Below are positions 1-64,000 of a stretch of DNA of 64,000 bases, in pieces. The position numbers and the translations under genes were made by a program. Source of the stretch: a virus (lineage: Duplodnaviria; Caudoviricetes); the IMG/VR virus record IMGVR_UViG_3300020577_008668, positions 15,616 through 79,615 of that record; one strand, given 5' to 3'. Numbering within the stretch: the stretch's first letter is position 1; each line of letters begins with the position of its first letter. Under the pieces are notes generated by a model. The model had not been told where the DNA came from. It saw only the letters and a program-made list of their open reading frames with translations, and ran no database searches.

Positions 1-26
1 ACGCTGTAGAGTGGAATTTTGATGTT

Positions 27-278
27 ATGTCGGATAATGAAGAAGTTATAGAAAAAGTAATGAATGGTGAGCTTTCTGATGAGGGAGCTATCAAGTCTGG
101 TTTGGCGAATCTTCACATGTCAGTGCTTGCAAGGATTGGGGATGTGGCATGGTCTGATCGTGTCCTGAATCCTGAGGTTTGCCAGGAGCGCCGGGAGTTT
201 GACTTGATCGTTCCTGAGGCTAAGGATGTTGATTTAGATGAGATTCGTCGTGAAATGGATGAGTGGAAGGACAAATGA
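27..278 (+). CDS. hypothetical protein
   Basis: 83-aa ORF; stop overlaps the next ATG (ATGA at 275-278). Confidence 0.55.
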   Translation: MSDNEEVIEKVMNGELSDEGAIKSGLANLHMSVLARIGDVAWSDRVLNPEVCQERREFDLIVPEAKDVDLDEIRREMDEWKDK

Positions 279-939
279 GACCGACCGCCGAACAGATGGG
301 GCGAATGAACTGGGCTGTGCGTCCGTCTGCAACCAATCGAACCGAAAGAGATCAACCATGGTCCGACCATCCCGACTGCGCTTCCCCTGTCATCGGTGAC
401 TTTCTCCGCTCATGGAACGACGGTCTCGACGGTGACACCCGGCAGCAGTTGAAGCGGTACATTCCCCGCCTGGTCGGCTCGAAGGGCACTACAGCGCAGG
501 AAGATCATCGAGCGTGGATGGCGGTCGACTGGTACAGGCCCCGGCGTGGTTGCGTCTGGCTGGGATGGTCGATCAAGCGAATCTGCTCGCCGGGTTGGAC
601 GTAGTCTCTGTTGAGACGTATGTGTCGATTGAACCGACGTTGCGGGCGGTACGACGCTACGCTGTGACTACTTCGTCCGCTGTAGTGGACGAAGTCGTGG
701 ACGCTGCTTCGGACGCTGCTGTCTCCGCTGCTGTACCTGCTGCTTTGAATGCCGCTTCGTCCGCTGGAGTGCCCGCTGCTCGGAATGCTGCAACGGTCGC
801 TGCTTTGGACGCTGCTTGTTTCGCTACCGTGTCCGCTGGTGAGTCACCGTCCGCTTTGCAACCCACCGTGATCGAACTGCAAGCATCCGCCCATGATCTT
901 ATTGACCGAATGTTTGCCGTCACCGAGGCCGCAGCGTGA
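275..939 (+). pseudogene. frameshifted, N-terminally chimeric paralogue of the 2153-2968 Ala-repeat gene
   Basis: 354-396 is identical to 2262-2304 and 491-523 is identical to 2399-2431. An 8-nt segment (tacaggcc, ~533-540) replaces 18 nt of the intact copy, splitting the gene into ORFs 263-604 and 514-939. The C-terminus QPTVIELQASAHDLIDRMFAVTE matches APTVTELQTSAHDLIDRMLAVTE. Confidence 0.8.
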
Positions 940-992
940 CCCGCCCCGTTCTCTACATCGCCGGTCACCCCACATGCGGAGTCGACCGATGA
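936..992 (+). pseudogene. truncated gene start MTRPVLYIAG (copy 1)
   Basis: 936-964 matches 2968-2996 (2 mismatches after the first base); the frame stops after 18 aa. Confidence 0.6.
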
Positions 993-1171
993 CCGCCTAC
1001 CTGATCCCCGAAATCTGGTGCGACAACTGTGGGACAAGAGCTCAAGCAGACGACGAGTGCACGACACGGGGCCTGCGTCAGCACTTGAGCGAGGACCGAG
1101 AATGGGTGCGTCGCCGAATCTCCGGGGAACTACATGACATCTGCGGACGTTGCGTCGAGGGCGACCAATGA
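989..1171 (+). CDS. small Cys-rich putative Zn-binding protein
   Basis: ATG overlaps the upstream stop; WCDNC...W...DICGRC pattern; high-GC codons. Confidence 0.65.
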   Translation: MTAYLIPEIWCDNCGTRAQADDECTTRGLRQHLSEDREWVRRRISGELHDICGRCVEGDQ

Positions 1172-1419
1172 GCGTTGAGCAACGCACCGCCGTCCGTATC
1201 ACCTGCGACGCACACCGTTGCCCTGCCACATGCCCACCCGTCGGACACGGTCCCGAATGGTGGGTGCAGAACGACCAGGCGGAATCGGAAGCGATCGCTG
1301 AGATGGTCGCAACCGGGTCCGGGTGGCAGGTGCAACCTCTCGGCCCGTGGTCGGTGCTACATTTCTGCCCCGATCATTCATCACACATCAATGACCAAGA
1401 AGAAGGAGAACAGTTATGA
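1168..1419 (+). CDS. small Cys/His putative Zn-binding protein
   Basis: ITCDAHRC...GW...HFCPDH; ATGA overlaps at both ends. Confidence 0.65.
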   Translation: MSVEQRTAVRITCDAHRCPATCPPVGHGPEWWVQNDQAESEAIAEMVATGSGWQVQPLGPWSVLHFCPDHSSHINDQEEGEQL

Positions 1420-1724
1420 CCGAGTCAATCATGGTGGACGGCGTCAAGTTCGTCCCGGAGGCCGTCACGTCAAGCGGGGTGCGCATCGTTGTCTTGCAAC
1501 GGGGCTGGGTCGTCGTCGGCGCCTACTCCGAGGATGGCGACGAGGTGCTGGTGACATCGGCGAAGGTGATCCGCCGCTGGGGGACCACCCAGGGGATCGG
1601 GGAACTGGTTGATGGTCCGACCAAGGACACTGTGTTGGATCTGGCTGGGACGGTGCGGGCGCACCGGTTGGGCGTGTTGTTCACGCTGGATTGTGATGGC
1701 GATGCCTGGCGGGATCACCTGTGA
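1416..1724 (+). CDS. conserved phage protein (DUF6948-like by recall)
   Basis: RIVVLQRGWVVVG...AKVIRRWGTTQGIGEL; RBS gaaggaga upstream; followed by a GYG-repeat ORF as is typical of this family. Confidence 0.7.
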   Translation: MTESIMVDGVKFVPEAVTSSGVRIVVLQRGWVVVGAYSEDGDEVLVTSAKVIRRWGTTQGIGELVDGPTKDTVLDLAGTVRAHRLGVLFTLDCDGDAWRDHL

Positions 1725-1963
1725 TGGTGGCCGTGATGTCGTTCGGTGAGGACGCTCACGCTGCTATCGGCATCGGCTACGGCCACGGCTACGGCTACGG
1801 CACCGGCTACGGTGACGGCTACGGCGACGGCTACGGCCGCGGGGATGGCTACGGCTACGGCCACGGCTACGGCTACGGCACCGGCTACGGTGACGGCTAC
1901 GGCTACGGCTACGGCCACGGCTACGGCTACGGCTACGGCTACGGCTCCGGTTGCGGGTGGTGA
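1721..1963 (+). CDS. Gly-Tyr repeat (GYGDGYG) low-complexity protein
   Basis: 80-aa ORF, mostly GY/GD/GH dipeptides; coupled to the upstream gene. Confidence 0.65.
   Translation: MMVAVMSFGEDAHAAIGIGYGHGYGYGTGYGDGYGDGYGRGDGYGYGHGYGYGTGYGDGYGYGYGHGYGYGYGYGSGCGW
1775..1945 (+). repeat. tandem ggctac-based hexamer repeat
   Basis: direct reading; encodes (GY)n. Confidence 0.95.
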
Positions 1964-2115
1964 CCGTGATGTTGTTCGGTGAGGACGCTCACGCTGCTAT
2001 CGGCATCGGTGATGGCTACGGCTACGGCTACGGTGATGTCGCTCCGAGAAACCAACCCATGACCGCACCTGTGTTCCAACATTTCTGCCCCGACTATCAC
2101 ACCGAGGAACCCTGA
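1960..2115 (+). pseudogene. chimeric fragment: shortened GYG gene fused to a copy of the 1168-1419 C-terminus
   Basis: 1974-2009 is identical to 1741-1776 (36 nt); 2079-2093 is identical to 1359-1373 (acatttctgccccga, HFCPD). Confidence 0.65.
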
Positions 2116-2152
2116 TGACTGACCGACCTTTGTCCCCGAAGGAGAACGATAA

Positions 2153-2968
2153 GTGACCACCCGAACTCTTGATCTTGACACGCTTGTCCTCGCCGTTGGA
2201 GCCCATTCAGCGACGAAAGACGACATGTGTGTCATGGAGGCTGTAGCGTTCATCGCTGGCGAACCATGGTCCGACCATCCCGACTGCGCTTCCCCTGTCA
2301 TCGGAGCGTTCCTCCGCACCTGGAACGACTCACTTCCCGACGCCGACCGTCAGACGTTGAAGCAGTACATCCCGCGCCTCGTCGGCTCGAAGGGCACCAC
2401 AGCGCAGGAAGATCATCGAGCGTGGATGGCGTTGGATTGGTTGGTGCGGGTGCACACTCCGGCGTGGTTGCGGTTGGCGGGTTTGGTCGATCAGGCGGAT
2501 CTGCTCGCTGGTCTCGCTGAGGTGGATGCGGGGACGTGTCCGTCGATCAAGCCGATGTTGGAAGCGGTGCGCATGGACGCTGCCGCCGCTTGGGCCGTCG
2601 TTCGGGCCGTCGCTTGGGCCGTCGCTCGGGACGCCGCTCGGGATGCCGCTTGGGACGCCGCTCGGGACGCCGCTCGGGACGCCGCTCGGGACGCCGCTCG
2701 GGATGCCGCTTGGGACGCCGCTGGGGACGCCGCTTGGGCCGTCGCTGGGGATGCCGCTCGGGGCGCCGCTCGGGGCGCCGCTCGGGATGCCGCTGGGGCC
2801 GTCGCTTGGGCCGTCGCTGGGGATGCCGCTCGGGGCGCCGCTCGGGATGCCGCTCGGGACGCCGCTCGGGATGCCGCTCGGGACGCCCTCGCTCCCACCG
2901 TGACCGAACTCCAAACCTCAGCGCATGACCTCATCGACCGGATGCTCGCCGTCACCGAAACAGCATAA
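2153..2968 (+). CDS. actinophage protein with (DAAR/DAAW)n repeat, function unknown
   Basis: intact 271-aa ORF with RBS gaaggaga; MCVMEAVAFIAGEPWSDHPDCASPVI N-domain plus Ala-rich repeat. Confidence 0.8.
   Translation: MTTRTLDLDTLVLAVGAHSATKDDMCVMEAVAFIAGEPWSDHPDCASPVIGAFLRTWNDSLPDADRQTLKQYIPRLVGSKGTTAQEDHRAWMALDWLVRVHTPAWLRLAGLVDQADLLAGLAEVDAGTCPSIKPMLEAVRMDAAAAWAVVRAVAWAVARDAARDAAWDAARDAARDAARDAARDAAWDAAGDAAWAVAGDAARGAARGAARDAAGAVAWAVAGDAARGAARDAARDAARDAARDALAPTVTELQTSAHDLIDRMLAVTETA
2575..2886 (+). repeat. 12-nt tandem coding repeat (gacgccgctcgg variants)
   Basis: direct reading; in-frame 4-aa units. Confidence 0.95.
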
Positions 2969-3081
2969 TGACCCGCCCTGTCCTCTACATCGCCGGGCCG
3001 TACACCGCGCCGGACCCATCACAACGTGCACAAGGCGGTGATGTTCGCTTCCCACTCAATGGGGAATTATGGTCTAGGTAA
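2968..3081 (+). pseudogene. truncated/frameshifted gene start MTRPVLYIAGPYTAPDP (copy 2; DUF4406/nucleoside deoxyribosyltransferase-like start)
   Basis: YIAGPY motif; the continuation HNVHKAVMFA lies in another frame; sequence turns AT-richer at ~3050. Confidence 0.55.
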
Positions 3082-3090
3082 CAAAAGCGG

Positions 3091-3480
3091 ATGTTATCAT
3101 CCGCTATGGATTTTGACGGGGTTACCCTAACTTGCACACTAGAAACTTGGACTCCAGAAATTTTTTTTAGTAACAGGAAGAAGTGCTATCAACAAGTGAA
3201 ACAGTCTAGGGAAATTTTTGACCATCTACCTCACGACAATAAAGAGGCAGTCCTCGATATGATTAAGCGAGCCCTTTTTCTAGCGGCGGACGAAGTTGAG
3301 CTATGGGTTCCTTCAGCTTTTTCATCCGATAGGATTTCGGATACTTTAGTTGTTCAGTTGAAACTTTCAGCATCTCAAGTCGATGCAGCTATTGCTGATC
3401 GGAAAAAATACACATCTAAACGACTAGCTGAGATAATTGCTGAAGTAGAAGCTGACTTAGACGAGTTTGATGTTTCATGA
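3091..3480 (+). CDS. hypothetical protein
   Basis: 129-aa ORF with ATGA overlap to the resolvase; true start may be 3106. Confidence 0.7.
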   Translation: MLSSAMDFDGVTLTCTLETWTPEIFFSNRKKCYQQVKQSREIFDHLPHDNKEAVLDMIKRALFLAADEVELWVPSAFSSDRISDTLVVQLKLSASQVDAAIADRKKYTSKRLAEIIAEVEADLDEFDVS

Positions 3481-3869
3481 AACCCTCAACGGCTAAGGCG
3501 AAAGGGCGTGAATGTGAAAAGGCTTGGGTTAATTTCCTGAAAGAGAATGGTGTTCCTAACGCCGAACGACGACGACTCAACGGAGTCGAGGATCGTGGAG
3601 ACATTTCGGGCTGGAATTCATCGGAGGCTCAGGAACATGGTGGATGGCGGATTTGTTCCGAGGTGAAATCGGGTGGAGTAATTAAAACAGCTGAATGGTT
3701 GAGAGAGCTAAAGGCAGAGATCACAAACGATAATTCTGACTCTGGTCATATCGTTGTGCGTCCCAAGGGGAAGCCTCGGGTTGAGGATTGGTTCGTGATC
3801 ATGGACGTTCTCGGCTTTATGGATTTAATGAGTCGAGCCGGTTTCATCCCATGGCAGCCAGATGATTGA
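3477..3869 (+). CDS. Holliday junction resolvase (PD-(D/E)XK, actinophage type)
   Basis: AKAKGRECEK...AERRRLNGVEDRGDI...EVK motif. Confidence 0.8.
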   Translation: MKPSTAKAKGRECEKAWVNFLKENGVPNAERRRLNGVEDRGDISGWNSSEAQEHGGWRICSEVKSGGVIKTAEWLRELKAEITNDNSDSGHIVVRPKGKPRVEDWFVIMDVLGFMDLMSRAGFIPWQPDD

Positions 3870-4095
3870 CGCATTTGGTCAGGAGCTTTATGAGGGTGAT
3901 AAAGTTGTAGCAATTGCTACTATGAAATCTACGCAGACCTTGTATAAGGGAACTGTCGTAGGTTTTTCTGGTTCTTGTGTTAATGTGAGAATGGATGAGA
4001 TGTCTAACTGTGATACTTTTTGGTTTGATATCTATCAGCCTGAACAGGGAGAAGAAAAGCGCATCTGCGTGTCTCATAGATTGGCAAAGATATGA
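3862..4095 (+). CDS. hypothetical protein (SH3-like pattern)
   Basis: IDAFGQELYEGDKVV...YKGTVVGF. Confidence 0.65.
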   Translation: MIDAFGQELYEGDKVVAIATMKSTQTLYKGTVVGFSGSCVNVRMDEMSNCDTFWFDIYQPEQGEEKRICVSHRLAKI

Positions 4096-4811
4096 AGCTC
4101 GTTGTAGGGTGTCCTGTGTCAAATCGGAACTGGATTCTTCCTGAGTGGAATCAGCATGTTCTTTCATCTGTGTTTGATCTGGTAGAGAGAGATAGTAGAG
4201 ACTGGGACCTAGAGTACGCTTTTGTTGTTCCATCTGGAGACACTGAAACGCTTTCTGTTTTATCTTCTTTTGATACCTCCACCTTTACTTTGACGAGAGA
4301 TGAGCCTGAAGTTGCTGTTCGTCGTCGTTGGGGGCCTGATCGTTATCAGAATATGGTAGAATCAAGAAATGCTCTTTTGGGGCTTGTTAGGGAACTTTCT
4401 CCTGATTTTTTCCTTTCACTGGATTCAGATATTCTTTTGCATCCTACTGCCATTTCAAAAGCTTTAGAATTATTCAGGGATGGGGTTTGGGCAGTAGGAT
4501 TAGCAACGTACTTAACTCCCCGAGGGAATACTGTTCCTAATATGGGAAGTTGGTTGGATCAATCCTATATTAGATACTCTCGAAAAGATTACCCTGAAGC
4601 TACAACCTGTGATATTCTGATGGCAGCTAAGTTAATGAAACCTGAAGCATACCAAGTCGATTACGAGTATCACCGCTCAGGAGAAGACTTGGGTTGGTCT
4701 AGGGCTCTGAAAAGGGCAGGTGGTAAAGTTATGTGGGATGGTAGGGTGAAGAATAAGCATGTGATGGAGCCTGAGCATCTCTCTCAGGTAGATGAGAGGG
4801 TCGGGTTCTGA
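4092..4811 (+). CDS. GT-A fold glycosyltransferase
   Basis: KLVVGCPV start, RNALL, FFLSLDSDILL (DxD), late GEDLGW. Confidence 0.8.
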   Translation: MKLVVGCPVSNRNWILPEWNQHVLSSVFDLVERDSRDWDLEYAFVVPSGDTETLSVLSSFDTSTFTLTRDEPEVAVRRRWGPDRYQNMVESRNALLGLVRELSPDFFLSLDSDILLHPTAISKALELFRDGVWAVGLATYLTPRGNTVPNMGSWLDQSYIRYSRKDYPEATTCDILMAAKLMKPEAYQVDYEYHRSGEDLGWSRALKRAGGKVMWDGRVKNKHVMEPEHLSQVDERVGF

Positions 4812-5581
4812 TGGATTTACAACTTATAGTGGTGAACTATCACACCTACCCTCTGCTTCAGCAGTTTATTGATTCTTATGAGGAGTTTAAGCCATCCATT
4901 AATTCAAGCCTGTTGATCTATGATGTAGAGTCTACTCCCGAGATTCATGATATCCGCAAATATGGGAATGAATTGATTAGAGATGCAAAAAATTGCGGGT
5001 ACGCTAGGGCCTGTAACTATGGTACCTTCTTAAGTGGTAGGGCTAGAAACTTTGCTTTCTTCAATGCTGATACTCGATTCAATAATGAGAGTTGTGTGGA
5101 TTATTGTGTGGACTTTCTGGATAGTAATGATAATGTGGCTGTTGTTGGGCCTTTGCAGTATTCCTCCAGCGGGAAGACGACTCATGGTGGGATATTTGGT
5201 AGCAACGAGAAACCGGCCTTTCGGCACTGGAACAAACCTGTCTCTGACTCTGTAAGAGATAATAGGGAGGCTGTGACTGTCTCAGGGTCAGCCTATTTTG
5301 TAAAGGGGATGGTGTGGAGAGAAATGAGGAATTGTCCGGTATTTCGGCATGCTTTTCCTTCTGCTATAGGGGGTTTCCCTGACCTTCCTCACGGGTATGA
5401 AGAAACATTGTTTTCTTACCACAGCAGAGCACATGGTTACGAAGTTTGGTATTTGGGTAAAGCAGAAATGGAGCATGACTGGCATCAGTCCTCTCCGGTG
5501 GGGTCTCAGTCAGATAAGTTCAAAGAGGGACGAGAGCGGTTTAGATCGTTCTGTAGAGCACATGGGATAGAATGTGATTGA
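4811..5581 (+). CDS. GT2 glycosyltransferase (WbbL-like)
   Basis: IVVNYHT, NCGYARACN, FAFFNADT, VSGSA, YEET. Confidence 0.85.
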   Translation: MDLQLIVVNYHTYPLLQQFIDSYEEFKPSINSSLLIYDVESTPEIHDIRKYGNELIRDAKNCGYARACNYGTFLSGRARNFAFFNADTRFNNESCVDYCVDFLDSNDNVAVVGPLQYSSSGKTTHGGIFGSNEKPAFRHWNKPVSDSVRDNREAVTVSGSAYFVKGMVWREMRNCPVFRHAFPSAIGGFPDLPHGYEETLFSYHSRAHGYEVWYLGKAEMEHDWHQSSPVGSQSDKFKEGRERFRSFCRAHGIECD

Positions 5582-6218
5582 TGTAGTTATTGCCTGGAAC
5601 CCTCGAACCACTGATCCTTGGAGATGTCGCTCCAGGGAATTTGTGCTTTCTATGTGGGAGTCTTACGGGTACACTGTGATATGGGGACTGGATGATTCTG
5701 AGCCCTTTAACATTTCTAAGGCTAAGAATAACGGGGTTCGTCAAGCTTCATCTAGTAAAGTTGTCATAGCTGACGCTGATGTTGTCATTAGCAAGCAGCA
5801 GGTTGAAGAGGCTCTTGCTAAAGAGCATTGGGTTATTCCGTACGAAACTTATTTCAACTTAACTCAAGCCCATACGAAAGAATTTCTTGACGGCGTTCGG
5901 GAACTAGGTGATTGCCAGTGGGATCATCGCATACTTTCTTGGGCTGGCATGATGGTTGTTGAAAGGCAAGCCTACTGGGATGTTGGTGGGCATGATGAAA
6001 ACTTTAGTGGATGGGGATGGGAAGATGTAGCCTTGCGGTTGGCTCTAGATAATCTTTACTTTCAGCATGAAAGGGTAGCTGGGGGTATTTATCATCTGTG
6101 GCATCCTGTTTCTGAAGTTGAGACTTTCGGATCAGATGATTGTGCTCGAAACAAAGCTCTCTTTAAAAAAGAGTATAAGGATAGGTATAACTGGAGAGAT
6201 GAGAGGTTAAAGTGGTAA
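5574..6218 (+). CDS. glycosyltransferase with GT7 C-terminal (galactosyltransferase-like) domain
   Basis: FNISKAKNNG, VIADAD, VGGHDENFSGWGWED, HLWH. Confidence 0.85.
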   Translation: MIDVVIAWNPRTTDPWRCRSREFVLSMWESYGYTVIWGLDDSEPFNISKAKNNGVRQASSSKVVIADADVVISKQQVEEALAKEHWVIPYETYFNLTQAHTKEFLDGVRELGDCQWDHRILSWAGMMVVERQAYWDVGGHDENFSGWGWEDVALRLALDNLYFQHERVAGGIYHLWHPVSEVETFGSDDCARNKALFKKEYKDRYNWRDERLKW

Positions 6219-7030
6219 TCTATCTTGACAAATTTGTTGGTCGGTTGGGCAATCAGCTTTTCCAAATAGCTTCCACGGTTGGAATTGCCCGACTGAGGGG
6301 GCTTGAGCCGCGTTTTCCTGAATGGGATTATGCTCCAGTTTTCAATATTCCTGAAGAGTTCTTTGAGTCGTTCGATGATGAGCTTAGAATGAATGTTCTA
6401 GATTGCGCTAGTGAGTTGGATGAACGTGAACGAGTTTACTTACAGAACGTACAGTACTTTGATCATGTAAGAGAAGAGATCCTTCAAATGTTTTCACCAT
6501 CTTCTGCTGCTGAAGATATTATTGATCCATCTGTGAGAACTTTGCGGGAAATTTCACAAACAGGATCAGTTCTTTCAATTCATGTCCGTCGAGGTGACAT
6601 TCTTTCTCATCCTGAGTATCATCCTGTTCGTAGCATCCAGTATTATGCTGATGCTCTCGAAGAGGTTGGTTCTTATGACTCGGTTGCTGTTTTTTCTGAT
6701 GACGTAGAATGGTGTGCTAAAGTTCTTGCTCCTAAGCTCGGTCTGAGGGTGGATTTTTATGGGTCAGGGATTTCTCGTTCCCCTATCCCCTCTCAGTATG
6801 AGAAGGATGGGCCAGTTGATTGGCAGGATTTATTTTTAATGAAAGCCTGTTCTTCTCATGTCATTTCTAATTCCACTTACGCTTGGTGGGGGGCGTATCT
6901 TTCAGAGGATAAGCATCCGATCTATCCCTCTAACTGGTTTGGTCGTGAGCTACAAAATCAGGCTCATCCTGAGTTGCTTTTTCCCGATTTGTGGATTCAG
7001 GTGCATGATGACACGCAGGGAGGCATTTGA
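6212..7030 (+). CDS. GT11 alpha-1,2-fucosyltransferase-like
   Basis: GRLGNQLFQ, SIHVRRGD, VFSDDVEWC, ISNSTYAWWGAYL; GTG start. Confidence 0.92.
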   Translation: MVIYLDKFVGRLGNQLFQIASTVGIARLRGLEPRFPEWDYAPVFNIPEEFFESFDDELRMNVLDCASELDERERVYLQNVQYFDHVREEILQMFSPSSAAEDIIDPSVRTLREISQTGSVLSIHVRRGDILSHPEYHPVRSIQYYADALEEVGSYDSVAVFSDDVEWCAKVLAPKLGLRVDFYGSGISRSPIPSQYEKDGPVDWQDLFLMKACSSHVISNSTYAWWGAYLSEDKHPIYPSNWFGRELQNQAHPELLFPDLWIQVHDDTQGGI

Positions 7031-7656
7031 TGCTGTTCGAATGGGGTGATGTTACCAAATATTTTCAAAAGACAATTACGGGTGTTCTTCATGTAGGAGC
7101 CCATTTAGCTGAAGAAGCTCCTCTTTACGAGGACTTGGGGGTTTCTAATGTTTGGTGGGTTGAAGGTAATCCTTCGGTCATGGTTAAGCTGGATCACATT
7201 TTAAGAAGCTATCCTTCTCATCGGTACGTCCAAGCTCTCGTCTTTGAAGAAGATGGGGTTGAGCTAGATTTCCATGTGACGAATATTGACGGAATGAGTT
7301 CTTCTATTTACGAATTCGGGACTCATACTCAGTTTAGTCCAGACATTGAATTTGTTCAGCATTTCAAGCTTTTAACGAAGACCATTGATACAATTGTTGA
7401 GGAAAATAACATAGAGGACATCAACCTTATCAACTTGGATCTCCAAGGGGCGGAGTTGCCTGCTCTTAAGGGTGCTTCAAAACTTCTCGAAGGAGTTGAT
7501 TACATTTTGACTGAGGTTAATAAAGCTGAGGTTTATAAGGGGTGCACTAAGATTCAGGAACTTGGTGAGTTCTTGGAGGATTTCGTTAGAGTTGAGACTC
7601 ATTGGGTAGCTAACCAAGGGTGGGGCGACGCTCTATTTGTTAGGCGGGAGTCGTGA
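7027..7656 (+). CDS. FkbM-family SAM methyltransferase
   Basis: GVLHVGAHLAEE, SSSI, LINLDLQGAEL, TEVN. Confidence 0.88.
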   Translation: MMLFEWGDVTKYFQKTITGVLHVGAHLAEEAPLYEDLGVSNVWWVEGNPSVMVKLDHILRSYPSHRYVQALVFEEDGVELDFHVTNIDGMSSSIYEFGTHTQFSPDIEFVQHFKLLTKTIDTIVEENNIEDINLINLDLQGAELPALKGASKLLEGVDYILTEVNKAEVYKGCTKIQELGEFLEDFVRVETHWVANQGWGDALFVRRES

Positions 7657-8393
7657 CTAACATTCATGTTTTGATCCCTTCATATAATTGTGCTCAGTGG
7701 GTTGAGCGGGCTTTAGATTCTGTAGAGGATCAGTCTTTCCAGCCTAAAAGTGTCCTACTGATAGATGATTGTTCAGACGAGCCAAACTATTCGCAGTTAG
7801 CTTTACAACAGTGTCAAAATAGAGGGTACTCTTATCTTCGAAATAATGTGAACGAAAAATGTCCTTATAATCTTTGGATGGGAGTGAAAGTCCTCAATCC
7901 AGATCCTGAGGATGTTATTTTCTTACTTGATGGGGATGATTTTCTTCCCGCCCCAGGAACTTTAGCTAGAATAGCTGAGGTGTATGCAGATCCGAATGTG
8001 TGGCTTACGTATGGCAACTATGAGCCGTACCCGGTAAATACTGGTCAGGTAGCTGCTTCTTCCTACGACATAGATGTCATTCAGGAAAGAAATTTTCGTC
8101 AATCAGGGAATTTTTTCAATCATCCAATAACTTTTCGGCGGTTCTTGTTCGACGAGATCAGGGATGAGGACCTGAAAACAAACGATGGTAGATGGTTTCG
8201 TGGAGGTTACGACTTTGCTATAATGATGCCAATGTTAGAGATGTGTGGTCAAGAGCACTTTTGTTTTATCGACGAAGTTTTGTACATCTATAATGCCATC
8301 AACCCTATTTCCGATTCTCATGTCAATGTGAAGTTGATTAATGAAACGGATCAGCTTCGTAAACGCCCTAAGAGGGAAAGGTTGATTAGATGA
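7653..8393 (+). CDS. GT2 glycosyltransferase
   Basis: LIPSYNC, LIDDCS, FLLDGDDFL, DFAIMMPMLE. Confidence 0.88.
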   Translation: MTNIHVLIPSYNCAQWVERALDSVEDQSFQPKSVLLIDDCSDEPNYSQLALQQCQNRGYSYLRNNVNEKCPYNLWMGVKVLNPDPEDVIFLLDGDDFLPAPGTLARIAEVYADPNVWLTYGNYEPYPVNTGQVAASSYDIDVIQERNFRQSGNFFNHPITFRRFLFDEIRDEDLKTNDGRWFRGGYDFAIMMPMLEMCGQEHFCFIDEVLYIYNAINPISDSHVNVKLINETDQLRKRPKRERLIR

Positions 8394-9100
8394 TCTCATT
8401 CACTCAACATTGTCAGGCAGAAAGTCCGATGAACGTCTTCTCTCAAAATGGGGAAGATGGGGTTATTCAGGCTATTTTTGACTTGATTAAGCCTGAGACT
8501 ATGACATGCATGGAATTCGGAGCCGCCGACGGGTTCTTTTGCTCAAATACAGCTTATCTTTGGAGTAGGTGTGGGTGGGAGGCTACTTTAGTAGAGTCAG
8601 ATAATGTCCTTTTTAAGGGGCTAGAACAAGCAACTAAGCGAAGTGATAAAGTCAGATCATTTCATGACATGGTTACTAACCCAGACGATTTCTGCCCAGA
8701 AGTTTTGGATCTGATCTCCATAGATGTAGATGGGGAAGATTTTAACATTTGGGAACGATCAAAGGTTCGTCATAGGGTTGTTGTTATTGAGCATAATCCT
8801 ACTTTCCCTCCTCATGTGGAGATGCACGCCGGACAGTGGGTCGGGGCATCAGCAGCTTCCTTGGTGCGATTGGGTGAGTTGAAGGGGTATAGTTTCCTTA
8901 TGGCAACTAAAACAAACTGCTTCTTTGTGAGAAACGAAGATGCTGAAGTGTTTGACCGGTTTGACTGTTCCTTAAGAAATAACTTCGAGTCCTCTAGTCT
9001 TAACTATGTTGTCACTGATTATCATGGAAACTTTGACGTAGTGGGTTCCCTCCCCTATGGGATGAACTGGAAAGTAGAGTTTGGAATGCATTATGAGTGA
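8390..9100 (+). CDS. FkbM-like SAM methyltransferase
   Basis: FSQNGEDGVI, MEFGAADG, ISIDVDGEDFNIW, VIEHN. Confidence 0.82.
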   Translation: MISFTQHCQAESPMNVFSQNGEDGVIQAIFDLIKPETMTCMEFGAADGFFCSNTAYLWSRCGWEATLVESDNVLFKGLEQATKRSDKVRSFHDMVTNPDDFCPEVLDLISIDVDGEDFNIWERSKVRHRVVVIEHNPTFPPHVEMHAGQWVGASAASLVRLGELKGYSFLMATKTNCFFVRNEDAEVFDRFDCSLRNNFESSSLNYVVTDYHGNFDVVGSLPYGMNWKVEFGMHYE

Positions 9101-9710
9101 GTTCCGTGCTGACTTTTTGGCCTGGGTAGATGCTGAGTTAGAGACACCAAAGGCGTCTGTCCCCGAAGAAGTGAAGTGGGGACTTCTTCTTGAATTGGCC
9201 GAAGAGTACCATTTGCGGACTTTAATCGAAACTGGCACAGCTGTCGGGGACACTATCCTTCATATTCAAAATCACTTCGAAGAAATCCATTCTTTTGAAA
9301 TCATGGAAACCTACTATGAGGTTGCTGCTCGGAACACGGAAGGCCTTCTTCACGTTACCTTGTACAATTCGTCGTCAGCTTCGTCGGAATTTAGGGAGCT
9401 AGTGAATAAGCAGCCTGATGCTTGCTTAATCTACTTGGACGCTCATTACTCAGGTGAGGGAACGGGGAAAGACCTTACTCTTATTACTCCAGACGTTCCC
9501 ATTCGCCAGGAACTTGACGTGATCCTTCAGTCGAATGTTGATCATGTTATTGTTATTGATGATGCTAGGTGTTTTAAGGGGGAGGCTTTTTACACTGATG
9601 AGTATTTGGGGTACCCTTCACGCAGCGAAATTCAGGAGCAGGTGGCTGAGTTTTATGATGTTGCTCATGTAGCAGATGCTTTTGTTCTTCACCCGAAAGG
9701 ATGGGATTGA
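9093..9710 (+). CDS. class I SAM methyltransferase-like protein
   Basis: LIETGT, SFEI, IYLDAHYSG, IVIDDAR. Confidence 0.78.
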   Translation: MSEFRADFLAWVDAELETPKASVPEEVKWGLLLELAEEYHLRTLIETGTAVGDTILHIQNHFEEIHSFEIMETYYEVAARNTEGLLHVTLYNSSSASSEFRELVNKQPDACLIYLDAHYSGEGTGKDLTLITPDVPIRQELDVILQSNVDHVIVIDDARCFKGEAFYTDEYLGYPSRSEIQEQVAEFYDVAHVADAFVLHPKGWD

Positions 9711-9712
9711 GA

Positions 9713-10672
9713 ATGACGACTGTAGCAGTAAGTGGTGGTGGTGGGTTCATCGCAGGTCATTTAATTAAGAGACTTTTAGAAGAGGGTTTTGATGTAGTTA
9801 CCGCAGACATTAAACCCCTAGATGAGTGGCACCAGATTTTTGAGGGGGTTCCCTCCTTAAGTTCTTTTGATTTATCTGTCACTGAAAATGCTGAAAGTTT
9901 TCTAGATTTCGACGTGGATCAGGTTTATCATTTAGCCGCTGACATGGGTGGCATGGGTTTCATTAGTCAACATGAGGTTGAAACTGTTCATAGTTTTGAT
10001 ATAACTTCGAGACTTTTAAAAGCGACTGACGGACAAAGGTTCTTTTTTTCTAGTAGTGCTTGTACTTATCCTGAATATAAGCAGCTAACCTCTGAAGAGG
10101 TTTCTCTTAAAGAATCTGACGCTTATCCGGCTGATTGCGATACTTCGTATGGGTGGGAAAAATTATATGGAGAACAGGCTTTAGCTGCTTATCAGCGTGC
10201 TGATCTATTGGAAACTCGGGTAGCTCGGTTTCATAACATTTTTGGACCTCAGGGAACTTGGGACGGTGGGCGAGAAAAGGCTCCAGCTGCTATTTGCCGG
10301 AAGGTTGCTACAGCTTTAAAAACGGGTATTCATGAGATTGAGATTTGGGGGGACGGGGAGCAGACTCGTAGCTTCTTGTATGTGGATGAATGTGTTGAGG
10401 GTATTCGTCGCATTATGGATTCGGATTTTTCAGAGCCTCTGAATCTTGGATCGGATGAGTGTGTTTCTATTAATCAGCTTGTTTCAATGGTTGAGGAAAT
10501 CGCTGGGGTGAGCTTAAGCCGAATCTACAATCTTGATGCACCCCAAGGTGTGCGCGGGCGGAATTCAAACAATACTTTGATTAAAGAAGTTCTTGGTTGG
10601 GCTCCGTCAGCAAAATTGTATGATGGACTAGAAAGAACGTATGCATGGGTTTACGACCAAGTTTCAGTGTAA
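9713..10672 (+). CDS. NAD-dependent epimerase, GDP-mannose 3,5-epimerase-like
   Basis: GGGGFIA, HLAADMGGMGFI, SSACTYP, YGWEK (YxxxK), RFHNIFGP, GGREKAPAAICRKV, WGDGEQTRSF, GVRGRNS. Confidence 0.92.
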   Translation: MTTVAVSGGGGFIAGHLIKRLLEEGFDVVTADIKPLDEWHQIFEGVPSLSSFDLSVTENAESFLDFDVDQVYHLAADMGGMGFISQHEVETVHSFDITSRLLKATDGQRFFFSSSACTYPEYKQLTSEEVSLKESDAYPADCDTSYGWEKLYGEQALAAYQRADLLETRVARFHNIFGPQGTWDGGREKAPAAICRKVATALKTGIHEIEIWGDGEQTRSFLYVDECVEGIRRIMDSDFSEPLNLGSDECVSINQLVSMVEEIAGVSLSRIYNLDAPQGVRGRNSNNTLIKEVLGWAPSAKLYDGLERTYAWVYDQVSV

Positions 10673-11250
10673 TCATCGCCACCTATGGAGATCCCTCATG
10701 GAGAACTTTGGCGGAAAGGGCTGCTCGTTCTGTGGAAGAACAGTCAGTCCAGCCAGATAGTTTGATTCTATCACATGCTGATACTCTTCATGAGGCTAGG
10801 AATAATCCAGTAAAGAGTCTCACTAGCGATTGGCTTGTTTTTCTTGACGCCGATGACCAGTTGGATTACCACTACATTAAGTCAATGAGGGATAGGTCTA
10901 TCGAGATAGGAAATGAGGATTTTTTGATTCAGCCAAGTACGCTTGGCGTCCAAAATGGAATCGAAGATGATTTTCCAACTTTTATTCCTGAACGAGACAT
11001 TCAGCTAGGGAACTGGATGGTTATCGGGACAGCCGTGAAGAGGGATACCTTTTTGCGAGCTGGGGGGTTTCCCGACCTTCCCTGCTGGGAGGATTGGGCT
11101 CTTTGGGCTCAGTGCGTTCATAACGGAGCTAGTACGACTATCGCCCCTGGGGCGGTTTATCGCGTTACGGTCAATAAGAACAGTAGGAATAATCCAACTC
11201 GATCAGATGCTGCTACAGCCGCTCGTTTTGTGAGGAGGATCTTTCAGTGA
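10645..11250 (+). CDS. GT2 glycosyltransferase
   Basis: SVIIATY, ARN, WLVFLDADD, GGFPDLPCWEDW. Confidence 0.87.
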   Translation: MGLRPSFSVIIATYGDPSWRTLAERAARSVEEQSVQPDSLILSHADTLHEARNNPVKSLTSDWLVFLDADDQLDYHYIKSMRDRSIEIGNEDFLIQPSTLGVQNGIEDDFPTFIPERDIQLGNWMVIGTAVKRDTFLRAGGFPDLPCWEDWALWAQCVHNGASTTIAPGAVYRVTVNKNSRNNPTRSDAATAARFVRRIFQ

Positions 11251-12002
11251 AAATCCATGGCCTTTCAGTTATGAGAAATGAAGCAGACAGGTATCTTGCA
11301 GATTGTCTGCAATGGAACCTACCTTTTTTTGATGATTGGTTTATCTGGGACGATAGGTCTACTGATGGGTCTGTTGATCTTGCTGAGACTTTGAGTGAGA
11401 AAATCACTGTAGGTGTTAGGGGGATGACTGATCTTTCTTTTATGGAACATGAAGGCCGGTTTCGTCAGGATGGTTGGGAGGCTTTCGAGAAGGCTATTCG
11501 ACCTGAACATAAGGATGTCGTTGTTGCTGTCGATTTAGATGAGTTTATTACCTTAAAAGAGTCTTGTGATCCAGCTTATGTGAGGTCTGCTTTTGAGTCT
11601 TTTGCAGCGAAGGCAGGTGGGTATGTCTCGCAAGAGATTTCTTTTGTGGAGGTTTTTGATGTAGACCTTAGAGGGGTTCCTTCTTTCCGCACAGATGGGT
11701 TTTGGGGGAATATTTCGGGTAAGCGACTTTTTTCATACAAGGTTGGTGGAAAATTCCCTGATCGACCTATGGGGTGTGGGTCTGCTCCTGAGTATGTTTT
11801 GAAGACGTCCGCCTTAGGTGCTCATCCAGAGTTAAGGTTCCTTCATTATGGTTATGCTGTTTTTGAGGATAGGGTTGACAAGTTTGATCGGTATTCTTCT
11901 TTGGGAAATTCTGGGCATCATTCTTCCCATATTAATAGTATTTTGACTCTTCCCACATTACACCAGTGGGCAGGCCCACATCCCTTTTTGTCTGAAAAGT
12001 AA
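11247..12002 (+). CDS. GT2-like glycosyltransferase
   Basis: GLSVMRNEADRYL, WDDRSTDGS, VAVDLDEF, LHYGY. Confidence 0.82.
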   Translation: MKIHGLSVMRNEADRYLADCLQWNLPFFDDWFIWDDRSTDGSVDLAETLSEKITVGVRGMTDLSFMEHEGRFRQDGWEAFEKAIRPEHKDVVVAVDLDEFITLKESCDPAYVRSAFESFAAKAGGYVSQEISFVEVFDVDLRGVPSFRTDGFWGNISGKRLFSYKVGGKFPDRPMGCGSAPEYVLKTSALGAHPELRFLHYGYAVFEDRVDKFDRYSSLGNSGHHSSHINSILTLPTLHQWAGPHPFLSEK

Positions 12003-12040
12003 AGACGGATGTCGTAGAGTTTTTATGGAGGTTAGTTCAT

Positions 12041-12715
12041 ATGCCAGCTAAGAAAAATCCAGAGTTTGATATCGCTGATCTAATTGAAGACAGCTCTTCT
12101 CTACAAGAGGCTCCTGTTTACGTGGAGGGGCCATCAGGGTCCAGGTATCAGGTGCTTAACCAGTTTGAGGCTGATCACTACAAGTCTTTATCTGAAAGAT
12201 ATCAGGAAGATAACGTTCTAGAGAATGTTTCTGATGTCCAGGAACTCGATCGTATTCTCATGATGGAACTGATGATGTACCGCTGGGGGCTTTGGTTGAT
12301 CCAAGAGAAAGACTATGATGATAAGAGGGTTAATCCTTCTGAGTTGCAAAAAAGCATCTCTTCTTACTCTAAGGAGATTCGTGAGATCAAAAAAGATCTA
12401 GGAATGGATAAGAGCACCAGGGATAAGGATCAAGGTGAATCCCTATCGGGTTACATTCAGAACCTTTTGAGAAGGGCTGAGGAATTTGGTATTTCTCGTA
12501 ATGATCAGGCGGTTGAGGCGATTAATACGCTCATGGAGCTGAGGGGGTACATTACCCTTTACCGAAATTCAAATGATGCTGAACGCAAAGAATTTCACGT
12601 CACATTAGAAGAGATCATTCAGTGGTGCGAAAAGAGTTTCGAAAAATTTGATGAGATTGATGCGGCCTTGAGAGAAAATCAAAAATACTGGATTCACGAC
12701 ATTTCTAAGGTGTGA
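12041..12715 (+). CDS. putative terminase small subunit
   Basis: helical protein two genes upstream of TerL; assignment is positional only. Confidence 0.4.
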   Translation: MPAKKNPEFDIADLIEDSSSLQEAPVYVEGPSGSRYQVLNQFEADHYKSLSERYQEDNVLENVSDVQELDRILMMELMMYRWGLWLIQEKDYDDKRVNPSELQKSISSYSKEIREIKKDLGMDKSTRDKDQGESLSGYIQNLLRRAEEFGISRNDQAVEAINTLMELRGYITLYRNSNDAERKEFHVTLEEIIQWCEKSFEKFDEIDAALRENQKYWIHDISKV

Positions 12716-12719
12716 CGAT

Positions 12720-13250
12720 ATGGCAACACGGAAAAGTTGGGATGATAAATTTGAGGAAATCGCTAAAGAATTTCCCTTGGTTAGAAGGTTTAATTGGGAA
12801 ACAGCTATTCTGAATGATTCAGATTTATTTACTACCTTGCTGGCTGATGTTATAAAGTCCGGGCGTAAGTTAAAAAAACCGGGGAAACGCCCAAGTTTGT
12901 CACGTAAGGACTCTGAGGAGAAATTAAGTCAGCTTGCTGCTGAGGACTTTAGTGAGTTAGAGTTCAAAGATGCTTTCATTGCTCTTTCTTCTAATCGAAG
13001 TATCCGGCACACTGCTAGTAAGACTGGGTTAGATAGAAATATTGTTTACGGCTTATTGAATGGAACCCGACTTCCTTCATTCAGGGAGATGGAGCAAATT
13101 GCTTCTTCGTTCGGGAAAGACCCAAGTTTCTTTTTGGAGTATAGGATTGGGTTTGTTCTTTCTAAAATGAATCAGTTTCTTTTTTCCTCGCCGGAAACAG
13201 CGGCATTTTGGTACAAGAACTTTAAGTCTGATGTGATTACGATTTCATAA
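12720..13250 (+). CDS. XRE-type helix-turn-helix protein
   Basis: SIRHTASKTGLDRNIVYGLLNGTRLPSFREMEQIASSFG. Confidence 0.75.
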   Translation: MATRKSWDDKFEEIAKEFPLVRRFNWETAILNDSDLFTTLLADVIKSGRKLKKPGKRPSLSRKDSEEKLSQLAAEDFSELEFKDAFIALSSNRSIRHTASKTGLDRNIVYGLLNGTRLPSFREMEQIASSFGKDPSFFLEYRIGFVLSKMNQFLFSSPETAAFWYKNFKSDVITIS

Positions 13251-13262
13251 GAGGACGGGTTT

Positions 13263-15329
13263 ATGAGCAAGGTTTTGACTAACTTAACCGAACAGGAACG
13301 GTACTTGGTATCACTGCTCACTGATCGTTCAGGGATAGATCAGTTTGAGTTCATGATTTATGACCCAGCTTTCCGAGAAAATGACGGGCTTTTTAGGGCT
13401 TGGCCTTTTCAGTATCACTGGTTCCGATGTAAGGACCCTTTGGTCATTAGCCAGGGTAGTCGAAGTGCTGGGAAGAGTCAGTCGGCTGTGCTGTCGGCTT
13501 TAGCTTTCCCGTTCACTTATCCTGGACAAGAGATGGTTATTACAGCCCCAGAGTCTGTTCATTTGCAGGCTTTAACTGATAAGATCGAAACAATGTTTGT
13601 GAACAACAGGCTTCCTAGGGACATGCTGGTTAGGGGAGCTGCGGGTATTAAGCATAAGCCTTTTTTGTGTAATTTCAAAAATGGGGCCAGGATCATGGGG
13701 CGGATTCCTCAAAGAGATGGTCGTGGAATGAAGGGTTGCCCTAAGGCCGATACTCCTATTCTGACAGATGCTGGAATTAAGAGAGCTGATGAGGTTCTTG
13801 TTGGAGATAGGGTGGTTAATCATCGGTTGGAGTGGGCTGATGTCACTCAGGTGATTCATGATACGAATACATGCTATGAGGTAACTGATATTGAAGGAAA
13901 CTCTATCACTGTTTCTTGGGAGCATCGTTTTTACGGAGCAGCCAAGGAGGCTTCTGGGTTTTCTGAAATGTACTTTGAGGAAGTAGATTATCTTTTAGAA
14001 GATAATTTTTTTTGGGCTATCCCGGTTGGTGAGTATGAGGGCGACCAAGTTCATGAGGAACGGAATGGGTATTTTCTTGTAGAAGTTGTTTCTGTAAGAG
14101 ATGTTGGTGTTCAGTCTATTACTAATATTATTGTTAAAGATGGGCATAGTGTTCTTACGGGAAACATCATGTCTCACAATGTCCATCCAACAGTTCTTCT
14201 ACTTGATGAGGGACAGGACTATAGTCAGCAGGGTTTCGAGGAGCTTATCGAAACAGTTCTTCAGGGAGTAGAGGGAGCCCAGTGGAAGGTGTTTGGGGTA
14301 ACTCGCGGTGTTCGGGATAAGTTCTATGAGTACACTCATTCTGAGGCTTGGACAGTGTTTCGTCTTCCTGCCATGTTTCGTCCTACGTGGAATGATGCGG
14401 AACGGGCTTTGAAAGAAAGCCAGTATGGTAAACCAGATTCACCTGGCTACCGCAGAAACGTTCTTGGCTTACACGGGGACCAAAATTCGAGCATTTTTGT
14501 CCTGTCGCGATTGATGGCCTGTTGTGACACAAGTCACTCCAGCTTTTACAATGAAAATGAATACTGGAATATCGAATTCGATGATTCTGACGTTGAGGAA
14601 GCTGGTGACATCATTAGTCTAATTGATCCACCAGGCACTCACGCTAAGTATAAGAACTTTTGGATTGGGTCTGACATTGGATGGACTTTAGCCCCGACAG
14701 TGATTGTTATTTTTGCGGAAATTGCAGAAAAAGGGAAGGAACCCTCACTGAAACTATTGGGTCGGATCACTATGCGTCGAATTAAGACGATTGATCAGGC
14801 AGACGTTTTTATACACCTTATCAATACGTATAGACCTTTGGCTTTTGCTATGGACTCTACCGGGGCGGGGTTTCCTCTTCTAGAACTGATCCAGGAAAAG
14901 GCTAGAACTCATGATGAGCTATATAGCGTTGTGGAAAGGATTAAGGGCTATAATTTTAGCGAGAAGGTTGTAGCCGAGTTTGATGATACAGTGGAAATTG
15001 ACGAGGATGATCCTGAGGGATACAAGAGGGCTGAGATTAGAAAGCCAGTTCTAGTTTGGGCTACCGATGTGCTTAGGATGCTTGTTGATGAAAAGAGACT
15101 TATCCTTCCGTGGGATAAGGAGCTTATTGGTGAGTTTCAGGGTCAAACTGTTACTTATGCAAAGGATGCGTTAGATCCATATGGGCGAAAAAGACTCTAC
15201 TCATTTGGTTACTTCCACTCGTTGGATGCATGTCGAATGGCTGCTTTGGCTTTTAAGCAGAACGCTATCGAACAGTTTATTAAGAATCAGGAAGATAGTT
15301 GGGAGGCCCCGTCAGCTATCTTCTTGTAA
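13263..15329 (+). CDS. terL: terminase large subunit with Hint-domain insertion
   Basis: Walker A-like SRSAGKS, Walker B LLLDEGQ, nuclease GSDIG and HSLDA; upstream of portal. Confidence 0.92.
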   Translation: MSKVLTNLTEQERYLVSLLTDRSGIDQFEFMIYDPAFRENDGLFRAWPFQYHWFRCKDPLVISQGSRSAGKSQSAVLSALAFPFTYPGQEMVITAPESVHLQALTDKIETMFVNNRLPRDMLVRGAAGIKHKPFLCNFKNGARIMGRIPQRDGRGMKGCPKADTPILTDAGIKRADEVLVGDRVVNHRLEWADVTQVIHDTNTCYEVTDIEGNSITVSWEHRFYGAAKEASGFSEMYFEEVDYLLEDNFFWAIPVGEYEGDQVHEERNGYFLVEVVSVRDVGVQSITNIIVKDGHSVLTGNIMSHNVHPTVLLLDEGQDYSQQGFEELIETVLQGVEGAQWKVFGVTRGVRDKFYEYTHSEAWTVFRLPAMFRPTWNDAERALKESQYGKPDSPGYRRNVLGLHGDQNSSIFVLSRLMACCDTSHSSFYNENEYWNIEFDDSDVEEAGDIISLIDPPGTHAKYKNFWIGSDIGWTLAPTVIVIFAEIAEKGKEPSLKLLGRITMRRIKTIDQADVFIHLINTYRPLAFAMDSTGAGFPLLELIQEKARTHDELYSVVERIKGYNFSEKVVAEFDDTVEIDEDDPEGYKRAEIRKPVLVWATDVLRMLVDEKRLILPWDKELIGEFQGQTVTYAKDALDPYGRKRLYSFGYFHSLDACRMAALAFKQNAIEQFIKNQEDSWEAPSAIFL
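13737..14180 (+). mobile_element. 148-aa mini-intein/BIL-like Hint domain, no homing endonuclease, +1 residue Val
   Basis: begins CPKADTPILT, block B ITVSWEH, ends VLTGNIMSHN, followed by gtc (Val). Confidence 0.88.
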
Positions 15330-15590
15330 CTTCCGCTGCATGTTTTGTGGGAGTAGGGCAGTTTTCCCCATTTCTAAGCACGGGATTGAGTTTGTGATTT
15401 GTGGACCGTGTGCTCTTCGGACGGAGATATATGCCTTACTTAGCGGAAGCTCAGAGCGTGGTGTTTTTGTTGAGCTGAGGTGCGGTAAGAGTGTGATAAA
15501 GTTTGGTCCGATGATTTATTCCGACATTGTCGGGTTGATGATCGAACTTCGATTTTATGGCACGTTGAACGGCAAGAAAGGTTCTGAAAA

Positions 15591-15884
15591 ATGGCTCCTG
15601 ACGACCCTATTAAAGTCTGGCGCGAAGAACTCGTAGGTTATCTAGAGGATTACTATAGTTACAGGGAGTTAGATCAACCTGCGGAGATACTTAAAAGACT
15701 TTCTGCTTACTCAGCTAGAGCCAGGTATATGCGTAACGTCTGTATTAGGTCAGGTAATAAGATCGCTTCTTCCTTTAGACTGGAAGAGATTGATCCTTTC
15801 TTGAACGAAACCGAATTCCAGTTCAAAATATGGTCAAGGGTTGCTTCCATTAGCAGCCAAGAGTGGGAGATGTCGAGAGGGTGA
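15591..15884 (+). CDS. hypothetical protein between terminase and portal
   Basis: 97-aa ORF with RBS gaaagg. Confidence 0.75.
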   Translation: MAPDDPIKVWREELVGYLEDYYSYRELDQPAEILKRLSAYSARARYMRNVCIRSGNKIASSFRLEEIDPFLNETEFQFKIWSRVASISSQEWEMSRG

Positions 15885-15890
15885 CGTATT

Positions 15891-17612
15891 GTGATTGAAG
15901 AAGAGTACGATTCTGAATTAGGTTCTGTTCTGGTTGTCAATGAATCTGGATTACCTGATGACGTGGTTCTTAGCGAGGTAAGGTCTCAAGTAAGGTCCCC
16001 TGAGATAGCTTCTTTAAGTCGGTGGACTATTGAGAACACAGGGTATAACAGAACAAATAATTCAAACATCTTCAATCGTGATCGTTACGTAATTCCTCGT
16101 GGGCTTTTTGATAAGTTCCGTATGGCCGCTGATGCTGCCCGTGCTGATGATGTTGTTGCTGGGGTTTGCGAGACGACTGAGCAATTGGCTTTTAAGCGCA
16201 TCGTCGTTGAGTGTGATGACGATCAGCAGTATGATATTTGGAATCAGATATCTGAAGACCTTGACACCCCTCAGAGAATGAGGGAAATTTGGCGAGAAAT
16301 TTTCACCATTAATCAGTGCTACCCCGCCTTGCTGTGGACTAGAAAAACTTACAAGGTTAGAGGGAAAGCTTCAGGTGGACGGAAGTCAAAGAAGGAATTC
16401 AAAGACGTTATCGTCCCTCGCGGCATCACTTTACTTGATCCTTGTAAGGTGGTTCCCTTGGGGGACCTTATGTTCGGTAATGAAAAATTGGTTTACTTGG
16501 CTTCTTCTTCTGAAGCTGAGGCTTTTGACCGGGTGATTGCCGGGGCGAACACTTCTGACCTTGTTGTTACTCAGCTTATTGTGGGTAGGTATGAGCCTAC
16601 AAGAAAAGAGAAGTCGCTCATTCAGGAGCTAACAGGTGACAGTATCGCTTCAGACACCTACCTTCTTGATCCTGATAAAGTTTGGCGGATAACGTCAACT
16701 AGGCCAGATTATCAGCGATTTGCTGATGTGCGGATGGAATCCGTTTTTGAGCTTCTGGATATGAAGCATCAGCTTCGAGCAATGGACCGCATGTCCCTTC
16801 TGGCTTCTACAAATGCCATTATTCTCGTAAAGAAGGGCTCTGACGATAAGCCTGCCAAGCAGCAGGAATTGGACCTTCTACAAACCCAAATCGGTGGGAC
16901 TTCTCGTCAGCCGATCATCATCTCAGATCATCGTATTGAGATTGAGATCATTACCCCTAAGCTAGATAAGACTTTGGCCCCTGAGCGTTACAATGGGATT
17001 GATTCACGTATCTCAGCTCGGCTTTACCAGCTTTTAACGACCGGTAATTATAGTGCTGGGACGGCGGCAGATAACTCTTTGAAACTTTTCCAAGTCATCT
17101 CTGCGTCCATGGAGGCCCGTAGGGACTCTATTCGGGACAGTATCTTTAAGCATGTCTTTAAGAAAATTCAGGAGAAGAACGATCATCTCTTTACCGAAGA
17201 TGTGAAGTTGCAGTTTTATCCTCGTCGTATTGCTTTGGCTTTTGATCCGAACCTGGCTACTTTCATGATGGACCTGAGAGACGCAAATGACCTTTCTAGG
17301 GACACCATGTTGCAAGAGTTGGATATTTCAGAAGAAGACGAAGCCATTAAGGTTGAGCGGGAAAATGAACGGTTCAATAAGATATTTGACCAACCTGCGT
17401 TAGATAGGCAAGCGGCTCAGCTTGAACTTCAGCAAATGTCGTCTCCTTCAGATCAACCCGCTCAGCCGACTTTAGAGGACCCAAATTCACCAAAGGGAGC
17501 TACTCCGCGAGTGGGAGGTAGACGTGGGGGTGGTAGAAAGAATGGGGGAGGAATGAATCGCGACTCTCAAAGGTCGAATCCTCCCCGTGGTGAACAAAAG
17601 GAAACTAATTAA
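15891..17612 (+). CDS. portal protein
   Basis: 573 aa, position after TerL, acidic/basic disordered C-terminus. Confidence 0.75.
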   Translation: MIEEEYDSELGSVLVVNESGLPDDVVLSEVRSQVRSPEIASLSRWTIENTGYNRTNNSNIFNRDRYVIPRGLFDKFRMAADAARADDVVAGVCETTEQLAFKRIVVECDDDQQYDIWNQISEDLDTPQRMREIWREIFTINQCYPALLWTRKTYKVRGKASGGRKSKKEFKDVIVPRGITLLDPCKVVPLGDLMFGNEKLVYLASSSEAEAFDRVIAGANTSDLVVTQLIVGRYEPTRKEKSLIQELTGDSIASDTYLLDPDKVWRITSTRPDYQRFADVRMESVFELLDMKHQLRAMDRMSLLASTNAIILVKKGSDDKPAKQQELDLLQTQIGGTSRQPIIISDHRIEIEIITPKLDKTLAPERYNGIDSRISARLYQLLTTGNYSAGTAADNSLKLFQVISASMEARRDSIRDSIFKHVFKKIQEKNDHLFTEDVKLQFYPRRIALAFDPNLATFMMDLRDANDLSRDTMLQELDISEEDEAIKVERENERFNKIFDQPALDRQAAQLELQQMSSPSDQPAQPTLEDPNSPKGATPRVGGRRGGGRKNGGGMNRDSQRSNPPRGEQKETN

Positions 17613-17613
17613 G

Positions 17614-17619
17614 CCGTTA
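17614..17619 (+). promoter_or_regulatory. CCGTTA motif, putative late promoter element (also 18514, 20934, 21598, 27958, 59549)
   Basis: recurs in short intergenic gaps ahead of structural genes; GTTCCGTTAA identical at 18511 and 20931. Confidence 0.45.
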
Positions 17620-17639
17620 GCTTTTTTGGAGGTTATTCT

Positions 17640-18476
17640 ATGTCTATAATGTTAGAGACAGATAGTACAGTTTTTTTTGCTGGAATAGCCTCTCTCTTTG
17701 ATGACGAACGTGATGTTGCATCTGATTGGGCTGGTCAGCACATCAAGACCAATAAGTACATAAAGTGGGTTATCGGTAAGTACGTTGAGGCTGACAAAGT
17801 TAACAACAATGGTCAGTATTGGACTTTGAAAGACCTTCAGAATAAGCACACTACTGTAGACCATACGCCTATGAACATGGGGCATCGTCCTCATGACATT
17901 GTTGGTACAGTTGTCGCTTCTGAAATGATTTATCCTGATCGTTCGGACATGAATCCATACGTAGAAACTGTTGCCGCTTTTTGGAAGTGGTATCGACCTG
18001 AGGAATTGAAAAAGCTAGAAGAAGCTTATAGCACAGGGAATGCTTGGCAGTCGATGGAAGCAGTGTCCGACACTGTGACGTGCGTCGGTCCTGAAGGTTG
18101 TGGTGAAACCTTTGATTATGCTGGCCCTAATTCTGACACGTATTGTTCTTGCATTCAGAATCATCGTGGGCATAAGCAGTTAGACAATCCTCATTTTCTT
18201 GGATCAGGGTTGATTATTCCACCTGATCGTCCTGGTTGGTCTAACGCTGATATTAATAGCATTGCACGTCATACGACGGATGAGCAGAAGCATGAGATGC
18301 TTGTCGCTATTGCTGACGCCGCTCCTCACTTAAGCTCCTCTGAGTGGGAAAAGGTGATGTGGACTTTGCAGTTTGAAGCTTTTTCTAACGAGAATGCCGT
18401 TGTTGAATCTAAGAAAACATCTAGCGAGATTGCCCAGGTTGTAGCTAGTCAATTCCTAGCATCATCTAGGTACTAA
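17640..18476 (+). CDS. putative capsid maturation protease
   Basis: NNNGQYW, PMNMGH, SMEA, FLGSGLIIPP motifs; between portal and scaffold. Confidence 0.6.
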   Translation: MSIMLETDSTVFFAGIASLFDDERDVASDWAGQHIKTNKYIKWVIGKYVEADKVNNNGQYWTLKDLQNKHTTVDHTPMNMGHRPHDIVGTVVASEMIYPDRSDMNPYVETVAAFWKWYRPEELKKLEEAYSTGNAWQSMEAVSDTVTCVGPEGCGETFDYAGPNSDTYCSCIQNHRGHKQLDNPHFLGSGLIIPPDRPGWSNADINSIARHTTDEQKHEMLVAIADAAPHLSSSEWEKVMWTLQFEAFSNENAVVESKKTSSEIAQVVASQFLASSRY

Positions 18477-18549
18477 TTTTTGTCTTTCGGATCTTTATCT
18501 TTTTTAAAGTGTTCCGTTAAGTTTTTCAGACACCTGAAGGGATTATTCT

Positions 18550-19251
18550 ATGAGTTCACTCAAAGAGCAGCATGATAAACTACTTGCTGAAAAACCGGAT
18601 GATGTCGAACACGACACAGCAAACTGTGTGATATGTACACCTAATACAATCACTACAAATCCCGGAGGGGGTGACATGAAGACTTACACCGAAGATGAAT
18701 TTACTGCTGCTGTTCAAGAAGCTGTTGCCTCCCTTCAATCTATCAATGATACGAAGGTAGCTGATCTTCAGACTAAGGTTGATGAACTGACTGCAAAGTT
18801 GGAACTAGACGAGTTTGAAAGTCAGATTGCCGACATGCAGGCAAAACTTGATCTGGCAGAAGCAGCTACCGCTGTAGCTGTGAAAGAAACTGTAGATCTG
18901 GTTGCGTATCTGGAAGGTCTTGAGGTCGAGGCTGCTGAGGCGGCTCGTCTTGAGACTATTAAGACAGATCGTCGTGCAGCTATCGCTGAGGCAACCGCTT
19001 TTAGTGATGAGCAGATCGACGCCAAGATCGACCGATGGGTTGCAATGGACGAAGATATGTTCAATGCAATTCTTGAAGACCTTAAAGCTGTTGCAGCTCC
19101 TGTTTCTGTTGAGACTGAAGCTGTGTCGACTGAGTCGACTGAGACAGCAATGGAAAATGTCCGTGATGTTGAACATTCAGCACCCTCACCTATGGCTGGC
19201 ATCCTGGATGCCCGTAGTCGGGGTCTAGATGTTCGAGATCTCCATATCTGA
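18550..19251 (+). CDS. scaffold protein
   Basis: acidic coiled-coil protein upstream of capsid genes. Confidence 0.7.
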   Translation: MSSLKEQHDKLLAEKPDDVEHDTANCVICTPNTITTNPGGGDMKTYTEDEFTAAVQEAVASLQSINDTKVADLQTKVDELTAKLELDEFESQIADMQAKLDLAEAATAVAVKETVDLVAYLEGLEVEAAEAARLETIKTDRRAAIAEATAFSDEQIDAKIDRWVAMDEDMFNAILEDLKAVAAPVSVETEAVSTESTETAMENVRDVEHSAPSPMAGILDARSRGLDVRDLHI

Positions 19252-19272
19252 TTTTAGAAAGGAGGGGTGAGT

Positions 19273-19845
19273 ATGTCCTCATATGGTCGTAATTTTGATT
19301 TTCGAGTGACACCGAAAGGTGGACAGCGTCAGGGTCGTTACTACAACGACGACACCATCGCTATTCCTATCGGTGCACCTGTTGTTACTAGCGGTCACAA
19401 TGACGGTCTCGGTCGTCAGGGTCTTGTTCTTGCAAAGACCGCTCAAAACAAGCCTCTTCCCGGCAAGGGTGGCATCATTGTTTACGAGTACGCTCCCGCA
19501 GCGTTTGCTGGGCACGATCCTGTGTCCACTACGTACTCAGACCTTGATACAGCCCCTAAGGGTAAGGCTGCACAGCTGATTCACGGTATCGACGTTAAGG
19601 TCGTGCTGAAGAACACTACCATTAACTCTTTTGGCGGGCGGACTGGTTACCCGACAACTCGGAAGATGGTCGCTGGGATTGGTCAGGCTACTCCAACAGT
19701 CGCTGTAGGTGACATGCTCACCCCTGGTGTCGGTTCCGACTCTGGTGGGTATTGGGCTGAAACCTCAAACGTTGCTGAGGCTTGGCTCATCGTTACTTCT
19801 GTCAACAACGACACGGGCGAAGTTGAAGCCCGTCTGAACTTCTGA
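19273..19845 (+). CDS. capsid decoration/minor capsid protein
   Basis: strong RBS aaaggagg; Gly/Thr-rich beta protein directly before the major capsid gene. Confidence 0.6.
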   Translation: MSSYGRNFDFRVTPKGGQRQGRYYNDDTIAIPIGAPVVTSGHNDGLGRQGLVLAKTAQNKPLPGKGGIIVYEYAPAAFAGHDPVSTTYSDLDTAPKGKAAQLIHGIDVKVVLKNTTINSFGGRTGYPTTRKMVAGIGQATPTVAVGDMLTPGVGSDSGGYWAETSNVAEAWLIVTSVNNDTGEVEARLNF

Positions 19846-19859
19846 GGGAGGTGTTTTAA

Positions 19860-20819
19860 ATGGCTAGATACACTATTGAAAAGCAGTTCTCTCGTGAAGA
19901 GGAAAAAGCTCTAGGTCGTCAGCTTCAGGCTCTCAATGATGAGGCAAAAGTCCAGCTGAACAGCGCCAACGCTGAGCAGTGGCTTTCTGAGCGTGCTCAG
20001 GAAATGACTGACGCAATCTACGAGGGGTTCAAGCATGAGAATCTGATTTCTCTGTTCTCGAACGTTGTCAATGTTCCTTGGGAGCAGCGGGTCACATGGT
20101 CCGAGGTTCGGGGCATGAAGGCTTATTGGCTGGCTCGCGGTGGTTACATTGAGGCTAGCTCGGTTCATAAGGAAGTAGCGGAAGTCGAACGTGACATCGT
20201 TGGGTTCCATGTCTACGAATTCCTTGAGAAGCTGGAAGCGAACTTTGGCGAAACTGCTTCAACTCTGATTGATCTTGGTACTGAACGTCTTGATGCTGAG
20301 ATTAACTCTCGTTTCTTCACTATGGTGCAAGAGGCTGTGGGGGTTGGTCACCAGAACTACCATACTGGTTCCGGTATTTCACTGGCAACAGTGAACGAGG
20401 CGATTGGTGCGGTACGTGACGCATCCAAGCAGCAGAATGTTGCTATTGTTGGTCGAGCTGGGGTACTTAACTCTCTCATGTTCGAACTGATGGGAACTTC
20501 TCTTAACGGAAGCGGTTTCCTTCCTTCGACGAACGAGCAGATCATTCGTGATGGTATTCTGGGTACTTACCTGGGCGCACCTCTGGTACCTCTCGTTAAT
20601 TATCTTGATGATAATGATGAGAGCTACTTCCCTGCGAATGAGATGTATGTGATTGCTCCTGATGCATCCAAGTGGGTGTTCTGGGGTAGTTCACGGTCTT
20701 CGTCTTGGGTTGAGGATGATGCTGATTACTGGCATTTCCGCCTCAAGAAAGAGACCGGTGGCGTGATCCATCACAGCAATCGTATCGCCCGGCTTGTGGA
20801 TACCTCGGTTGCTCCTTGA
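19860..20819 (+). CDS. major capsid protein
   Basis: 319 aa, strong RBS, followed by an intrinsic terminator; ends GGVIHHSNRIARL. Confidence 0.8.
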   Translation: MARYTIEKQFSREEEKALGRQLQALNDEAKVQLNSANAEQWLSERAQEMTDAIYEGFKHENLISLFSNVVNVPWEQRVTWSEVRGMKAYWLARGGYIEASSVHKEVAEVERDIVGFHVYEFLEKLEANFGETASTLIDLGTERLDAEINSRFFTMVQEAVGVGHQNYHTGSGISLATVNEAIGAVRDASKQQNVAIVGRAGVLNSLMFELMGTSLNGSGFLPSTNEQIIRDGILGTYLGAPLVPLVNYLDDNDESYFPANEMYVIAPDASKWVFWGSSRSSSWVEDDADYWHFRLKKETGGVIHHSNRIARLVDTSVAP

Positions 20820-20856
20820 TAGCTAGCTTTCTACGATAGTTAGTTTTCTACCTAGG

Positions 20857-20891
20857 AAGGGGGGCTCGCTTCGGCGGGTCCCCCTTTTTTT
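20857..20891 (+). terminator. intrinsic terminator
   Basis: aggggggctcgc-ttcg-gcgggtcccc followed by T7. Confidence 0.9.
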
Positions 20892-20947
20892 GTGTTCGGA
20901 AGGTGACATAATGTGGGTAAACTTTGCTTTGTTCCGTTAATAAAATA

Positions 20948-21085
20948 TCTTGGATAACTTTGTGGTCGGGTTATCCTAAGAATGACCCATTCGTGCGGTC
21001 CGCAAACTCCTCCGTCTCTCCCACGGGCGGGGGAGTTTGTGTTTTTCCCATAGAAAGTCTGGTATACTACCGTTGTTTCTATAGG
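20948..21085 (+). ncRNA. candidate structured RNA of four consecutive hairpins
   Basis: tcttggataac/gttatcc(t)aaga; gaccca-ttcg-tg(c)ggtc; gcaaactcctccgtc/ggcgggggagtttgt; atagaaa/tttctat enclosing ggta-tac-tacc. Confidence 0.5.
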
Positions 21086-21107
21086 ACTAAAGTAAAATGG
21101 AGTTAGC

Positions 21108-21593
21108 ATGGAAAAGGAAACTTGGGAAAATCCTACCCGATCGAACATTTGGATTAAGACGTTCGATCCGCAGCACAATCTTCGTTCTGAGCGAATTAAA
21201 CCACAGGGAAAGATCGCTCTTTCTGTTGAGGAACGTCTCATTAATCAAGATTTGGCGTGGGACTCTAAGGACGACATTTTTAAGAATGGAACACTGGTAC
21301 CTATGCGACTGATTGAATCTGCTGAGGATTATGCTGAACACGCTAATAATCCTAATAACCTGTCGGAATCTGACATGGTTGCTCTATTTAAACTAACTGC
21401 TGCAAAGTTCAAGGCTCGGTTGGAAGAGATTGAAAATGTGGCGGCTTTGGATCGTATTGTGAAGCTGTCTGAAACAGATGACGTTGGTGCCACGATGGCT
21501 CAGGTAAAAGCGGCCGCTGCTCGTTTGAATGAGGTAAGTCCTTCTCGGGTAGGTAAGCCTATCTTTAAAGAGGAGAAGATTACTCCCGGCTAA
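21108..21593 (+). CDS. hypothetical virion-region protein
   Basis: 161-aa ORF with RBS ggag. Confidence 0.75.
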   Translation: MEKETWENPTRSNIWIKTFDPQHNLRSERIKPQGKIALSVEERLINQDLAWDSKDDIFKNGTLVPMRLIESAEDYAEHANNPNNLSESDMVALFKLTAAKFKARLEEIENVAALDRIVKLSETDDVGATMAQVKAAAARLNEVSPSRVGKPIFKEEKITPG

Positions 21594-21640
21594 TGGGTCG
21601 TTAATAACCTGATTTATAGTTTCGTTTGGTAGGAGTAGGT

Positions 21641-22141
21641 ATGGCTTCTGTTGATTTAGCTGATTTAGTTCCCTCGTTAGAGTCCTCTTTGAGTATTCCC
21701 GGTTCTACTTCTCCGTACGCTAACGCTTCAGAGTCAGAATGGGTAGCTAAGCTGGTTAATGGATTTTGGGCTGCTGTATTAGATCAGGTCATTATAGGGT
21801 ATACCTCTGATGAGGACGGAATGGTTTCTCAGGTTGATGGGGATGAGACCCTTTCGGGGGAACTGCAATATCTGATTGTCTTGTATGCTTCGATGAATAT
21901 TATTCGCAACCAGTTGATGCAGTTGAAAACAGTATTTAGGGCTAAGGCTGGTCCTGTGGAGTATGAGACTCAGCAGTCTGCTCAAGTTCTTAAGACTCTT
22001 TTGGATCAGTATATGGCTCAGAGGGATACTATTTTAGACAACTTAGCTAACAGTGCTCAGGTTTCCACCTATTATATTGATGCGGTACGTGCTAGAGACT
22101 ACGCTATTCGTGATGGTATCTCTGCTTGGGCTGGTTACTGA
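21641..22141 (+). CDS. putative head-tail adaptor
   Basis: position; FRAKAGPVEYETQQSA resembles adaptor C-terminal motif. Confidence 0.55.
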   Translation: MASVDLADLVPSLESSLSIPGSTSPYANASESEWVAKLVNGFWAAVLDQVIIGYTSDEDGMVSQVDGDETLSGELQYLIVLYASMNIIRNQLMQLKTVFRAKAGPVEYETQQSAQVLKTLLDQYMAQRDTILDNLANSAQVSTYYIDAVRARDYAIRDGISAWAGY

Positions 22142-22599
22142 TGGCAACTCCTACTGATACTTCTTTCGGGTCTGATTTCGATGCAGCGTTGTTTCGAAGC
22201 GCTATTACTTCTACGATGGAGATGGGTTTACCGGGATCTTCTGAGCGGGCAACGTTTCTTTGGAAACCTGAACGAGACTTTGATATAGAAGATAATGCTG
22301 GGAATCCTTACGACTGGACGTCTACTCCTACCTCTGAGGTGAACCATCCTGAGGTTCAAATCCCTGTGGCTGTTCAGCTTTCTACTCGGGGAACGTTGTT
22401 CGATGGGACCCCGGTGGGGGAATTCAATCAGTTGAGGTTGTCTGTTACGGTTCTTGATGTTCATTACCCTCAGGTAGCTGATGCTGATGCTATCCGTTTC
22501 GATGATGCTATTTACGACATTTCTTTTTGGGAACCACCTCAAGGTTTGTTTGATGTAACGATTTATACTGCGCGGTGCGTAGCTCGGGACGAAAGCTGA
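22141..22599 (+). CDS. putative head-closure protein
   Basis: position; coupled to upstream gene. Confidence 0.5.
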   Translation: MATPTDTSFGSDFDAALFRSAITSTMEMGLPGSSERATFLWKPERDFDIEDNAGNPYDWTSTPTSEVNHPEVQIPVAVQLSTRGTLFDGTPVGEFNQLRLSVTVLDVHYPQVADADAIRFDDAIYDISFWEPPQGLFDVTIYTARCVARDES

Positions 22600-22604
22600 T
22601 TTAT

Positions 22605-23126
22605 ATGTACGTTGGTGGTACACTTCACCGATTGGTCACTGATAACTTATTCAATATGGTCAATGACTCAATGAGGGACATTGGCTGGTTCAGTCCTGGT
22701 CGTAAGCATCAGTCCGTTAAGATGGTAGCTGAGTCAGTTGAGAATCGTGAAACTGTTGATTTTAACACTGTGGCTTTGAGCGATGAAGAGATTGACGGGG
22801 AGGATGTTGAGCTTGGTTCCACTTTGGAAGAGGTTCGATTTTCTTATTTTTGGGATATTTACGCTGAGTCTCGTGCGGTGGGTCAGCATCTTGCGGGGGA
22901 TATTAGGGATATTCTAAAGGGGCGGTTTGGGACCATTGGCCGTGATAGTCCAACTTTGACAGTTTTGGATTTGACCCAAGCTTCTCCTATGGAGCTGTTT
23001 GTTGCTCAGATTGAGGATGTTGTGCAGGATCGAGCCCGAGTGTTTTTGAAACCGTTTCAGTCGAACTACTATACGGTAAGTTGTAGTGTGTTTTACGAGT
23101 ATGAGTCTGATATTTTCGGTTACTGA
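22605..23126 (+). CDS. putative tail terminator protein
   Basis: FFWDIYAES-like FSYFWDIYAESRAVGQHLAGDIRDIL; position. Confidence 0.5.
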   Translation: MYVGGTLHRLVTDNLFNMVNDSMRDIGWFSPGRKHQSVKMVAESVENRETVDFNTVALSDEEIDGEDVELGSTLEEVRFSYFWDIYAESRAVGQHLAGDIRDILKGRFGTIGRDSPTLTVLDLTQASPMELFVAQIEDVVQDRARVFLKPFQSNYYTVSCSVFYEYESDIFGY

Positions 23127-23141
23127 CAGGATTTTTGTGGG

Positions 23142-24302
23142 ATGCAGAAGTTTAGGTTTCACCTTTTAACTCTTCCTCATGTTTCAACAACCCGCAAGTT
23201 TACGCTTTGTGCTTACGAGAGTAAGTGTAGGCGGTTTGCTGACATGATGTCGGGTATGGGGCATGATGTCTTTTTGTATGGTGGTCCAGAAAATGATGCC
23301 CAGGTTACTGAGCACATTGTGGTCGCCTCCCAAAAGGATCAGGAAGAGTGGTTCGGTGACTATGATTGGAAGAGGGATTTTTTCAATATTTCCTGGAATC
23401 CGAATGATGAGCACTGGAAAATAACTAACCAGCGTACTGTAGAAGAGATTAAGAAAAGAATTAAACCTAGAGACATCATTTTAGTTACAGCAGGTCTTTG
23501 TCAGAAGTCGGTGGCTGACGCTTTCCCTAATCACATTAGTACTGAGTGGACTATCGGGTATACGGGGACGTTCTCTAAGTATAGGGTGTTTGAGTCTTAC
23601 CCTCATATGGCATATTGCTCAGGTTTAGCTAATGATGATAATGGATCTTTTTTCGATACGGTCATTCCTAACTTTTTCGATCCTGACGAGTTTTCTACTC
23701 AGGAAGAGAAGGATGATTACTTTTTATTCATTGGTAGACTGATTCCACGTAAGGGTCCTGAGATCGCTGTAGAGGTCACTAAGCGTCTTGGGGCTAAACT
23801 TGTGATGGCAGGTCAGGGCGTCGCTTATACGGACCCTGGGAGGGTTGTGGCGACTGATGGGACAGTTTACGAGGGTGACCATATTGAGCATATTGGTTCC
23901 GTGGGGATAAGGGAACGGGCTGAATTGATGGGTAAGGCTCGTGCTACTTTTGTCCCAACCACCTATTTAGAGCCGTTTGGTGGGGTAAGTATTGAGTCTT
24001 TAATGTGTGGGACCCCGGTTATTGCCTCAAATTTCGGCTGCTTCCCAACAACTATTCAGCACGGACTGGATGGGTTTTTGTTTAGTACCATTGGTGAGGC
24101 TGTGTGGGCTGCTAAAAATGTTGAGTCTTTGAACTTTAAAGATATTGCTATTCGTGCCCGCAGGAATTATTCAACAGATCGAGTGAAGTGGCTCTATCAG
24201 TCATATTTCGAACAGTTGTTCACTTTATGGGATGATGGTTTTTACTCTGATTGGGATAACGGGATAAGGGAATATAGTAGGTATGTGAGGGATTATGGAT
24301 AA
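23142..24302 (+). CDS. GT4 (GT-B) glycosyltransferase
   Basis: YFLFIGRLIPRKG, EPFGGVSIESLMCGTPVIAS. Confidence 0.92.
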   Translation: MQKFRFHLLTLPHVSTTRKFTLCAYESKCRRFADMMSGMGHDVFLYGGPENDAQVTEHIVVASQKDQEEWFGDYDWKRDFFNISWNPNDEHWKITNQRTVEEIKKRIKPRDIILVTAGLCQKSVADAFPNHISTEWTIGYTGTFSKYRVFESYPHMAYCSGLANDDNGSFFDTVIPNFFDPDEFSTQEEKDDYFLFIGRLIPRKGPEIAVEVTKRLGAKLVMAGQGVAYTDPGRVVATDGTVYEGDHIEHIGSVGIRERAELMGKARATFVPTTYLEPFGGVSIESLMCGTPVIASNFGCFPTTIQHGLDGFLFSTIGEAVWAAKNVESLNFKDIAIRARRNYSTDRVKWLYQSYFEQLFTLWDDGFYSDWDNGIREYSRYVRDYG

Positions 24303-24546
24303 GAGAAGTTTTTTAGGAAAACGTCGAGATAGGGCTATTGCTATCCTTCTTTCTTTTAAGGAAAAAGAAGTCGACCAGTTTCTTCCTGACGATGTTTCGT
24401 CTAAGTTGCGGCGTGAGATTTTAGATCAGTTTAATGAGGTTGTGGATACAGCATTCGATCTAATGTCTTCAGAGTCCGTATATAATGAAGAGTTTATGAC
24501 TCGATTTAATGATTTGTACAATTTCCTTATTGAGGAAGATGTGTAG
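24295..24546 (+). CDS. hypothetical protein
   Basis: 83-aa ORF coupled to the GT4 gene. Confidence 0.65.
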   Translation: MDKRSFLGKRRDRAIAILLSFKEKEVDQFLPDDVSSKLRREILDQFNEVVDTAFDLMSSESVYNEEFMTRFNDLYNFLIEEDV

Positions 24547-24564
24547 TAGATCAATGGAGTCTTA

Positions 24565-25350
24565 ATGGCAGGGTATGATGACGTTTACTTTTCGAACATT
24601 GTTAATCTTGATGCCATTTTTGAAGAGGTTTTGAACGACGCCAAGTTTAAGTCATCTAAAGCTTTTCGTGCGTTTACTGAAGATTTTGCTTCTTCTGCTA
24701 AGAAACAGAAGTTAATGAAAGCAGTAAACCGTGATGTTGCTAAAAAGGCTCAGGATGCTGTTGTCGCAGCATACGATGCGTCTCATCGGGGTAACCCTTC
24801 TTACCGGCATAACGACCCTAAGAGCAGAAGGCGTTCTAATGGGCGGATGAGGCGGGCTTTGACGCACAATAGGTTTGTTCAGTTTGATGAGCGGGGAATC
24901 TACTTTGCTTCTATTTCTCATTTGGACGAGCAGGCTGCTCAGTGGTATCGGTTGAACTTCGGAACTAAGCCTCGGAGTCAGAAGCGTGCTCCTGGGGTTG
25001 GGACCATGAAATTTTTCGGAAGAAAGGTTTCTGAAAGTGTTTCCCTTCGGGGGTATGGTCCTTCTGAGGCTTTCTCTATTCCTGGGACGATGATGTTTTC
25101 TTCTGAGTTTGTAGGTGGGGGCCGACCAGGGAAGTTTGTCGCTGCCGATGTGGGTCGTCGTGGTTTAGATGCTTTGTACTTTAGAAGAAGAACTGGAACG
25201 CTTTCTTCTCTGAGCCGAAAGGGCCTTTCAGCCGGAATTAGGGGTAGTCGATTTTTGGATGCTGGTCCTAAGTACATCAATGATCATTATGGGCCGGAGG
25301 TGTCGAATGTTATTCGAACTTGGTTTGCTGAGGCTAAAAAGAAAATGTGA
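24565..25350 (+). CDS. putative neck/tail completion protein (HK97 gp10-like)
   Basis: basic protein before the major tail gene; IRGSRFLDAG end motif. Confidence 0.45.
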   Translation: MAGYDDVYFSNIVNLDAIFEEVLNDAKFKSSKAFRAFTEDFASSAKKQKLMKAVNRDVAKKAQDAVVAAYDASHRGNPSYRHNDPKSRRRSNGRMRRALTHNRFVQFDERGIYFASISHLDEQAAQWYRLNFGTKPRSQKRAPGVGTMKFFGRKVSESVSLRGYGPSEAFSIPGTMMFSSEFVGGGRPGKFVAADVGRRGLDALYFRRRTGTLSSLSRKGLSAGIRGSRFLDAGPKYINDHYGPEVSNVIRTWFAEAKKKM

Positions 25351-25477
25351 TCATTTAATTTCTCGTTTTGTATCCGTAGTTTATTTAGGATACACACGAC
25401 TAACAGTGTGTATATGATTTTACACACTGCCTCCGGGTAGTTGGAAATAAGAAAAGCTCTAACTATAGGAGGATTCC

Positions 25478-26746
25478 ATGAGTATTCGTGGTTCACAAAT
25501 TTTACATGACGTCAATGGTTTCGTCGTAGACCGCATTCAGACCGCAGGTCCGGGTGCTCTGAACATTCCTGAAGAGAAGGTTTACGAGCTGGGTAACTTT
25601 GAGACTCTTGCCACTGTGCGAGATATTCCTGACCTAACGTTCTCGTTAAACAGCTTCGATGTTTCTTGCGAATTTGAGGCTCTTCTCAATGGTCTTAACC
25701 CTACTGCTCTTACAGCTAATCAGGAAATTGACTTTACTCATCACGTTCCGATCGACGTAATCTCTCCGTTCAAGTCTCGACGAGGGGCTTTTAACATCGT
25801 TAAGGGTGTCGCTGTTCCTTATCTCACCCTAGAGAAAGCTAGTTACACATACGGTCTTCGTCAGAACGCCGCCCAGGAGTTCAGTCTTCGCGGCGACTCC
25901 ATTTATTACACCCAAGGCCAGCCTTACTACAAGGAGTTCAATAACACCGTAAATGGTGTCGGCCCCTACAACTTCGGGATGACTGCTGACGTTTACACTG
26001 AGGGAGCGAACACCCTTTACGCCCTGTGTGTTGTTCTCGTTAACTCTACAACTGGAGCCTACAAGCGTCTCTTCTATGATGCTTCAGGTGACTCTGGGTA
26101 CAGCAACACTTCCACCTCAGTTACTCTAGCGACGAACGAATCAGCCGCTTACGACATCTGTCGCATCGTGTGGTCTTCGTCCTCTACTACTGGCTCGTAC
26201 ACTCAGAATGGCAACAACCCTAACGGTCATGATGTTCATCAGAATGTGTCGGTGAAACCTGCTGCTGTTCGCCCGAAGGATATTGACGTGTACATCGGCA
26301 CCGCTGGAGCAACCCCAGTGTTTACCCGAATGAACTCAGTTCAGTCAGCCCAGGTGGATTGGTCAGTTACTCTTGAGAACGATGAAGAGTTTGGTAATGC
26401 ACACTATGTCGTTTCAGACTATGACGTTCCTGAAGTAACCGGAACTATCGGGATCAAGCCTTTTGATCCTGCGGATCTTTTCCATAAACTGGCTCAGATT
26501 ACTGGTGTTCCTAGCAACGAAGTGATCGGACCGGAACTGACTACCCCGGTTCCTCTTGAAGTTCGGATCAACCACCCTGATACGGGTGCCCGCCTGAAGA
26601 CGATCTATGTTCCTGACGCCCGATTCCAGGTGCCTGGTATGCAGGGTCAGGTTCAGACGAAGCTAGAGAACACCTTCAACTTCACTTCTGATACGGGTGT
26701 TATGAAGGTTTACAACGGGAACGGTCCTGGAGGGGCTAACGCCTGA
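25478..26746 (+). CDS. major tail (tube) protein
   Basis: strong RBS aggagga, highly biased codons, followed by a terminator and the chaperone gene. Confidence 0.8.
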   Translation: MSIRGSQILHDVNGFVVDRIQTAGPGALNIPEEKVYELGNFETLATVRDIPDLTFSLNSFDVSCEFEALLNGLNPTALTANQEIDFTHHVPIDVISPFKSRRGAFNIVKGVAVPYLTLEKASYTYGLRQNAAQEFSLRGDSIYYTQGQPYYKEFNNTVNGVGPYNFGMTADVYTEGANTLYALCVVLVNSTTGAYKRLFYDASGDSGYSNTSTSVTLATNESAAYDICRIVWSSSSTTGSYTQNGNNPNGHDVHQNVSVKPAAVRPKDIDVYIGTAGATPVFTRMNSVQSAQVDWSVTLENDEEFGNAHYVVSDYDVPEVTGTIGIKPFDPADLFHKLAQITGVPSNEVIGPELTTPVPLEVRINHPDTGARLKTIYVPDARFQVPGMQGQVQTKLENTFNFTSDTGVMKVYNGNGPGGANA

Positions 26747-26762
26747 TCGGCGTAGGTGGTGG

Positions 26763-26803
26763 GCCACTAGCGGGGAGGACGATCCTCTCCGCTAGTGGCT
26801 TTT
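26763..26803 (+). terminator. intrinsic terminator
   Basis: gccactagcggggagga-cga-tcctctccgctagtggc-tttt. Confidence 0.88.
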
Positions 26804-26858
26804 AGCAGGGTTAGTGGTGTTATACTTTGGAGAAATCCATTAGGGCACAGGAGTTATC

Positions 26859-27650
26859 ATGGCTAATGTTCGTACTTTGAAGCGTCGTCGTCTTTCTGAT
26901 CTTTATGTCACAGGTACAGAGGTGTCTGTAGGTGACGGTCAGGGGGAAGATGTGAAGGTTTGGGTTTCTAAGATATCTCCGATGGAGCGTCGGATTGCGG
27001 TAGAAGAAGCCGCTAAGCCTAGAGCTAAGACTTTAGCTTTGAAGAAGCTTCCAGATGAGTCACCTGAAAAGCTTCGGTTTATTGATCAGATTAACGATTA
27101 CGTGGGTGAAGATCGTGATGGTCTTGTTTCTTTCCTTATGGGTCCTCGCCTTTATGAGCTTGAGGTCTCAGCTCAGGAACGCATTGCTGCTGAAGATAAG
27201 TGGGCTGAGAAAGATTATCTAACTGGCCTTAATCAGGCGTGGCGTGACGAGATGTATGACCGTTACATGGCTGATAATGACGATAAGGAAGCTAAGCGAG
27301 TTTTTGAAGAACTTAAGGCGTTTACTGACGAAGTAGACGCTTCTCTCGAAGAAGAAAAAGAGTCCCTGAAGGAAACGTTTGACGTCTTCTCTGATGAGGA
27401 ACTTAACTCCAAGGCTCTCAACCAGTTGATTGATACTGAAGCTGATTTCGTTTGGATGAATGAGCTGCGTCGACAAGAACTTTTCTTTGCTGTGCGTGAA
27501 CCTGAAGATCATAAGAAGCGTTACTTTGAAGACCGTGAAGAGGTCGATATGATCGAGGAAGAGGTGTTTACGCAGCTTCTAACAGCCTACCTTGAAGTAA
27601 GTGTAGATACAGTTGAGGGAAAAGACTCGGAGGAGACCCCCAGTTCGTAA
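26859..27650 (+). CDS. tail assembly chaperone (G)
   Basis: between major tail and tape measure; slippery G GGA AAA at 27617-27623. Confidence 0.85.
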   Translation: MANVRTLKRRRLSDLYVTGTEVSVGDGQGEDVKVWVSKISPMERRIAVEEAAKPRAKTLALKKLPDESPEKLRFIDQINDYVGEDRDGLVSFLMGPRLYELEVSAQERIAAEDKWAEKDYLTGLNQAWRDEMYDRYMADNDDKEAKRVFEELKAFTDEVDASLEEEKESLKETFDVFSDEELNSKALNQLIDTEADFVWMNELRRQELFFAVREPEDHKKRYFEDREEVDMIEEEVFTQLLTAYLEVSVDTVEGKDSEETPSS

Positions 27651-27955
27651 GGGCGGTCTCTTTAGATAAGCATAGTTTTTTTCAAGATAAACCGTTCGAT
27701 GTTATTGCTGTAGATCTTTTTGAGGCTATCTCTCAGGCTGAACGTATTGCATCTTGGCAGGAAAACCTGATGGATGATGAGATGCCTCCGCGGTGGATGT
27801 GGCATCTTGACTGGGAGCTAGAGCAGCATTTTGCTTTAGTGAAGTCAAGGCGTGCCGCAAAGTACAGTAGTAGTCCTGATGAGGAAGAGTACGAGAATAC
27901 GGATGAGAACTCCTCTTGGAATGAGAACGTTTTTGCTAGTAGATTCCAGGAGTAA
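26859..27955 (+). CDS. tail assembly chaperone G-T via programmed -1 frameshift
   Basis: the -1 frame is open from 27623 through ORF 27770-27955 (checked codon by codon). Confidence 0.85.
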
Positions 27956-27994
27956 TTCCGTTATCTAATATAGCTGAAGGAATTGCGAGGGGTT

Positions 27995-30900
27995 ATGGCC
28001 GAAGATTTTCTAATCAGAGTTGGTGTTGATTATTCTGCGGCTGTTAGAGATACTCGACGGTTTCAAAAAGAGATTGAAGGCATTCTTGCTCGCACAGCTT
28101 CTTCTCAGGGTCGTCCGGCTACAGCTCAGATAGCTGCGCAGTCACAGGCTGCGGGGTCCAACTATTCTCGTGAACTTGCTGGGATTCAACGTTCTCTTGA
28201 AACGTTAGTTACTCAATCTGCTCGGCAGCAGGATCGTCTTTTTGCTGTCTTGTCAACAAGTTCACGTAACCAACCTGTTGTGCAGGTTGTTCAGTCTCGT
28301 GTTCAGACGGCTTCTATTCCTCCTCGATCTGCTCCACCTACCCCTGTGGGGGGTGCTGTTTCTGTGTCAGCGATCGGTGCGGGTGACCGAGCGTTGCGTC
28401 GCCAGCAGTCGGCTATTGAGCGGGCTGCTGTTATTGCTGAGACAAGGAATGTTCAGGCGTCAGCTTTTGCAGCTCGTGAACAGAAACTTCAGAACGAGAT
28501 TCTTCGGGCTCGGGCTATCGAATTGCAGGGTATCCAGCAACGCATAACGGAAAATGCCGTTTCTCAACCTGTTACGGCTTCTATCCCTCGTGTGGCTCAG
28601 GTGGCTCATTCTGCCCCTGTTCCAGTTATTCCTCAGGCTCCATCTGCTCCGATGGTAGTCCCTCGGGCTCCTGTGGTCAGGGCTTTGCCTGCCGCTCCTC
28701 AAAGTCGCCCTATTCTAGATTTCTCTGTTCAACTAGCGGCTATTCAAAAGCAATTTTTAGCTAACCAACAACAGCTAGTTCAGTCTGGTTCGTCCCAGGT
28801 TAGGTCTCGTGTTCATCAACCCGGATTTTTTGATGCTGAACCTGAGCTTCCTAAGAGATTAGGTGATCCGCAATTTCTTGGCTATCCTTCTGTGCCGAGG
28901 GGCCAGCCTCTGTCTCTGCAACAGCGGCTAGATGTCCAGTTGGATCGGTCGAGAATTTATCGCTCTAACCTTCCCCACATTGAAGGTCTTCTTAATACCC
29001 CTGAATTCAGGGAGTCATTTACTGCTCCGATGAGAGGTTTGTTTAAGGGGCTTTTCAACTTTTTCCCTCAAGCAGTTTCTAACGTTAACGCCATTACAGC
29101 TCGTCCGTCTTCTTCATCAGGTACCTATGATGACGTGAGTGGGGTTTTGAACGTCGATCCGAGAATGTCTGTTCATGGGTCTAGAACGACAGTAGAAGAG
29201 TCTCTAGCAGGAACGTTGCGGACAGTTCAGGCGTTTGCGACTAAGGATATTTTTGGAACAGCTGTTCATGAATTCGGCCATGCTGTTGATTCTTTAAGGA
29301 GAAGCGGGGCAAGGTCTGACCAGTCTCTTGCTCGTCTGCTTCATTTGCCTGCCTTTACGGATTCGATTCGTGGCAGTATATCTGGGTACGCTACTACGAA
29401 TCCGGGTGAGCTTTTTGCTGAATCCTTTGCCTCTGTACTGAGGGGCGCTGGTAGTCCGATGGCTTTCAGGGCTGTGCAAGATAACCTTGGTCCTCAAGAT
29501 GATCGGTTGTTAGCTCGTCGTCGTCAGGCGTTGGATGATTTGATTCATCGTCAGCGGGTTGAGATTTCTTCCCCTCCTTCTTCTCCTAAGATTTTTGATT
29601 GGGCAGAGGACGTGTCTGGTCTAGCTAGACGTCAACGGCCGATAGGTCAGGGCACTGCTACTGGTGGGTCTAGCGGACTTCCTCCGATTCCTCCCCGAAC
29701 TGATGTTGGTGCTGGTAGTGGGGATGATGACGAAATCCGTCGTCAAAAGCAGCAGTACCTAAGCTACTTGAGGCAGCTCACAGAGCAAACAAAACGAGCC
29801 TTGGTAGCGGGTGAGGATACTACGCCTCATCTTTCGAAGCTGAAGAGACTGGTTGATGCGGCGGAGGCCCATGCGGCAGGTAATCTCACAGGGTTCCGTC
29901 AGAACGTTATGTCCGTTATTCCTCCAGGGAATGAACGGGCTAAGTACATGCTTAGCAAAGCTCCTTTTGGTAGAGAAGGGTGGGATCAGTCACTAGTAAG
30001 GGACATTGTTCAGCAACGTAGGGCGCTTTCGGCTGCACCTGTACCGATCGCTATAGGTGGACCGGTATGGAGTAGCGTAGAAAGAAATCGTCGTTCTTCG
30101 AGAGATGCTGTTCAGAGGCTTATTCCTCCGGGGAAGATTCGAACAAAGTATCTACTTGGAAAAGATCCATTTAAGTTAGGATCTTTAGATAATAACATAG
30201 AGCATCCTAAGGGAGCGGCGAACGAAGAAGCTCGTGCTGCTATAGCTACAGAGCAGATTCGCAGAGACCTTCAAGAGAATCTGGTCCCTGAGCTTCCAGC
30301 CTCAAGTCCCTATAGGGGGGCACAGTATGAGCGGGGGGTTCGTTCCCGTGAGAAGCAGGCTGCTATTGCTGACTTGCGGCGTGAACGTCAAGAGCAGCTT
30401 CGGTTAAGTCAGGTAGCCGAAGCTCAGGCTGAAGAAACAGACTTTACTTGGAAAAAAATCGGGGAAGGGAAACACGGTGTACTTTACAAAGGTGAACCTA
30501 TTCCTGGTGTGCGAGTTCGTCGGGTTTACGATGAGGAAGGGAACGTTTCAGGAACAGCCCTAGACTCCCCTGAGGGCACTCGGGTCTTTAGCGGAAGAAA
30601 TACAGTTGGTCAAGCTAAGCGTGTTGCTGAACAACTATCTTCTACTTTTGATTCTGTAGGAAAAATACAAGAGGGGTTAACTCAAAAAGCTGAGCGGGTA
30701 GCTAGTTTTAAGTCTGATACTAGTGAGGTTGCGGAAGCTGCTCTTAAACGTGTTAGCGGAGGAAGGTTTGCCGCTGACATAGATCAGCATGTATTGGGAA
30801 ACAAGACTCTTCAGGGTTCCGAGACTGTAAGCGACGCTGATCGTAAAATCGCCGCTGAAGCTAGACGCCGAAATGCTGAGCAGGAGTTAATTAATAGAGG

Positions 30901-33900
30901 CCGGTTGGACTTGATCCCGAAGTCGCGCAGAGCTTCGTATGGTATTGGGGAAGAGTCTGGTAACCTAACTTCATCTGAACAGTTGAAGGTTTTGGAGTCT
31001 CGGGCTGCAGCGGTACAGAGGCAGCTTAAAAACCTAGGAAAGGTTTCTTTAGATACTAAGGATGGGCAGAAGGCCCTTGCTGACCTAGAGAAAGAAGCTA
31101 AGTCTGTTAAAAAGGGACTAGATGAATTTGCTCCTGGAAAAACAGGTGAAGCCCCTCGGAAGGTTATAGCTCAGAGTAGTGCCGACGCTTCTATTGCTGA
31201 GGTTTTGTACAGAAAGCGTAATCCCCAGCCTGGGTCTCTCTCTGAACATGAAGCAAAAGAACAGAAAGCTAAGAGCAAATCTGACTCTAAGGGAGCTAAG
31301 AGTGAAAGGGAAGAAAAAGATAGGATCAGTCAGTTCAAGAATCCTTCTGATCTACTCGCCGGGTTACGCAGTCAGATCGCTAAGGTTAGGGTTGATCCTG
31401 ATACGTCTCAAGCCAAAGCTAAATTTGAGGCCTTACTTGCCTTACTGAAGGAACTTGATGCTGTAGCTGAGTCTATCAATATCAGGAATCCTGATGGGAG
31501 CTTGAACGCTGATTCGTTCAAGAGGGCAAGTAAGCTACAGGAAGGTGTAGCTAAAGCTAAGGCTGAGATGACGACCTTGGGAGCTGGGTTGTTCCCTGCG
31601 GAGGGGGTTGAGGTCGCTCGTGTAAGACAGCAGAGGTCTAGTACTCGTCGCGCTTGGGATTGGTTATGGGGAAATCAGTCTCCTGAAGCCGGGGATTCTG
31701 GTGGGTCTGGGGGTTCTGGTCCTGGCGGTCCCGGTTCGGGCGGTCCCGGTTCGGGGGGTTCTGGTCTTGGAGGTCCTGAGGGCGGGGGTTGGTTTAGTAA
31801 GCTTCGTCGTAGGCTGTATAAAGATGATGGTATTGGTGGGTTCTTTGGTGGTGGGGCTCTTTCTACGTTGCGTTATGGTATTCCATCTATGGTCATGTAC
31901 GGGGCCATGTCTGGAATTTCTGAAAGTGTCAAAGAGGCTGAAGAGTTCCAGTTTACGATGGAGAAAGTCAAAGCTCAGCTTCAGGACACTTTTGGGGATG
32001 GGGCTGATCCTATTTTCGAAAGTTTCAAGGGGCACATCCTTGACCTAGCGAAGCAAACAGGTGTTCAAGCAGACGTCTTAGCTGACGTTGGCATGCAGTA
32101 CCAGGGGGCTTTCGGGAAGGCATCTGTTGGAGGCCTTTCAGGGCAAGAACTAGTGAAGTCTCAGTTGATAGCGTCAGCTAAGCTTTCGCAGGTTACTCAC
32201 ATTCCTGTCCCAGAATTGAATGATGGATTAACTGCTGCGTCGTTTGGATTCAACGCTACTAACGAGGAAATCTCCAATGTAGCTCTTAGACTAGAGTCCC
32301 TTTCTGGGGTTACTGCCAAAGAGACTATTGGCTTTATTGGTGACATCGCTCCTGTAGCTAAGGAAGCAGGGTTTTCTCTTTCAGAGTTTGCCTCGCTAGC
32401 GGCGGTTGCTCAGCAAAAGTCAGGTCGTTCTGGGACGGCGTTAGCTGAATCGTTTGGCAGAATTATTCCTGCTATTTCTCAGAGCAAGGATCAGCTGCTT
32501 CAGCTAGCTGCCGCTGATGATAATTTACGGACTCCTGAATTCATTAAAGCAGTAAGTAGTAATGATATTAAGGGAACGTTCCTTTCCTTACTTCAAAACT
32601 TTCAGTCCCTGAATAAGGAGTCTCAGGACTTCATCGTTAACCTTTTAGGTGGACGACGTGAAGCTCAGGTTCTTCTGGCTGCTATAGGTGATAAGGGTCA
32701 GCTAGCTGAGTACACTGCGGCAGCTAACGACTCTAAGGGGACACTTGATAGTCGTTTCGAGTCAGCGCAGCAGACCCTGACGAACCAGATGGCTCGGTTG
32801 CGTCAAGAGTTTAACCTTTTCGCAGCTGCCCTAATTGAATCTGGGCTTGGAGACGCTCTCTCTGGTATGATTGGGACAGTCGGTCTGTTTGTTAAGGGCC
32901 TCGAAGGGATTCTTAAAGTTAGTGGCGCTATCAACAGTTTCTTCGGTGGGCTACCTGGCAAGATCATAGGAGTAACTGCCGCACTGATTGCTATGAGGGC
33001 AGCTGTTAACTTCTTAAGCAATAAGGGTCAGCTTGCTCTTGGTATTGAAGATGGCAGTTCGATTTTAGCTAATCTCGGAGGTAGGGCTGGTCGTAGGATC
33101 GGAGCTATGCGAGCAGCTGCGTCTGTTGGTGCAGCAGGAGCTGCTTCTGAGGGGTTCTTCGATCTAGCTGGGCCGGGTGCTGTGGCGGGCGGGAGGATAG
33201 CTTCTGCCCGTGCAGCGTATGGGGCGGCTTCGGTTGCTGCAGGTGGTGGCGCATCTGGAGCTATGAGCGGAGTGGGTGCAGCGGCTACAGCCCTTACGGG
33301 GGTATCTACCACTATGCTTTTGGCTGGTGGAGCGGCTATTGCTGCCATTGGGGGAACTTACCTTCTTCTGAAACATGGCTTGGATGATTACCGCAAAGAG
33401 ATGGAGAGAAACACCTCTTGGGCACTAGATGCGCATACTTCAGCTAAAGATGTTGAGGATTTAATTAAGTCTTCTGCGTCGGACGGGGGTCCAGGGAACC
33501 TGGCTAGGATAGGGTCTTTCTTTACGGGGGAAAGGCTGCTGGGAGAGAGGGATCAGCTGAAATCTTCTCTTTACACGAAGAACCTTTCTAAGCAAGATTT
33601 AGAGACTTGGGCTGTAATTGATCCTAAAGACGCTACAAGGACTTTCCAGGGAGGCTTCTCTATTAAGGAGGAGGAGATTCCTAAGGGGATAGATGTACGA
33701 GATCGTCGCGGGGCCGAGATTCGGGCCAAGAAGGAAGCTGAAGAGGAAAAGCGTCGACTCTTAAAAGAGGTTCATGATAAAAGGTGGAGTACGTTAAATA
33801 GACCTGATAGTGGAAAGGATCTCGTCAAGTTTAAGGAAATTAGAGATAATTTCAGCAACAAGCTGGGTCTAAAAAAGGGAGAGGAACTTACTGATCCCGT

Positions 33901-36250
33901 TATGCACGCCTTGGCTGGTGGAAACATCATCGGGGACTTGACTGGGATAGTTAAGTCACAAACTGATGAGTACACTGAAGTCGAAAAGAAGCAAGCTGCT
34001 AAAGCTTTAAATGTTGCTCAGAAAAATTCTAATGCAGCTAGGGTTGTGGGGGATTCAGCTAAGCAAACGCAAACCCTCGACACCATTCAGAAGAATTACG
34101 AGGCTGGAATTACTAGTTTTTCTGCCTATATTGAGGCAGCTAAACGTAATCTTGAAGGGTACCGTAAGGTCATCAACATGTCTGAGGGTAACCCCGACGT
34201 TATTTTGCGGGATTATGCTCAAAGACTTAAAGCTTTCAATATGGAAGTTTCCCGTAAAACCATGCAGGGAACTGAAATCTTCTTGTCTGGGTTGGAACTT
34301 ACGGGAGCCAGTCCTTTAGAAACAGCTAGAGCTAAAGTCGAACAATATACCCGCCTGCTGAATAGCGGGAAGTTGTCTGGGGAGCATCGCACTCAGATAG
34401 CTCAAGCGATGGTTCAGGCTCAGAAGGATGAGGTGCTCGCAGCGGCATCTGCGGCCGGGACGGCTGGTGAAGCTAGCTCTATCCTTTCTAAGGGATTCAA
34501 GATTTCTCCAGAAACACGGATAAACTCTGTTTTGGGAGCGATAAGTCAAATTGTCCCCAACTGGGACTTGGTCTCAGAGACCATGAATAAAAATACAGGT
34601 GTCCGTGGTGGTAAAGTCATCGGAGACATGGTTCGTGGTCTAAGTTCAGGGGCTTTGTCAGGGGCTAATGTTCAGCAGCAGCTTCAAGAAAAGGTTGCTG
34701 AGTATAAGCATATGGCTGAGGTAGCTGGAAGCGTTGGAGCTTCTGACGCTAACATTAAAGCTCTTCAGGAAGTTTCTGCTGCTTGGCAACAGGTTTTAGA
34801 GGAGTTTAATAATACAGGAAAGCTTCCAGGTGATCTTGACTCAGCTAAGATTGCTGCTAAGGAAGCTTATGACGTGACATCTAGAAAGAATGACCTTGAG
34901 GCTCGGCTGAGGACAGCAAAGGCCGGAGGCAATGTTCTTGTTGGGGCCTATCAGGAGTTGGCTGCTGCCCGCAAGAATTTAGCTGATGCTGAAAAGGTCG
35001 GTGGAGAAACTGAGACAGAAGCTCAGATTAGAGTCTTTGAGGCTGAAAATGGGTTAAAGAAAGTTTTGGCAGACAGAAAGAAGTCCTTGTTGGCAGTAGC
35101 GAAAGCTAAGGCTAATTTCAATAAGGATTCTGTGGCAGGTGCCCAGGTTGACTTAGCTCAGGCTCAGATTGATTACCAGACGGCGGTTGAAACTTCAGGG
35201 GCTGATTCACCGGAGGCTCGGCAAGCCCAAGCGGGGATCATTGACGCTCAGGCTGCGATCAGAGATACACAGAATGCTAGAGTAAGATCCTTTGTGAATC
35301 TACTGAAAACACAAGGGAACCAAGGTTCTGTTGAACAGGCTCAGGCTGACGTGAACATCTCTAAGATGGATTTGAACACGGCTATTGGGGATGAAAGGAA
35401 TGATGCTTTAGCTAAAGTTATCGAGGCTGAGCGGGCATTGGATAAAGCTATCAAGGCTCGTCGAGATAACCTCATTGACTTGTTCCAGCTAGCAGGACCG
35501 GAAGATCCGGTGTGGCAGTCTCAGGGTGACATAAATCAGTTCACTACACAGATTAATGAAGCTAAGACTTTGGATGAGAAAATCGATGCTCAGAAATCTT
35601 TGCTTTCAGCGCAGAAGGCCCTTCGGGATGCTATGGCTGAGGTTCGTAATTCTCAATATGATCTGCGTCAAGCAGAGTTGGAAAGCATTGGCGATGAGGT
35701 CGGGGCAGCGAATGTGGCTGCTCAGTTGGCTCGTGCCCAGCTGAACGATGCATTAAAACTTGCCTCTGAAGGTAAGTCTCCTGGTGATGCTGAGATCAAT
35801 CGACTGAAAGCTTCAGTTGTTAGGGCTGATAAATCTGCCGCTGATACAGCCTTCAGTGAGAAGAAAGATGACTTAGAGTGGATGTACCAGATGGGTACAC
35901 TCACTAAGCAGGAATATATTGGGTATCTTGAGGGGCTTAAGAGTACCGTCCTTCCTGGAACTAAGCAGTTTAAGGATCTGGAGCTTCAGATTCGTCAGTT
36001 GAAAGATGATGTTGGTTCCGGTTTGCAAATGAACTTACCAACTTCCTTGGCTTTACCTACCCTTTATGAGGTTCGTCGGCTCGATCAGAGTGTAAACTCA
36101 AATGGTTCCGCCGCAGGTTACGTGGATAACCGTCAGCAGAGTATTACTATCAATTTGAATAATGGGACTACTCAAGCTGACCTGATTAATGCTTTAAACG
36201 CAGCTTTGGGAACGAATACGACGGCACAGGGTAGTACGAGATTGTACTAA
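27995..36250 (+). CDS. tape measure protein with ~1250-aa N-terminal extension containing a zincin metallopeptidase
   Basis: follows G-T; TMP core after a Gly-rich linker (~31690-31790); HEFGH at 29267-29281 and YATTNPGELFAE at ~29387-29422. Confidence 0.9.
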   Translation: MAEDFLIRVGVDYSAAVRDTRRFQKEIEGILARTASSQGRPATAQIAAQSQAAGSNYSRELAGIQRSLETLVTQSARQQDRLFAVLSTSSRNQPVVQVVQSRVQTASIPPRSAPPTPVGGAVSVSAIGAGDRALRRQQSAIERAAVIAETRNVQASAFAAREQKLQNEILRARAIELQGIQQRITENAVSQPVTASIPRVAQVAHSAPVPVIPQAPSAPMVVPRAPVVRALPAAPQSRPILDFSVQLAAIQKQFLANQQQLVQSGSSQVRSRVHQPGFFDAEPELPKRLGDPQFLGYPSVPRGQPLSLQQRLDVQLDRSRIYRSNLPHIEGLLNTPEFRESFTAPMRGLFKGLFNFFPQAVSNVNAITARPSSSSGTYDDVSGVLNVDPRMSVHGSRTTVEESLAGTLRTVQAFATKDIFGTAVHEFGHAVDSLRRSGARSDQSLARLLHLPAFTDSIRGSISGYATTNPGELFAESFASVLRGAGSPMAFRAVQDNLGPQDDRLLARRRQALDDLIHRQRVEISSPPSSPKIFDWAEDVSGLARRQRPIGQGTATGGSSGLPPIPPRTDVGAGSGDDDEIRRQKQQYLSYLRQLTEQTKRALVAGEDTTPHLSKLKRLVDAAEAHAAGNLTGFRQNVMSVIPPGNERAKYMLSKAPFGREGWDQSLVRDIVQQRRALSAAPVPIAIGGPVWSSVERNRRSSRDAVQRLIPPGKIRTKYLLGKDPFKLGSLDNNIEHPKGAANEEARAAIATEQIRRDLQENLVPELPASSPYRGAQYERGVRSREKQAAIADLRRERQEQLRLSQVAEAQAEETDFTWKKIGEGKHGVLYKGEPIPGVRVRRVYDEEGNVSGTALDSPEGTRVFSGRNTVGQAKRVAEQLSSTFDSVGKIQEGLTQKAERVASFKSDTSEVAEAALKRVSGGRFAADIDQHVLGNKTLQGSETVSDADRKIAAEARRRNAEQELINRGRLDLIPKSRRASYGIGEESGNLTSSEQLKVLESRAAAVQRQLKNLGKVSLDTKDGQKALADLEKEAKSVKKGLDEFAPGKTGEAPRKVIAQSSADASIAEVLYRKRNPQPGSLSEHEAKEQKAKSKSDSKGAKSEREEKDRISQFKNPSDLLAGLRSQIAKVRVDPDTSQAKAKFEALLALLKELDAVAESINIRNPDGSLNADSFKRASKLQEGVAKAKAEMTTLGAGLFPAEGVEVARVRQQRSSTRRAWDWLWGNQSPEAGDSGGSGGSGPGGPGSGGPGSGGSGLGGPEGGGWFSKLRRRLYKDDGIGGFFGGGALSTLRYGIPSMVMYGAMSGISESVKEAEEFQFTMEKVKAQLQDTFGDGADPIFESFKGHILDLAKQTGVQADVLADVGMQYQGAFGKASVGGLSGQELVKSQLIASAKLSQVTHIPVPELNDGLTAASFGFNATNEEISNVALRLESLSGVTAKETIGFIGDIAPVAKEAGFSLSEFASLAAVAQQKSGRSGTALAESFGRIIPAISQSKDQLLQLAAADDNLRTPEFIKAVSSNDIKGTFLSLLQNFQSLNKESQDFIVNLLGGRREAQVLLAAIGDKGQLAEYTAAANDSKGTLDSRFESAQQTLTNQMARLRQEFNLFAAALIESGLGDALSGMIGTVGLFVKGLEGILKVSGAINSFFGGLPGKIIGVTAALIAMRAAVNFLSNKGQLALGIEDGSSILANLGGRAGRRIGAMRAAASVGAAGAASEGFFDLAGPGAVAGGRIASARAAYGAASVAAGGGASGAMSGVGAAATALTGVSTTMLLAGGAAIAAIGGTYLLLKHGLDDYRKEMERNTSWALDAHTSAKDVEDLIKSSASDGGPGNLARIGSFFTGERLLGERDQLKSSLYTKNLSKQDLETWAVIDPKDATRTFQGGFSIKEEEIPKGIDVRDRRGAEIRAKKEAEEEKRRLLKEVHDKRWSTLNRPDSGKDLVKFKEIRDNFSNKLGLKKGEELTDPVMHALAGGNIIGDLTGIVKSQTDEYTEVEKKQAAKALNVAQKNSNAARVVGDSAKQTQTLDTIQKNYEAGITSFSAYIEAAKRNLEGYRKVINMSEGNPDVILRDYAQRLKAFNMEVSRKTMQGTEIFLSGLELTGASPLETARAKVEQYTRLLNSGKLSGEHRTQIAQAMVQAQKDEVLAAASAAGTAGEASSILSKGFKISPETRINSVLGAISQIVPNWDLVSETMNKNTGVRGGKVIGDMVRGLSSGALSGANVQQQLQEKVAEYKHMAEVAGSVGASDANIKALQEVSAAWQQVLEEFNNTGKLPGDLDSAKIAAKEAYDVTSRKNDLEARLRTAKAGGNVLVGAYQELAAARKNLADAEKVGGETETEAQIRVFEAENGLKKVLADRKKSLLAVAKAKANFNKDSVAGAQVDLAQAQIDYQTAVETSGADSPEARQAQAGIIDAQAAIRDTQNARVRSFVNLLKTQGNQGSVEQAQADVNISKMDLNTAIGDERNDALAKVIEAERALDKAIKARRDNLIDLFQLAGPEDPVWQSQGDINQFTTQINEAKTLDEKIDAQKSLLSAQKALRDAMAEVRNSQYDLRQAELESIGDEVGAANVAAQLARAQLNDALKLASEGKSPGDAEINRLKASVVRADKSAADTAFSEKKDDLEWMYQMGTLTKQEYIGYLEGLKSTVLPGTKQFKDLELQIRQLKDDVGSGLQMNLPTSLALPTLYEVRRLDQSVNSNGSAAGYVDNRQQSITINLNNGTTQADLINALNAALGTNTTAQGSTRLY

Positions 36251-36259
36251 GGGGTTCGG

Positions 36260-39200
36260 ATGAGAAAGAATAAGAGAGAATTCGAGGCGGTCTCTTCGGG
36301 TCGAATGATCGGAGACAAGAGACCTTCTGTGCGGGTTACTGTTGAGCCAGATTGGAAGTTAGAGACAACCGTTCAAACTTACGCTAATACTCTTCGTGGG
36401 CCATACAGATATTATGTAGACAATGCTGATACTCGTGTAGAGGTTGAGGTTCCTCAAATTAAAAGTGTCCAGATTGACAGGACCCTATCTCAAGATGTGG
36501 CAACGTGTAAGATCACGATGTACAATCAGTCCCACAATGGGAACACTCTGGTCCCAGAGTTGGGCGATCAGTTAGGGAAACCTGGGTATTTCTGGCCGAA
36601 ACGAGGGGTCTCGTCTGAGTCTCATCTGCTATGGAATCAGACAGCGGCAACGGGAGCTAAGTACCGGAACGGAACGTGGGACTCTAATTTTGAGTGGACT
36701 AACGTTCTTATTCCGAATGGGTTGATTAGAACTTACGCTGGTCATGCTAAAGGCACTGCTTCCATTGATCAGGATGTCACTGACGGAAAGATTATGTTGA
36801 CGGGGGTATGGTTAATTGACCGTATTTCCGGTGGAGCGGATGGAACTCTACTTATTGAATGCAGAGATGTTGGCCGGTTACTTCTGGAACAGATTATTTA
36901 CCCTCCTCTTGTTCCCAATGACTTGTATCCGCTAGCGTATTTTCCTCCGGGGAAATCGAAATTCGATTCATCTTTTGATGCCCGTCCTGTTACGGGTGTT
37001 GGTAGGGTGTCTCAGGCTGAGGTGCGATGCGTTGCCTATTCCACTAGTTTCGGAATGGGAGATGTTTCTGGTCACTCAGCGTCTGAAGCTGCTGATATGA
37101 ATCGAACAAATTGGTCATGGAGCCCAGCTAGGGCTACTCCTACGTCTGGTAGTTTGTTTGATTGGTGGGAGTTCGTTCCTATTGCTGGAGGTCAGCAGGT
37201 TATTGATGCTGTTGACTTCAGGCCGTGGGCTGGCGGGTACACGGCGTACATCTCTGTGAATAGTGGCGGCGTTTGGCAGGGTTCTGAAACTATCCCAGAT
37301 TCTGCAGGTGGGGGTGGGTTGAAATACCTAAAGAAGGTTCAGGTCCCGTATAATATTCCGAACGGTGACGAGGGCGAGATTCACGTTCAGCTAGATGCTC
37401 CTATTAACATGAGTTTTATTAGGATTACATTGGGGCCAACGTATCACTATTCGGGAGTCGCTCAGTCTGGAATGTATTATCGTTCGGGGTTGAGGACGGT
37501 AATGGCTTCTAGGATTGGTGCTGTGGTGCCACCATATGATGCTCCATTCAATCAGTCTTTGTGGGCGTTTGCGATGGCGTCTCATCCCGTTCGCGGCTAT
37601 TGGGTGGCTGATAAGGACGGTTGGGTGTACGGGTTTGGGGATGCCGCCGACTATGATTCTTCCACTTATGGACAGGTTCCCCTAGCGTATGTTCCTGGAA
37701 TTAATGGGGAAAATTACACCCAAGTATCAGATATTGCAGCTCATCCTTCGGGGCGTGGATATTGGGTTCTAACTAACGATGGTTATGTTAGGGCTTATGG
37801 GGCAGCGACGTTTTACGGGGACGGTTACGTGGGTGTAAATACTCACATGGATGGACCTACAGCTATTTCTATTGCTGAAACATTCACCGGCAACGGGTAC
37901 TGGGTTGCTTACAGTAATGGGATAATCAGAGGGTTTGGTGACGCCAGCCCTTCATACGTGACGTTGCCATATACTGCTTTAACTAACTACATGATTAACC
38001 ATGGTCCTTCTTATCAGTATTTGATCCCTGACAGTAATCCTTTGGGGTTACTTGTTCAGACTGCCCCACCTAGTGCGTACGCTCATACGTATCGTTGTAG
38101 GGGAATTTCTGGACATCCTCGCCAAATGGGATTTGTGGCTACAGATGGTAGTGGTCAAGTTTTTAGTTACAATGGTGGTTGGTTTGGAGAGCTAACTAAT
38201 CGTGTTTTTAATCCGGGTGCTGCGAACCAGTTTTTCTTGTGGCCGAAAGAGTACGCTAACTGCATTGAGTACACTCAGTCAGGGAACGGTTATTGGATAA
38301 ATTTCCTATCAGGACACATTGCTGCATTTGGTGATGCAATTAATCAGGGGACCTCGTATGTGTATGAGGGGAATAGTCAGTTAAGCGCAAGCGGGCTTGC
38401 TTCTGATCTTCAGCTGTACAAGATGTTAACTCAGAAAATTGCTAGAGACCCTGATGGGACAGGCTTTTGGGTTCTTGTAGCTGATGGTTCTGTACTGCAT
38501 TATAACGCTGATTGGTGGGGGCAACCTGGGTGGGCTAATAGGCAGGGTTACCGTTGGCATGACGGAAACTGCACAGATTACAGTAGGGCTGTCCAAGATA
38601 TGTTAGCTTGGGCTGGGTTTACCTATTATAACTCTAATAGCTGGGATGGGTCAGCCTACGTTACTGGACATGACCGCCCTCCTGTATTGGGGAACATTGA
38701 GTCTACAGGTATCCCCACTACCACTGTTTTAGACGGGGACAAGTGGGACAAGCGAACTGTTATGGACTGCATCAACGAGTTAAAGAACGTTACCGGGTAC
38801 AATTTCTTCATTGATGACGAGGGGTTGCCTCGTTTCGAAAGTCCAAATTTTTGGAGAGCTGGGAACCGGGATAGTTTTGGGCAAAGAATATTTGCTAAAT
38901 ACGAAACTGACGGCTCTTGGGCTTTCGTTGATGAGTCTATTCCGGGGGCCGAACCTTTTATCCCTGATATCCATGAGGCTGTTGATTTGATTAACTACAC
39001 TGCCTCGTTAGATGGGGAAGCTGTTCGTTCTGAAATTATCATCGGTTCAGATATGCCCGATTTGAACGACCCAACTCGAACACAATTTGTTCGGTTCACT
39101 CCACCTTCAGCGGTTGAAGAGGTTCGTCCTGGTGTTCCAGCCTTGCGGAACATCAACCGTCCGGCCGCTTGGGTGAACACTAATTTTGAAAATCCGTCAG

Positions 39201-39586
39201 AGAACCTTCTGATGGCTGAGCTGATCGCTTTGAGGATATGGTTTTCTCAGCGAACAAGTTCTGCTACCATCGTGTATAATGCTAACTTGTCTATAGGGGA
39301 TCAGATCCGGTTGATTGAACGGAACACTTCAGAAACGGCGATTCATATTATTAACAGTATTTCCTCTACTATTGACTTGGATGCGGGTACGGCTATCTCT
39401 ACGATTAACACAAACTGGCTAGGTGACGCTAACGATTGGGTTATCACGTCAGACAACACGTATAACCCTATTACCCATGTGGGGGTTTCTGAGAGGGTGG
39501 ACCGGTGGCAGCTTGCGCTGAACAAAGGTTTAGCGTTCCACGGTGATGGGATGTCTACACCTACTTTGAGTGGGGGGTTTAACTGA
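36260..39586 (+). CDS. tail-tip hub/minor tail protein with inserted beta-repeat domain
   Basis: follows TMP; six GYW..xDGxVxxFGDA-type repeats at ~37570-38530. Confidence 0.75.
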   Translation: MRKNKREFEAVSSGRMIGDKRPSVRVTVEPDWKLETTVQTYANTLRGPYRYYVDNADTRVEVEVPQIKSVQIDRTLSQDVATCKITMYNQSHNGNTLVPELGDQLGKPGYFWPKRGVSSESHLLWNQTAATGAKYRNGTWDSNFEWTNVLIPNGLIRTYAGHAKGTASIDQDVTDGKIMLTGVWLIDRISGGADGTLLIECRDVGRLLLEQIIYPPLVPNDLYPLAYFPPGKSKFDSSFDARPVTGVGRVSQAEVRCVAYSTSFGMGDVSGHSASEAADMNRTNWSWSPARATPTSGSLFDWWEFVPIAGGQQVIDAVDFRPWAGGYTAYISVNSGGVWQGSETIPDSAGGGGLKYLKKVQVPYNIPNGDEGEIHVQLDAPINMSFIRITLGPTYHYSGVAQSGMYYRSGLRTVMASRIGAVVPPYDAPFNQSLWAFAMASHPVRGYWVADKDGWVYGFGDAADYDSSTYGQVPLAYVPGINGENYTQVSDIAAHPSGRGYWVLTNDGYVRAYGAATFYGDGYVGVNTHMDGPTAISIAETFTGNGYWVAYSNGIIRGFGDASPSYVTLPYTALTNYMINHGPSYQYLIPDSNPLGLLVQTAPPSAYAHTYRCRGISGHPRQMGFVATDGSGQVFSYNGGWFGELTNRVFNPGAANQFFLWPKEYANCIEYTQSGNGYWINFLSGHIAAFGDAINQGTSYVYEGNSQLSASGLASDLQLYKMLTQKIARDPDGTGFWVLVADGSVLHYNADWWGQPGWANRQGYRWHDGNCTDYSRAVQDMLAWAGFTYYNSNSWDGSAYVTGHDRPPVLGNIESTGIPTTTVLDGDKWDKRTVMDCINELKNVTGYNFFIDDEGLPRFESPNFWRAGNRDSFGQRIFAKYETDGSWAFVDESIPGAEPFIPDIHEAVDLINYTASLDGEAVRSEIIIGSDMPDLNDPTRTQFVRFTPPSAVEEVRPGVPALRNINRPAAWVNTNFENPSENLLMAELIALRIWFSQRTSSATIVYNANLSIGDQIRLIERNTSETAIHIINSISSTIDLDAGTAISTINTNWLGDANDWVITSDNTYNPITHVGVSERVDRWQLALNKGLAFHGDGMSTPTLSGGFN

Positions 39587-41397
39587 TGCCACGATTTGAT
39601 GGGTCTTACCCTAACTTCGGGTTAGAATACAGTCCTTCTGTTTCTGTAGCTAAAGTCGCTGTGCCTCAAGCACAATCTTCTTTTGTTGGGGTTCCTGACG
39701 GTAACCTTGCTTCGTTAACTTCTACAGGTTCTCGTTCGTTAGATCCGGTAGGGTTTGTTGACCTTGTTGGGGATTTATCAGGTGGGGTGACTGCAACTGT
39801 TGCGGGCGGACTGTTTGGAACTGACCCTAACCACCCGATGGGGTTTACTTGCCCTGATCTTATTCTTCGCTCGTCAGGGTCGGGGATGAGGCTGACGGTT
39901 CAGCCAAGCCCTGGCGCTGGGTGGTGGATTGAGGTTCAGTTTTTGGAAGGTGGAAACGGGTATTGTGCTCGTTTGGAGTCTAACTCGTTGAAGATTTGTC
40001 GTGTTGATGCTGGTGTTTCTACTGTGTTGAAGTCTACCCCTGTGGGGGCTACTAGTAGCGACGTGTTTTCGTTTGTGTGGGATGGAAATCAAAGGTATCA
40101 GGCCTTTTGGGGAAACGTTTACGTTTCGGAGGTGGATGACTCTTATTCTGGTTTAGGATCTCAGATGAGGGTTGTTTCTCAGGGTGGGAAGGTAAGTGAG
40201 TTCATCGGTGGGGTTGTCAAAAAGGCTGATTTTGATGCTGTTGATGCACCTTACCGGAATGTTTTCTTCACTAATATCCTTTATTATGATGGGGTGGATT
40301 TCCCTTGGGTTGCTGATTCTGGCACTGCCTTTAATGCTGCCCTTCAGGCTGTAACTGGGATCAACACTGTTCCTTTTGTTACTTTAGCTTATTGTAAGCC
40401 ATCCTTTTTAGATGGGGCTACCCCTGGTGTTGCTCCATCTAAAGATGCTTTGACTGATATTGTCGCTGATTGGGGGCAGCTAGTTGATGATCATCCTAGT
40501 CTTTCTCATTTCATTGTGTGGAAAGATAATCAGGGGTTTGAATGTGGAGCTGATGGATCTTCTAGTTTCTATGACGCTACTCCAGGGTGTATGTTAGGGG
40601 ACTGGGATTATCCCAGGTATAGGGATTTGTTCCAGGCAACTTCTGAAGGTTTGCGCTCTCAGAGTTCTGGTATTTCTGTTTATGGTCCTAACTGTCATTT
40701 GTCTGCCCGTGGTGAAGGGTTTGACACCCTGTATGGTGGGGTGACTGTTGACTCCCGTGACATGGGCTTTCTTCAGTTCTTTCTTGATGATTGTTTTGCC
40801 GCCACGCCTTTGTTTACCGCTGATGGTCTGGCTATCTCAGGGTCTTTTACTTCATCTGAGTGGGAATTGTTGATCCCTTATCTCAAAGACCTGTGTGCAC
40901 CGTTGCCTTTGATTGTGACATCTCCTGATCTTCCAGCTACCCCAACCCAGTCTAACGCTGATGATTACGTTAGCGTGATGAATGATTTTTTGGATGAAGG
41001 AGATGTTGTTTTTTACAATTATGGAACAGACTTCTTCTTTCACTCTCCTCGTTTGGTTTTCACTGAGTATGACTGGACTTTTACAGCCACCTTATCTCTT
41101 CCTAGTACAATGATGAACGCCCGTTTGAAAGTTGTTGGGATTTCTGATAAAGTGCTTCGTAATGGTGCCGTCACTATTATTAGTGATGGAGCTACCCCCT
41201 ATCATTTTGCTGACGAGCTACCTGTAGGTAATGGTTTTCTCCAGTTAGGCGATTTAGAGGCAGGGGTTTACTCTATTACAGTTTTTGGAGATAAAGGACA
41301 GAACGGGAATGCGATGTTGCGTATAGGGATTTACAGTGATAACTTTGATGTTCTAACTTTAGCAGATACCCGATTTTTAGGGAGTCCCAGTGAGTGA
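39586..41397 (+). CDS. minor tail protein with GH39-like TIM-barrel domain, catalytic residues apparently lost
   Basis: PFVTLAYC, SHFIVWKDNQGF, WDYPRYRDLF, VYGPN. Confidence 0.6.
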   Translation: MPRFDGSYPNFGLEYSPSVSVAKVAVPQAQSSFVGVPDGNLASLTSTGSRSLDPVGFVDLVGDLSGGVTATVAGGLFGTDPNHPMGFTCPDLILRSSGSGMRLTVQPSPGAGWWIEVQFLEGGNGYCARLESNSLKICRVDAGVSTVLKSTPVGATSSDVFSFVWDGNQRYQAFWGNVYVSEVDDSYSGLGSQMRVVSQGGKVSEFIGGVVKKADFDAVDAPYRNVFFTNILYYDGVDFPWVADSGTAFNAALQAVTGINTVPFVTLAYCKPSFLDGATPGVAPSKDALTDIVADWGQLVDDHPSLSHFIVWKDNQGFECGADGSSSFYDATPGCMLGDWDYPRYRDLFQATSEGLRSQSSGISVYGPNCHLSARGEGFDTLYGGVTVDSRDMGFLQFFLDDCFAATPLFTADGLAISGSFTSSEWELLIPYLKDLCAPLPLIVTSPDLPATPTQSNADDYVSVMNDFLDEGDVVFYNYGTDFFFHSPRLVFTEYDWTFTATLSLPSTMMNARLKVVGISDKVLRNGAVTIISDGATPYHFADELPVGNGFLQLGDLEAGVYSITVFGDKGQNGNAMLRIGIYSDNFDVLTLADTRFLGSPSE

Positions 41398-41782
41398 ACT
41401 GGAGCTTTTTCGACGCCGCCTAAATTTAGCTAAGGCTAATGCTGAAGGATTTAGGGACATTTCAGCTGGACCTACTCGCTGTTCAGGGCAGTTTATGGTT
41501 GATTCCTCAGGCGAGCTTGAGGCACAGATCTTGTTTCCTGTGAAATTTTCTCAAAAGCCTCTGCTCTCTTACGCTGGTGAGCTGAAAGAGGGGGATATGT
41601 TGACCTCTTCAAGGATGCCGACTCTGCGGATGGTTGTTTTGAGTTGGATTTTGGAAGATAAACCTCCTTTCCAGTCTTTGTATACTGGTGCAGTGTTGGG
41701 GGTTGTGTTGGATGGTCCTCCTGGTCAGCGTATGCTTGCTACTTGGCATATGGATGGCGTAGCGTTTTCTAACCCGGTGTGA
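41390..41782 (+). CDS. minor tail protein (possible H-type-lectin-like fold)
   Basis: QILFPVKFSQKP pattern; position. Confidence 0.5.
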   Translation: MSELELFRRRLNLAKANAEGFRDISAGPTRCSGQFMVDSSGELEAQILFPVKFSQKPLLSYAGELKEGDMLTSSRMPTLRMVVLSWILEDKPPFQSLYTGAVLGVVLDGPPGQRMLATWHMDGVAFSNPV

Positions 41783-41789
41783 GGCACTG

Positions 41790-42218
41790 ATGCCACGTAA
41801 GGACTTAAGGTTGGTGCAGTCCAGGGACACGTCAGTGTTCACCTCTTCTTCTCGCGTTCAAGAAGAAGAAATCCAAGTTTTCAATCTTCCTGGTGAGGTG
41901 TCTGATTCAATTTCGGGCCATTGGTCACCTCAGAGAGACGTCGTCTTAACGTCTTGGACGGTAACTTCTTCGACTAGAGGAACTGGGGGATTGTGGGTTG
42001 TGCTTCTAGTCGGGGATCACGCTTTTAATGTGGAGGGTGACGGGGTTGGCGTTATGATTTTGCCCGCTGCCAACCTGGCTCTTTCTAGTAAAATTACGTT
42101 GACTAACAGTATCTATAATTATGCTACTGTTACGACCAATCAGTGGATGGCTATTCAGCTCGGTGGGTCCACTGGTCATTCTGACGTAACAGTTCAATTG
42201 TATGGGAAGTATCTCTAA
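41790..42218 (+). CDS. minor tail protein
   Basis: 142-aa beta-rich ORF in the tail operon. Confidence 0.6.
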   Translation: MPRKDLRLVQSRDTSVFTSSSRVQEEEIQVFNLPGEVSDSISGHWSPQRDVVLTSWTVTSSTRGTGGLWVVLLVGDHAFNVEGDGVGVMILPAANLALSSKITLTNSIYNYATVTTNQWMAIQLGGSTGHSDVTVQLYGKYL

Positions 42219-42604
42219 TGTCTAGAATCCCTTGGTCCTTGGAGACGCTAGATGGATTAGATGTCCTAGTTTTTGAAGTCAATCCTAAGTCTGACTCTGG
42301 TTCTTTTGGGGTCAATAAGGGGATTTCTTACTCTGTGGCGGCAGGGCCGTCAAACTCATCGGTGATTCATGAGACGACTGATGAGGCTCAGCAAGTCTCT
42401 TATTCGGGGGTTTTGCTGTCTTCCACTCAGTATGATGCTCTAGACCTATGGTTCTCTAAGGAGGAGCCTGTGATTTTAACCGATGATCTTGGTAGATCTA
42501 CCCTTGTCTATCTAGATTCATTAGAGTACTCTAGGGCTCCGAAGCGACATTATCCTTTCCGACATGATTTCTCTTTCACTGCTTTTGTGTTGGAGAAACT
42601 ATGA
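42218..42604 (+). CDS. distal-tail (Dit)-like small protein
   Basis: VFEVNP...SYSGVLL...LTDDLGR; homologous to the C-terminus of 42601-45663. Confidence 0.5.
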   Translation: MSRIPWSLETLDGLDVLVFEVNPKSDSGSFGVNKGISYSVAAGPSNSSVIHETTDEAQQVSYSGVLLSSTQYDALDLWFSKEEPVILTDDLGRSTLVYLDSLEYSRAPKRHYPFRHDFSFTAFVLEKL

Positions 42605-45600
42605 CAACGATTGATTGCAATGTCATTTGGCAAGATACTTCAGGGAATCCAATTTCTTCAGCTTTAGTGGGAGAAGAGATCTGCATTCTAATTCAATTTG
42701 AATCTAATCCGACATCATCTTTAAATGATTGGGCAGGGTATCTTTCAGAACTACCCGGTTCCTTTGTTCCAACGGGATGGTTTAAGACGGGGGGGTCACC
42801 TTCATTTATTGAGCCGATGCTTCCACTTTATTCTAACTTCCCTGATGTAGCTCCTGATGGGGCGACGAGTGGGTTTTGGGGGATCGTAGGAAGCTTTTCC
42901 TTTGCTCAGTCCTTAGTTTCTGACTATTTAAGTTTTAGCGTTTCCGCTGAGGATCATACCGTTTTTTCCAGTTCAACCAATTACGAGACTTTGAATGTTA
43001 CTGGCTGGGGTGGGTTTAGTGGAGTGATGCCATCTGGGGAAAGCTCTCCCCCTGAGTTTCTTTTAGGACAGTCGATCTTTTTCACAGATATTCGAGGTGG
43101 AGAGGATGATTCGGGAGTAATTATTGAGCTTCTGAGTATGGGTGATGATTTGATTTCATTACCTGTTGACATGATGGGAGCGGAGTGGCCTGCTGCTATC
43201 GCTACTACAGTCAATGACATAGAGGAATGGGTTGGGTTTTCGGGGGAAGGGTCAACTCATAATTTCGGCGCTTTGGTAGCAGATAATGGAGACGTGGCGG
43301 GGGTAGTTCTTAAGGGGCTATCGAACTCCGTTGGCAGTAAGTCTGTTACGTTAGAGTATTCCACGGGGTCACATGGGACTATTACCCCAAGTCTAGATTA
43401 TACCGTTATTAACTCTAGGCTTAAGGCCGGTACTAGAGTTTATGCTTATGGGATTGATCCGGTCGCTACCCCTATTGAAGTTAACGATGAAGTATCCGTT
43501 TACGCTCTTGTTGATTTTGACCATTTTGATGCGTCCATTACTTGTCTGCATGTCCCCGATAGCTTTGTGGTGACAAATGCTGTTTATGGTTTAGAAGATT
43601 ATCCATCAAGCTGGACCACTCCGTGGTCCTTTTCTGGTAATGGATCTTCTCACACATTTACGACAGAAGCATCTGGGAACGCTACTGACGTTGGCGTTAT
43701 GCTTACAGGGCATTTCACTCAAGGTGGATCATACGATTTTATTTTTGAGGGATCTTCAACCTATAGACGAACTACAGTCAGGCATCAAACATTCAAAGTT
43801 AATGGAGCTGGAGCGACCCCAGAGGTCTTTCCAACCAGTGTCGCTCAATGGTATGCGGACGATAACTTAACTCCTATTTCCACAACGGAGAATGGAGAAG
43901 ATGCGGTGCTTCATGTGGGGGCTGTGTGCATTGGATCTGAGGTTACTGTAACGGTTGAAGATATTTCTCCTAATTTGATCCTGAATTCAGTTAGTGTTCT
44001 AACTCAGCATCTCAACGGAACTACAGCTACTAGTAGTTGGGGTGATTTCTCTGGAGAGGGGGATAGTCTTACTTTTTTGAACTTAGGAAACTTTGATGGG
44101 GATAATGATGGCAGAGTGACCCTTGTTTTCGACTGTTCAACTGTAAGTCCTGGAACTGGACTGATTGAGGTAAGCTTTGACGCTACGTCTCCTGATGGTT
44201 CGGCAACTTACCTTCCCTTGGTTTTGTCCCCAGAACTTGAGATTACGAGTGGAAACATTTCTCCTACTGCGAGCATTTCAGCCGCTTCATCTAGTTTCAC
44301 GGGGGTGAGTGTAGGGTTCAGTTCGACGGGTTCAACCGACCCGGATGGCACAATTACATCTTATGCTTGGGATTTTGGTGATGGAGGAACAAGTTCTCTA
44401 GCTTCTCCATCACATACATTTTCTTCTCCGGGAAACTATAACGTTATATTAACCGTAACTGATAACTTGGGGGCTACAGGTTCTAATACCCATAGCATAT
44501 CCATAGTAGATGGGTCACCTATTGCGGTCATCGGAGCTTCAGGAACGGGAACTTTGAGGGTGTCTAAGGGATTCACAGGAATTAACTCTACGGACCCCAA
44601 TGGGAGCATCGTCTCATATTCTTGGGATTTTGGTGATGGTAATACGGCTACTATCGCTAGTCCTTATCACACCTTCACCTCAGTAGGGACTTATCCTGTT
44701 ACTTTAACTGTTACAGATAATCATGGTTTGACAGGTCAGACTACTTTAAATGTGGTCGTAACAGCAATTAACCCTCACGCTGTGATTACGGGACCGACGA
44801 GTGGAGTTAGGGCTACTTCGATCTCCTTTAGTTCAGCATCTTCAACCGGCACAATTACATCTTATGCTTGGGATTTTGGTGATGGGACGACTAGTGCTAT
44901 GGCTAATCCCCCACATGTGTTTAATACTGTTGGTTCCTTCTTGGTTTCATTAACTCTCAGTGACCCAGATGGAGATATAAGTGTTGATACTCATTTGATC
45001 TCTATCATTTCAGATACCCCTGTCGCAATAATTACCGGCCCATCCCATGGGGTATTGAATCAATCGCTTGGGTTTAGCTCAGTCGGCTCTCTGGCACCAA
45101 GCGGAGCGATAGTTTCACTGGTTTGGGATTTTGGGGATGGAGGAACCTCTACAGCAATAAACCCTTCGCACACGTTCACCTCCCTTGGAGTTTTTTTAGT
45201 CACATTGTCGGTGACAGACAGTCACGGGAATACAGCAAATACCATCCATTCAGTCACCGTTTCTGAATTAGAGGAAATTATGGTAGGTGAAAGAGTTCCT
45301 TGGGTTTTCTATGATCCAGTTTCTGGACAAGCATATAGTCTTAGGGCTAATCCTCAGTCTTTCAAGGTGGTTAAGCGTAAGAAAAATATTGCGGCTGATA
45401 AAACCACGGCTGGTCAGTCCGTGTTTTCAGAGGGAAGGAGTCTGGTTCCCACTTTGAGTTTTAGTGGAGTGACTTTATCCGAGGATCAGTTAGAGACAAT
45501 CCAACTTTTATCAAGTATGAGGCATCAGATTCGGCTATCCGATGATCTTGGACATACTTATTGGTTTTATATTACAAGTCTACAGTTGTCTAGGCAGTTA

Positions 45601-45663
45601 AAACGCCAGAGCCCGTGGTACCATACCTACTCTATTGATGCTGTTATTCTAGATTGGGTCTAA
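42601..45663 (+). CDS. large tail protein with four PKD (Ig-like) domains and a C-terminal Dit-like domain
   Basis: four WDFGDG motifs with VxLTVTD; C-terminal ANP...LSFSGVTL...LSDDLGH. Confidence 0.85.
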   Translation: MTTIDCNVIWQDTSGNPISSALVGEEICILIQFESNPTSSLNDWAGYLSELPGSFVPTGWFKTGGSPSFIEPMLPLYSNFPDVAPDGATSGFWGIVGSFSFAQSLVSDYLSFSVSAEDHTVFSSSTNYETLNVTGWGGFSGVMPSGESSPPEFLLGQSIFFTDIRGGEDDSGVIIELLSMGDDLISLPVDMMGAEWPAAIATTVNDIEEWVGFSGEGSTHNFGALVADNGDVAGVVLKGLSNSVGSKSVTLEYSTGSHGTITPSLDYTVINSRLKAGTRVYAYGIDPVATPIEVNDEVSVYALVDFDHFDASITCLHVPDSFVVTNAVYGLEDYPSSWTTPWSFSGNGSSHTFTTEASGNATDVGVMLTGHFTQGGSYDFIFEGSSTYRRTTVRHQTFKVNGAGATPEVFPTSVAQWYADDNLTPISTTENGEDAVLHVGAVCIGSEVTVTVEDISPNLILNSVSVLTQHLNGTTATSSWGDFSGEGDSLTFLNLGNFDGDNDGRVTLVFDCSTVSPGTGLIEVSFDATSPDGSATYLPLVLSPELEITSGNISPTASISAASSSFTGVSVGFSSTGSTDPDGTITSYAWDFGDGGTSSLASPSHTFSSPGNYNVILTVTDNLGATGSNTHSISIVDGSPIAVIGASGTGTLRVSKGFTGINSTDPNGSIVSYSWDFGDGNTATIASPYHTFTSVGTYPVTLTVTDNHGLTGQTTLNVVVTAINPHAVITGPTSGVRATSISFSSASSTGTITSYAWDFGDGTTSAMANPPHVFNTVGSFLVSLTLSDPDGDISVDTHLISIISDTPVAIITGPSHGVLNQSLGFSSVGSLAPSGAIVSLVWDFGDGGTSTAINPSHTFTSLGVFLVTLSVTDSHGNTANTIHSVTVSELEEIMVGERVPWVFYDPVSGQAYSLRANPQSFKVVKRKKNIAADKTTAGQSVFSEGRSLVPTLSFSGVTLSEDQLETIQLLSSMRHQIRLSDDLGHTYWFYITSLQLSRQLKRQSPWYHTYSIDAVILDWV
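44347..44384 (+). repeat. 38-nt exact direct repeat, second copy at 44848-44885
   Basis: ggcacaattacatcttatgcttgggattttggtgatgg in PKD1 and PKD3. Confidence 0.95.
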
Positions 45664-45664
45664 A

Positions 45665-46888
45665 ATGAAACTACCTTATAATTATAGTTTCCCTTGGGTT
45701 AAAGACTCTTTTAACTATAACGCTACCCCTTTTTTTTATGATACGGGTTCCCCTTGGGGATACAATGGAGCGTGGGGCGGCAGTGCTCCTTACCGTCCCG
45801 TTGAGTCAGAGGGCTCTCTAACTCCGATTCCCTCTCCTCGCCACTGGTATTGGGAAAGATTGCAGTCGAGTGGTTCTAGTGCCTCCGCTTACACTTCTGG
45901 TGGTCGACTGCAGGGAGGTTTATCGGGGTCATCTGATTTAGGGTATCTACGAATGCAGCCTAGGACATTTCCTGAAACTTCGGCAGCAGTTTTTGCTGAA
46001 TCTTTTGATTTTGTACGTCTTATTCTAGGAACTTCTTTCGTGAGAGAAATAGGCGTAAGATGTGGTCCTCTTCTCGATAGTCCAGGTTTGGCCCCTTTTT
46101 CAACAGAGTTGGATTTTTCTTTTATTGCTTTAGATACCTTTGAAGGTATTAGTCCTTCGTACACTACCTTAATGCTTTATGCAGCGGAACATGGTGGAGT
46201 TGTTACTCCTGATATGATTTCGCTAGTTAACGGGGTTACGGTCGCAGTGTTTCTTCCTTCTGTGAATATTAAATTTCACCTAAATGTATCTCAGTCTGAT
46301 ATTGATAGTAATGTAGCTTTAGGGAATAGTCTGGGATCAGAATACCCTATCGAAGGGTTACCTCCTAACCTTGGAACTATGACGTATGGGGGTTTGAACG
46401 AGGGGGATTCATTCGCTCAGGTTGGTTGTATGGTTGAGGGTAGTGTAACTCGTTACAGTGCTGATTTGACAGCCTTTGGGGCGTCTTTTGCTGGGTATGG
46501 GATTAAGGTCTTTAGGGTAGAGGATACCTTCGACTGCAATATTGGGACATTTAGGGATCGAAAAAATTATAGAACTGTTATAGAGAATCTAAATGGTGAA
46601 CTTCTAAGTGGTTATAGTGTGGCTTTTTTTAGTCCTACTGGAGGGAGTAGGTACGGAAGGTACTTGGGGACAGATCCTTCTTTCATTCCTTTTAAGGATA
46701 TTATGAATGAGGCTCTTACTGCTGCTGGGGCTTCAGCGGGGAAAGTTGATTATACTTCTTCTATTTTTCAGGGTAATGGTGCCGGGTACCTCGGATTTTA
46801 CACAGGCTACAATTCATTAGATTTTTACAACCACGGATTTTACCTACCCGATCGTAGTGGATTTAATATTGGACGAATAGGGATGTAG
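45665..46888 (+). CDS. putative minor tail/receptor-binding protein
   Basis: last gene of the tail operon; Gly/Tyr/Ser-rich. Confidence 0.55.
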   Translation: MKLPYNYSFPWVKDSFNYNATPFFYDTGSPWGYNGAWGGSAPYRPVESEGSLTPIPSPRHWYWERLQSSGSSASAYTSGGRLQGGLSGSSDLGYLRMQPRTFPETSAAVFAESFDFVRLILGTSFVREIGVRCGPLLDSPGLAPFSTELDFSFIALDTFEGISPSYTTLMLYAAEHGGVVTPDMISLVNGVTVAVFLPSVNIKFHLNVSQSDIDSNVALGNSLGSEYPIEGLPPNLGTMTYGGLNEGDSFAQVGCMVEGSVTRYSADLTAFGASFAGYGIKVFRVEDTFDCNIGTFRDRKNYRTVIENLNGELLSGYSVAFFSPTGGSRYGRYLGTDPSFIPFKDIMNEALTAAGASAGKVDYTSSIFQGNGAGYLGFYTGYNSLDFYNHGFYLPDRSGFNIGRIGM

Positions 46889-47136
46889 AGTTTTCATTCA
46901 TGCCCTTTCCTTGTTTACCTTACCTCCTTTCCCCTACTCGTAGGTACCACTTCTCTTACCCCTGGCGTCACGAGTTTCAGTGTTCTGCTTCAGCCCTTGA
47001 CTGGGGATGAGTTTAAGCCGACCCATTTTTCGTCTTTGAGAAACCCTGTCGTGTCGACCCGGTGTCGGCCTGTGCTACTATGGCTGGACAGCGAATGTTC
47101 ACTTCGGTCGATTCGGCAAATAGTTGATGAAATTAT

Positions 47137-47165
47137 TTGCATTCTGTTTCGGATTGCTATATACC
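47137..47165 (+). promoter_or_regulatory. SigA-like promoter at the start of the replication module
   Basis: TTGCAT-N17-TATACC, with overlapping extended TGcTATATA; a second extended -10 TGcTACTAT at 47073-47081. Confidence 0.5.
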
Positions 47166-47191
47166 TCACTTCGAGGTAGAATGGAGACTTT

Positions 47192-47350
47192 GTGGATAAA
47201 AAGCTTTTACGGGATGGTTTTGCTATAGCGGCCACCTGCCTTTTTTATGGGGCTATCGGAATTGTAGGCTTGCTGGTGTCAGCAATTGTTATTCTATGGC
47301 TTGTGTGGGCTGTTGTTGGAATGTGGCAAGCGATCGGGGCACTGTTATGA
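47192..47350 (+). CDS. small membrane protein (52 aa), not in the ORF track
   Basis: GTG start with ggag RBS; MDKKLLRDG then ~40 hydrophobic residues; ATGA overlap with the next gene. Confidence 0.6.
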   Translation: MDKKLLRDGFAIAATCLFYGAIGIVGLLVSAIVILWLVWAVVGMWQAIGALL

Positions 47351-47715
47351 TGGGTACTGCTACTAGTGATTTGACGTTGGCTGATCGGCTTTATGATGAC
47401 GGGGTATTTAACGATCTGTGTTCTGTTATCGGTCAACATTGTGGTTCCGATGGCACCGATGATGATCACAATGATTGGATTAGCGATCTAGCAAACGCTG
47501 TCGTTGTGCTTTTTACTCCGTCATTGCTGAAACTTGATCGACTTGAAGCAGTTTTTGCTGATTGGCCTTCGGACGAGGTGCGCTATGCTGCAAATCATAC
47601 AGACGACAGTGGGGCTGGGGACGAATTGTCAGACTTGCTTCGCAAACTTGCTGATGCCTTAGATGTAGAGGAGAGAGCTAGTGACGGTTTATCCAGTCAC
47701 CCCCAGTCAGTTTAA
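47347..47715 (+). CDS. hypothetical acidic protein
   Basis: ORF coupled to neighbours. Confidence 0.65.
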   Translation: MMGTATSDLTLADRLYDDGVFNDLCSVIGQHCGSDGTDDDHNDWISDLANAVVVLFTPSLLKLDRLEAVFADWPSDEVRYAANHTDDSGAGDELSDLLRKLADALDVEERASDGLSSHPQSV

Positions 47716-48265
47716 GAAGGTAACTGGACGACCCCCTAAGGGGGAAAGGGGAAGAATAGCTGTGATCCACGAGGTAGCCTCCCTGCTCCCTCAGTTTATA
47801 GCTAACAACAGCGGAAGGGCTTTGGGTGTAGATATAAAAGATGGAGTTTATTCTGAAAAGAGGAATATGCATGGCTCCAGGGCTAAAATACAATCTTGGA
47901 TTGAGAGTAATGAGGGCGATCTTCTTGTTAAGAAATGTGTTGCTTTCTTCCATTCCAAGCAGTTAGACTCCTCGGATCTAGATGTGAAAAGCTTGTTTGA
48001 TCCGATTCTAGTATCTCCCTGTTATTTTACTATTCATTACATCCTAACTAAGCGCATTTCTGACGAATTAATGGGGCAGCTTGAAGATAATCTTCTTCTA
48101 CTTAAAGAAACGAGAAAACAGGTAACTAAAGAGAAAAGGCGCAAAAAAGCAGAAATTCGCTCTCAAACAAAGTATAAGAGTGAGGCCGAAGATGTTGCTC
48201 AAGCTGTTCTGCTGCTGAAACAACATGGGCTAGATGTTGTTTCTATTGCGAAAGGAAAACCTTAA
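47681..48265 (+). CDS. hypothetical protein
   Basis: 194-aa ORF with a basic helical C-terminus. Confidence 0.7.
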   Translation: MTVYPVTPSQFKKVTGRPPKGERGRIAVIHEVASLLPQFIANNSGRALGVDIKDGVYSEKRNMHGSRAKIQSWIESNEGDLLVKKCVAFFHSKQLDSSDLDVKSLFDPILVSPCYFTIHYILTKRISDELMGQLEDNLLLLKETRKQVTKEKRRKKAEIRSQTKYKSEAEDVAQAVLLLKQHGLDVVSIAKGKP

Positions 48266-48477
48266 TGTGGAATGCGTTGAGGAACCTTTTTGTTGATGAG
48301 CATAAGTGGGATTATCGGTGGGTGAAGAGGATGAATTCTTCTCAGGTACCATACTATTCGCTCATATTGCAACTCCGACATTTGGACTATCCGAGATTTG
48401 TTGAAATTGAACTTACTCAAGATCAAAGAGCTAGCATGGTTCAGGCTTTCCCCGAACTGAGAGATGCATGGTTTTAG
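48265..48477 (+). CDS. hypothetical protein
   Basis: TAATG coupling. Confidence 0.65.
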   Translation: MWNALRNLFVDEHKWDYRWVKRMNSSQVPYYSLILQLRHLDYPRFVEIELTQDQRASMVQAFPELRDAWF

Positions 48478-48929
48478 GAGATAGGATCAGTTACTTTCCA
48501 CCTGAGCATCAGGCGGCACTGGAAGCGTTTTGTGAACAGTATCATCCCAGTATGGATGTTGAGAAAAACTTTTCGGCAAGCGGACCGCTCTTCTTTGACG
48601 ATAAGCGAACATCTGTGGCAGTGATCGCAGCAGAGAACCGTTCAGGAATGCTGTACTGTAAGGCTCCTTACACTACGGTTTCTGTGTTGCATACGGGCGG
48701 GATGATTCGTGGTTGGATTCAGTCTGATAAGATGATTGACGCTGACGACATGTTCCTTGTGCCTCTTTCTTCACTGGAGGCTATGCCGTCAAAGTTCGAT
48801 TTTGCTGTCTCTTGCCCCCATCTGTCAGTGTATGGTGGGTTTCAAACTGTTGGCGAAAACTTTTGGACGTGTTTTAATTGTGGAAAACCTCTCGTTCCTT
48901 CAGACACTAGCAAAACGTATTCAAGGTGA
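48468..48929 (+). CDS. hypothetical protein with C-terminal Zn ribbon
   Basis: CPH...WTCFNCGK. Confidence 0.7.
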   Translation: MVLGDRISYFPPEHQAALEAFCEQYHPSMDVEKNFSASGPLFFDDKRTSVAVIAAENRSGMLYCKAPYTTVSVLHTGGMIRGWIQSDKMIDADDMFLVPLSSLEAMPSKFDFAVSCPHLSVYGGFQTVGENFWTCFNCGKPLVPSDTSKTYSR

Positions 48930-49146
48930 AGAGTTAACTTTTGGGGATTGCGTTAAGTTGTTGAGGTTGCGGCGTAGTGTTTCGTCGAGAGCTTTGGCTG
49001 CACAATGTGGGTTGTCTTCGTCTTATGTGAGTAAGGTTGAGAATAATTCAACTTCCCCTTCGGCTTCTGCTTTTGCTAAAATAGTTTTAGAGTTAGAGTG
49101 TTCAACTTTGGAGGTCATGTTCTTGTTGGAGATGTTGCGGAAATGA
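48880..49146 (+). CDS. XRE-family HTH regulator
   Basis: FGDCVKLLRLRRSVSSRALAAQCGLSSSYVSKVENNSTSPS; start approximate. Confidence 0.85.
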   Translation: MENLSFLQTLAKRIQGEELTFGDCVKLLRLRRSVSSRALAAQCGLSSSYVSKVENNSTSPSASAFAKIVLELECSTLEVMFLLEMLRK

Positions 49147-49958
49147 AATTCAGCCCTTCTCTTTTGAAGTCGTTTCAGTCTTGTAATCTGAAATACAAGT
49201 TAGCTAAAGATCATCCTGATACAGTCGAGCCGCAGTCTGCGGCCGCAAGCTACGGTACATTGGTTCACAAGTGTATTGAGATGTATCTTCTTGGTAGACC
49301 TATTGAGGACACGTTAGAGTTTTTTAACACTGTTTGGACTAACCCTGAGTTGATGGACATTGTCCCAGATTATTATCCTTCTCGAACTTCTCACGGCTCT
49401 TACCGAAAGAAGGGGTCTGAGGCGATTTTGGGATTTTATGAAGAACATCGCTGGCTCGATCGAGAACTTATAGCTACAGAGTTCCGGTTCTGTTTCCCTT
49501 ACGGGTCCCATTTTGTTTCCGGGATTATTGACGTCTTGGAGTATGATCCGGTTACGGATACCCTGTATGTGGTAGACTTGAAGACGGGTGCGCGTCCTAA
49601 TGCTGATAATCTTCGATTCGATTTGCAGTTTCTTTCTTATGACTTAGCTGTTCAGCAGGAAGAATTTTGGTGCGGTTACGAGCCGGAGATTGAGAAGTAC
49701 ACTGGTTTTCCGAACGGGAAGGAACTTTTTGACCGGTTCAGGCACTCGTCCCGCGAAATGGTCTGGTATGATCTTCGCAATGCCAAAGAGTACGCTATTG
49801 GCAAACATGATCAAAGGGACTATGGTCGTCTTTTGATGCTGTGTGATCAGATTGAGAAGGCTGTCGATCTGGATGTGTTTGTTCCCACTATCACGGGTGA
49901 TACATGCAAGTGGTGTGCTTACACAGATATTTGCCCGAGCTTCGTTGAGGAAAAATGA
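49143..49958 (+). CDS. RecB/Cas4-like PD-(D/E)XK exonuclease
   Basis: FSPSLLKSFQSC, GTLVH, SGIID, VVDLKTG, C-terminal CKWCAYTDIC. Confidence 0.9.
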   Translation: MKFSPSLLKSFQSCNLKYKLAKDHPDTVEPQSAAASYGTLVHKCIEMYLLGRPIEDTLEFFNTVWTNPELMDIVPDYYPSRTSHGSYRKKGSEAILGFYEEHRWLDRELIATEFRFCFPYGSHFVSGIIDVLEYDPVTDTLYVVDLKTGARPNADNLRFDLQFLSYDLAVQQEEFWCGYEPEIEKYTGFPNGKELFDRFRHSSREMVWYDLRNAKEYAIGKHDQRDYGRLLMLCDQIEKAVDLDVFVPTITGDTCKWCAYTDICPSFVEEK

Positions 49959-50131
49959 AGTGGCGCTGTTTAATGAACCGTCATGACTGGGAGTATTTTT
50001 ACCGGGGCAAGTATCTACTACCTGGATGGGCTTTTGATTTATCTGATCACTCTCGTCAAACGTGTAAAAAGTGCGGAAAGGTGATTGTCGTTCATGAGGG
50101 CATTGAGGTTTTCAAAGAATGGGGTTGGTGA
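49955..50131 (+). CDS. small hypothetical protein (58 aa), not in the ORF track
   Basis: ATGA overlap; RCLMNRHDW...TCKKCGK. Confidence 0.6.
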   Translation: MKWRCLMNRHDWEYFYRGKYLLPGWAFDLSDHSRQTCKKCGKVIVVHEGIEVFKEWGW

Positions 50132-50134
50132 ACA

Positions 50135-50359
50135 GTGGAGTTGCTGACTCCTGTTGAAAAAGAAATCGTTGAAAAGCTAGGAGAGTGTGCTACAAGCTAC
50201 TCTCAGGCGCTAGCCCCCGGCCCCTGTTATGATCAGGACCTGAGAGAGTTTATCCATCATATTCATGATCTTCAGTGGAGGGTTTTAGCTCAGGCTGCTG
50301 CTAGAAATTATCCAGAATTGTACAGACTTCAAGGAACATCTTTTAAGGAGAACAAGTGA
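50135..50359 (+). CDS. hypothetical protein
   Basis: DLREFIHHIHDLQWRVLAQAAAR; coupled to neighbours. Confidence 0.65.
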   Translation: MELLTPVEKEIVEKLGECATSYSQALAPGPCYDQDLREFIHHIHDLQWRVLAQAAARNYPELYRLQGTSFKENK

Positions 50360-51399
50360 CAGTTGAAATCCATCATGCTGGTAAGGATGAGTACCCTGGT
50401 CCGCTAAGGATGCTGGTTGCAGGATACCCTGGGGTTAGCAAAACAAAGTTTGCGGCCAATTTCCCTAAGCCTGTATTTGCTTTTTGTGGCGGGTGTGGGC
50501 CTGAGCTTGCTGTTCAGGGTGCCGCCTATGGTAATGTTAAGTCTGAAAGCAACCTGTTTGAATTGGTAGAGTTCATTAAGGATTCTGACTACAAGACTCT
50601 TGTGATTGACACTTTGGATGGGTTTCAGAACATCCTTTTAGATAATCGTTTGAAGGATCAGCATCGTTCCGAACGCAAAGTGGACGATTATGTGTGGCTA
50701 GAGCAACGTTTGCGAGCCATTTTCACGGGGCTTTGTCAGCTACCTCAGGATATTGTGGTGCTGGCAAGCATGAGGGATTTAGTCGTTCAGGAAACTTCCG
50801 TTTTCCAGCCTGCGATCATTGGTAGTTTCAGTAATAGCATCCATCAGTTTCTAACTCATTCATTGTGGCTTAAAGCTGATGTGACTCAGTCTTCTGATGA
50901 GCGGGTTGAGAATTTTTATCTTTTGACAGAACCTACTTCTGAGGCTGAGTGGGTGAAGGATTATACTGAAACGTTGTCAGGTCAGTTCACTGTTGATTTC
51001 GTGACAGATCATGAGCGCCTGATTGAGGCGGTACGGTCTAGGGATGTGCAGGATTCTTGGGTTGAGCTTTTTGAGTCTCAGTCAGGTAACGATGATTCTG
51101 TTTCAACAGGGACGCACATTGGGGTGGATGGTGCTGTTCTTTCCTCAGAGGCCCCCACAGAGCCATCTGAGAAGAGTCAGCCTGAAAAGGCCCCTATCCC
51201 TACAGATGTACCAGCTACGCTTACAGAGCCTTCTGAGGCCCCTACAGAGAATACCGGCAGTGATGGTTCCTCTGTGAACGGTGCGTCTGAATCTAACTGT
51301 ACGCTGTGCGGTAATTCTGCTGACAAAACTTGGGTTGATCTTTCGAAGTTAAGGTTTGGCGCTGTTCATTGTGCTGACTGCTTCAAGAAGCACAACTAG
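50356..51399 (+). CDS. AAA_24/Sak4-like P-loop ATPase with C-terminal Zn ribbon
   Basis: MLVAGYPGVSKT, TLVIDTLD, C-terminal CTLCG...CADC. Confidence 0.8.
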   Translation: MTVEIHHAGKDEYPGPLRMLVAGYPGVSKTKFAANFPKPVFAFCGGCGPELAVQGAAYGNVKSESNLFELVEFIKDSDYKTLVIDTLDGFQNILLDNRLKDQHRSERKVDDYVWLEQRLRAIFTGLCQLPQDIVVLASMRDLVVQETSVFQPAIIGSFSNSIHQFLTHSLWLKADVTQSSDERVENFYLLTEPTSEAEWVKDYTETLSGQFTVDFVTDHERLIEAVRSRDVQDSWVELFESQSGNDDSVSTGTHIGVDGAVLSSEAPTEPSEKSQPEKAPIPTDVPATLTEPSEAPTENTGSDGSSVNGASESNCTLCGNSADKTWVDLSKLRFGAVHCADCFKKHN

Positions 51400-51475
51400 G
51401 TCTTAGGAAGATTTCAATAGGTGAGGTTGATAGTTTTCTCACTTGTTCGTAACACAAAATGGAAAAGGAAAACAC

Positions 51476-51964
51476 ATGGAAATTGCAATGAAGTCAGGGC
51501 CAGTAGAGACGGGATTTGGAAATGTTCCCGATCGGGAATGGCCGGTTATCCCTGAACGTACCCTGGTCGACTGTGAGGTTGTTAAAATCAACCTTCGTGA
51601 ACTTAATCCAGAGTTTCGGGCCAGGTTTGATATCAAAGATGAGCATGAGGTCAGTTTTGATTTTCGAGTTACTGACGGGGAGTTTCGGGGTCAGAGAATC
51701 TTTGGTACAGCTAAGCCTTACCTGAACGATTCTGACACTTGTCGTCTTCGGTTTTGGCTTCAGGAAATCCTTGGGGTAGACTCTCTTCCCGGCGACTTTG
51801 TGTTCAAACTAGATGAGAATAACGAGGCCCCTGATTTGGTAGGGTTGCGTTGTCGTGTTCTAGTGAAGAACCGTGTTCGCAAGAGCGACGGTAAGAGGTC
51901 TCATGTGGTAGGCGAGGTCCTTCGGGCGCAGCAGGCGACAACCTTGTCAGAAGCCGATTTCTGA
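51476..51964 (+). CDS. OB-fold ssDNA-binding protein (DUF669-like)
   Basis: follows exonuclease and ATPase; FRVTDGEFRGQRIF; acidic C-terminus EADF. Confidence 0.7.
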   Translation: MEIAMKSGPVETGFGNVPDREWPVIPERTLVDCEVVKINLRELNPEFRARFDIKDEHEVSFDFRVTDGEFRGQRIFGTAKPYLNDSDTCRLRFWLQEILGVDSLPGDFVFKLDENNEAPDLVGLRCRVLVKNRVRKSDGKRSHVVGEVLRAQQATTLSEADF

Positions 51965-51972
51965 TAAACTCA

Positions 51973-52050
51973 ACTCGATCGCTTAAGGGGCCAAAAGCTT
52001 AAAGCGCCATCATAGGGTGGAGATCCAAAGTTCGATTCTTTGGTCGGGTG
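51973..52050 (+). tRNA. degenerate tRNA-like element (possibly Met/Ile2 CAT-derived), no CCA
   Basis: acceptor actcgat/gtcgggt; D stem gctt/aagc with GG loop; variable region agatc; T arm caaag-TTCGATT-ctttg; irregular anticodon arm. Confidence 0.6.
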
Positions 52051-52052
52051 CT

Positions 52053-52271
52053 ATGAAAATACTAGTTGGGCATGATACAAGCAAGAAGACTTGTTTGTGG
52101 TTGAAAACCCTCCCAAGGTTGACCCCGGCTAAGGTTATCGTCAAGGGTATTTACGCTAACCAGACCTCTAGTGGGCGAAACAAACTTGGGTCATCTTCTG
52201 ATAGGTGGAAGTTGAGAAATTTAACATATCAAGGAATTGCTGATGCAATGGCTGACCAGTGGGGAGTTTGA
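52053..52271 (+). pseudogene. internally deleted DNA cytosine-methyltransferase-like phage gene
   Basis: N-terminal MKILV fused directly to C-terminal GHDTSKKTCLWLK...RWKLRNLTYQGIADAMADQWG. Confidence 0.65.
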
Positions 52272-54131
52272 GTGTTTGACCTTGTAGGGTACCTTGAGTC
52301 TAAGGATCTACAGTTAAAATTCGCTTCCAGCCAGTGTTATACTCATTGTTTTTTCTGCGACGAACCCTCAGATCGTCCGGGTCGACTGTATTTCAACATT
52401 GACGCCGAATCAGACAAGTATGGTCTTTGGAAATGTTTTCTGTGTGACAGGCGCGGTGGGCTGAATTCTCTGAGGAAACACTTTGGCGACCCTCCAGTAG
52501 AGGACAAACCGTCCTACCGTCAGTTACATATCTTGAATGCTGCCGCACAGTTCTACCAGCAGTGTCTAACAGAGACCCCTGAAGCGTACGAGTATCTTCG
52601 GATCAAACGAGGTCTCAGTGACGATATGATTTCTCAACTGTCGCTAGGTTGGGCGAACGGTGGGTTACTAAATCACCTTTCTAATCTTGGGTATAGCGTT
52701 GAGGAAATTAAGGAAACAGGGTTAGTGAACCCTAACGGATTTGACTTCTTTCAAGGGAAGATCACTATCCCTTATTTTGAGTTTGGGTCTGTAGTTTCGA
52801 TTAGGTCCAAGCAGATAGGTGGGAAATATCTCTCCCTGAGAGGTTCCCACGGTCATTTGTATGGGGTTGATTGTGCTCGTGGGGCTGAAACCGTTGTTGT
52901 TTGTGCTGGGGAGATGGATGCGGCTGTCATGCAACAGTTGGGGTATGCCGCTGTCGGAACCCCAGGTGAACTCATTTGGAAACCGGAGTGGACGAAAGAA
53001 CTTTCTGAAGCCAAACGTGTGTATGTTTGCTATGACAACGATGAGGCTGGTAGAGCTGGGGCTGAAAAATTAGTTAAAACCCTTGGCCCTCAAGCTAGGG
53101 TAGTTGAGTTACCTAAATCTAATCCAGGTCAGAAGAAGCTTGACGTTTCTGAGCTGGTGGTTTCTGAAGGAAAGACCAGAGAGTATTTTGATTGGCTTTT
53201 TAGTAAGTCCAAGGGTGGACTTCTTGTCTCTATGTCTGAAGCGTATGAGAGATGGTTAGAGGTTGAAGCGAATCCTGACGCAGGGCTCCGGCTGAACATT
53301 AGTGAAATTGATTCACAGATGAAGCATGGTTTAACCCCAGGTCAAGTGGTCGTACTTATGGGGCGAACGTTCAGTGCAAAAACGTTGCTCACTTTGAACA
53401 TTCTTCAGCGGATGAGGCTACAGAAACCTGACCTGAAGATTCTGTTACTATCTTTAGAGTTAACCCGGAATGAAGTGTTCCAACGGTTACATACGATTCA
53501 TAATTTTTATGAACCTGGGGCTTCAGAGATCGACACTGTTCGATACTGGGAAAACAACATTTACCTAGTGGATAAAAACAGGGTTTCGGAACAGGAGCTT
53601 GAAGTTTGCGTTGACCAGTACGCCTACGAGATGGGTTATGAACCCGACATTGTCGTAATTGATTATCTTGGATACTACGCTAGGTCTTTTCCCGGTGAAG
53701 AGTATGTCCGAATGAATTCAGCGATCATGGGTTTGAAGGCTATCGCCAAAGAGCATCAATTTGTTGTTTTTTGCCCACACCAAGCAAATCGAAGTGGTGA
53801 TATAGGAAGAGAACCATCTATTGATTCGGGGCGTGGGAGTGGCGTAGTAGAGGAGACAAGCGACTTGTTCATGGTCATTTGGAACAGCGATCAAACCCCT
53901 GGGATAGAAAAGCAGGATGAGAAAAAAGAATTAAACCTGAGAGTAGTTAAGTCTAGAAGTGGAGGGTTGAATACTAAAGCCATCTTTCACTTTGCTCCCT
54001 TGACTCAAGCTCTCATCCCGGCGTCAGATCCTTTAGTTGATCGAGCTTTGAAAGAGAAGCAGTACGCTTGGGCGGGGGATTCTTTGGATCAGGCCATTAA
54101 AAGACATCTAACAGGAGATACTAGTGTATGA
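52272..54131 (+). CDS. bifunctional primase-helicase (Zn finger, TOPRIM, SF4 helicase) with deviant motifs
   Basis: HCFFC/CFLC, AGEMD, YDND, GRTFSAKT, VVIDYL, HQANR, GSGVVEE, VKSRSG. Confidence 0.9.
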   Translation: MFDLVGYLESKDLQLKFASSQCYTHCFFCDEPSDRPGRLYFNIDAESDKYGLWKCFLCDRRGGLNSLRKHFGDPPVEDKPSYRQLHILNAAAQFYQQCLTETPEAYEYLRIKRGLSDDMISQLSLGWANGGLLNHLSNLGYSVEEIKETGLVNPNGFDFFQGKITIPYFEFGSVVSIRSKQIGGKYLSLRGSHGHLYGVDCARGAETVVVCAGEMDAAVMQQLGYAAVGTPGELIWKPEWTKELSEAKRVYVCYDNDEAGRAGAEKLVKTLGPQARVVELPKSNPGQKKLDVSELVVSEGKTREYFDWLFSKSKGGLLVSMSEAYERWLEVEANPDAGLRLNISEIDSQMKHGLTPGQVVVLMGRTFSAKTLLTLNILQRMRLQKPDLKILLLSLELTRNEVFQRLHTIHNFYEPGASEIDTVRYWENNIYLVDKNRVSEQELEVCVDQYAYEMGYEPDIVVIDYLGYYARSFPGEEYVRMNSAIMGLKAIAKEHQFVVFCPHQANRSGDIGREPSIDSGRGSGVVEETSDLFMVIWNSDQTPGIEKQDEKKELNLRVVKSRSGGLNTKAIFHFAPLTQALIPASDPLVDRALKEKQYAWAGDSLDQAIKRHLTGDTSV

Positions 54132-54134
54132 GGG

Positions 54135-54168
54135 TTGACCTGACAGGCTTTAGTGTTAGCGGTACAGT
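54135..54168 (+). promoter_or_regulatory. SigA-like promoter
   Basis: TTGACC overlapping CTGACA-N17-TACAGT in an intergenic gap. Confidence 0.5.
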
Positions 54169-54245
54169 TAACAGAGGCAGGTGACGAGTGAATGCTAGGC
54201 TTTTGTGTTGTTATAGGGAGATGTTGAGCATCATGGAGGTGGGAA

Positions 54246-54791
54246 ATGGGTAAGTCGATTGTTGATAATCAAGAATTTTTTGATGGGCGTCCAGTAGAAA
54301 AGTATCGGGGAAAGTTTTCAGCCCCGTTTGATCTCAACGAAGAGGCTGGGTTAGGTATCGACTCTGGTAGTCAAGTTACTTTCATTGTTACAGCCAGGTG
54401 TCAAACTCCACGCTTCAAAGATGCCCCAAAATCGGGGGAATTAATTAGAGAAAATACTTTCAAGGTAGAAGCTGTTGTTCCCATTGCTAGTGATGAGGCA
54501 AAGTTTCTTCTTGATAACATGGGGGAACTTGTAGAGGGAGTTAATGACGGGTTGATCGAGTCGCAGATGACAGCGCCCCTTCCGTCCTCTATGCCCTCTG
54601 TGGACCTGTGTGAGCCTCAGGGCTTTTTTGAAACCACCCCCTTAGTAACTCCAGTAAACGTGGGAGAGGGCACCCTGGGGTCCTTAGAGGAAGAAGCAGT
54701 TTATGTGAGTCATTCGGCTGCTTGGAGCCCATTCGACCGACCAATGTTTGACACAGAGTTGAACCCGACCTTTGAAGTTGTGGAGATTTGA
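54246..54791 (+). CDS. hypothetical protein
   Basis: RBS ggagg; 181 aa. Confidence 0.75.
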   Translation: MGKSIVDNQEFFDGRPVEKYRGKFSAPFDLNEEAGLGIDSGSQVTFIVTARCQTPRFKDAPKSGELIRENTFKVEAVVPIASDEAKFLLDNMGELVEGVNDGLIESQMTAPLPSSMPSVDLCEPQGFFETTPLVTPVNVGEGTLGSLEEEAVYVSHSAAWSPFDRPMFDTELNPTFEVVEI

Positions 54792-55093
54792 TGTTGGAAC
54801 AAGTTTTGCAAGCTAACGTTGTGATTACCGGGGTAGTGTTCACTTTAGAAAGTTTAGAAATTTCTTACCTTGTCAACAGGGAACAAACTGATCAGGTTAG
54901 TATTTCTCGATCTATTGAAATCAAAATTGTAGATGATGAACTGGCATCAGCTTACTTAGAGTTGCAAGATTTCATTTGTGCCATAGTTGAAGAAGCTGAG
55001 GTTGTTGTAAGAAACCCTCCTGTTCGTCAGGGTGGGGGACTTAAAACACTGTACCGTCAAGCTCAAGGAAACGCTGACTCTAATGATGAGTAG
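54791..55093 (+). CDS. hypothetical protein
   Basis: TGATG coupling. Confidence 0.65.
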   Translation: MLEQVLQANVVITGVVFTLESLEISYLVNREQTDQVSISRSIEIKIVDDELASAYLELQDFICAIVEEAEVVVRNPPVRQGGGLKTLYRQAQGNADSNDE

Positions 55094-55364
55094 TCTTAGT
55101 GCTATCTTACAAGAGGCAAGGGGCGAATGGTATAACTATGCTAGTTGTTGCAACATGGGGGACATGTTTTTTGATTCTAGTCGTCAGGAAGAATGTAAAG
55201 CTATTTGTGAAACGTGTCCTGTTAGGTTGGATTGTTTAAATGCTGCTTTCCTGTATCAGGATGATGGGGTGAGGGGTGGTCTTACAGCCCAAGAACGGCA
55301 GCCTATTATTCGACGTTTGAAAAGGTATCAGCCTATTTTCAAATTGGATGTTTTAGGCGGGTGA
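55083..55364 (+). CDS. whiB: WhiB-family Fe-S transcription factor
   Basis: W..xASC...FF...CKAICETCPVRLDCL...GVRGGLT..ER. Confidence 0.9.
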   Translation: MMSSLSAILQEARGEWYNYASCCNMGDMFFDSSRQEECKAICETCPVRLDCLNAAFLYQDDGVRGGLTAQERQPIIRRLKRYQPIFKLDVLGG

Positions 55365-55365
55365 C

Positions 55366-55845
55366 ATGGTTCGATGTAAATGGTGTCGTACCTATGTGGA
55401 AAAAGAAACGGCGATCCCTGTAGGGTTGTCTTTCTTTTGTTCAGATGACCATTTGGGTCAGTGGAGACAGAAGGTAAGAGCCCCTAAGTCGAGGCTTCGG
55501 AAACGTGCGTCTGACAGGCAGACGACGAAAGACATTTCTCCTGCTACACGGCAGGCTGTGTACGAGTCAGATCTACACAGGTGTCGGTTTTGTGGAACAG
55601 AGTTTGTTCTTGCTCTACATCATGTCATGTATCGTTCTGAGGGCGGGGATCATCAGCCGCATAATCTGATCACGTTATGTGCCGAACACCACAATCTGAT
55701 ACACTCGGACAAGGGTCGGTACCAGCCCCTTTGTCTAGGGGTAGTGTTTTTACGTGAAGTACATTCAGATCATTTTATTTTGATCCCAGAACTAGAACAC
55801 ACCCTGCAAAATGACAGCATCATCTTATCAGGCGAGAGGCGTTGA
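55366..55845 (+). CDS. HNH endonuclease with N-terminal Zn finger
   Basis: CKWC...FCS; CRFCG, LHHV..RSEGG, NLITLCAEHHNLIH. Confidence 0.88.
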   Translation: MVRCKWCRTYVEKETAIPVGLSFFCSDDHLGQWRQKVRAPKSRLRKRASDRQTTKDISPATRQAVYESDLHRCRFCGTEFVLALHHVMYRSEGGDHQPHNLITLCAEHHNLIHSDKGRYQPLCLGVVFLREVHSDHFILIPELEHTLQNDSIILSGERR

Positions 55846-55851
55846 TTTTCC

Positions 55852-56085
55852 GTGTTTAGGTTGGAGTGTCAGTCCTTTGTTTCTTATTCGGTTTCAAGAG
55901 AGCACTTTGTTATTATCTGCTTAGATTGCGGGTATCGTATGGTGAATAATCGGAGCCTTAATAAAGTGAACGCTGACCATCTATGGTCATTAACTAATCC
56001 AGTTAGGACGTGGAAGTTTGACGACTATAGCCCCTTTGTAAAGGGAACGGGAATGTTGTATATGAGTGATGTTAGTCAGACTTAG
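55852..56085 (+). CDS. small Zn-ribbon protein
   Basis: C-x16-CLDCGY. Confidence 0.5.
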   Translation: MFRLECQSFVSYSVSREHFVIICLDCGYRMVNNRSLNKVNADHLWSLTNPVRTWKFDDYSPFVKGTGMLYMSDVSQT

Positions 56086-56150
56086 TGCTCTTAGTTTTTC
56101 AATTTTAGTTTAAGATTACACAGCACATAGTGAAGGGCTGATCTCAGATC

Positions 56151-59100
56151 ATGACTGACCCAGTAGTTCCAATCCATTGCCATACCTCTTACTCAACATT
56201 GGATGGGGCAGCTAAAGTTAACGAGTTAGTTAAGCGGGCTTCCGAGTACGGACTTCCAGGGTTACATGTTAGCGATCATGGGCATCTGCGCGGTGCTGTA
56301 GACGTGTACAAAGAATGTCAAAAGTATGACATCAACTGTATCCTTGGTGAAGAATTTTACATGGCTGACGATAGGACTGAGAAGTCCGGGTCTGCCGGGG
56401 TTGGGACCATCGACGGTAGCGATAAAAGGTACTATCACCTGACATCTATGGCCTCAAATGAGGCAGGTTTTAGAAACCTTATCAAAATGTCATCCGAAGC
56501 TTTTCTTTCAGGGTATTACTATCAGCCTCGAACAGACTGGGAACTGTTAGAAAAATACCATGAAGGACTAATTGTTACCACAGGTTGCTTAGGTGGAAAG
56601 GTTCTTCAACAGTTACTCCATGGCGATTACGATGGGGCGCTAGAAACCACGGGTCGTTACGTTGACATTTTCGGAGCCGAAAACGTTTACGTTGAGCTAC
56701 AAGACCACGGTCTCGCTGATCAACGTAAAACTAACCCTTGGTTGATTGACATTGCAAAAAAGACCGGATTGAAGACTGTAGCAGCTCAAGATTTGCATTA
56801 CGTGGATCAGTCCGATGCCAAAAATCATTCCAGTTTGCTTTGCTGCCAAACAGGGTCGAAACTCTCTGACCCTGACAGGTTTCAATTTGGGTCTGATCAG
56901 TACTTTTTGCATACATCTGAACAGATGAGAGAACTGTTCTCCGAGGTCCCTGAAGCGTGTGATAGCACTTTGGAAATCAATGAGCGTTGCCGTATTAAAA
57001 TTGACTTTGATACAATGCACCTCCCCAAATTTGATGTTCCTGAAGGCTACGATTCTCCCACTACCTTTCTGAGCAAACTTGCATTCGACGGGTTGCTGGC
57101 AAAAGGGTTAACTTCACCAGAGTATTTTGAGCGGCTGTCGTATGAGCTTGGTGTCATTGACATGATGGGGGTTTCGTCTTACTTCCTTATCATGTGGGAC
57201 ATCTGTAAGTTTGCTAAACGACAAGGTATTCGGAGTGGACCGGGCAGAGGTAGTGCATGTGGGGCTATTCTTAGTTACTGTTTGGACATTACTGGAGTAG
57301 ACTCTATCAAGTATGATCTTTCCTTTGAAAGGTTCCTGAACCCAGCTAGAGTCAACTTGCCCGATATCGACACAGACTGGCAAACCGATAGGCGAGATGA
57401 GATTATCAACTATACTATTGAAAAGTATGGTAGAGATCATGTTGCTCAAGTCATCACCTTTTCAGAAATTCGTGCCAGAGCCGCTGTACGGGACGCTACC
57501 CGGATTCTAGGGATAGAACCACAAGTTGGGGACAAGATATCTAAGGCTATGCCCCCACTACATATGGGGGAACCTACCCCCATCAGTGGCTGCTTGGAGC
57601 ACTCTGAACGGTACGATTTTGGGTACAAGAATTCTGAAGAGTTCCGTCACCTTTACAAGTCTGATCTTAAATCAAAAGAGATCATTGATGTAGCTCAAGG
57701 GCTTGAGGGGCTTATTCGACAAGATGGTATTGGGGCTGCAGCTGTAGTTATTACCCCTGTTCCTCTGACTGATCTGGTTCCTATCCAGAAAAAACCAAAT
57801 AGTCCCGTGGTAACACAGTGGGATAAAAAGATCCTAGAGGAGTTAGGTATCCTCAAAATGGACTTTTTGGGCCTGAGAAACTTGGATGTATTGTCTCATG
57901 CCGTTTCTATGATCGGTGACAGTTTTGATTTAGAAACAATCCCTTTGGATGATTTTGAAACGTACAAACTTTTATCCTCAGGTGAAACTACTGGGGTGTT
58001 TCAGTTGTCTGATTCTGGAATGAAGTCTCTTTTAAAGAAAGTTCAACCTCAAAGAATTGAGGACCTGTCAGCGGTCTTAGCTTTGTACCGTCCTGGCCCT
58101 ATGGGGTCTAATATGCATAACGATTACGCTGACCGTAAAAATGGTCGGCAACCTGCTGTTCCGTTCCATGAGGACGCTACAGACATCCTTGCTGACACCT
58201 ATCAGGTATGTGTGTATCAGGAGCAGGTTTCTAAAATTGCTCAAAGGTTCGCCGGGTACAACGCTGTTGAAGCTGACTCTCTGAGGAAGATCATTGGGTC
58301 TAAAAATGTGGATAAGATGGCTGAGGAAAGGATAGTTTTCACAGCCGGATGCATAAAGCAAGGTTACGACGAACAGTTCAGTTCGGAACTGTTCGATATG
58401 ATTGAACACTTTGCCCGATACTCTTTTAATAAAAGTCACGCTCTTAGTTACAGCTTCATCTCGTATCAGACAGCTTACTTAAAAGCGCATTACCCTGCCG
58501 AGTACATGGCAGCTGTGTGCGCTTCTGTGTCTGATAACATAGAAAAATCTTCCGTGTACCTGTATGAAGCTAGGAGGATGGGGATCACAGTTGCTCCACC
58601 TAGTGTCATTAAGTCTAGAAAGGATTTCGTTGCTGTAGATGGAGACATCCTCGTGGGGCTTTCTTCGATCAGAAACGTAGGTGCGGTCACTGATCGAATC
58701 CTTGAGGAACGTGAAGTATCTCCATTCAAATCTTTTATTGACTTCTTGAAAAGAGTTAATCCTAACACTAGAGAATTGAAGTCTTTAGCTCAGGCGGGGG
58801 CTTTGGACGAGTTCGGTTCCCGTTGGGGTATTGTTTCAGTAGCTGAAGAACTTTTGAGCCAGGTGAGGAAAGATAAGAAAAAACAAGTCGAGTCTTTGTT
58901 TGATATTGATGAGATGATCGCTATCGAAATACCCACCCAAGAGTACCCTCTGATTCAAAAGATGGCTTTAGAAAAAGAAGTTGTTGGAATTTACATTTCG
59001 GGGCACCCTTTGGACGACACCACCCCTCTTAAGTGGCAGGTGCAAGACCTTTATAATGTTCCTGAGGATCAATGGGTAGATGTGTTGGCTGTGGTTTCAG

Positions 59101-59555
59101 GTGTAGATGTTAAAACCACTCGTGCCGGAGCTAAGATGGCAGTTCTTCAGTTAGAAGATCAGACGGGGGTATTGGAAGCGATAATTTTCCCTAAAACTTA
59201 TGAGAAAATATCTGCCCCTAAGTTGGGGGATGTAATTACGGCAGGGTTTCGGATTGGTAGAGATAGGGAAGATCAACGAAATTTCATTTTGAACAGGTTT
59301 GAAGTTCATTCTCAGGATAGTAAAAGCGTAGAACAGGATACTATGAAGTTTTTCCTTCCTAAAGGTTTCTCGTTGCACGACATGTACATTTCTAAACTGA
59401 AAGGCATTCTAGTTTCACACCCTGGAAAGGTGCCTGTGTTGTTTTGGATTAGCCGGACGACCACTATGGAGCTGTCAGAAAGCTTTAACGTGGACGTTTC
59501 TGATGCCCTTTTAGCTGAGGTTAAGGATCTATTCCAATCCTTCGCTTCCCGTTAG
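56151..59555 (+). CDS. dnaE: DNA polymerase III alpha subunit
   Basis: PHP IHCHTSYSTLDG, GPGRGSA, ERFLNPARVNLPDIDTD, KMDFLGL, FNKSHA, OB-fold. Confidence 0.97.
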   Translation: MTDPVVPIHCHTSYSTLDGAAKVNELVKRASEYGLPGLHVSDHGHLRGAVDVYKECQKYDINCILGEEFYMADDRTEKSGSAGVGTIDGSDKRYYHLTSMASNEAGFRNLIKMSSEAFLSGYYYQPRTDWELLEKYHEGLIVTTGCLGGKVLQQLLHGDYDGALETTGRYVDIFGAENVYVELQDHGLADQRKTNPWLIDIAKKTGLKTVAAQDLHYVDQSDAKNHSSLLCCQTGSKLSDPDRFQFGSDQYFLHTSEQMRELFSEVPEACDSTLEINERCRIKIDFDTMHLPKFDVPEGYDSPTTFLSKLAFDGLLAKGLTSPEYFERLSYELGVIDMMGVSSYFLIMWDICKFAKRQGIRSGPGRGSACGAILSYCLDITGVDSIKYDLSFERFLNPARVNLPDIDTDWQTDRRDEIINYTIEKYGRDHVAQVITFSEIRARAAVRDATRILGIEPQVGDKISKAMPPLHMGEPTPISGCLEHSERYDFGYKNSEEFRHLYKSDLKSKEIIDVAQGLEGLIRQDGIGAAAVVITPVPLTDLVPIQKKPNSPVVTQWDKKILEELGILKMDFLGLRNLDVLSHAVSMIGDSFDLETIPLDDFETYKLLSSGETTGVFQLSDSGMKSLLKKVQPQRIEDLSAVLALYRPGPMGSNMHNDYADRKNGRQPAVPFHEDATDILADTYQVCVYQEQVSKIAQRFAGYNAVEADSLRKIIGSKNVDKMAEERIVFTAGCIKQGYDEQFSSELFDMIEHFARYSFNKSHALSYSFISYQTAYLKAHYPAEYMAAVCASVSDNIEKSSVYLYEARRMGITVAPPSVIKSRKDFVAVDGDILVGLSSIRNVGAVTDRILEEREVSPFKSFIDFLKRVNPNTRELKSLAQAGALDEFGSRWGIVSVAEELLSQVRKDKKKQVESLFDIDEMIAIEIPTQEYPLIQKMALEKEVVGIYISGHPLDDTTPLKWQVQDLYNVPEDQWVDVLAVVSGVDVKTTRAGAKMAVLQLEDQTGVLEAIIFPKTYEKISAPKLGDVITAGFRIGRDREDQRNFILNRFEVHSQDSKSVEQDTMKFFLPKGFSLHDMYISKLKGILVSHPGKVPVLFWISRTTTMELSESFNVDVSDALLAEVKDLFQSFASR

Positions 59556-59582
59556 TTCCATAGGTGAGCTAATGGGGTTGCT

Positions 59583-59804
59583 GTGGATGATCAAGAAGAG
59601 TTAGAGCGCATTTTTGTAGCAATGTATTTGGATGCAAATGCTCACTTTCACTGCGATCATTCTCTTCATTCGTGGCCTTGTGGGATGTGGGATGCGTCTT
59701 CTTCCCCTATAGCAAATCTTTCTTGGGGAGATCTTTATGAGCACGGGATTGTTCCCGTTTATTGGAGAGTTTTAACGGAGGACCCTGATGGGAAAACATC
59801 ATGA
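59583..59804 (+). CDS. hypothetical protein
   Basis: GTG start; ATGA overlap. Confidence 0.55.
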   Translation: MDDQEELERIFVAMYLDANAHFHCDHSLHSWPCGMWDASSSPIANLSWGDLYEHGIVPVYWRVLTEDPDGKTS

Positions 59805-59932
59805 GTGAAGGTAAATGGTCTCAGTCGCGTAGGAAGAAAGCTTCTGAACGCAAAGAGTTGCAGAGGCTTCATCAGTTTGAGATTTACAAGATGGAACGTA
59901 AACCTCAAAAGAAATTCAGAGAGGAAGATTGA
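59801..59932 (+). CDS. small basic protein (43 aa), not in the ORF track
   Basis: MSEGKWSQSRRKKASERKELQRLHQF; coupled to upstream gene. Confidence 0.45.
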   Translation: MSEGKWSQSRRKKASERKELQRLHQFEIYKMERKPQKKFREED

Positions 59933-59936
59933 TTCT

Positions 59937-60608
59937 ATGAGTGAGGTTCGACCACACCCAGCGAAGTTTTCAAAACCTATTTTAGAAAAGTTAGAAGATT
60001 TAACATCAACTTTACCTGATGGAGCTAGGGTTCTAGACCCGTTCGCTGGTGTCGGTGGGGTGCATTCTTTGACTAGGTTTGACACTGTTGGGGTAGAGTT
60101 AGAGCCTGAGTGGGCTAACGCCCATGATCGCACCTTGGTGGGTGACTCAAGGTTTTTGAGCATCCTATTCGGCTTTGAAATATTTGATGCTGTCATCACT
60201 TCTCCAGGTTATGCCTCTAGAATGAGTGACCGTTACGCTGGTGATCCCAAGGGATCTAAACGTGTCACGTACCGTGTTTCTCTTGGTAGACCTCTTACCG
60301 ATGGGTCTGGGGCTGCTGTCCAGTGGTCGTCAGCTAAAGAAATTTCTGAGTACAAAGCTATTCATAAGGCTGTCTGGGAGTCTTGTTTCCAGGTTTTGAA
60401 ACATGACGGGTTGTTGTTACTTAATGTTAGCAACCATATCCGCAAAGGAGAAGAGCAGCTAGTTAGCGAATGGCATAGGCTTTGTCTTGAAGAGGTCGGG
60501 TTTGTGATTGATCAAATTTATCATGTGAAAACTCAGCGCATGAAAATGGGAGCAAACTCCAATCTTCGTGTTCTCCATGAAAATATTGTGGTAGCGTATA
60601 AACCGTAA
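59937..60608 (+). CDS. DNA amino (N4-C/N6-A) methyltransferase
   Basis: HPAKF, motif I LDPFAGVG, motif IV TSPGY. Confidence 0.85.
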   Translation: MSEVRPHPAKFSKPILEKLEDLTSTLPDGARVLDPFAGVGGVHSLTRFDTVGVELEPEWANAHDRTLVGDSRFLSILFGFEIFDAVITSPGYASRMSDRYAGDPKGSKRVTYRVSLGRPLTDGSGAAVQWSSAKEISEYKAIHKAVWESCFQVLKHDGLLLLNVSNHIRKGEEQLVSEWHRLCLEEVGFVIDQIYHVKTQRMKMGANSNLRVLHENIVVAYKP

Positions 60609-60637
60609 CACCATCTATTTATAAAGAAAGGTCCTTT

Positions 60638-61621
60638 GTGGCTAAAAGAGCGGTTAGTAAAAGTTTAGATGATCTTAAAGATCAAATCACTAAAAGCTTA
60701 GGTGAAGGTGTCATCGGTTTTCTTAACGATGACGTGTTAGATGTCCCCAAGCTTTCAACAGGTATTCTTGCTGTTGACAAGATCACAGGTGGAGGGTTCC
60801 CTCAAGGTATGTTTGTTGAAATCTCAGGTCCTTTAGCAAGTGGAAAAAGTTCGATTGCTCAAAGGACAGTTGCTGAGGTTCAAAAAACGGGTGGGGCTGC
60901 CATCTACGTTGATTTAGAGAACTCTCTTGATCCACACATGTTGAGCACAGCAGGGGTCGACACAAAGTCTCTGATGGTGGCACAGCCGTCCACATCAGAA
61001 GACACCCTGGAGGTCCTAGAGGCGGCTGTGAGCACACCTGACGTGTCGCTGGTGGTTGTGGACTCTGTGGCGGGGATGATCCCTCGTGCTGAAATGGAGG
61101 GAGACTGGTCGGACGCTGTGGTCGGTCTTCAGGCCCGTCTTATGTCCAAGGGGATGCGTCGCCTTCAAGCACAGATGAGGAACGCAAATTCTGACGTCAC
61201 CGTGATTTTCTTAAATCAACTTCGAGCCAATATTGGCTCTATGGGGTATGGTCCTCAAACTACTACAACGGGAGGGAAGGCGTTAGGATTTTGGGCTGCT
61301 ACACGCCTTGAGGTAAGTAGGATTAAGAACATTGGGGCGACAGATAGTGTGATTGGTCATCAGGTGAAGGTGAAGGTGACTAAGAATCGTCACGCTGCAC
61401 CTTTTCAGCTTGCCACGTTTGACATCTACTATGATTCAGGTGTTAGTAATGAGAGCACGTTGTTGGATTGGGCTATTGAGGCTGGATTAATTAGAGCGTC
61501 AGGGGCTTGGTATAGTGATGTGGAAACGGGTGAAAAATTAGGGCAAGGAAAGGTGGCTGCGTTAGGTGCCCTTTCTGACCCTGAAGTTTCTCAAAGGTAT
61601 TTAGCTCAGTTGGGTTTTTGA
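60638..61621 (+). CDS. recA: RecA recombinase
   Basis: STGILAVD, GPLASGKS, VVVDSVA, GLQARLMS, NQLR, TTGGKALGFWA, KVTKNR. Confidence 0.97.
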   Translation: MAKRAVSKSLDDLKDQITKSLGEGVIGFLNDDVLDVPKLSTGILAVDKITGGGFPQGMFVEISGPLASGKSSIAQRTVAEVQKTGGAAIYVDLENSLDPHMLSTAGVDTKSLMVAQPSTSEDTLEVLEAAVSTPDVSLVVVDSVAGMIPRAEMEGDWSDAVVGLQARLMSKGMRRLQAQMRNANSDVTVIFLNQLRANIGSMGYGPQTTTTGGKALGFWAATRLEVSRIKNIGATDSVIGHQVKVKVTKNRHAAPFQLATFDIYYDSGVSNESTLLDWAIEAGLIRASGAWYSDVETGEKLGQGKVAALGALSDPEVSQRYLAQLGF

Positions 61622-61790
61622 GAAAGAGCTGGCAAACCGTACCCATGATATTTTTTTTAGCTAGGATGTGGTGTTCTTATTGTAACCAACAATTCTTGTC
61701 AGAATACGGAGCCTTTCAGCCTCTCCCCAAAGAGGCGCTTGTCGAATGTCTGTATGTGAGATGATAAAGGTTACCTTCAAAGGTGAATAC

Positions 61791-62006
61791 TTACATTGGG
61801 AAAGGGTGTAACAGTTGCCAACTGGCCCAATCTGATGATAACCAGCTATCGAGGCCTTCGCTATCTTCAATGGTATGCATGTAGGCTCCACTTGCATGAT
61901 TAGCCTGGAATCCACAATTTAAGCAGAGTATCTGGTTTGTAATGCTTATGAACCTAATATGCTCTGCGAAGCATCTAATATAAATATCTTCATTTAGTTC
62001 GATCAT
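61791..62006 (-). CDS. small Zn-ribbon protein
   Basis: start MIEL after an aggatagg RBS; C-x15-CLNCGF. Confidence 0.55.
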   Translation of the reverse strand: MIELNEDIYIRCFAEHIRFISITNQILCLNCGFQANHASGAYMHTIEDSEGLDSWLSSDWASWQLLHPFPM

Positions 62007-62028
62007 TAAGATCCTATCCTTCGAACAG

Positions 62029-62062
62029 ATAAGGGCCGGAGAGTTTCCTCTCCGGCCCTTAT
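62029..62062. terminator. perfect 15-bp hairpin after the transglycosylase gene
   Basis: ataagggccggagag-tttc-ctctccggcccttat. Confidence 0.75.
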
Positions 62063-62097
62063 CGTATTTCCCTTCAGGGGGTGTCGTCAATCGTGGG

Positions 62098-62532
62098 TCA
62101 CATCTGCCAGGGTTTCGTTCCGTTGGTGCGGTATAGGTCGAGCATGGCTTTGATGTTGCAGTCAGGGTTGGCCCATTGTTGCGGGGTGCATCCTACTTTG
62201 TAGTAGCGGTTGGAGTGGACGCTAAGGAGAAGTTGACCGCATCCTCTGGCTGTGCTTTTAGGGTTGGCTGCTGTGGGGGTGTTGCGAGATTCTCGCCACA
62301 CTATTTGTCGTGCCCATGCACGGCTACTGGCAGGCCAATGTTTTTCGATTGCCTGATAGCAGTCTACTGATGGTTGTGATGTTTGTGATTTGATGTTGTT
62401 GATTATTTGTTGCTGTTGCTGTGGGTTGAGGGCTTTAAAGATTTCTAACTGTTGGGGGGTACAGGATGCTCCTAGGACGGTAAGCCCTAGGGTTAGGGGA
62501 ATCAGGGTGCGTTTAAGTAGTGTGGGTAACAT
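62098..62532 (-). CDS. lytic transglycosylase (SLT-like) with lipoprotein-like signal peptide
   Basis: MLPTLLKR, hydrophobic stretch, LGASC; catalytic IVWRES, GCGQL, NPDCNIKAM. Confidence 0.85.
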   Translation of the reverse strand: MLPTLLKRTLIPLTLGLTVLGASCTPQQLEIFKALNPQQQQQIINNIKSQTSQPSVDCYQAIEKHWPASSRAWARQIVWRESRNTPTAANPKSTARGCGQLLLSVHSNRYYKVGCTPQQWANPDCNIKAMLDLYRTNGTKPWQM

Positions 62533-62559
62533 AGGCTTTTCCTTCGTTGGACAATAAAT

Positions 62560-62603
62560 GAAAGGTGAGCCGTTCGACCTTCCGGCCGTTACGGCTCACC
62601 CTC
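62560..62603 (-). promoter_or_regulatory. 5' leader hairpin with GNRA tetraloop
   Basis: GAGGGUGAGCCGU-AAC-GGCC-GGAA-GGUC-GA-ACGGCUCACCUUUC. Confidence 0.6.
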
Positions 62604-62605
62604 TT

Positions 62606-62634
62606 ATATTACGACATGGTTAAGCTTTTAGCAA
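62606..62634 (-). promoter_or_regulatory. SigA-like promoter of the transglycosylase gene
   Basis: TTGCTA-N17-TAATAT on the minus strand. Confidence 0.7.
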
Positions 62635-62898
62635 GCAGTCTCCCCATTTGGCACATCGTTCCCGAGCAGCCTGATCAACGTAGCGATCCCATTTAACCGT
62701 CGATGTACTTAGGACCCCGTAATCTCTGAAGAATTCATCAAAAGGTGGATGGTATGCCCAATGTTTGGTTTCAAAAAACGTGTGGTCATCTGTAGCCGAG
62801 TATCCGCAGTTGAAACAGAAGTTAATGGTGTTGCTTCTGGAATCGAAACGCATCAGGTGATCTTGGCAACAGAGTTCATTGAACAGCATGGGCATCAT
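62620..62898 (-). CDS. small Zn-ribbon protein
   Basis: CCQDH...FCFNCGY. Confidence 0.6.
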   Translation of the reverse strand: MMPMLFNELCCQDHLMRFDSRSNTINFCFNCGYSATDDHTFFETKHWAYHPPFDEFFRDYGVLSTSTVKWDRYVDQAARERCAKWGDCLLKA

Positions 62899-63074
62899 AG
62901 GGGTATCCTTTCGTCATGTGGGTGCTCAGCTAGCTAGATGGCGTTGTAAGCGACGCAGTGGGCTCCAGGCCCTGACCCTCCATCCCGGAGCCCCCCCCCG
63001 TCCTGTGGCCTCTGAGGGGGCTCTGGTGGACAAGTACAGGAAACGGTCGTTTGTGGGGGCGGTGGGGGCGGTGG

Positions 63075-63105
63075 CAGACGTTCGGGGTGTCCGGGGACGG
63101 GTCAG
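63075..63105. repeat. 31-nt exact direct repeat, second copy at 63889-63919
   Basis: cagacgttcggggtgtccggggacgggtcag; encodes DPSPDTPNVC on the minus strand. Confidence 0.95.
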
Positions 63106-63260
63106 ACATCGGGAGACTCCTGTCGCTGGTGGTAGACGATCGCCCATGACCTGCCGATGCGTTCGACCGCAGGCCCGCACGGACAAGACGTCGACTTGGC
63201 GTGCTGCCCGTCGAGTTCGTTCAACGGGATGTCGTGCGAGTAGCGGATGATGCGTTCCAT
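63102..63260 (-). CDS. small Cys/His protein
   Basis: MERIIRYSH...H...CPCGP; coupled to upstream gene. Confidence 0.5.
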   Translation of the reverse strand: MERIIRYSHDIPLNELDGQHAKSTSCPCGPAVERIGRSWAIVYHQRQESPDV

Positions 63261-63460
63261 CACCAGACCGTCTGGTCGTAGCCGCGGCCATCGCACGCCG
63301 AGCACGGGCACAGCTCGCCATCGCAGCGAGGGTCGCAGCACTGGATCGGGTCGTCGCACTCGCCCCATCCGTCGCCGCCGCACCATGAGCACTCCGGGTG
63401 CTGGTCATCGTCGATCAGCCCGGCTGCGCTCGGGTTCGGGATGGGTGCGTCAGGCGCCAT
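63260..63460 (-). CDS. small Cys-rich Zn-finger-like protein
   Basis: CSWCGGDG...CSACDGRG (DnaJ-like CxxCxGxG motifs). Confidence 0.6.
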   Translation of the reverse strand: MAPDAPIPNPSAAGLIDDDQHPECSWCGGDGWGECDDPIQCCDPRCDGELCPCSACDGRGYDQTVW

Positions 63461-63968
63461 CGTCGGCCTCCAGGGCGTCAGCTAGACGGAGGAGCAGGTC
63501 GACTGCGGCGGGTGCAGAGGTCGGCACGACGATGTCGCCGGACTCGATCAGCGCGTCAGCGACGGCACGGGCGTCTCCCGCCGCCGCCTTGATGCGGTCG
63601 AGCTGGCGGAGCTGGGCCGCAGCGGCACGGATGTCGGCGGCGAACGAGTACCCCACGATCGGCACATGCCCCGGTTCGGCCCGTTCGTCGAGGCGCTCAG
63701 CGAGGCCGGGGGTGGGTGTCTCCGGGGTCTCAGCCACGGTCGGCCTCCCGACGCTCGCCCTTGCACGACGGGCGACGCAGCGGTCGAAGGTGGAGCGGGC
63801 CATGACGCCGACCTCGTTGCCTTCGTCGTCAACAAGCCAGACCTCGCCATCGACGAACTGGGCGCGCACCAGCACTTCCGCGGTGGGACAGACGTTCGGG
63901 GTGTCCGGGGACGGGTCAGGCATCGGGGGACCATGCACTCGTTCCATGATCCAGACCATCCGCTCCAC
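63450..63968 (-). CDS. hypothetical actinophage protein, start uncertain
   Basis: high-GC ORF; may begin upstream or at MPDPSP. Confidence 0.55.
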   Translation of the reverse strand: MERMVWIMERVHGPPMPDPSPDTPNVCPTAEVLVRAQFVDGEVWLVDDEGNEVGVMARSTFDRCVARRARASVGRPTVAETPETPTPGLAERLDERAEPGHVPIVGYSFAADIRAAAAQLRQLDRIKAAAGDARAVADALIESGDIVVPTSAPAAVDLLLRLADALEADDGA

Positions 63969-64000
63969 GCCGTCGTCGTAGCCTTCGTGGTAGGTGCACA

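Follow-up and report, generated by a model that had tools for sequence, protein, structure and literature searches.

An eleven-gene glycan operon ahead of the terminase genes in a family of uncultured siphoviruses: a candidate pathway for virion glycosylation

INTRODUCTION

Why should a phage carry eleven glycan-building genes directly ahead of its packaging genes, and what might bear their product? The genes lie in a 64,000-nt stretch (the window) of a 79.6-kb contig from an uncultured phage of rivers and wastewater, with a GC content of 45% and a host lead outside the Actinobacteria. Among known systems the nearest include virion O-glycosylation in mycobacteriophages (Che8, Corndog and Myrna; Freeman et al. 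2023), for which our account is taken from papers that cite that study (PMC12619734, PMC12363180 and PMC13313380). In the first two, glycans are placed at the C-termini of capsid and tail-tube proteins, and PMC12363180 describes the Che8 gp110/Corndog gp38 glycosyltransferase (GT) as essential for capsid glycosylation.

RESULTS

Gene content and transcription unit

The interval 4092-12002 holds eleven intact plus-strand ORFs lying end to end (Table 1). They encode seven GT-A or GT11 glycosyltransferases, a GDP-mannose 3,5-epimerase (GME) and three methyltransferase-like proteins, one firmly and two more weakly recognised by Pfam and Atlas. This is the inventory that a first-pass annotation had read from the sequence, and Pfam, PHROGs and AF2 bear it out. 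The overlapping stop and start codons that it described are present at all ten internal junctions (1-28 nt), and the upstream gene at 3862-4095 overlaps too, reaching 4 nt into the first gene of the cluster. The sole gap in the run, of 38 nt, separates the cluster from the packaging gene at 12041; the terminase module does follow, as had been claimed, and its large terminase has a relative in phage GX15bay. No convincing terminator was found before 12041, and the cluster is inside a transcription unit that continues into the terminase.

The GC content of the cluster (0.438) matches that of the structural genes (0.463). In an independent wastewater assembly (run X9), one 16,985-nt contig spans 2868-19852 with 17 differences, covering cluster and packaging genes together, so their join is not an assembly artefact. 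Contigs from RNA libraries also cover the cluster, which may reflect DNA carry-over.

Ahead of the cluster, homologs of the three small genes that open the operon occur in 22, 14 and 11 related loci, respectively. Directly upstream of the homolog of the first (3091) are a terminator-like hairpin and a -10-like element in six relatives, and in the cluster-less relatives L029 and L042 this homolog is within ∼1-1.3 kb of the anchor gene, the interval being occupied by small unassigned ORFs.

The eighth GT that had been reported among the head-tail genes, a GT4, was likewise recovered (Glycos_transf_1; phrog_3408 at 7e-77). Its position is the same in L002/L003 and L010; in L037, L041 and L090 it is elsewhere in the genome, and its nearest isolates are Synechococcus myoviruses. 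The several glycan-related domains ascribed to the tail tip fared less well: the Pfam matches in 42601-45663 are limited to four PKD domains.

Table 1. Genes of the glycan operon and selected packaging and structural genes (positions in the window)
Feature	Position	Strand	Evidence
Three small conserved genes opening the operon	3091-3480, 3477-3869, 3862-4095	+	No Pfam family
Core GT A	4092-4811	+	GT-A fold by AF2 model, pLDDT 94.9; no Pfam match
Core GT B, GT2-like	4811-5581	+	PF00535 21 bits, below cut-off
Cassette GT, actinophage 'galactosyltransferase' family	5574-6218	+	PF10111 (Glyco_tranf_2_2) 2.3e-8; PF02709 (Glyco_transf_7C) 4.3e-7
Cassette GT11, alpha-1,2-fucosyltransferase family	6212-7030	+	PF01531 1.2e-19; phrog_2644 1.6e-43; HVRRGD motif
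FkbM SAM methyltransferase 1	7027-7656	+	PF05050 1.5e-13; TIGR01444 1.2e-13
Cassette GT2	7653-8393	+	PF00535 2.6e-14; DGDD motif
FkbM-like methyltransferase 2, weaker support	8390-9100	+	PF05050 17.1 bits, below cut-off
Methyltransferase-like protein 3, class I SAM type, lead only	9081-9710	+	Atlas 0.97, class I SAM/FkbM methyltransferase clusters
GDP-mannose 3,5-epimerase (by homology)	9701-10672	+	PDB 2c59 1.4e-89; PF01370 5.6e-33
Core GT C, GT2-like	10645-11250	+	PF00535 22.6 bits, below cut-off; DADD motif
Core GT D	11247-12002	+	PF13704 (Glyco_tranf_2_4) 3.8e-7; DLD motif
Conserved 224-aa 'anchor' protein, packaging module	12041-12715	+	Family: 62 database clusters, 85 loci
HTH protein, packaging module	12720-13250	+	HTH_3 match
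Large terminase with intein	13263-15329	+	phrog_5909; 41.5% identity to GX15bay terminase
Major capsid protein, candidate acceptor	19860-20819	+	phrog_16565 5e-16
GT4 (GT-B), between head-tail and tail genes	23142-24302	+	PF00534 1.1e-18; phrog_3408 7.4e-77
Tail tube protein, two-domain T5 pb6/P74-26 type, candidate acceptor	25478-26746	+	Foldseek

The enzymes

Core GT A has 23 distinct full-length homologs in which S109-D111-D113 (the DSD motif) is invariant. The best PDB fold for its model is human COLGALT1 (9evj, E 5e-14, TMq 0.70), with LH3 and mimivirus R699 among the other top folds, and there is a faint match to COLGALT1 by sequence (E 0.025). The modelled protein thus resembles collagen-type protein galactosyltransferases and is a candidate initiating enzyme. 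The core B family is present in 34 loci; its L002 homolog passes PF13641 at 29.2 bits, and our protein is 41.6% identical to a GX15bay gene labelled 'glycosyltransferase family 2'. Core GT C was found in 26 loci, its L002 homolog passing PF10111, PF00535, PF13632 and PF13641, and core GT D in 37.

Among the remaining GTs, that at 5574 (phrog_1721 at 7.5e-29; DAD motif) matched 331 phage records by tblastn, 302 of them Mycobacterium phages, and by blastp it matched Che8 gp109 (2.9e-13) and Corndog gp37 (8e-16). The epimerase aligned to Arabidopsis GME (2c59) over residues 8-321, the next enzyme class reaching only 1e-23, and it keeps the S-A-C, YxxxK and GGREKAPAA motifs of GME; by homology it is clearly assigned to this specific enzyme. 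A true GME accompanies GT11 in 11 of the 12 loci having GT11, and we propose that the GT11 here is an L-galactosyl or L-gulosyl transferase.

The first methyltransferase is probably a sugar O-methyltransferase. The nearest Atlas clusters of the second, which has homologs in seven loci, are viral FkbM methyltransferases (0.97). The third gave no match in Pfam, PDB or NCBIfam; it carries the motif LIETGTAVG (E-x-G-x-x-x-G), and its homologs, in 12 loci, lie each time within the cassette described below.

Distribution in the phage family

We find this operon to be characteristic of a large family of uncultured siphoviruses; a related cluster has been public in GenBank since 2019, in GX15bay. Of the 55 related contigs that extend far enough upstream, 34 have between 3 and 11 glycan genes at the same site. 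The cluster is absent from the other 21, and is therefore not needed for particle building. The locus comprises a conserved four-GT core (A-D) and a cassette of seven genes that travels as one block; related phages retain the core, and the cassette is swapped, moved or dropped. The 'far more complex' glycan foreseen by the first-pass annotation is a fair description in this case. Other phages have such genes too: at least 11 further contigs share the cassette, and GX15bay has its related cluster. Nor does the locus look like host DNA in decay, with pseudogenes in the relatives, a possibility that the annotation had also considered: the relatives' ORFs are full-length and their catalytic motifs invariant.

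Turnover of the glycan locus is faster than that of the capsid genes. The capsid proteins of L020 and L022 are 91% identical, whereas these phages have 3 and 10 cluster genes and no more than 46-69% identity between the core GTs that both possess, a contrast that fits selection on an exposed glycan.

Candidate acceptors

The major capsid protein has a conserved place after portal and scaffold in 47 loci. It ends in ...VDTSVAP, and the D-T-S motif occurs in relatives both with and without the cluster. The tail tube protein matched that of P74-26 (Foldseek, 5.6e-9) and also T5 pb6. Its AF2 model (pLDDT 74.7) has a low-confidence loop at 254-259 and a flexible region near residues 240-260, and its Ser/Thr/Asn-rich middle has 14 Ser/Thr among 30 residues (209-238). 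The protein is 86-87% identical in near relatives, with loop differences that track phylogeny, not cluster presence. In the related loci compared, no capsid or tail-tube feature or acceptor motif distinguishes cluster-bearing from cluster-less phages.

DISCUSSION

A cytoplasmic glycan pathway and its target

The most likely reading, to which we give about an even chance, is a phage-autonomous cytoplasmic pathway that decorates the phage's own virion proteins. Judged by the enzyme families, the expected product of the operon is a methylated sugar chain that includes L-galactose, and the operon would be expressed together with the packaging and structural genes. One conserved core GT would put the first sugar on Ser/Thr of a structural protein. 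Core GT A is the best candidate for this step because its fold is closest to protein hydroxylysine galactosyltransferases, with the GT4 of the structural module as an alternative; the exposed Ser/Thr-rich loop of the tail tube or the capsid C-terminus may be the acceptor. Core GTs B, C and D would extend the chain, the cassette would then contribute a Che8-gp109-type hexose, a GT2 sugar and, via GT11 and the putative GME, L-galactose, and up to three methyltransferases would O-methylate the sugars. With the core kept and the cassette exchanged or lost, near-identical capsids would bear different glycans, in the manner of serotypes.

Virion glycosylation is supported by the place of the cluster in a presumably late unit, with overlapping junctions and a placement like that in Che8 and Corndog, although position ahead of the terminase, taken alone, is weak evidence. 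It is supported also by the homology of the GT at 5574 to Che8 gp109 and Corndog gp37, by the protein glycosyltransferases that the core GT A model matches, by the presence of glycan genes at this site in 34 of 55 loci, by intact ORFs and invariant catalytic motifs, and by the GT4 that this phage and two near relatives have among their head-tail genes. The first-pass annotation had left the choice between a virion glycan shield and host-surface remodelling; the pathway type agrees with it, but no homolog of Che8 gp110/Corndog gp38 was found (hhalign probability <1%), nor a clear homolog of gp108, and no acceptor feature tracks the cluster. The independence of the D-T-S motif and tail-tube loop from the cluster, like the 21 relatives without it, counts against virion glycosylation, and a glycan on the host surface would be expected to diversify in the same way.

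The machinery that rival explanations call for is missing; the family-wide tests took in eight relatives that carry the cluster, of which two are 96-100% complete. No cluster protein has a hydrophobic segment, the contig encodes no polytopic membrane protein and lacks the Bac_transf, WecA-type and Wzx families, and Bac_transf and WecA-type are absent from the eight relatives as well. This upholds the soluble, stepwise, transporter-free pathway first proposed on the grounds that Wzx/Wzy and transporters were absent. Ordinary O-antigen GTs, however, are also soluble, usually without membrane segments, and could use host lipid-linked acceptors and flippases, so these absences are compatible with a host-surface target too.

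A serious, though less likely, rival is that the enzymes remodel the host envelope in lytic infection, extending or capping a lipid- or wall-linked glycan whose initiating transferase and flippase would be the host's own. The effect would be a block to superinfection, less sticking of progeny to debris, or altered cell-cell attachment. GT2/GT11/FkbM sets with a nucleotide-sugar epimerase are typical of O-antigen and capsule loci, the cassette swapping is like that of serotype loci, there are weak NCBIfam matches to WcaA, EpsD, TuaG and PglI, and such phage GTs have been seen as surface-attachment or carbohydrate auxiliary genes in metagenomic papers (PMC12647753, PMC6460857). Yet the phage lacks an initiating transferase, flippase, polymerase and GtrA/B-like membrane protein, the cluster heads the late structural operon instead of lying among early or host-takeover genes, and eleven enzymes acting minutes before lysis would bring little gain. 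No integrase was found in the contig or the eight relatives, nor a resolvase in the contig, and the lack of an integrase makes lysogenic seroconversion unlikely.

Carbohydrate auxiliary metabolism, or a soluble product (a free oligosaccharide or glycoconjugate, or glycosylated host proteins) that redirects host metabolism or disturbs defence, seems improbable to us. The authors of the GX15bay paper interpreted its related GTs as auxiliary genes of carbon cycling (Jin et al. 2019, PMC6460857), and none of our results identifies the acceptor, but GTs make glycans and do not degrade them. Such a role is also opposed by the close association of the genes with the structural operon in ∼34 divergent phages, and it would leave the serotype-like turnover hard to account for.

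Seven or eight GTs and three O-methyltransferases exceed, to our knowledge, any described DNA glycan. An oligosaccharide on modified phage bases, added as an anti-restriction coat by genes just before packaging, is very improbable: GT-A enzymes and epimerases do occur beside the terminase in DNA-hypermodification clusters (preprint 10.1101/2023.12.21.572611), but no ThyA-type hydroxymethylase, C5 cytosine methyltransferase or ParB_N was found in the contig, nor a ThyA-type enzyme in the eight relatives; TET/JBP gave no match in either, a soft negative since the positive control was silent too; and the phage encodes ThyX and dCMP deaminase, the pair that leads to normal thymidylate, along with two ordinary N6/N4 DNA methyltransferases.

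Comparison with known systems

With O-antigen and capsule clusters and the gtrABC genes of seroconverting phages, the operon shares GT2, GT11 and FkbM families, a nucleotide-sugar epimerase and serotype-like cassette exchange. Unlike them it has no initiating phosphoglycosyl transferase, flippase, polymerase, ligase or GtrA/GtrB-type membrane protein, and the phage, with no integrase found, is virulent. Chlorovirus PBCV-1 is similar in outline: its own genes encode GT-A enzymes and sugar O-methyltransferases that act in the cytoplasm independently of the host. Its capsid protein, Vp54, bears a methylated hetero-oligosaccharide containing L-sugars, and its A064R protein combines two rhamnosyltransferase domains with a methyltransferase domain. 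PBCV-1 is, in contrast, a eukaryotic giant virus with N-linked atypical glycans, and its multidomain enzymes are scattered in the genome where ours form an operon. The PBCV-1 capsid glycosyltransferase is mentioned in 10.1101/2023.12.21.572611, on DNA sugar hypermodification. Those systems (T4 glucosyltransferases; 5mYOX/ThyS-linked GT clusters) also use GT-A enzymes, in some cases accompanied by an epimerase and another GT and in some cases close to the terminase, but their precursor-base enzymes and ParB-like partner were not found here, the TET/JBP part being a soft negative.

The mangrove-soil phage GX15bay (MK557849) belongs to the same family, with TerL, capsid and tail tube 41%, 42% and 46% identical. 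At the same site it has a seven-gene GT/methyltransferase cluster in which core B, C and D have homologs; it lacks GME, GT11 and GT4. In its record the tail-tube homolog goes under the name 'epimerase'.

Che8 gp108-110 are found at the right end of the genome, beside the terminase across cos, and Corndog gp35-38 two genes past gp32, immediately before the protease gp39. Our phage is of another lineage, its conserved four-GT core is unrelated to the actinophage set, it has 11+1 genes against 3-4 there, and it has its own nucleotide-sugar supply, the predicted GME, to feed GT11. Like the mycobacteriophage set, the genes are dispensable and variable between related phages, and encode soluble GTs adjoining packaging or head genes, with methyltransferases in some phages; one GT family, that of the 5574 gene, gp109 and gp37, is common to our phage, Che8 and Corndog.

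The cluster belongs to the phage genome

The parent IMG/VR virus contig, of which the window is bases 15616-79615, is 79.6 kb long, is judged to be ∼67% complete and has nearly all of its genes on the plus strand. The phage's own genes include those for a sigma-70-type factor, ThyX, dCMP deaminase, two N6/N4 DNA methyltransferases, Pol III alpha, a primase-helicase, RecA, a CHAP lysin and a class II ribonucleotide reductase with an intein. This intein, which has a LAGLIDADG domain (locus L011, 10765-13788, in the part of the contig upstream of the window), is the second in the genome, beside that in the terminase.

Positions 4092-12002 are filled by eleven ORFs which overlap by 1-28 nt at every junction, including that with the small gene upstream, and the only gap, of 38 nt, separates the cluster from the packaging module on the same strand. 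In an independent wastewater assembly (run X9), one 17-kb contig spans 2868-19852 with 17 differences, and the same DNA was found in river, aquatic, wastewater and sludge data. The cluster locus is real and contiguous. The possibility raised at the outset, that the cluster is a decaying host fragment with pseudogenes, was rejected: the GC content of the cluster (0.438) can be taken as equal to that of the structural genes (0.463), the ORFs are intact, the motifs are invariant and the same locus occurs in at least five independent studies. A second X9 contig (depth 33) connects 5779 and 16127 through nine other letters, at 90% likeness; such a form would be without most of the cluster and the terminase, and the contig is probably chimeric or unrelated.

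A DNA-level search of a phage collection with 4000-16000 gave no match. Scans of 1-20000 for consensus sigma-70 promoters and terminators stayed at chance level, and no clear motif emerged when a shared late promoter was sought in the contig's intergenic regions. Exact small contigs from one metatranscriptome fall in the cluster, terminase and portal genes, with DNA carry-over being possible.

The window has GC islands of ∼60% at its ends: GC content is 0.60-0.70 at 1-3000 and 62000-64000, as it is at contig bases 1-1000, against 0.44-0.47 for the backbone. In run X9 the first island is scattered over many short contigs, whereas 2868-19852 forms one contig. Because of a Gly-Tyr-type GGCTACGGC repeat, other organisms contribute enormous depth at bins 1335-2001. 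Window 1-3000 resembles a variable island of foreign DNA immediately ahead of the operon.

Enzymes encoded by the cluster

The first-pass annotation had listed seven glycosyltransferases (GTs), three methyltransferases and a nucleotide-sugar epimerase, nearly all with overlapping stop and start codons, followed by the terminase module, and an eighth GT among the head-tail genes. Family support, collected gene by gene in the table, makes this inventory correct; one methyltransferase is an FkbM enzyme, and the other two stand on weaker evidence. Although the calls at 4811 and 10645 are the weakest among the GTs with a profile match, their homologues in one relative exceed the GT2 thresholds.

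Features of the cluster and of the upstream and downstream genes discussed (window coordinates; cluster genes on the plus strand)
Start	End	Feature	Evidence
3091		Small conserved gene opening the operon	
4092	4811	Core GT A	No family match; AlphaFold model from 23 homologues (pLDDT 94.9) with GT-A fold; invariant D-x-D motif
4811	5581	Core GT B, GT2-type	Pfam, PHROGs, NCBIfam
5574	6218	Cassette GT, GT2-type	Pfam, PHROGs, NCBIfam; phrog_1721
6212		Cassette GT11	Pfam, PHROGs, NCBIfam; PF01531 at 71.1 bits (cut-off 23.9); HVRRGD fits HxRRGD motif
7027		Cassette FkbM methyltransferase	Pfam, PHROGs, NCBIfam
7653		Cassette GT, GT2-type	Pfam, PHROGs, NCBIfam
8390		Cassette FkbM-like methyltransferase	FkbM match below threshold
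9081		Cassette methyltransferase-like protein	Language-model lead and motif only
9701		Cassette SDR epimerase	Pfam, PHROGs, NCBIfam
10645	11250	Core GT C, GT2-type	Pfam, PHROGs, NCBIfam
11247	12002	Core GT D, GT2-type	Pfam, PHROGs, NCBIfam
12041	12715	Anchor, 224 aa, first gene of the packaging module	
23142	24302	GT4	Solid family assignment
25478	26746	Tail tube	Two-domain T5 pb6 / P74-26 type, confirmed by predicted fold
36260		Large tail protein	No Pfam family
39586		Large tail protein	No Pfam family
42601	45663	Tail protein, 1020 aa	Four tandem PKD domains (5.9e-76)
45665		Large tail protein	No Pfam family

The best PDB neighbours of the core GT A model are COLGALT1 (the collagen hydroxylysine galactosyltransferase), LH3 and mimivirus R699, and in this model the enzyme resembles protein glycosyltransferases. 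The epimerase matches Arabidopsis GDP-mannose 3,5-epimerase (GME; 2c59) at 1.4e-89 over residues 8-321, with the next class, UDP-glucuronate decarboxylase, at 9e-24. It keeps GGGGFIAGH, S-A-C, YGxEK and GGREKAPAA, all of which align with the Arabidopsis enzyme and which, following the work on 2c59, correspond to the glycine motif for NAD binding, the triad of Ser, Tyr and Lys and the Cys/Lys pair for acid/base catalysis. By its sequence, therefore, the product of 9701 is specifically a GME. Enzymes of family GT11 normally use GDP-L-fucose. The GT11 at 6212 is paired with the GME, and the contig showed no GDP-fucose pathway; this GT11 probably transfers L-galactose.

The nearest isolate homologues of the GT4 all come from Synechococcus myoviruses (ACG-2014f, S-CAM7 and S-CBWM1; 32-38% identical). 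In S-CBWM1 the homologue adjoins a tail fibre gene, and among relatives the position of the GT4 gene varies.

A conserved core and a mobile cassette in related phages

The anchor protein, represented by 62 database clusters, led to 80 related viral loci, onto all of which we mapped iterated HMMs built from the cluster proteins of the window, of locus L002 and of phage GX15bay (MK557849). Of the 55 loci that extend 6 kb or more upstream of the anchor, 34 have glyco genes directly before it (3-11 each) and 21 have none. In a Pfam spot check of cluster-negative relatives, none of ten sizeable ORFs ahead of the anchor matched a GT family, and the absence of the cluster from the site is therefore real in those relatives. 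In the cluster-less L029 and L042, the homologue of the 3091 gene lies within ∼1-1.3 kb of the anchor, and the interval holds nothing but small unassigned ORFs. Just upstream of this homologue, six relatives have a hairpin-plus-T terminator and a -10-like element, which places the cluster inside a unit running into the terminase.

The HMM map defines a locus core of A and B plus C and/or D. The seven-gene cassette recurs in at least 11 other contigs, and is placed either between B and C, as in the window and L016, or after A-B-D-C (L018, L019, L022, L024 and L037); GT11 and a true GME occur together in 11 of 12 loci. Two loci with capsid proteins 91% identical, L020 and L022, have 3 and 10 cluster genes, respectively, and the GTs common to both are only 46-69% identical. 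GX15bay, whose TerL is 41% identical, has a seven-gene version of the cluster at the same site, read by its authors as carbon-cycling auxiliary genes (PMC6460857).

In one relative (L010, 10001-11900), ∼1.2 kb interrupts the anchor gene between the parts for residues 1-134 and 132-224, and the terminase is matched in three pieces, which suggests an intron, intein or homing-endonuclease insertion unlike that of the window.

A lead to the host comes from portal relatives (L121, L122; L124, L125; 49-52% identical) on contigs of 47-49 kb with a GC content of 0.45-0.46, found in two independent Candidatus Saccharibacteria MAG bins; both Saccharibacteria-binned contigs carry homologues of core GTs A and C. 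As binning can misplace phage contigs, we treat this host outside Actinobacteria as a lead only. A search of 301 Saccharibacteria-class genomes gave no CRISPR spacer support: there were eleven short matches (22-39 nt, 83-100% identity), of which the five examined have no flanking repeats and were taken as chance.

Candidate acceptors

The tail tube has a low-confidence loop rich in Ser, Thr and Asn, which makes it a reasonable acceptor, and we put it forward as a hypothetical one on the basis of its modelled structure. Once relatedness is considered, cluster-positive and cluster-negative phages are not separated by this loop, by the C-terminal D-T-S motif of the capsid protein or by the C-terminal N-x-S/T-like turn of the 19267 gene product. 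No collagen-like repeats turned up in the contig itself. Just upstream of its anchor gene, the cluster-negative relative L088 encodes a collagen-repeat protein (8090-8764; 7e-21).

A GX15bay gene after the head-tail genes (27957-29174), labelled 'epimerase' in GenBank, was set aside as a glycan gene: it is 46% identical to the tail tube protein, and the label is probably wrong. The tail-tube matches in G009 (L104) and G034 (L120) each have one in-frame TGA or TAA, which could be a sequencing error, recoding or a split gene.

Target of the pathway

We give about an even chance to the cluster glycosylating virion proteins. The position of the locus mirrors that in phages Che8 and Corndog, the GT at 5574 belongs to their gp109/gp37 family, core GT A is protein-GT-like in its model, and a GT4 gene lies in the structural module. 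Against this, the gp110/gp38 family is missing, and neither the capsid motif nor the tail-tube loop tracks the cluster. In such a pathway the core GTs would start and extend the chain, the cassette would add three more sugars and FkbM-type enzymes would methylate sugar hydroxyls.

Remodelling of the host surface by the cluster enzymes seems to us less likely, but a serious alternative. Whilst host lipid carriers could still serve soluble GTs, the cluster proteins are without hydrophobic segments, the contig encodes no polytopic membrane protein, and neither an initiating transferase nor Wzx was found (PF02397, PF00953 and PF01943 absent from the contig, the first two also from eight relatives in a profile search). 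Nor was any integrase or resolvase found. Other soluble or host-protein targets are improbable. Metagenomic papers routinely call phage GTs carbon-cycling or host-surface auxiliary genes (PMC6460857, PMC12647753); here the constant placement at the head of the structural operon speaks against the carbon-cycling reading. Glycosylation of DNA is highly improbable, as the contig has no ThyA-type hydroxymethylase, C5-methyltransferase or ParB_N domain (PF00303, PF00145, PF02195), a TET/JBP search (PF12851) of the contig and relatives gave no match, although none was obtained with control genomes either, and the phage makes ordinary dTMP via ThyX; both the ThyA-type and the TET/JBP search also covered eight relatives, two of them 96-100% complete.

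Returning to virion glycosylation, we tentatively propose that a widespread, uncultured siphovirus family of rivers and wastewater, perhaps with Candidatus Saccharibacteria as hosts, covers its tail tube or capsid in a methylated, L-galactose-containing oligosaccharide made by a four-GT core and a mobile seven-gene cassette, with GME feeding GT11. This would represent serotype-like virion glycan variation outside the actinobacteriophages, with a protein-initiating GT unrelated to Che8 gp110. If the locus does glycosylate virions, glycan coats would be widespread among environmental phages (the cluster is present in 34 of the 55 relatives here). With L-sugars, methyl caps and as many as twelve enzymes involved, such coats could be far more elaborate than those described so far, and between phages with near-identical capsids they would vary as bacterial serotypes do. 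This would suggest that phage surfaces in nature are under a selective pressure not yet recognised, for example from grazers, host decoys, defence lectins or adsorption to debris, and the small soluble enzymes would form a toolbox for the glyco-engineering of therapeutic phages. The pairing of GME with GT11 represents a bacterial-type route to L-galactosides that can be tested.

Comparison with known systems

Polysaccharide loci of the Wzx/Wzy or ABC type comprise an initiating phosphoglycosyl transferase, a flippase or permease and a polymerase, whereas the initiating transferase and Wzx are absent here. Seroconverting gtrABC loci belong to temperate phages and encode GtrA, GtrB and a membrane GT near an integrase; in contrast, there is no integrase here and the cluster encodes no membrane proteins. 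DNA sugar hypermodification clusters have a source of 5-hydroxymethyl pyrimidine (ThyA-like, or C5-methyltransferase with TET/JBP), often with a ParB-like partner; no ThyA-like, C5-methyltransferase or ParB-like domain was found here, and the TET/JBP search matched neither this contig nor its control genomes.

To our knowledge, virion glycosylation has so far been shown in a few mycobacteriophages only. In Che8 the terminase is the next gene after the GTs across the genome ends, and in Corndog the GTs lie just upstream of the protease gene; likewise, our cluster adjoins the packaging and head genes, on their strand, with 38 nt between it and the packaging module. The product of 5574-6218 is homologous to Che8 gp109 (2.9e-13) and Corndog gp37 (8e-16). 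Unlike both phages, ours is without a homologue of the essential gp110/gp38 GT family: blastp found nothing, and hhalign with thin profiles (2-3 sequences) gave a probability of at most 0.9% for each of the 11 cluster proteins and for the GT4. For gp108, the C-terminal part of which corresponds to Corndog gp35, the best hhalign match was 10645-11250, at 12.7% probability, and blastp gave an E of 0.018. According to papers citing Freeman 2023, in systems of the Che8/Corndog type the capsid and tail-tube subunits bear O-glycans at their C-termini, and virion glycans shield the particle from antibody binding.

GT and methyltransferase cassettes next to structural genes are already known in actinophages. 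Beyond these, what is new here is core GTs unrelated to the essential enzyme of Che8, the size of the locus, the GME-GT11 pairing and the combination of a core with a mobile cassette across a large uncultured family.

Follow-up and report, generated by a model that had tools for sequence, protein, structure and literature searches.

To our knowledge, all intein classes described so far need a Cys, Ser or Thr as first residue of the C-extein (position +1). This +1 rule defines inteins, guides genome searches and restricts the scar-free placement of engineered inteins. The locus considered here, a gene for the large terminase subunit (TerL) of a tailed phage lying in a 64-kb stretch of viral DNA (64,000 nucleotides, hereafter the window), raises the question of how an essential enzyme may be matured when the intein that interrupts it is followed by Val. 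From the sequences compared below, maturation of this enzyme probably follows a route that has yet to be reported for mobile inteins, since two thirds of the relatives carrying an intein at the same site are likewise devoid of a +1 nucleophile.

The terminase gene and its inserted Hint domain

The identity of the host protein was established from both sequence and structure (see Table 1 for coordinates). In a tblastn search the open reading frame retrieves a gene of Caudovirales GX15bay annotated as terminase large subunit, and the AlphaFold2 model of its product matches the TerL of T4 (gp17, E 2e-12), HK97, D6E and Sf6; matches to PHROG terminases are weak. The features by which a TerL is recognised, namely an ASCE ATPase with Walker A and Walker B motifs and a C-terminal RNase H-like nuclease fold, are present; in alignment A1, residues R67, S68, G70, K71 and S72 of Walker A and D315 and E316 of Walker B are nearly invariant, and G153, G155, K157 and G158 form invariant columns near the end of the N-extein. 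All family-invariant TerL residues are found in the product, whose frame is uninterrupted, and the window as a whole is dense in coding sequence, its structural genes being intact. The 79.6-kb virus record, a linear metagenomic contig about 67% complete, has no other match to TerL, and no second terminase gene was found in it; the genes next to this one gave nothing significant against PHROGs. The relatives discussed below are all metagenomic, no cultured phage or isolate having been found among them; as to their hosts, some contigs were binned to MAGs of Saccharibacteria, Nocardioides and Rhodothermales, a hint only.

Table 1. Features of the TerL precursor gene, in window coordinates
Feature	Position	Strand	Description
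TerL precursor gene	13263-15329	+	688 aa, stop codon 15327-15329; uninterrupted single ORF
N-extein	13263-13736	+	aa 1-158, 18.0 kDa; ends in family-invariant Lys157-Gly158
Walker A P-loop GSRSAGKS	13455-13478	+	aa 65-72; read from sequence
Mini-intein (Hint domain, no endonuclease)	13737-14180	+	aa 159-306, 148 aa, 16.7 kDa; boundaries from intein-free homologues
Cys159, intein residue 1 (tgc), nucleophile of the N-S acyl shift	13737-13739	+	from sequence; Cys in 46/48 and Ser in 2/48 relatives without +1 nucleophile
Cys204, internal cysteine	13872-13874	+	Cys in 45/48 inteins with non-nucleophilic +1 versus 6/22 with Thr/Ser +1
Block B Ser218-Trp-Glu-His221 (SxxH form of TxxH)	13914-13925	+	from sequence
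Asn288, block F position usually Asp in class 1 inteins	14124-14126	+	opposite gp41-1 Asp107 (phmmer alignment)
Block F His295-Ser296	14145-14150	+	alignment A2: S296 invariant, H295 97% conserved
Block G Ser304-His305-Asn306 (tct cac aat)	14172-14180	+	from sequence; Asn306 is the cyclising residue
Val307 (gtc), +1 residue without side-chain nucleophile	14181-14183	+	from sequence
C-extein	14181-15326	+	aa 307-688, 43.8 kDa; His308-Pro309, Walker B, remaining ATPase, nuclease domain
Walker B strand TVLLLDE	14190-14210	+	Asp315-Glu316 at 14205-14210; read from sequence

The frame reads ...GRGMKG/CPKADTPILT...ITVSWEH...SITNIIV...IMSHN/VHPTVLLLDE, where slashes mark the junctions and tct cac aat gtc occupies 14172-14183, while intein-free homologues read ...G.KG/xHP..L..DE; the insertion site is one residue past the invariant Lys157-Gly158 and eight residues ahead of the Walker B Asp-Glu. 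Its boundaries are independent of the choice of alignment, since near-identical extein pairs differ solely by the C...HN insert. The AlphaFold2 model of residues 149-317 (pLDDT 87, pTM 0.82) displays a Hint fold, which in Foldseek comes closest to the Ssp DnaB mini-intein (E 3e-9), gp41-1 and NpuDnaB (E 3e-9 to 4e-8); canonical inteins occupy ranks 1-8, Tetrahymena BIL2 rank 9 and the C. thermocellum BIL domain 2lwy rank 31, all with probability 1.0. Searched against Pfam, the intein sequence remains below threshold (Hom_end_hint E 0.08, Hint_2 E 0.17). Among inteins it is most closely related to P0001 (148 aa), to P0109 (210 aa) and to full-length ones of about 345 aa whose +1 residue is Ile; P0147, a relative retrieved with phmmer, consists of Hint domains arrayed in tandem with HN/K junctions.

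The catalytic residues are conserved throughout the relatives without a +1 nucleophile: Ser218 and His221 are found in 48/48 (His221 being invariant also in alignment A2), as is the His-Asn end, preceded by Ser in 46/48, and residue 288 is Asn in 37/48 and Asp in 10/48. The terminal Asn is invariant both in alignment A2 (36/36) and among the inteins at this site, site b (70/70). As for the internal Cys204, we infer from the hairpin of the model that it lies across the strand from residue 219 of block B. A Hint fold, Cys1, the SxxH of block B, the terminal His-Asn, an in-frame insertion at a conserved site and an endonuclease in its relatives are features that the element shares with inteins; the Cys, Ser or Thr with which the C-extein begins in classes 1-3 (PMC4031507) is replaced by Val307.

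An earlier note on this DNA, made from the letters alone, had already described most of this anatomy. It had recognised a TerL interrupted ahead of Walker B, with which the structural matches and the intact GSRSAGKS and LLLDE motifs agree; it had listed as retained Cys1, the block B His and the terminal His-Asn, which are indeed Cys159, His221 and His305-Asn306, and had seen an Asn for the block F Asp, borne out by Asn288 opposite Asp107 of gp41-1; and the lack of an endonuclease is confirmed by a length of 148 aa and an all-beta structure. Of the limits that it gave, 13737-14183, the start is right, and the end takes in the +1 codon and belongs at 14180. Its main contention, that canonical class 1-3 splicing cannot occur, holds, since no Cys, Ser or Thr follows the terminal Asn, the other catalytic residues being kept.

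The +1 residue in alleles and homologues

A protein identical to this TerL is encoded on 28 contigs (JGI, Logan, ENA), and a second allele with Val307 on at least 20 further contigs. The latter, represented by P0163 and P0164 in Logan and ENA, is about 21% diverged within the intein, differing at 30-32 of 148 intein residues versus about 33 of 540 extein residues, and keeps C159, S218, H221, N288, H295, S296, H305, N306 and Val307. Scans of viral and metagenome contigs retrieved none of its DNA; constraint on the intein was assessed at the protein level, by asking whether substitutions avoid conserved positions; in the second allele, 1 of 32 substitutions falls on a family-conserved intein position, versus 6.1 expected (P = 0.005). 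Recoding or sequencing error at +1 was rejected, because six codons (ATC, ATT, GTC, CTC, ATG and CAG) occupy this position across site-b loci with and without an intein and many independent contigs are concordant; a Val (GTT) stands at +1 also in related intein-free TerLs (L002-L004, L085-L087). On the strength of these sequences, the Val +1 state of the terminase intein is real and stable, neither a one-off nor an error.

Other ways of recovering a nucleophile were considered and rejected as well. A shift of the boundary is precluded by the intein-free alleles, which fix the C...HN insert, and taking Ser304 as +1 would make Met, Val or Ile the final residue of the intein. A nucleophile further downstream might be sought in the Thr that the window protein has at +4, but most relatives read xHPIWLELDE, without any. 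A class 3 mechanism is at variance with the presence of Cys159 and with Asn288, rather than Cys, at F:4, the hydroxyl residue Ser304 at G:5 being the sole resemblance to the Trp-Cys-Thr motif of that class.

In 45 of the 67 distinct homologues with an intein at exactly this TerL site, the +1 residue is Ile, Val, Leu, Met or Gln, so that the window intein, which the earlier note had taken as a single oddity, is one member of a large lineage. All of the inteins at this site without a +1 nucleophile begin with Cys or Ser and finish with His-Asn, and most of those with Ile, Val, Leu, Met or Gln at +1 carry a LAGLIDADG endonuclease (relatives of about 335-355 aa have precomputed PF14528 and PF05204 matches); mini-inteins without endonuclease and without nucleophile occur in at least three lineages, with their catalytic residues kept. 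Insertion sites having been mapped by local domain coordinates, at least 12 other sites in these proteins were seen to be occupied by inteins, and there the +1 residue is without exception Cys, Ser or Thr; loss of the nucleophile is seen in two intein clades and at this one site only. As a caution about special chemistry, a loss limited to one site could reflect tolerance of a break by the host protein.

Aligning intein-free with intein-bearing homologues, as had been proposed in the earlier note, returns an exact C...HN insert and three extein pairs that are 99.6% (P0007/P0040), 98.7% (P0006/P0016) and 95.6% (P0065/L084) identical, in which the intein is the sole difference and Ile is at +1 in both members; by sequence, the intein appears to have moved recently into Ile alleles. 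The extein tree implies about 33 events of gain or loss of the intein, and the lineage is indifferent to its +1 residue, which mirrors that of the intein-free alleles (Thr, Ile, Met, Leu, Val, Gln, Ser). As judged from these comparisons, the window intein belongs to a large lineage that has been mobile recently, in which most members bear an endonuclease and the +1 residue mirrors the host allele. No difference in the frequency of Cys1 and Ser1 between +1 classes reached significance (P = 0.07). A clade-specific signature of the nucleophile-less state was also sought: several positions differ between the clades, but they are absent in the subclade with Met or Gln at +1 (L034, L078, P0144), and none of them can therefore be required.

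Some relatives are encoded by two genes. Two loci, L074 and L068, have the break precisely at the intein site, the stop codon of gene 1 overlapping the ATG of gene 2 (TGATG); gene 1 carries the whole Hint domain minus its Asn, with the block F His changed to Phe and the block B His kept, and gene 2 is the C-extein starting at the +1 Met. Canonical trans-splicing is impossible in this arrangement, since the Hint domain is on gene 1 and gene 2 begins directly from the +1 Met; as read from the two genes, it would yield the same C-extein with a free amine in the absence of any Asn. P0149 and P0150 likewise terminate right after the Hint domain, and in P0149 the endonuclease is gone.

Routes by which the terminase may be matured

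The interpretation that we tentatively prefer, giving it almost an even chance of being correct, is that the insert is a functional, actively selected mini-intein which has lost its endonuclease and belongs to a lineage that processes itself without a side-chain nucleophile at +1, the exteins being ligated by the attack of an amine. Its chemical steps are modelled throughout on those of type-A BIL domains, which ligate by attack of an amine on the thioester following Asn cyclisation (PMC4031507). Cys159 would attack the carbonyl of Gly158 to give a thioester (N-S acyl shift), aided by Ser218 and His221 of block B. Asn306 would then form a succinimide with no need of a prior branched intermediate, freeing the C-extein with the alpha-amine of Val307; such an uncoupled cyclisation may be favoured by the Ser-His-Asn end and by an Asn, residue 288, where block F usually has Asp. 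In gp41-1, Asp107 limits C-terminal cleavage, and the SxxH and T/SHN motifs, combined with loss of the block F Asp, lead to rapid C-cleavage whatever the +1 residue; the THN/SHN motif by itself is also linked to such cleavage (PMC12245125). Finally, the amine of Val307, which the Hint active site and the folded ATPase core would keep beside the thioester, would attack the latter, the outcome being a normal Gly158-Val307 peptide bond. A precursor of 78.5 kDa would be expected to give a TerL of 61.8 kDa and a free intein of 16.7 kDa; the computed tryptic junction peptide of the ligated TerL is GVHPTVLLLDEGQ...AQWK, with an average mass of 4114.5 Da. The few members of the lineage that begin with Ser would form an oxyester, a poorer substrate for aminolysis.

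The main rival, on balance less likely, is that the terminase works as two chains, hydrolysis or thiolysis of the thioester at Cys159, together with cyclisation of Asn306, excising the Hint domain without religation, and the resulting fragments of 18 kDa (Walker A) and 44 kDa (Walker B and nuclease) associating non-covalently as the active enzyme. This would need exactly the two junction chemistries that are conserved, and BIL domains mainly cleave, their cleavage products exceeding the ligation products (PMC4031507, PMC7664689). Loss of the nucleophile at one of at least 13 sites, and in two clades, is what tolerance on the host side predicts. Moreover, the separate C-extein gene of L074/L068 and the genes of P0149/P0150, which end after the Hint domain, indicate that a chain discontinuous at this site is encoded in nature; these split-gene relatives fit a two-chain terminase and ligation by amine attack equally well. 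The break, however, would fall inside the ATPase beta-sheet, directly ahead of the Walker B strand and next to the invariant Lys157-Gly158, and in each of the 140 homologues that lack an intein at this position the chain runs on unbroken, no split gene devoid of a Hint domain being found among the homologues surveyed. The split loci, in turn, retain the Hint domain with its block B His, in P0149 despite loss of the endonuclease; co-assembly of the chains would not by itself require this, although N-cleavage would also explain it. Moreover, a thioester that shares an active site with a newly released amine would be expected to ligate readily.

A third possibility, which we regard as improbable, retains the final attack by the Val307 amine but has the acyl group pass first, in lieu of the branched intermediate, to some residue outside position +1, candidates being His308 of the extein (as an acyl-imidazole) and Cys204. 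A His is present at +2 in every TerL of the family, and the Gly at -1 is invariant; but His308-Pro309 is equally invariant in intein-free TerLs and is therefore a feature of the terminase. Class 3 inteins are known to use a relay through an internal Cys (PMC2807308), and one involving C143 of Hedgehog is reported (PMC12054796). The association of Cys204 with a non-nucleophilic +1 (Table 1), together with its loss in some main-clade members having Thr or Ser at +1 (P0066-68, P0111), would suit such a role; the association nevertheless largely tracks phylogeny, and the subclade with Met or Gln at +1 lacks both Cys204 and a +1 nucleophile.

Even less can be said for a Hint domain that is never removed, the TerL functioning, or being regulated, with a permanent insert of 148 aa as a domesticated switch. 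The N and C termini of the Hint domain are adjacent, so the host fold need not be disrupted, and AlphaFold2 depicts the ATPase core with the Hint domain as an excursion, pLDDT being 80-94 around it. Yet Cys/Ser1, the His residues of blocks B and F and the His-Asn end would all be superfluous, and they are kept in 48/48 or 47/48 relatives without a +1 nucleophile, the three mini-intein lineages included. Most relatives carry an endonuclease-bearing domain of about 345 aa at this spot, alongside which there exist intein-free alleles of 99.6% identity; in the split-gene relatives the chain is broken here; and the site is one residue past the invariant Lys-Gly and eight ahead of the Asp-Glu of Walker B. 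Last, an error in the +1 codon, or an intein decaying in a defective phage with a non-working terminase, might be suspected of a linear, incomplete metagenomic record without an isolate, but is close to refuted by the recurrence of the same Val in both alleles, by the variety of +1 codons and by the open frame, complete set of family-invariant residues and intact structural genes.

Among the three outcomes that the earlier note had offered, non-canonical splicing and a two-chain terminase are consequently the leading ones, while the domesticated switch is disfavoured by catalytic retention in 48/48 relatives without a +1 nucleophile and by the separate C-extein gene that starts from +1 in related phages. 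The two findings which that note had set out as fatal to its view were not made: no Ser, Thr or Cys codon is seen at +1, the 28 contigs being identical and the second allele having Val too, and the densely coding window with its structural genes is not that of a defective phage.

Comparison with known systems and significance

The closest chemical precedent is the type-A BIL domain of C. thermocellum (PDB 2lwy; work of Amitai 2003, Dassa 2004 and Aranko 2013, as summarised in PMC4031507). The terminase element has in common with type-A BILs the Hint fold, the N-terminal Cys, the C-terminal His-Asn and the absence of a +1 nucleophile, and the mechanism proposed for it is their chemistry, that is, thioester formation and Asn cyclisation followed by alpha-amine attack. 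BILs, however, are found in variable regions of bacterial, often secreted, proteins, have neither a homing endonuclease nor intein-free allelic pairs, and mostly cleave, whereas the terminase element occupies an invariant motif of an essential phage ATPase and has intein-free alleles, mostly LAGLIDADG-bearing relatives and an apparently recent mobility; in Foldseek rank, canonical mini-inteins also come ahead of 2lwy, although all of these matches have a probability of 1.0.

Among solved inteins, gp41-1 (PDB 6qaz, class 1) is the best sequence match and a top structural one; it shares with the terminase intein Cys1, the SxxH of block B, the block F His and the Thr/Ser-His-Asn end, and it too sits at a catalytic motif of a phage ATPase. 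Class 1 inteins need Cys, Ser or Thr at +1 for the branched intermediate, whereas the terminase intein has Val there and Asn for the block F Asp. Inteins are likewise found in the TerL ATPase domain of mycobacteriophages, at multiple sites including the P-loop and Walker B (Kelley et al. 2016, PMC5050341); in the accessible text of that paper splicing is argued to be necessary for assembly, the inteins tested spliced efficiently and a missing +1 nucleophile is not mentioned. The TerL family considered here is a different one, with at least 13 insertion sites. Genes parted at the intein site recall the split inteins and fractured genes of Dassa et al. 2009, as cited in the bioRxiv preprint 10.1101/2025.01.02.630785; in a split intein, the C-terminal piece of the intein precedes the C-extein, whereas in L074/L068 the Hint domain minus its Asn is entirely on gene 1. 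Our search of the literature, which is incomplete in coverage and no proof of absence, found no report of endonuclease-bearing inteins without a +1 nucleophile; in a 2025 preprint on actinobacteriophages, the term "non-canonical" refers to endonuclease architecture only.

We would further suggest, with somewhat less than even confidence, that this TerL site may host a fourth mechanistic kind of mobile intein, endonuclease-bearing and ligating by means of the freed alpha-amine, which would include the two-gene variants in which the Hint domain of gene 1 joins the N-extein to a separate C-extein starting from the +1 Met. If a mobile intein lineage does mature an essential enzyme beside Val, Ile, Leu, Met or Gln, the +1 rule is not universal; this would explain how inteins invade sites devoid of a nucleophile, and would offer a starting point for truly traceless tools of protein ligation or cleavage. 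Should the terminase instead act as two chains, it would represent a new way to build a viral packaging motor and would clearly illustrate how an essential enzyme can be remodelled by a selfish element.

The large terminase and its intein

The 688-aa protein encoded by ORF 13263-15329 is a large terminase (TerL): it carries a Walker A (GSRSAGKS) and a Walker B (LLLDE) motif, it shares 41.5% identity with a protein of Caudovirales GX15bay annotated as terminase large subunit, and its AlphaFold2 model (pLDDT 84) matches the large terminases of T4 (gp17), HK97, D6E and Sf6. The window, which is the final 64 kb of the record, is densely coding on a single strand; a glycosyltransferase block and two small genes precede the TerL gene, while large structural genes follow it, one of them a tape-measure-like ORF of 2755 aa. 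No further TerL gene was found in the 79.6-kb IMG/VR record, which is linear and about 67% complete by CheckV, and none of the genes flanking TerL matches a PHROG at E ≤ 0.001; the phage stands very far from those already catalogued. Among bacterial genome bins, the closest TerL relatives come from contigs that have been assigned to MAGs of Saccharibacteria and Actinomycetota (L095 and L098 from a Candidatus Saccharibacteria MAG, L096 from a Nocardioides MAG), assignments that give a weak hint of the host range of the phage group; the intein of L095 occupies the same site as that of the window, with Thr at +1.

Features of the TerL region, in window coordinates
Feature	Position	Strand	Description
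Mini-intein proper	nt 13737-14180	+	148-aa insert between invariant Lys157-Gly158 and His308-Pro309
Intein ends	Cys159 first; Ser304-His305-Asn306 last	+	from sequence
+1 codon	directly after Asn306	+	gtc, Val307; from sequence
Cys204	13872-13874		kept in 45/48 inteins without a +1 nucleophile and in 6/22 with Thr or Ser at +1
Residue 219	13917-13919		Trp in the window, Cys in most relatives
TerL-flanking genes	12041-13250 and 15591-18476		include the presumed small terminase region and the 573-aa ORF in portal position

The earlier note had placed the element at 13737-14183; the start is right, the end takes in the +1 codon. Pfam Hint families score under their cut-off, a weak signal from the sequence alone, and among inteins of solved structure gp41-1 comes closest in sequence (E 0.39). 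By its predicted structure the element is clearly an intein: the model of residues 149-317 (pLDDT 87, pTM 0.82) adopts an all-beta Hint fold that matches many inteins at E 1e-9 to 1e-7, among them the Ssp DnaB mini-intein, gp41-1 and NpuDnaB, with bacterial intein-like (BIL) and Hedgehog Hint domains lower in the ranking. The endonuclease domain is absent, and every residue invariant or nearly so in 36 same-site inteins is present, namely the block A Thr, the Ser-x-x-His of block B, the His-Ser of block F and the His-Asn of block G; Asn288 aligns with Asp107 of gp41-1, which bears out the earlier reading of a block F Asn in place of Asp. Cys204 and residue 219 are probably cross-strand neighbours beside the block B His, as placed by a hairpin in the model, and could act as a redox pair or an acyl relay.

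The +1 residue at this site and elsewhere in the family

The analysis drew on metagenomic sequences and predicted structures throughout. Homologues came from a search of 5.8 billion proteins (551 TerL homologues, the best 120 of which were used), from a full HMMER scan in which the query was the mini-intein by itself (37 further proteins, nearly all TerLs) and from IMG/VR (80 loci with DNA). Intein-free forms, of about 540 aa, share the pattern ...G.KG|xHP..L..DE, where x is T, I, M, L, V, Q or S. Good coverage was available for 208 distinct sequences among the matches listed; the site is empty in 140 (T42, I35, M23, L16, V13, Q7, S4) and holds an intein in 67, with I29, T21, V7, L5, M2, Q2 and S1 at +1, so that the nucleophile is missing in 45 of the 67. 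A slightly wider set comprises 70 same-site inteins; the 48 of these that lack the nucleophile have His-Asn at the end without exception, and the first residue is Cys in 46 and Ser in 2. In the DNA, this position is encoded, over loci with and without an intein, by ATC, ATT, GTC, CTC, ATG and CAG. A missing nucleophile is, among these inteins, the rule at this site and not an exception. One same-site intein (P0008, locus L006) has Ser first and ends His-Lys-Asn|Thr, Lys replacing the penultimate His.

An internal control is provided by at least 12 other intein positions in the TerL family (P-loop, after Walker B, WR|C, HR|C and others), at which every readable junction has Cys, Ser or Thr at +1; related inteins in other host proteins likewise have a canonical +1. 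The family is an extreme intein hot spot, with at least 13 distinct sites among homologues P0001-P0157 (for example P0126, 1861 aa; P0127, 1887 aa; P0136, 1585 aa) and up to four or five inteins in single TerLs. Inteins at the P-loop site GK|A...PTHN|S (P0130, P0138, P0139, P0149, L023, L051) and at DK|MQP...THN|T (P0025, P0132, P0135) begin with Ala or Met instead of Cys or Ser and end in Thr-His-Asn, features that recall class 3 or class 2 inteins; at VG|C...TGN|T and EY|C...TGN|S, Gly replaces the penultimate His. A distant relative of the terminase intein by score, P0147 (1104 aa), strings together at least four Hint domains in tandem, linked as ...VHN|KG|C..., with Lys after each, in a BIL-like array.

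Mobility and descent

Same-site inteins, among the matches listed, are mostly about 335-355 aa long with LAGLIDADG Pfam hits. Apart from an insert of 347 aa (C...SHN), proteins P0007 (896 aa) and P0040 (549 aa) share 99.6% identity, and Ile follows the site in both, a pattern repeated in P0006/P0016 (98.7%) and P0065/L084 (95.6%), which argues for recent gain or loss where the native residue is Ile. In FastTree trees with midpoint roots, the +1 residue goes with the host allele: in 30 of 67 intein-bearing genes it equals that of the nearest intein-free relative on the extein tree, where chance would give 15. Two clades are seen for the Hint parts: one mostly with Thr at +1 and a nested Met/Gln subclade (L034, L078, P0144), the other ending ...SGSIMSHN, with Ile, Val, Leu or Met at +1 and a few scattered Thr. 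The window's mini-intein lies in the second, adjoining P0109 (210 aa) and inteins of full length that are followed by Ile, and so appears to derive by deletion from a mobile intein already devoid of the nucleophile.

The window's TerL occurs letter for letter on 28 contigs (JGI, Logan, ENA). About 20 more carry a second allele, which has 30-32 differences over the 148 intein residues and about 33 over the 540 of the extein and keeps C159, S218, H221, N288, H295, S296, H305, N306 and Val307. Of 32 substitutions, a single one hits a position with conservation of 85% or more, where 6.1 would be expected (P = 0.005), so the mini-intein is still constrained after endonuclease loss. Two other, independent mini-intein lineages with Ile at +1 (P0139, P0154) also keep Cys1 and the His-Asn end.

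Possible routes to a functional terminase

To judge from the residues retained, canonical steps 1 (Cys1 acyl shift) and 3 (Asn cyclisation) are clearly selected; steps 2 and 4 depend on the +1 side chain and so cannot take place. For type-A BIL domains the published sequence of events is thioester formation, Asn cyclisation and attack on the thioester by the alpha-amine thus freed (PMC4031507). In gp41-1, fast C-terminal cleavage with any +1 residue tolerated has been tied by experiment to an SxxH block B, a hydroxyl residue ahead of His-Asn and release from the block F Asp, which otherwise restrains Asn cyclisation (PMC12245125); among the 48 nucleophile-less inteins, Ser218 is found in 48, Ser304 in 46 and Asn instead of Asp at 288 in 37. 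On the strength of this precedent and these features, aminolytic ligation is the reading tentatively favoured: the Cys1 acyl shift would give a thioester at the N-terminal junction, Asn cyclisation would free an alpha-amine on the C-extein, and its attack on the thioester would ligate the exteins.

In two relatives, L074 (positions 3-4705; IMG/VR 3300009506_000927) and L068 (1-2171; 3300005557_000021), the TerL gene is divided at the C-terminal junction of the intein, in a manner unlike that of a classical split intein. Gene 1 encodes the N-extein and a Hint/LAGLIDADG domain lacking the terminal Asn, runs 13 residues past the penultimate His (H-R/K-G-S-...) and stops in an overlap with the ATG of gene 2 (TGATG), to which it is translationally coupled; gene 2 opens with Met-His-Pro-Lys-Lys-Leu-Glu-Met-Asp-Glu, the C-extein from +1. 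The block B His is kept in both and Ser1 is present (L074), and in both the block F His, an aid to Asn cyclisation, is replaced by Phe. The mini Hint domain protein P0149, and P0150, have the same kind of end as gene 1.

These split genes fit equally well a two-chain terminase remaining after double cleavage, the main rival, which would also explain why the nucleophile is lost at this one site only, and which we consider rather unlikely. It is improbable that a relay runs through His308 or through Cys204, the residue associated with the clade; a permanent insert, being at odds with the conservation pattern, is very improbable, and an artefact, given replication over many contigs, extremely so.

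Under aminolytic ligation, the element would resemble a type-A BIL in its mode of working, and differ from one in context, namely a conserved site of an essential enzyme, endonuclease-bearing relatives and intein-free alleles; it has every defining feature of an intein except the +1 nucleophile, splicing itself being predicted. The TerL inteins tested in one survey are reported as canonical and efficiently splicing (PMC5050341), and another survey (2025 actinobacteriophage preprint) describes unusual endonuclease layouts; a full-text literature search, of incomplete coverage, found no description of mobile inteins without a +1 nucleophile. The division of the gene at a +1 Met suggests that in some phages translation initiation, not Asn cyclisation, provides the free-amine C-extein, and the N-terminal chemistry of the Hint domain appears to be still under selection in the split-gene phages.
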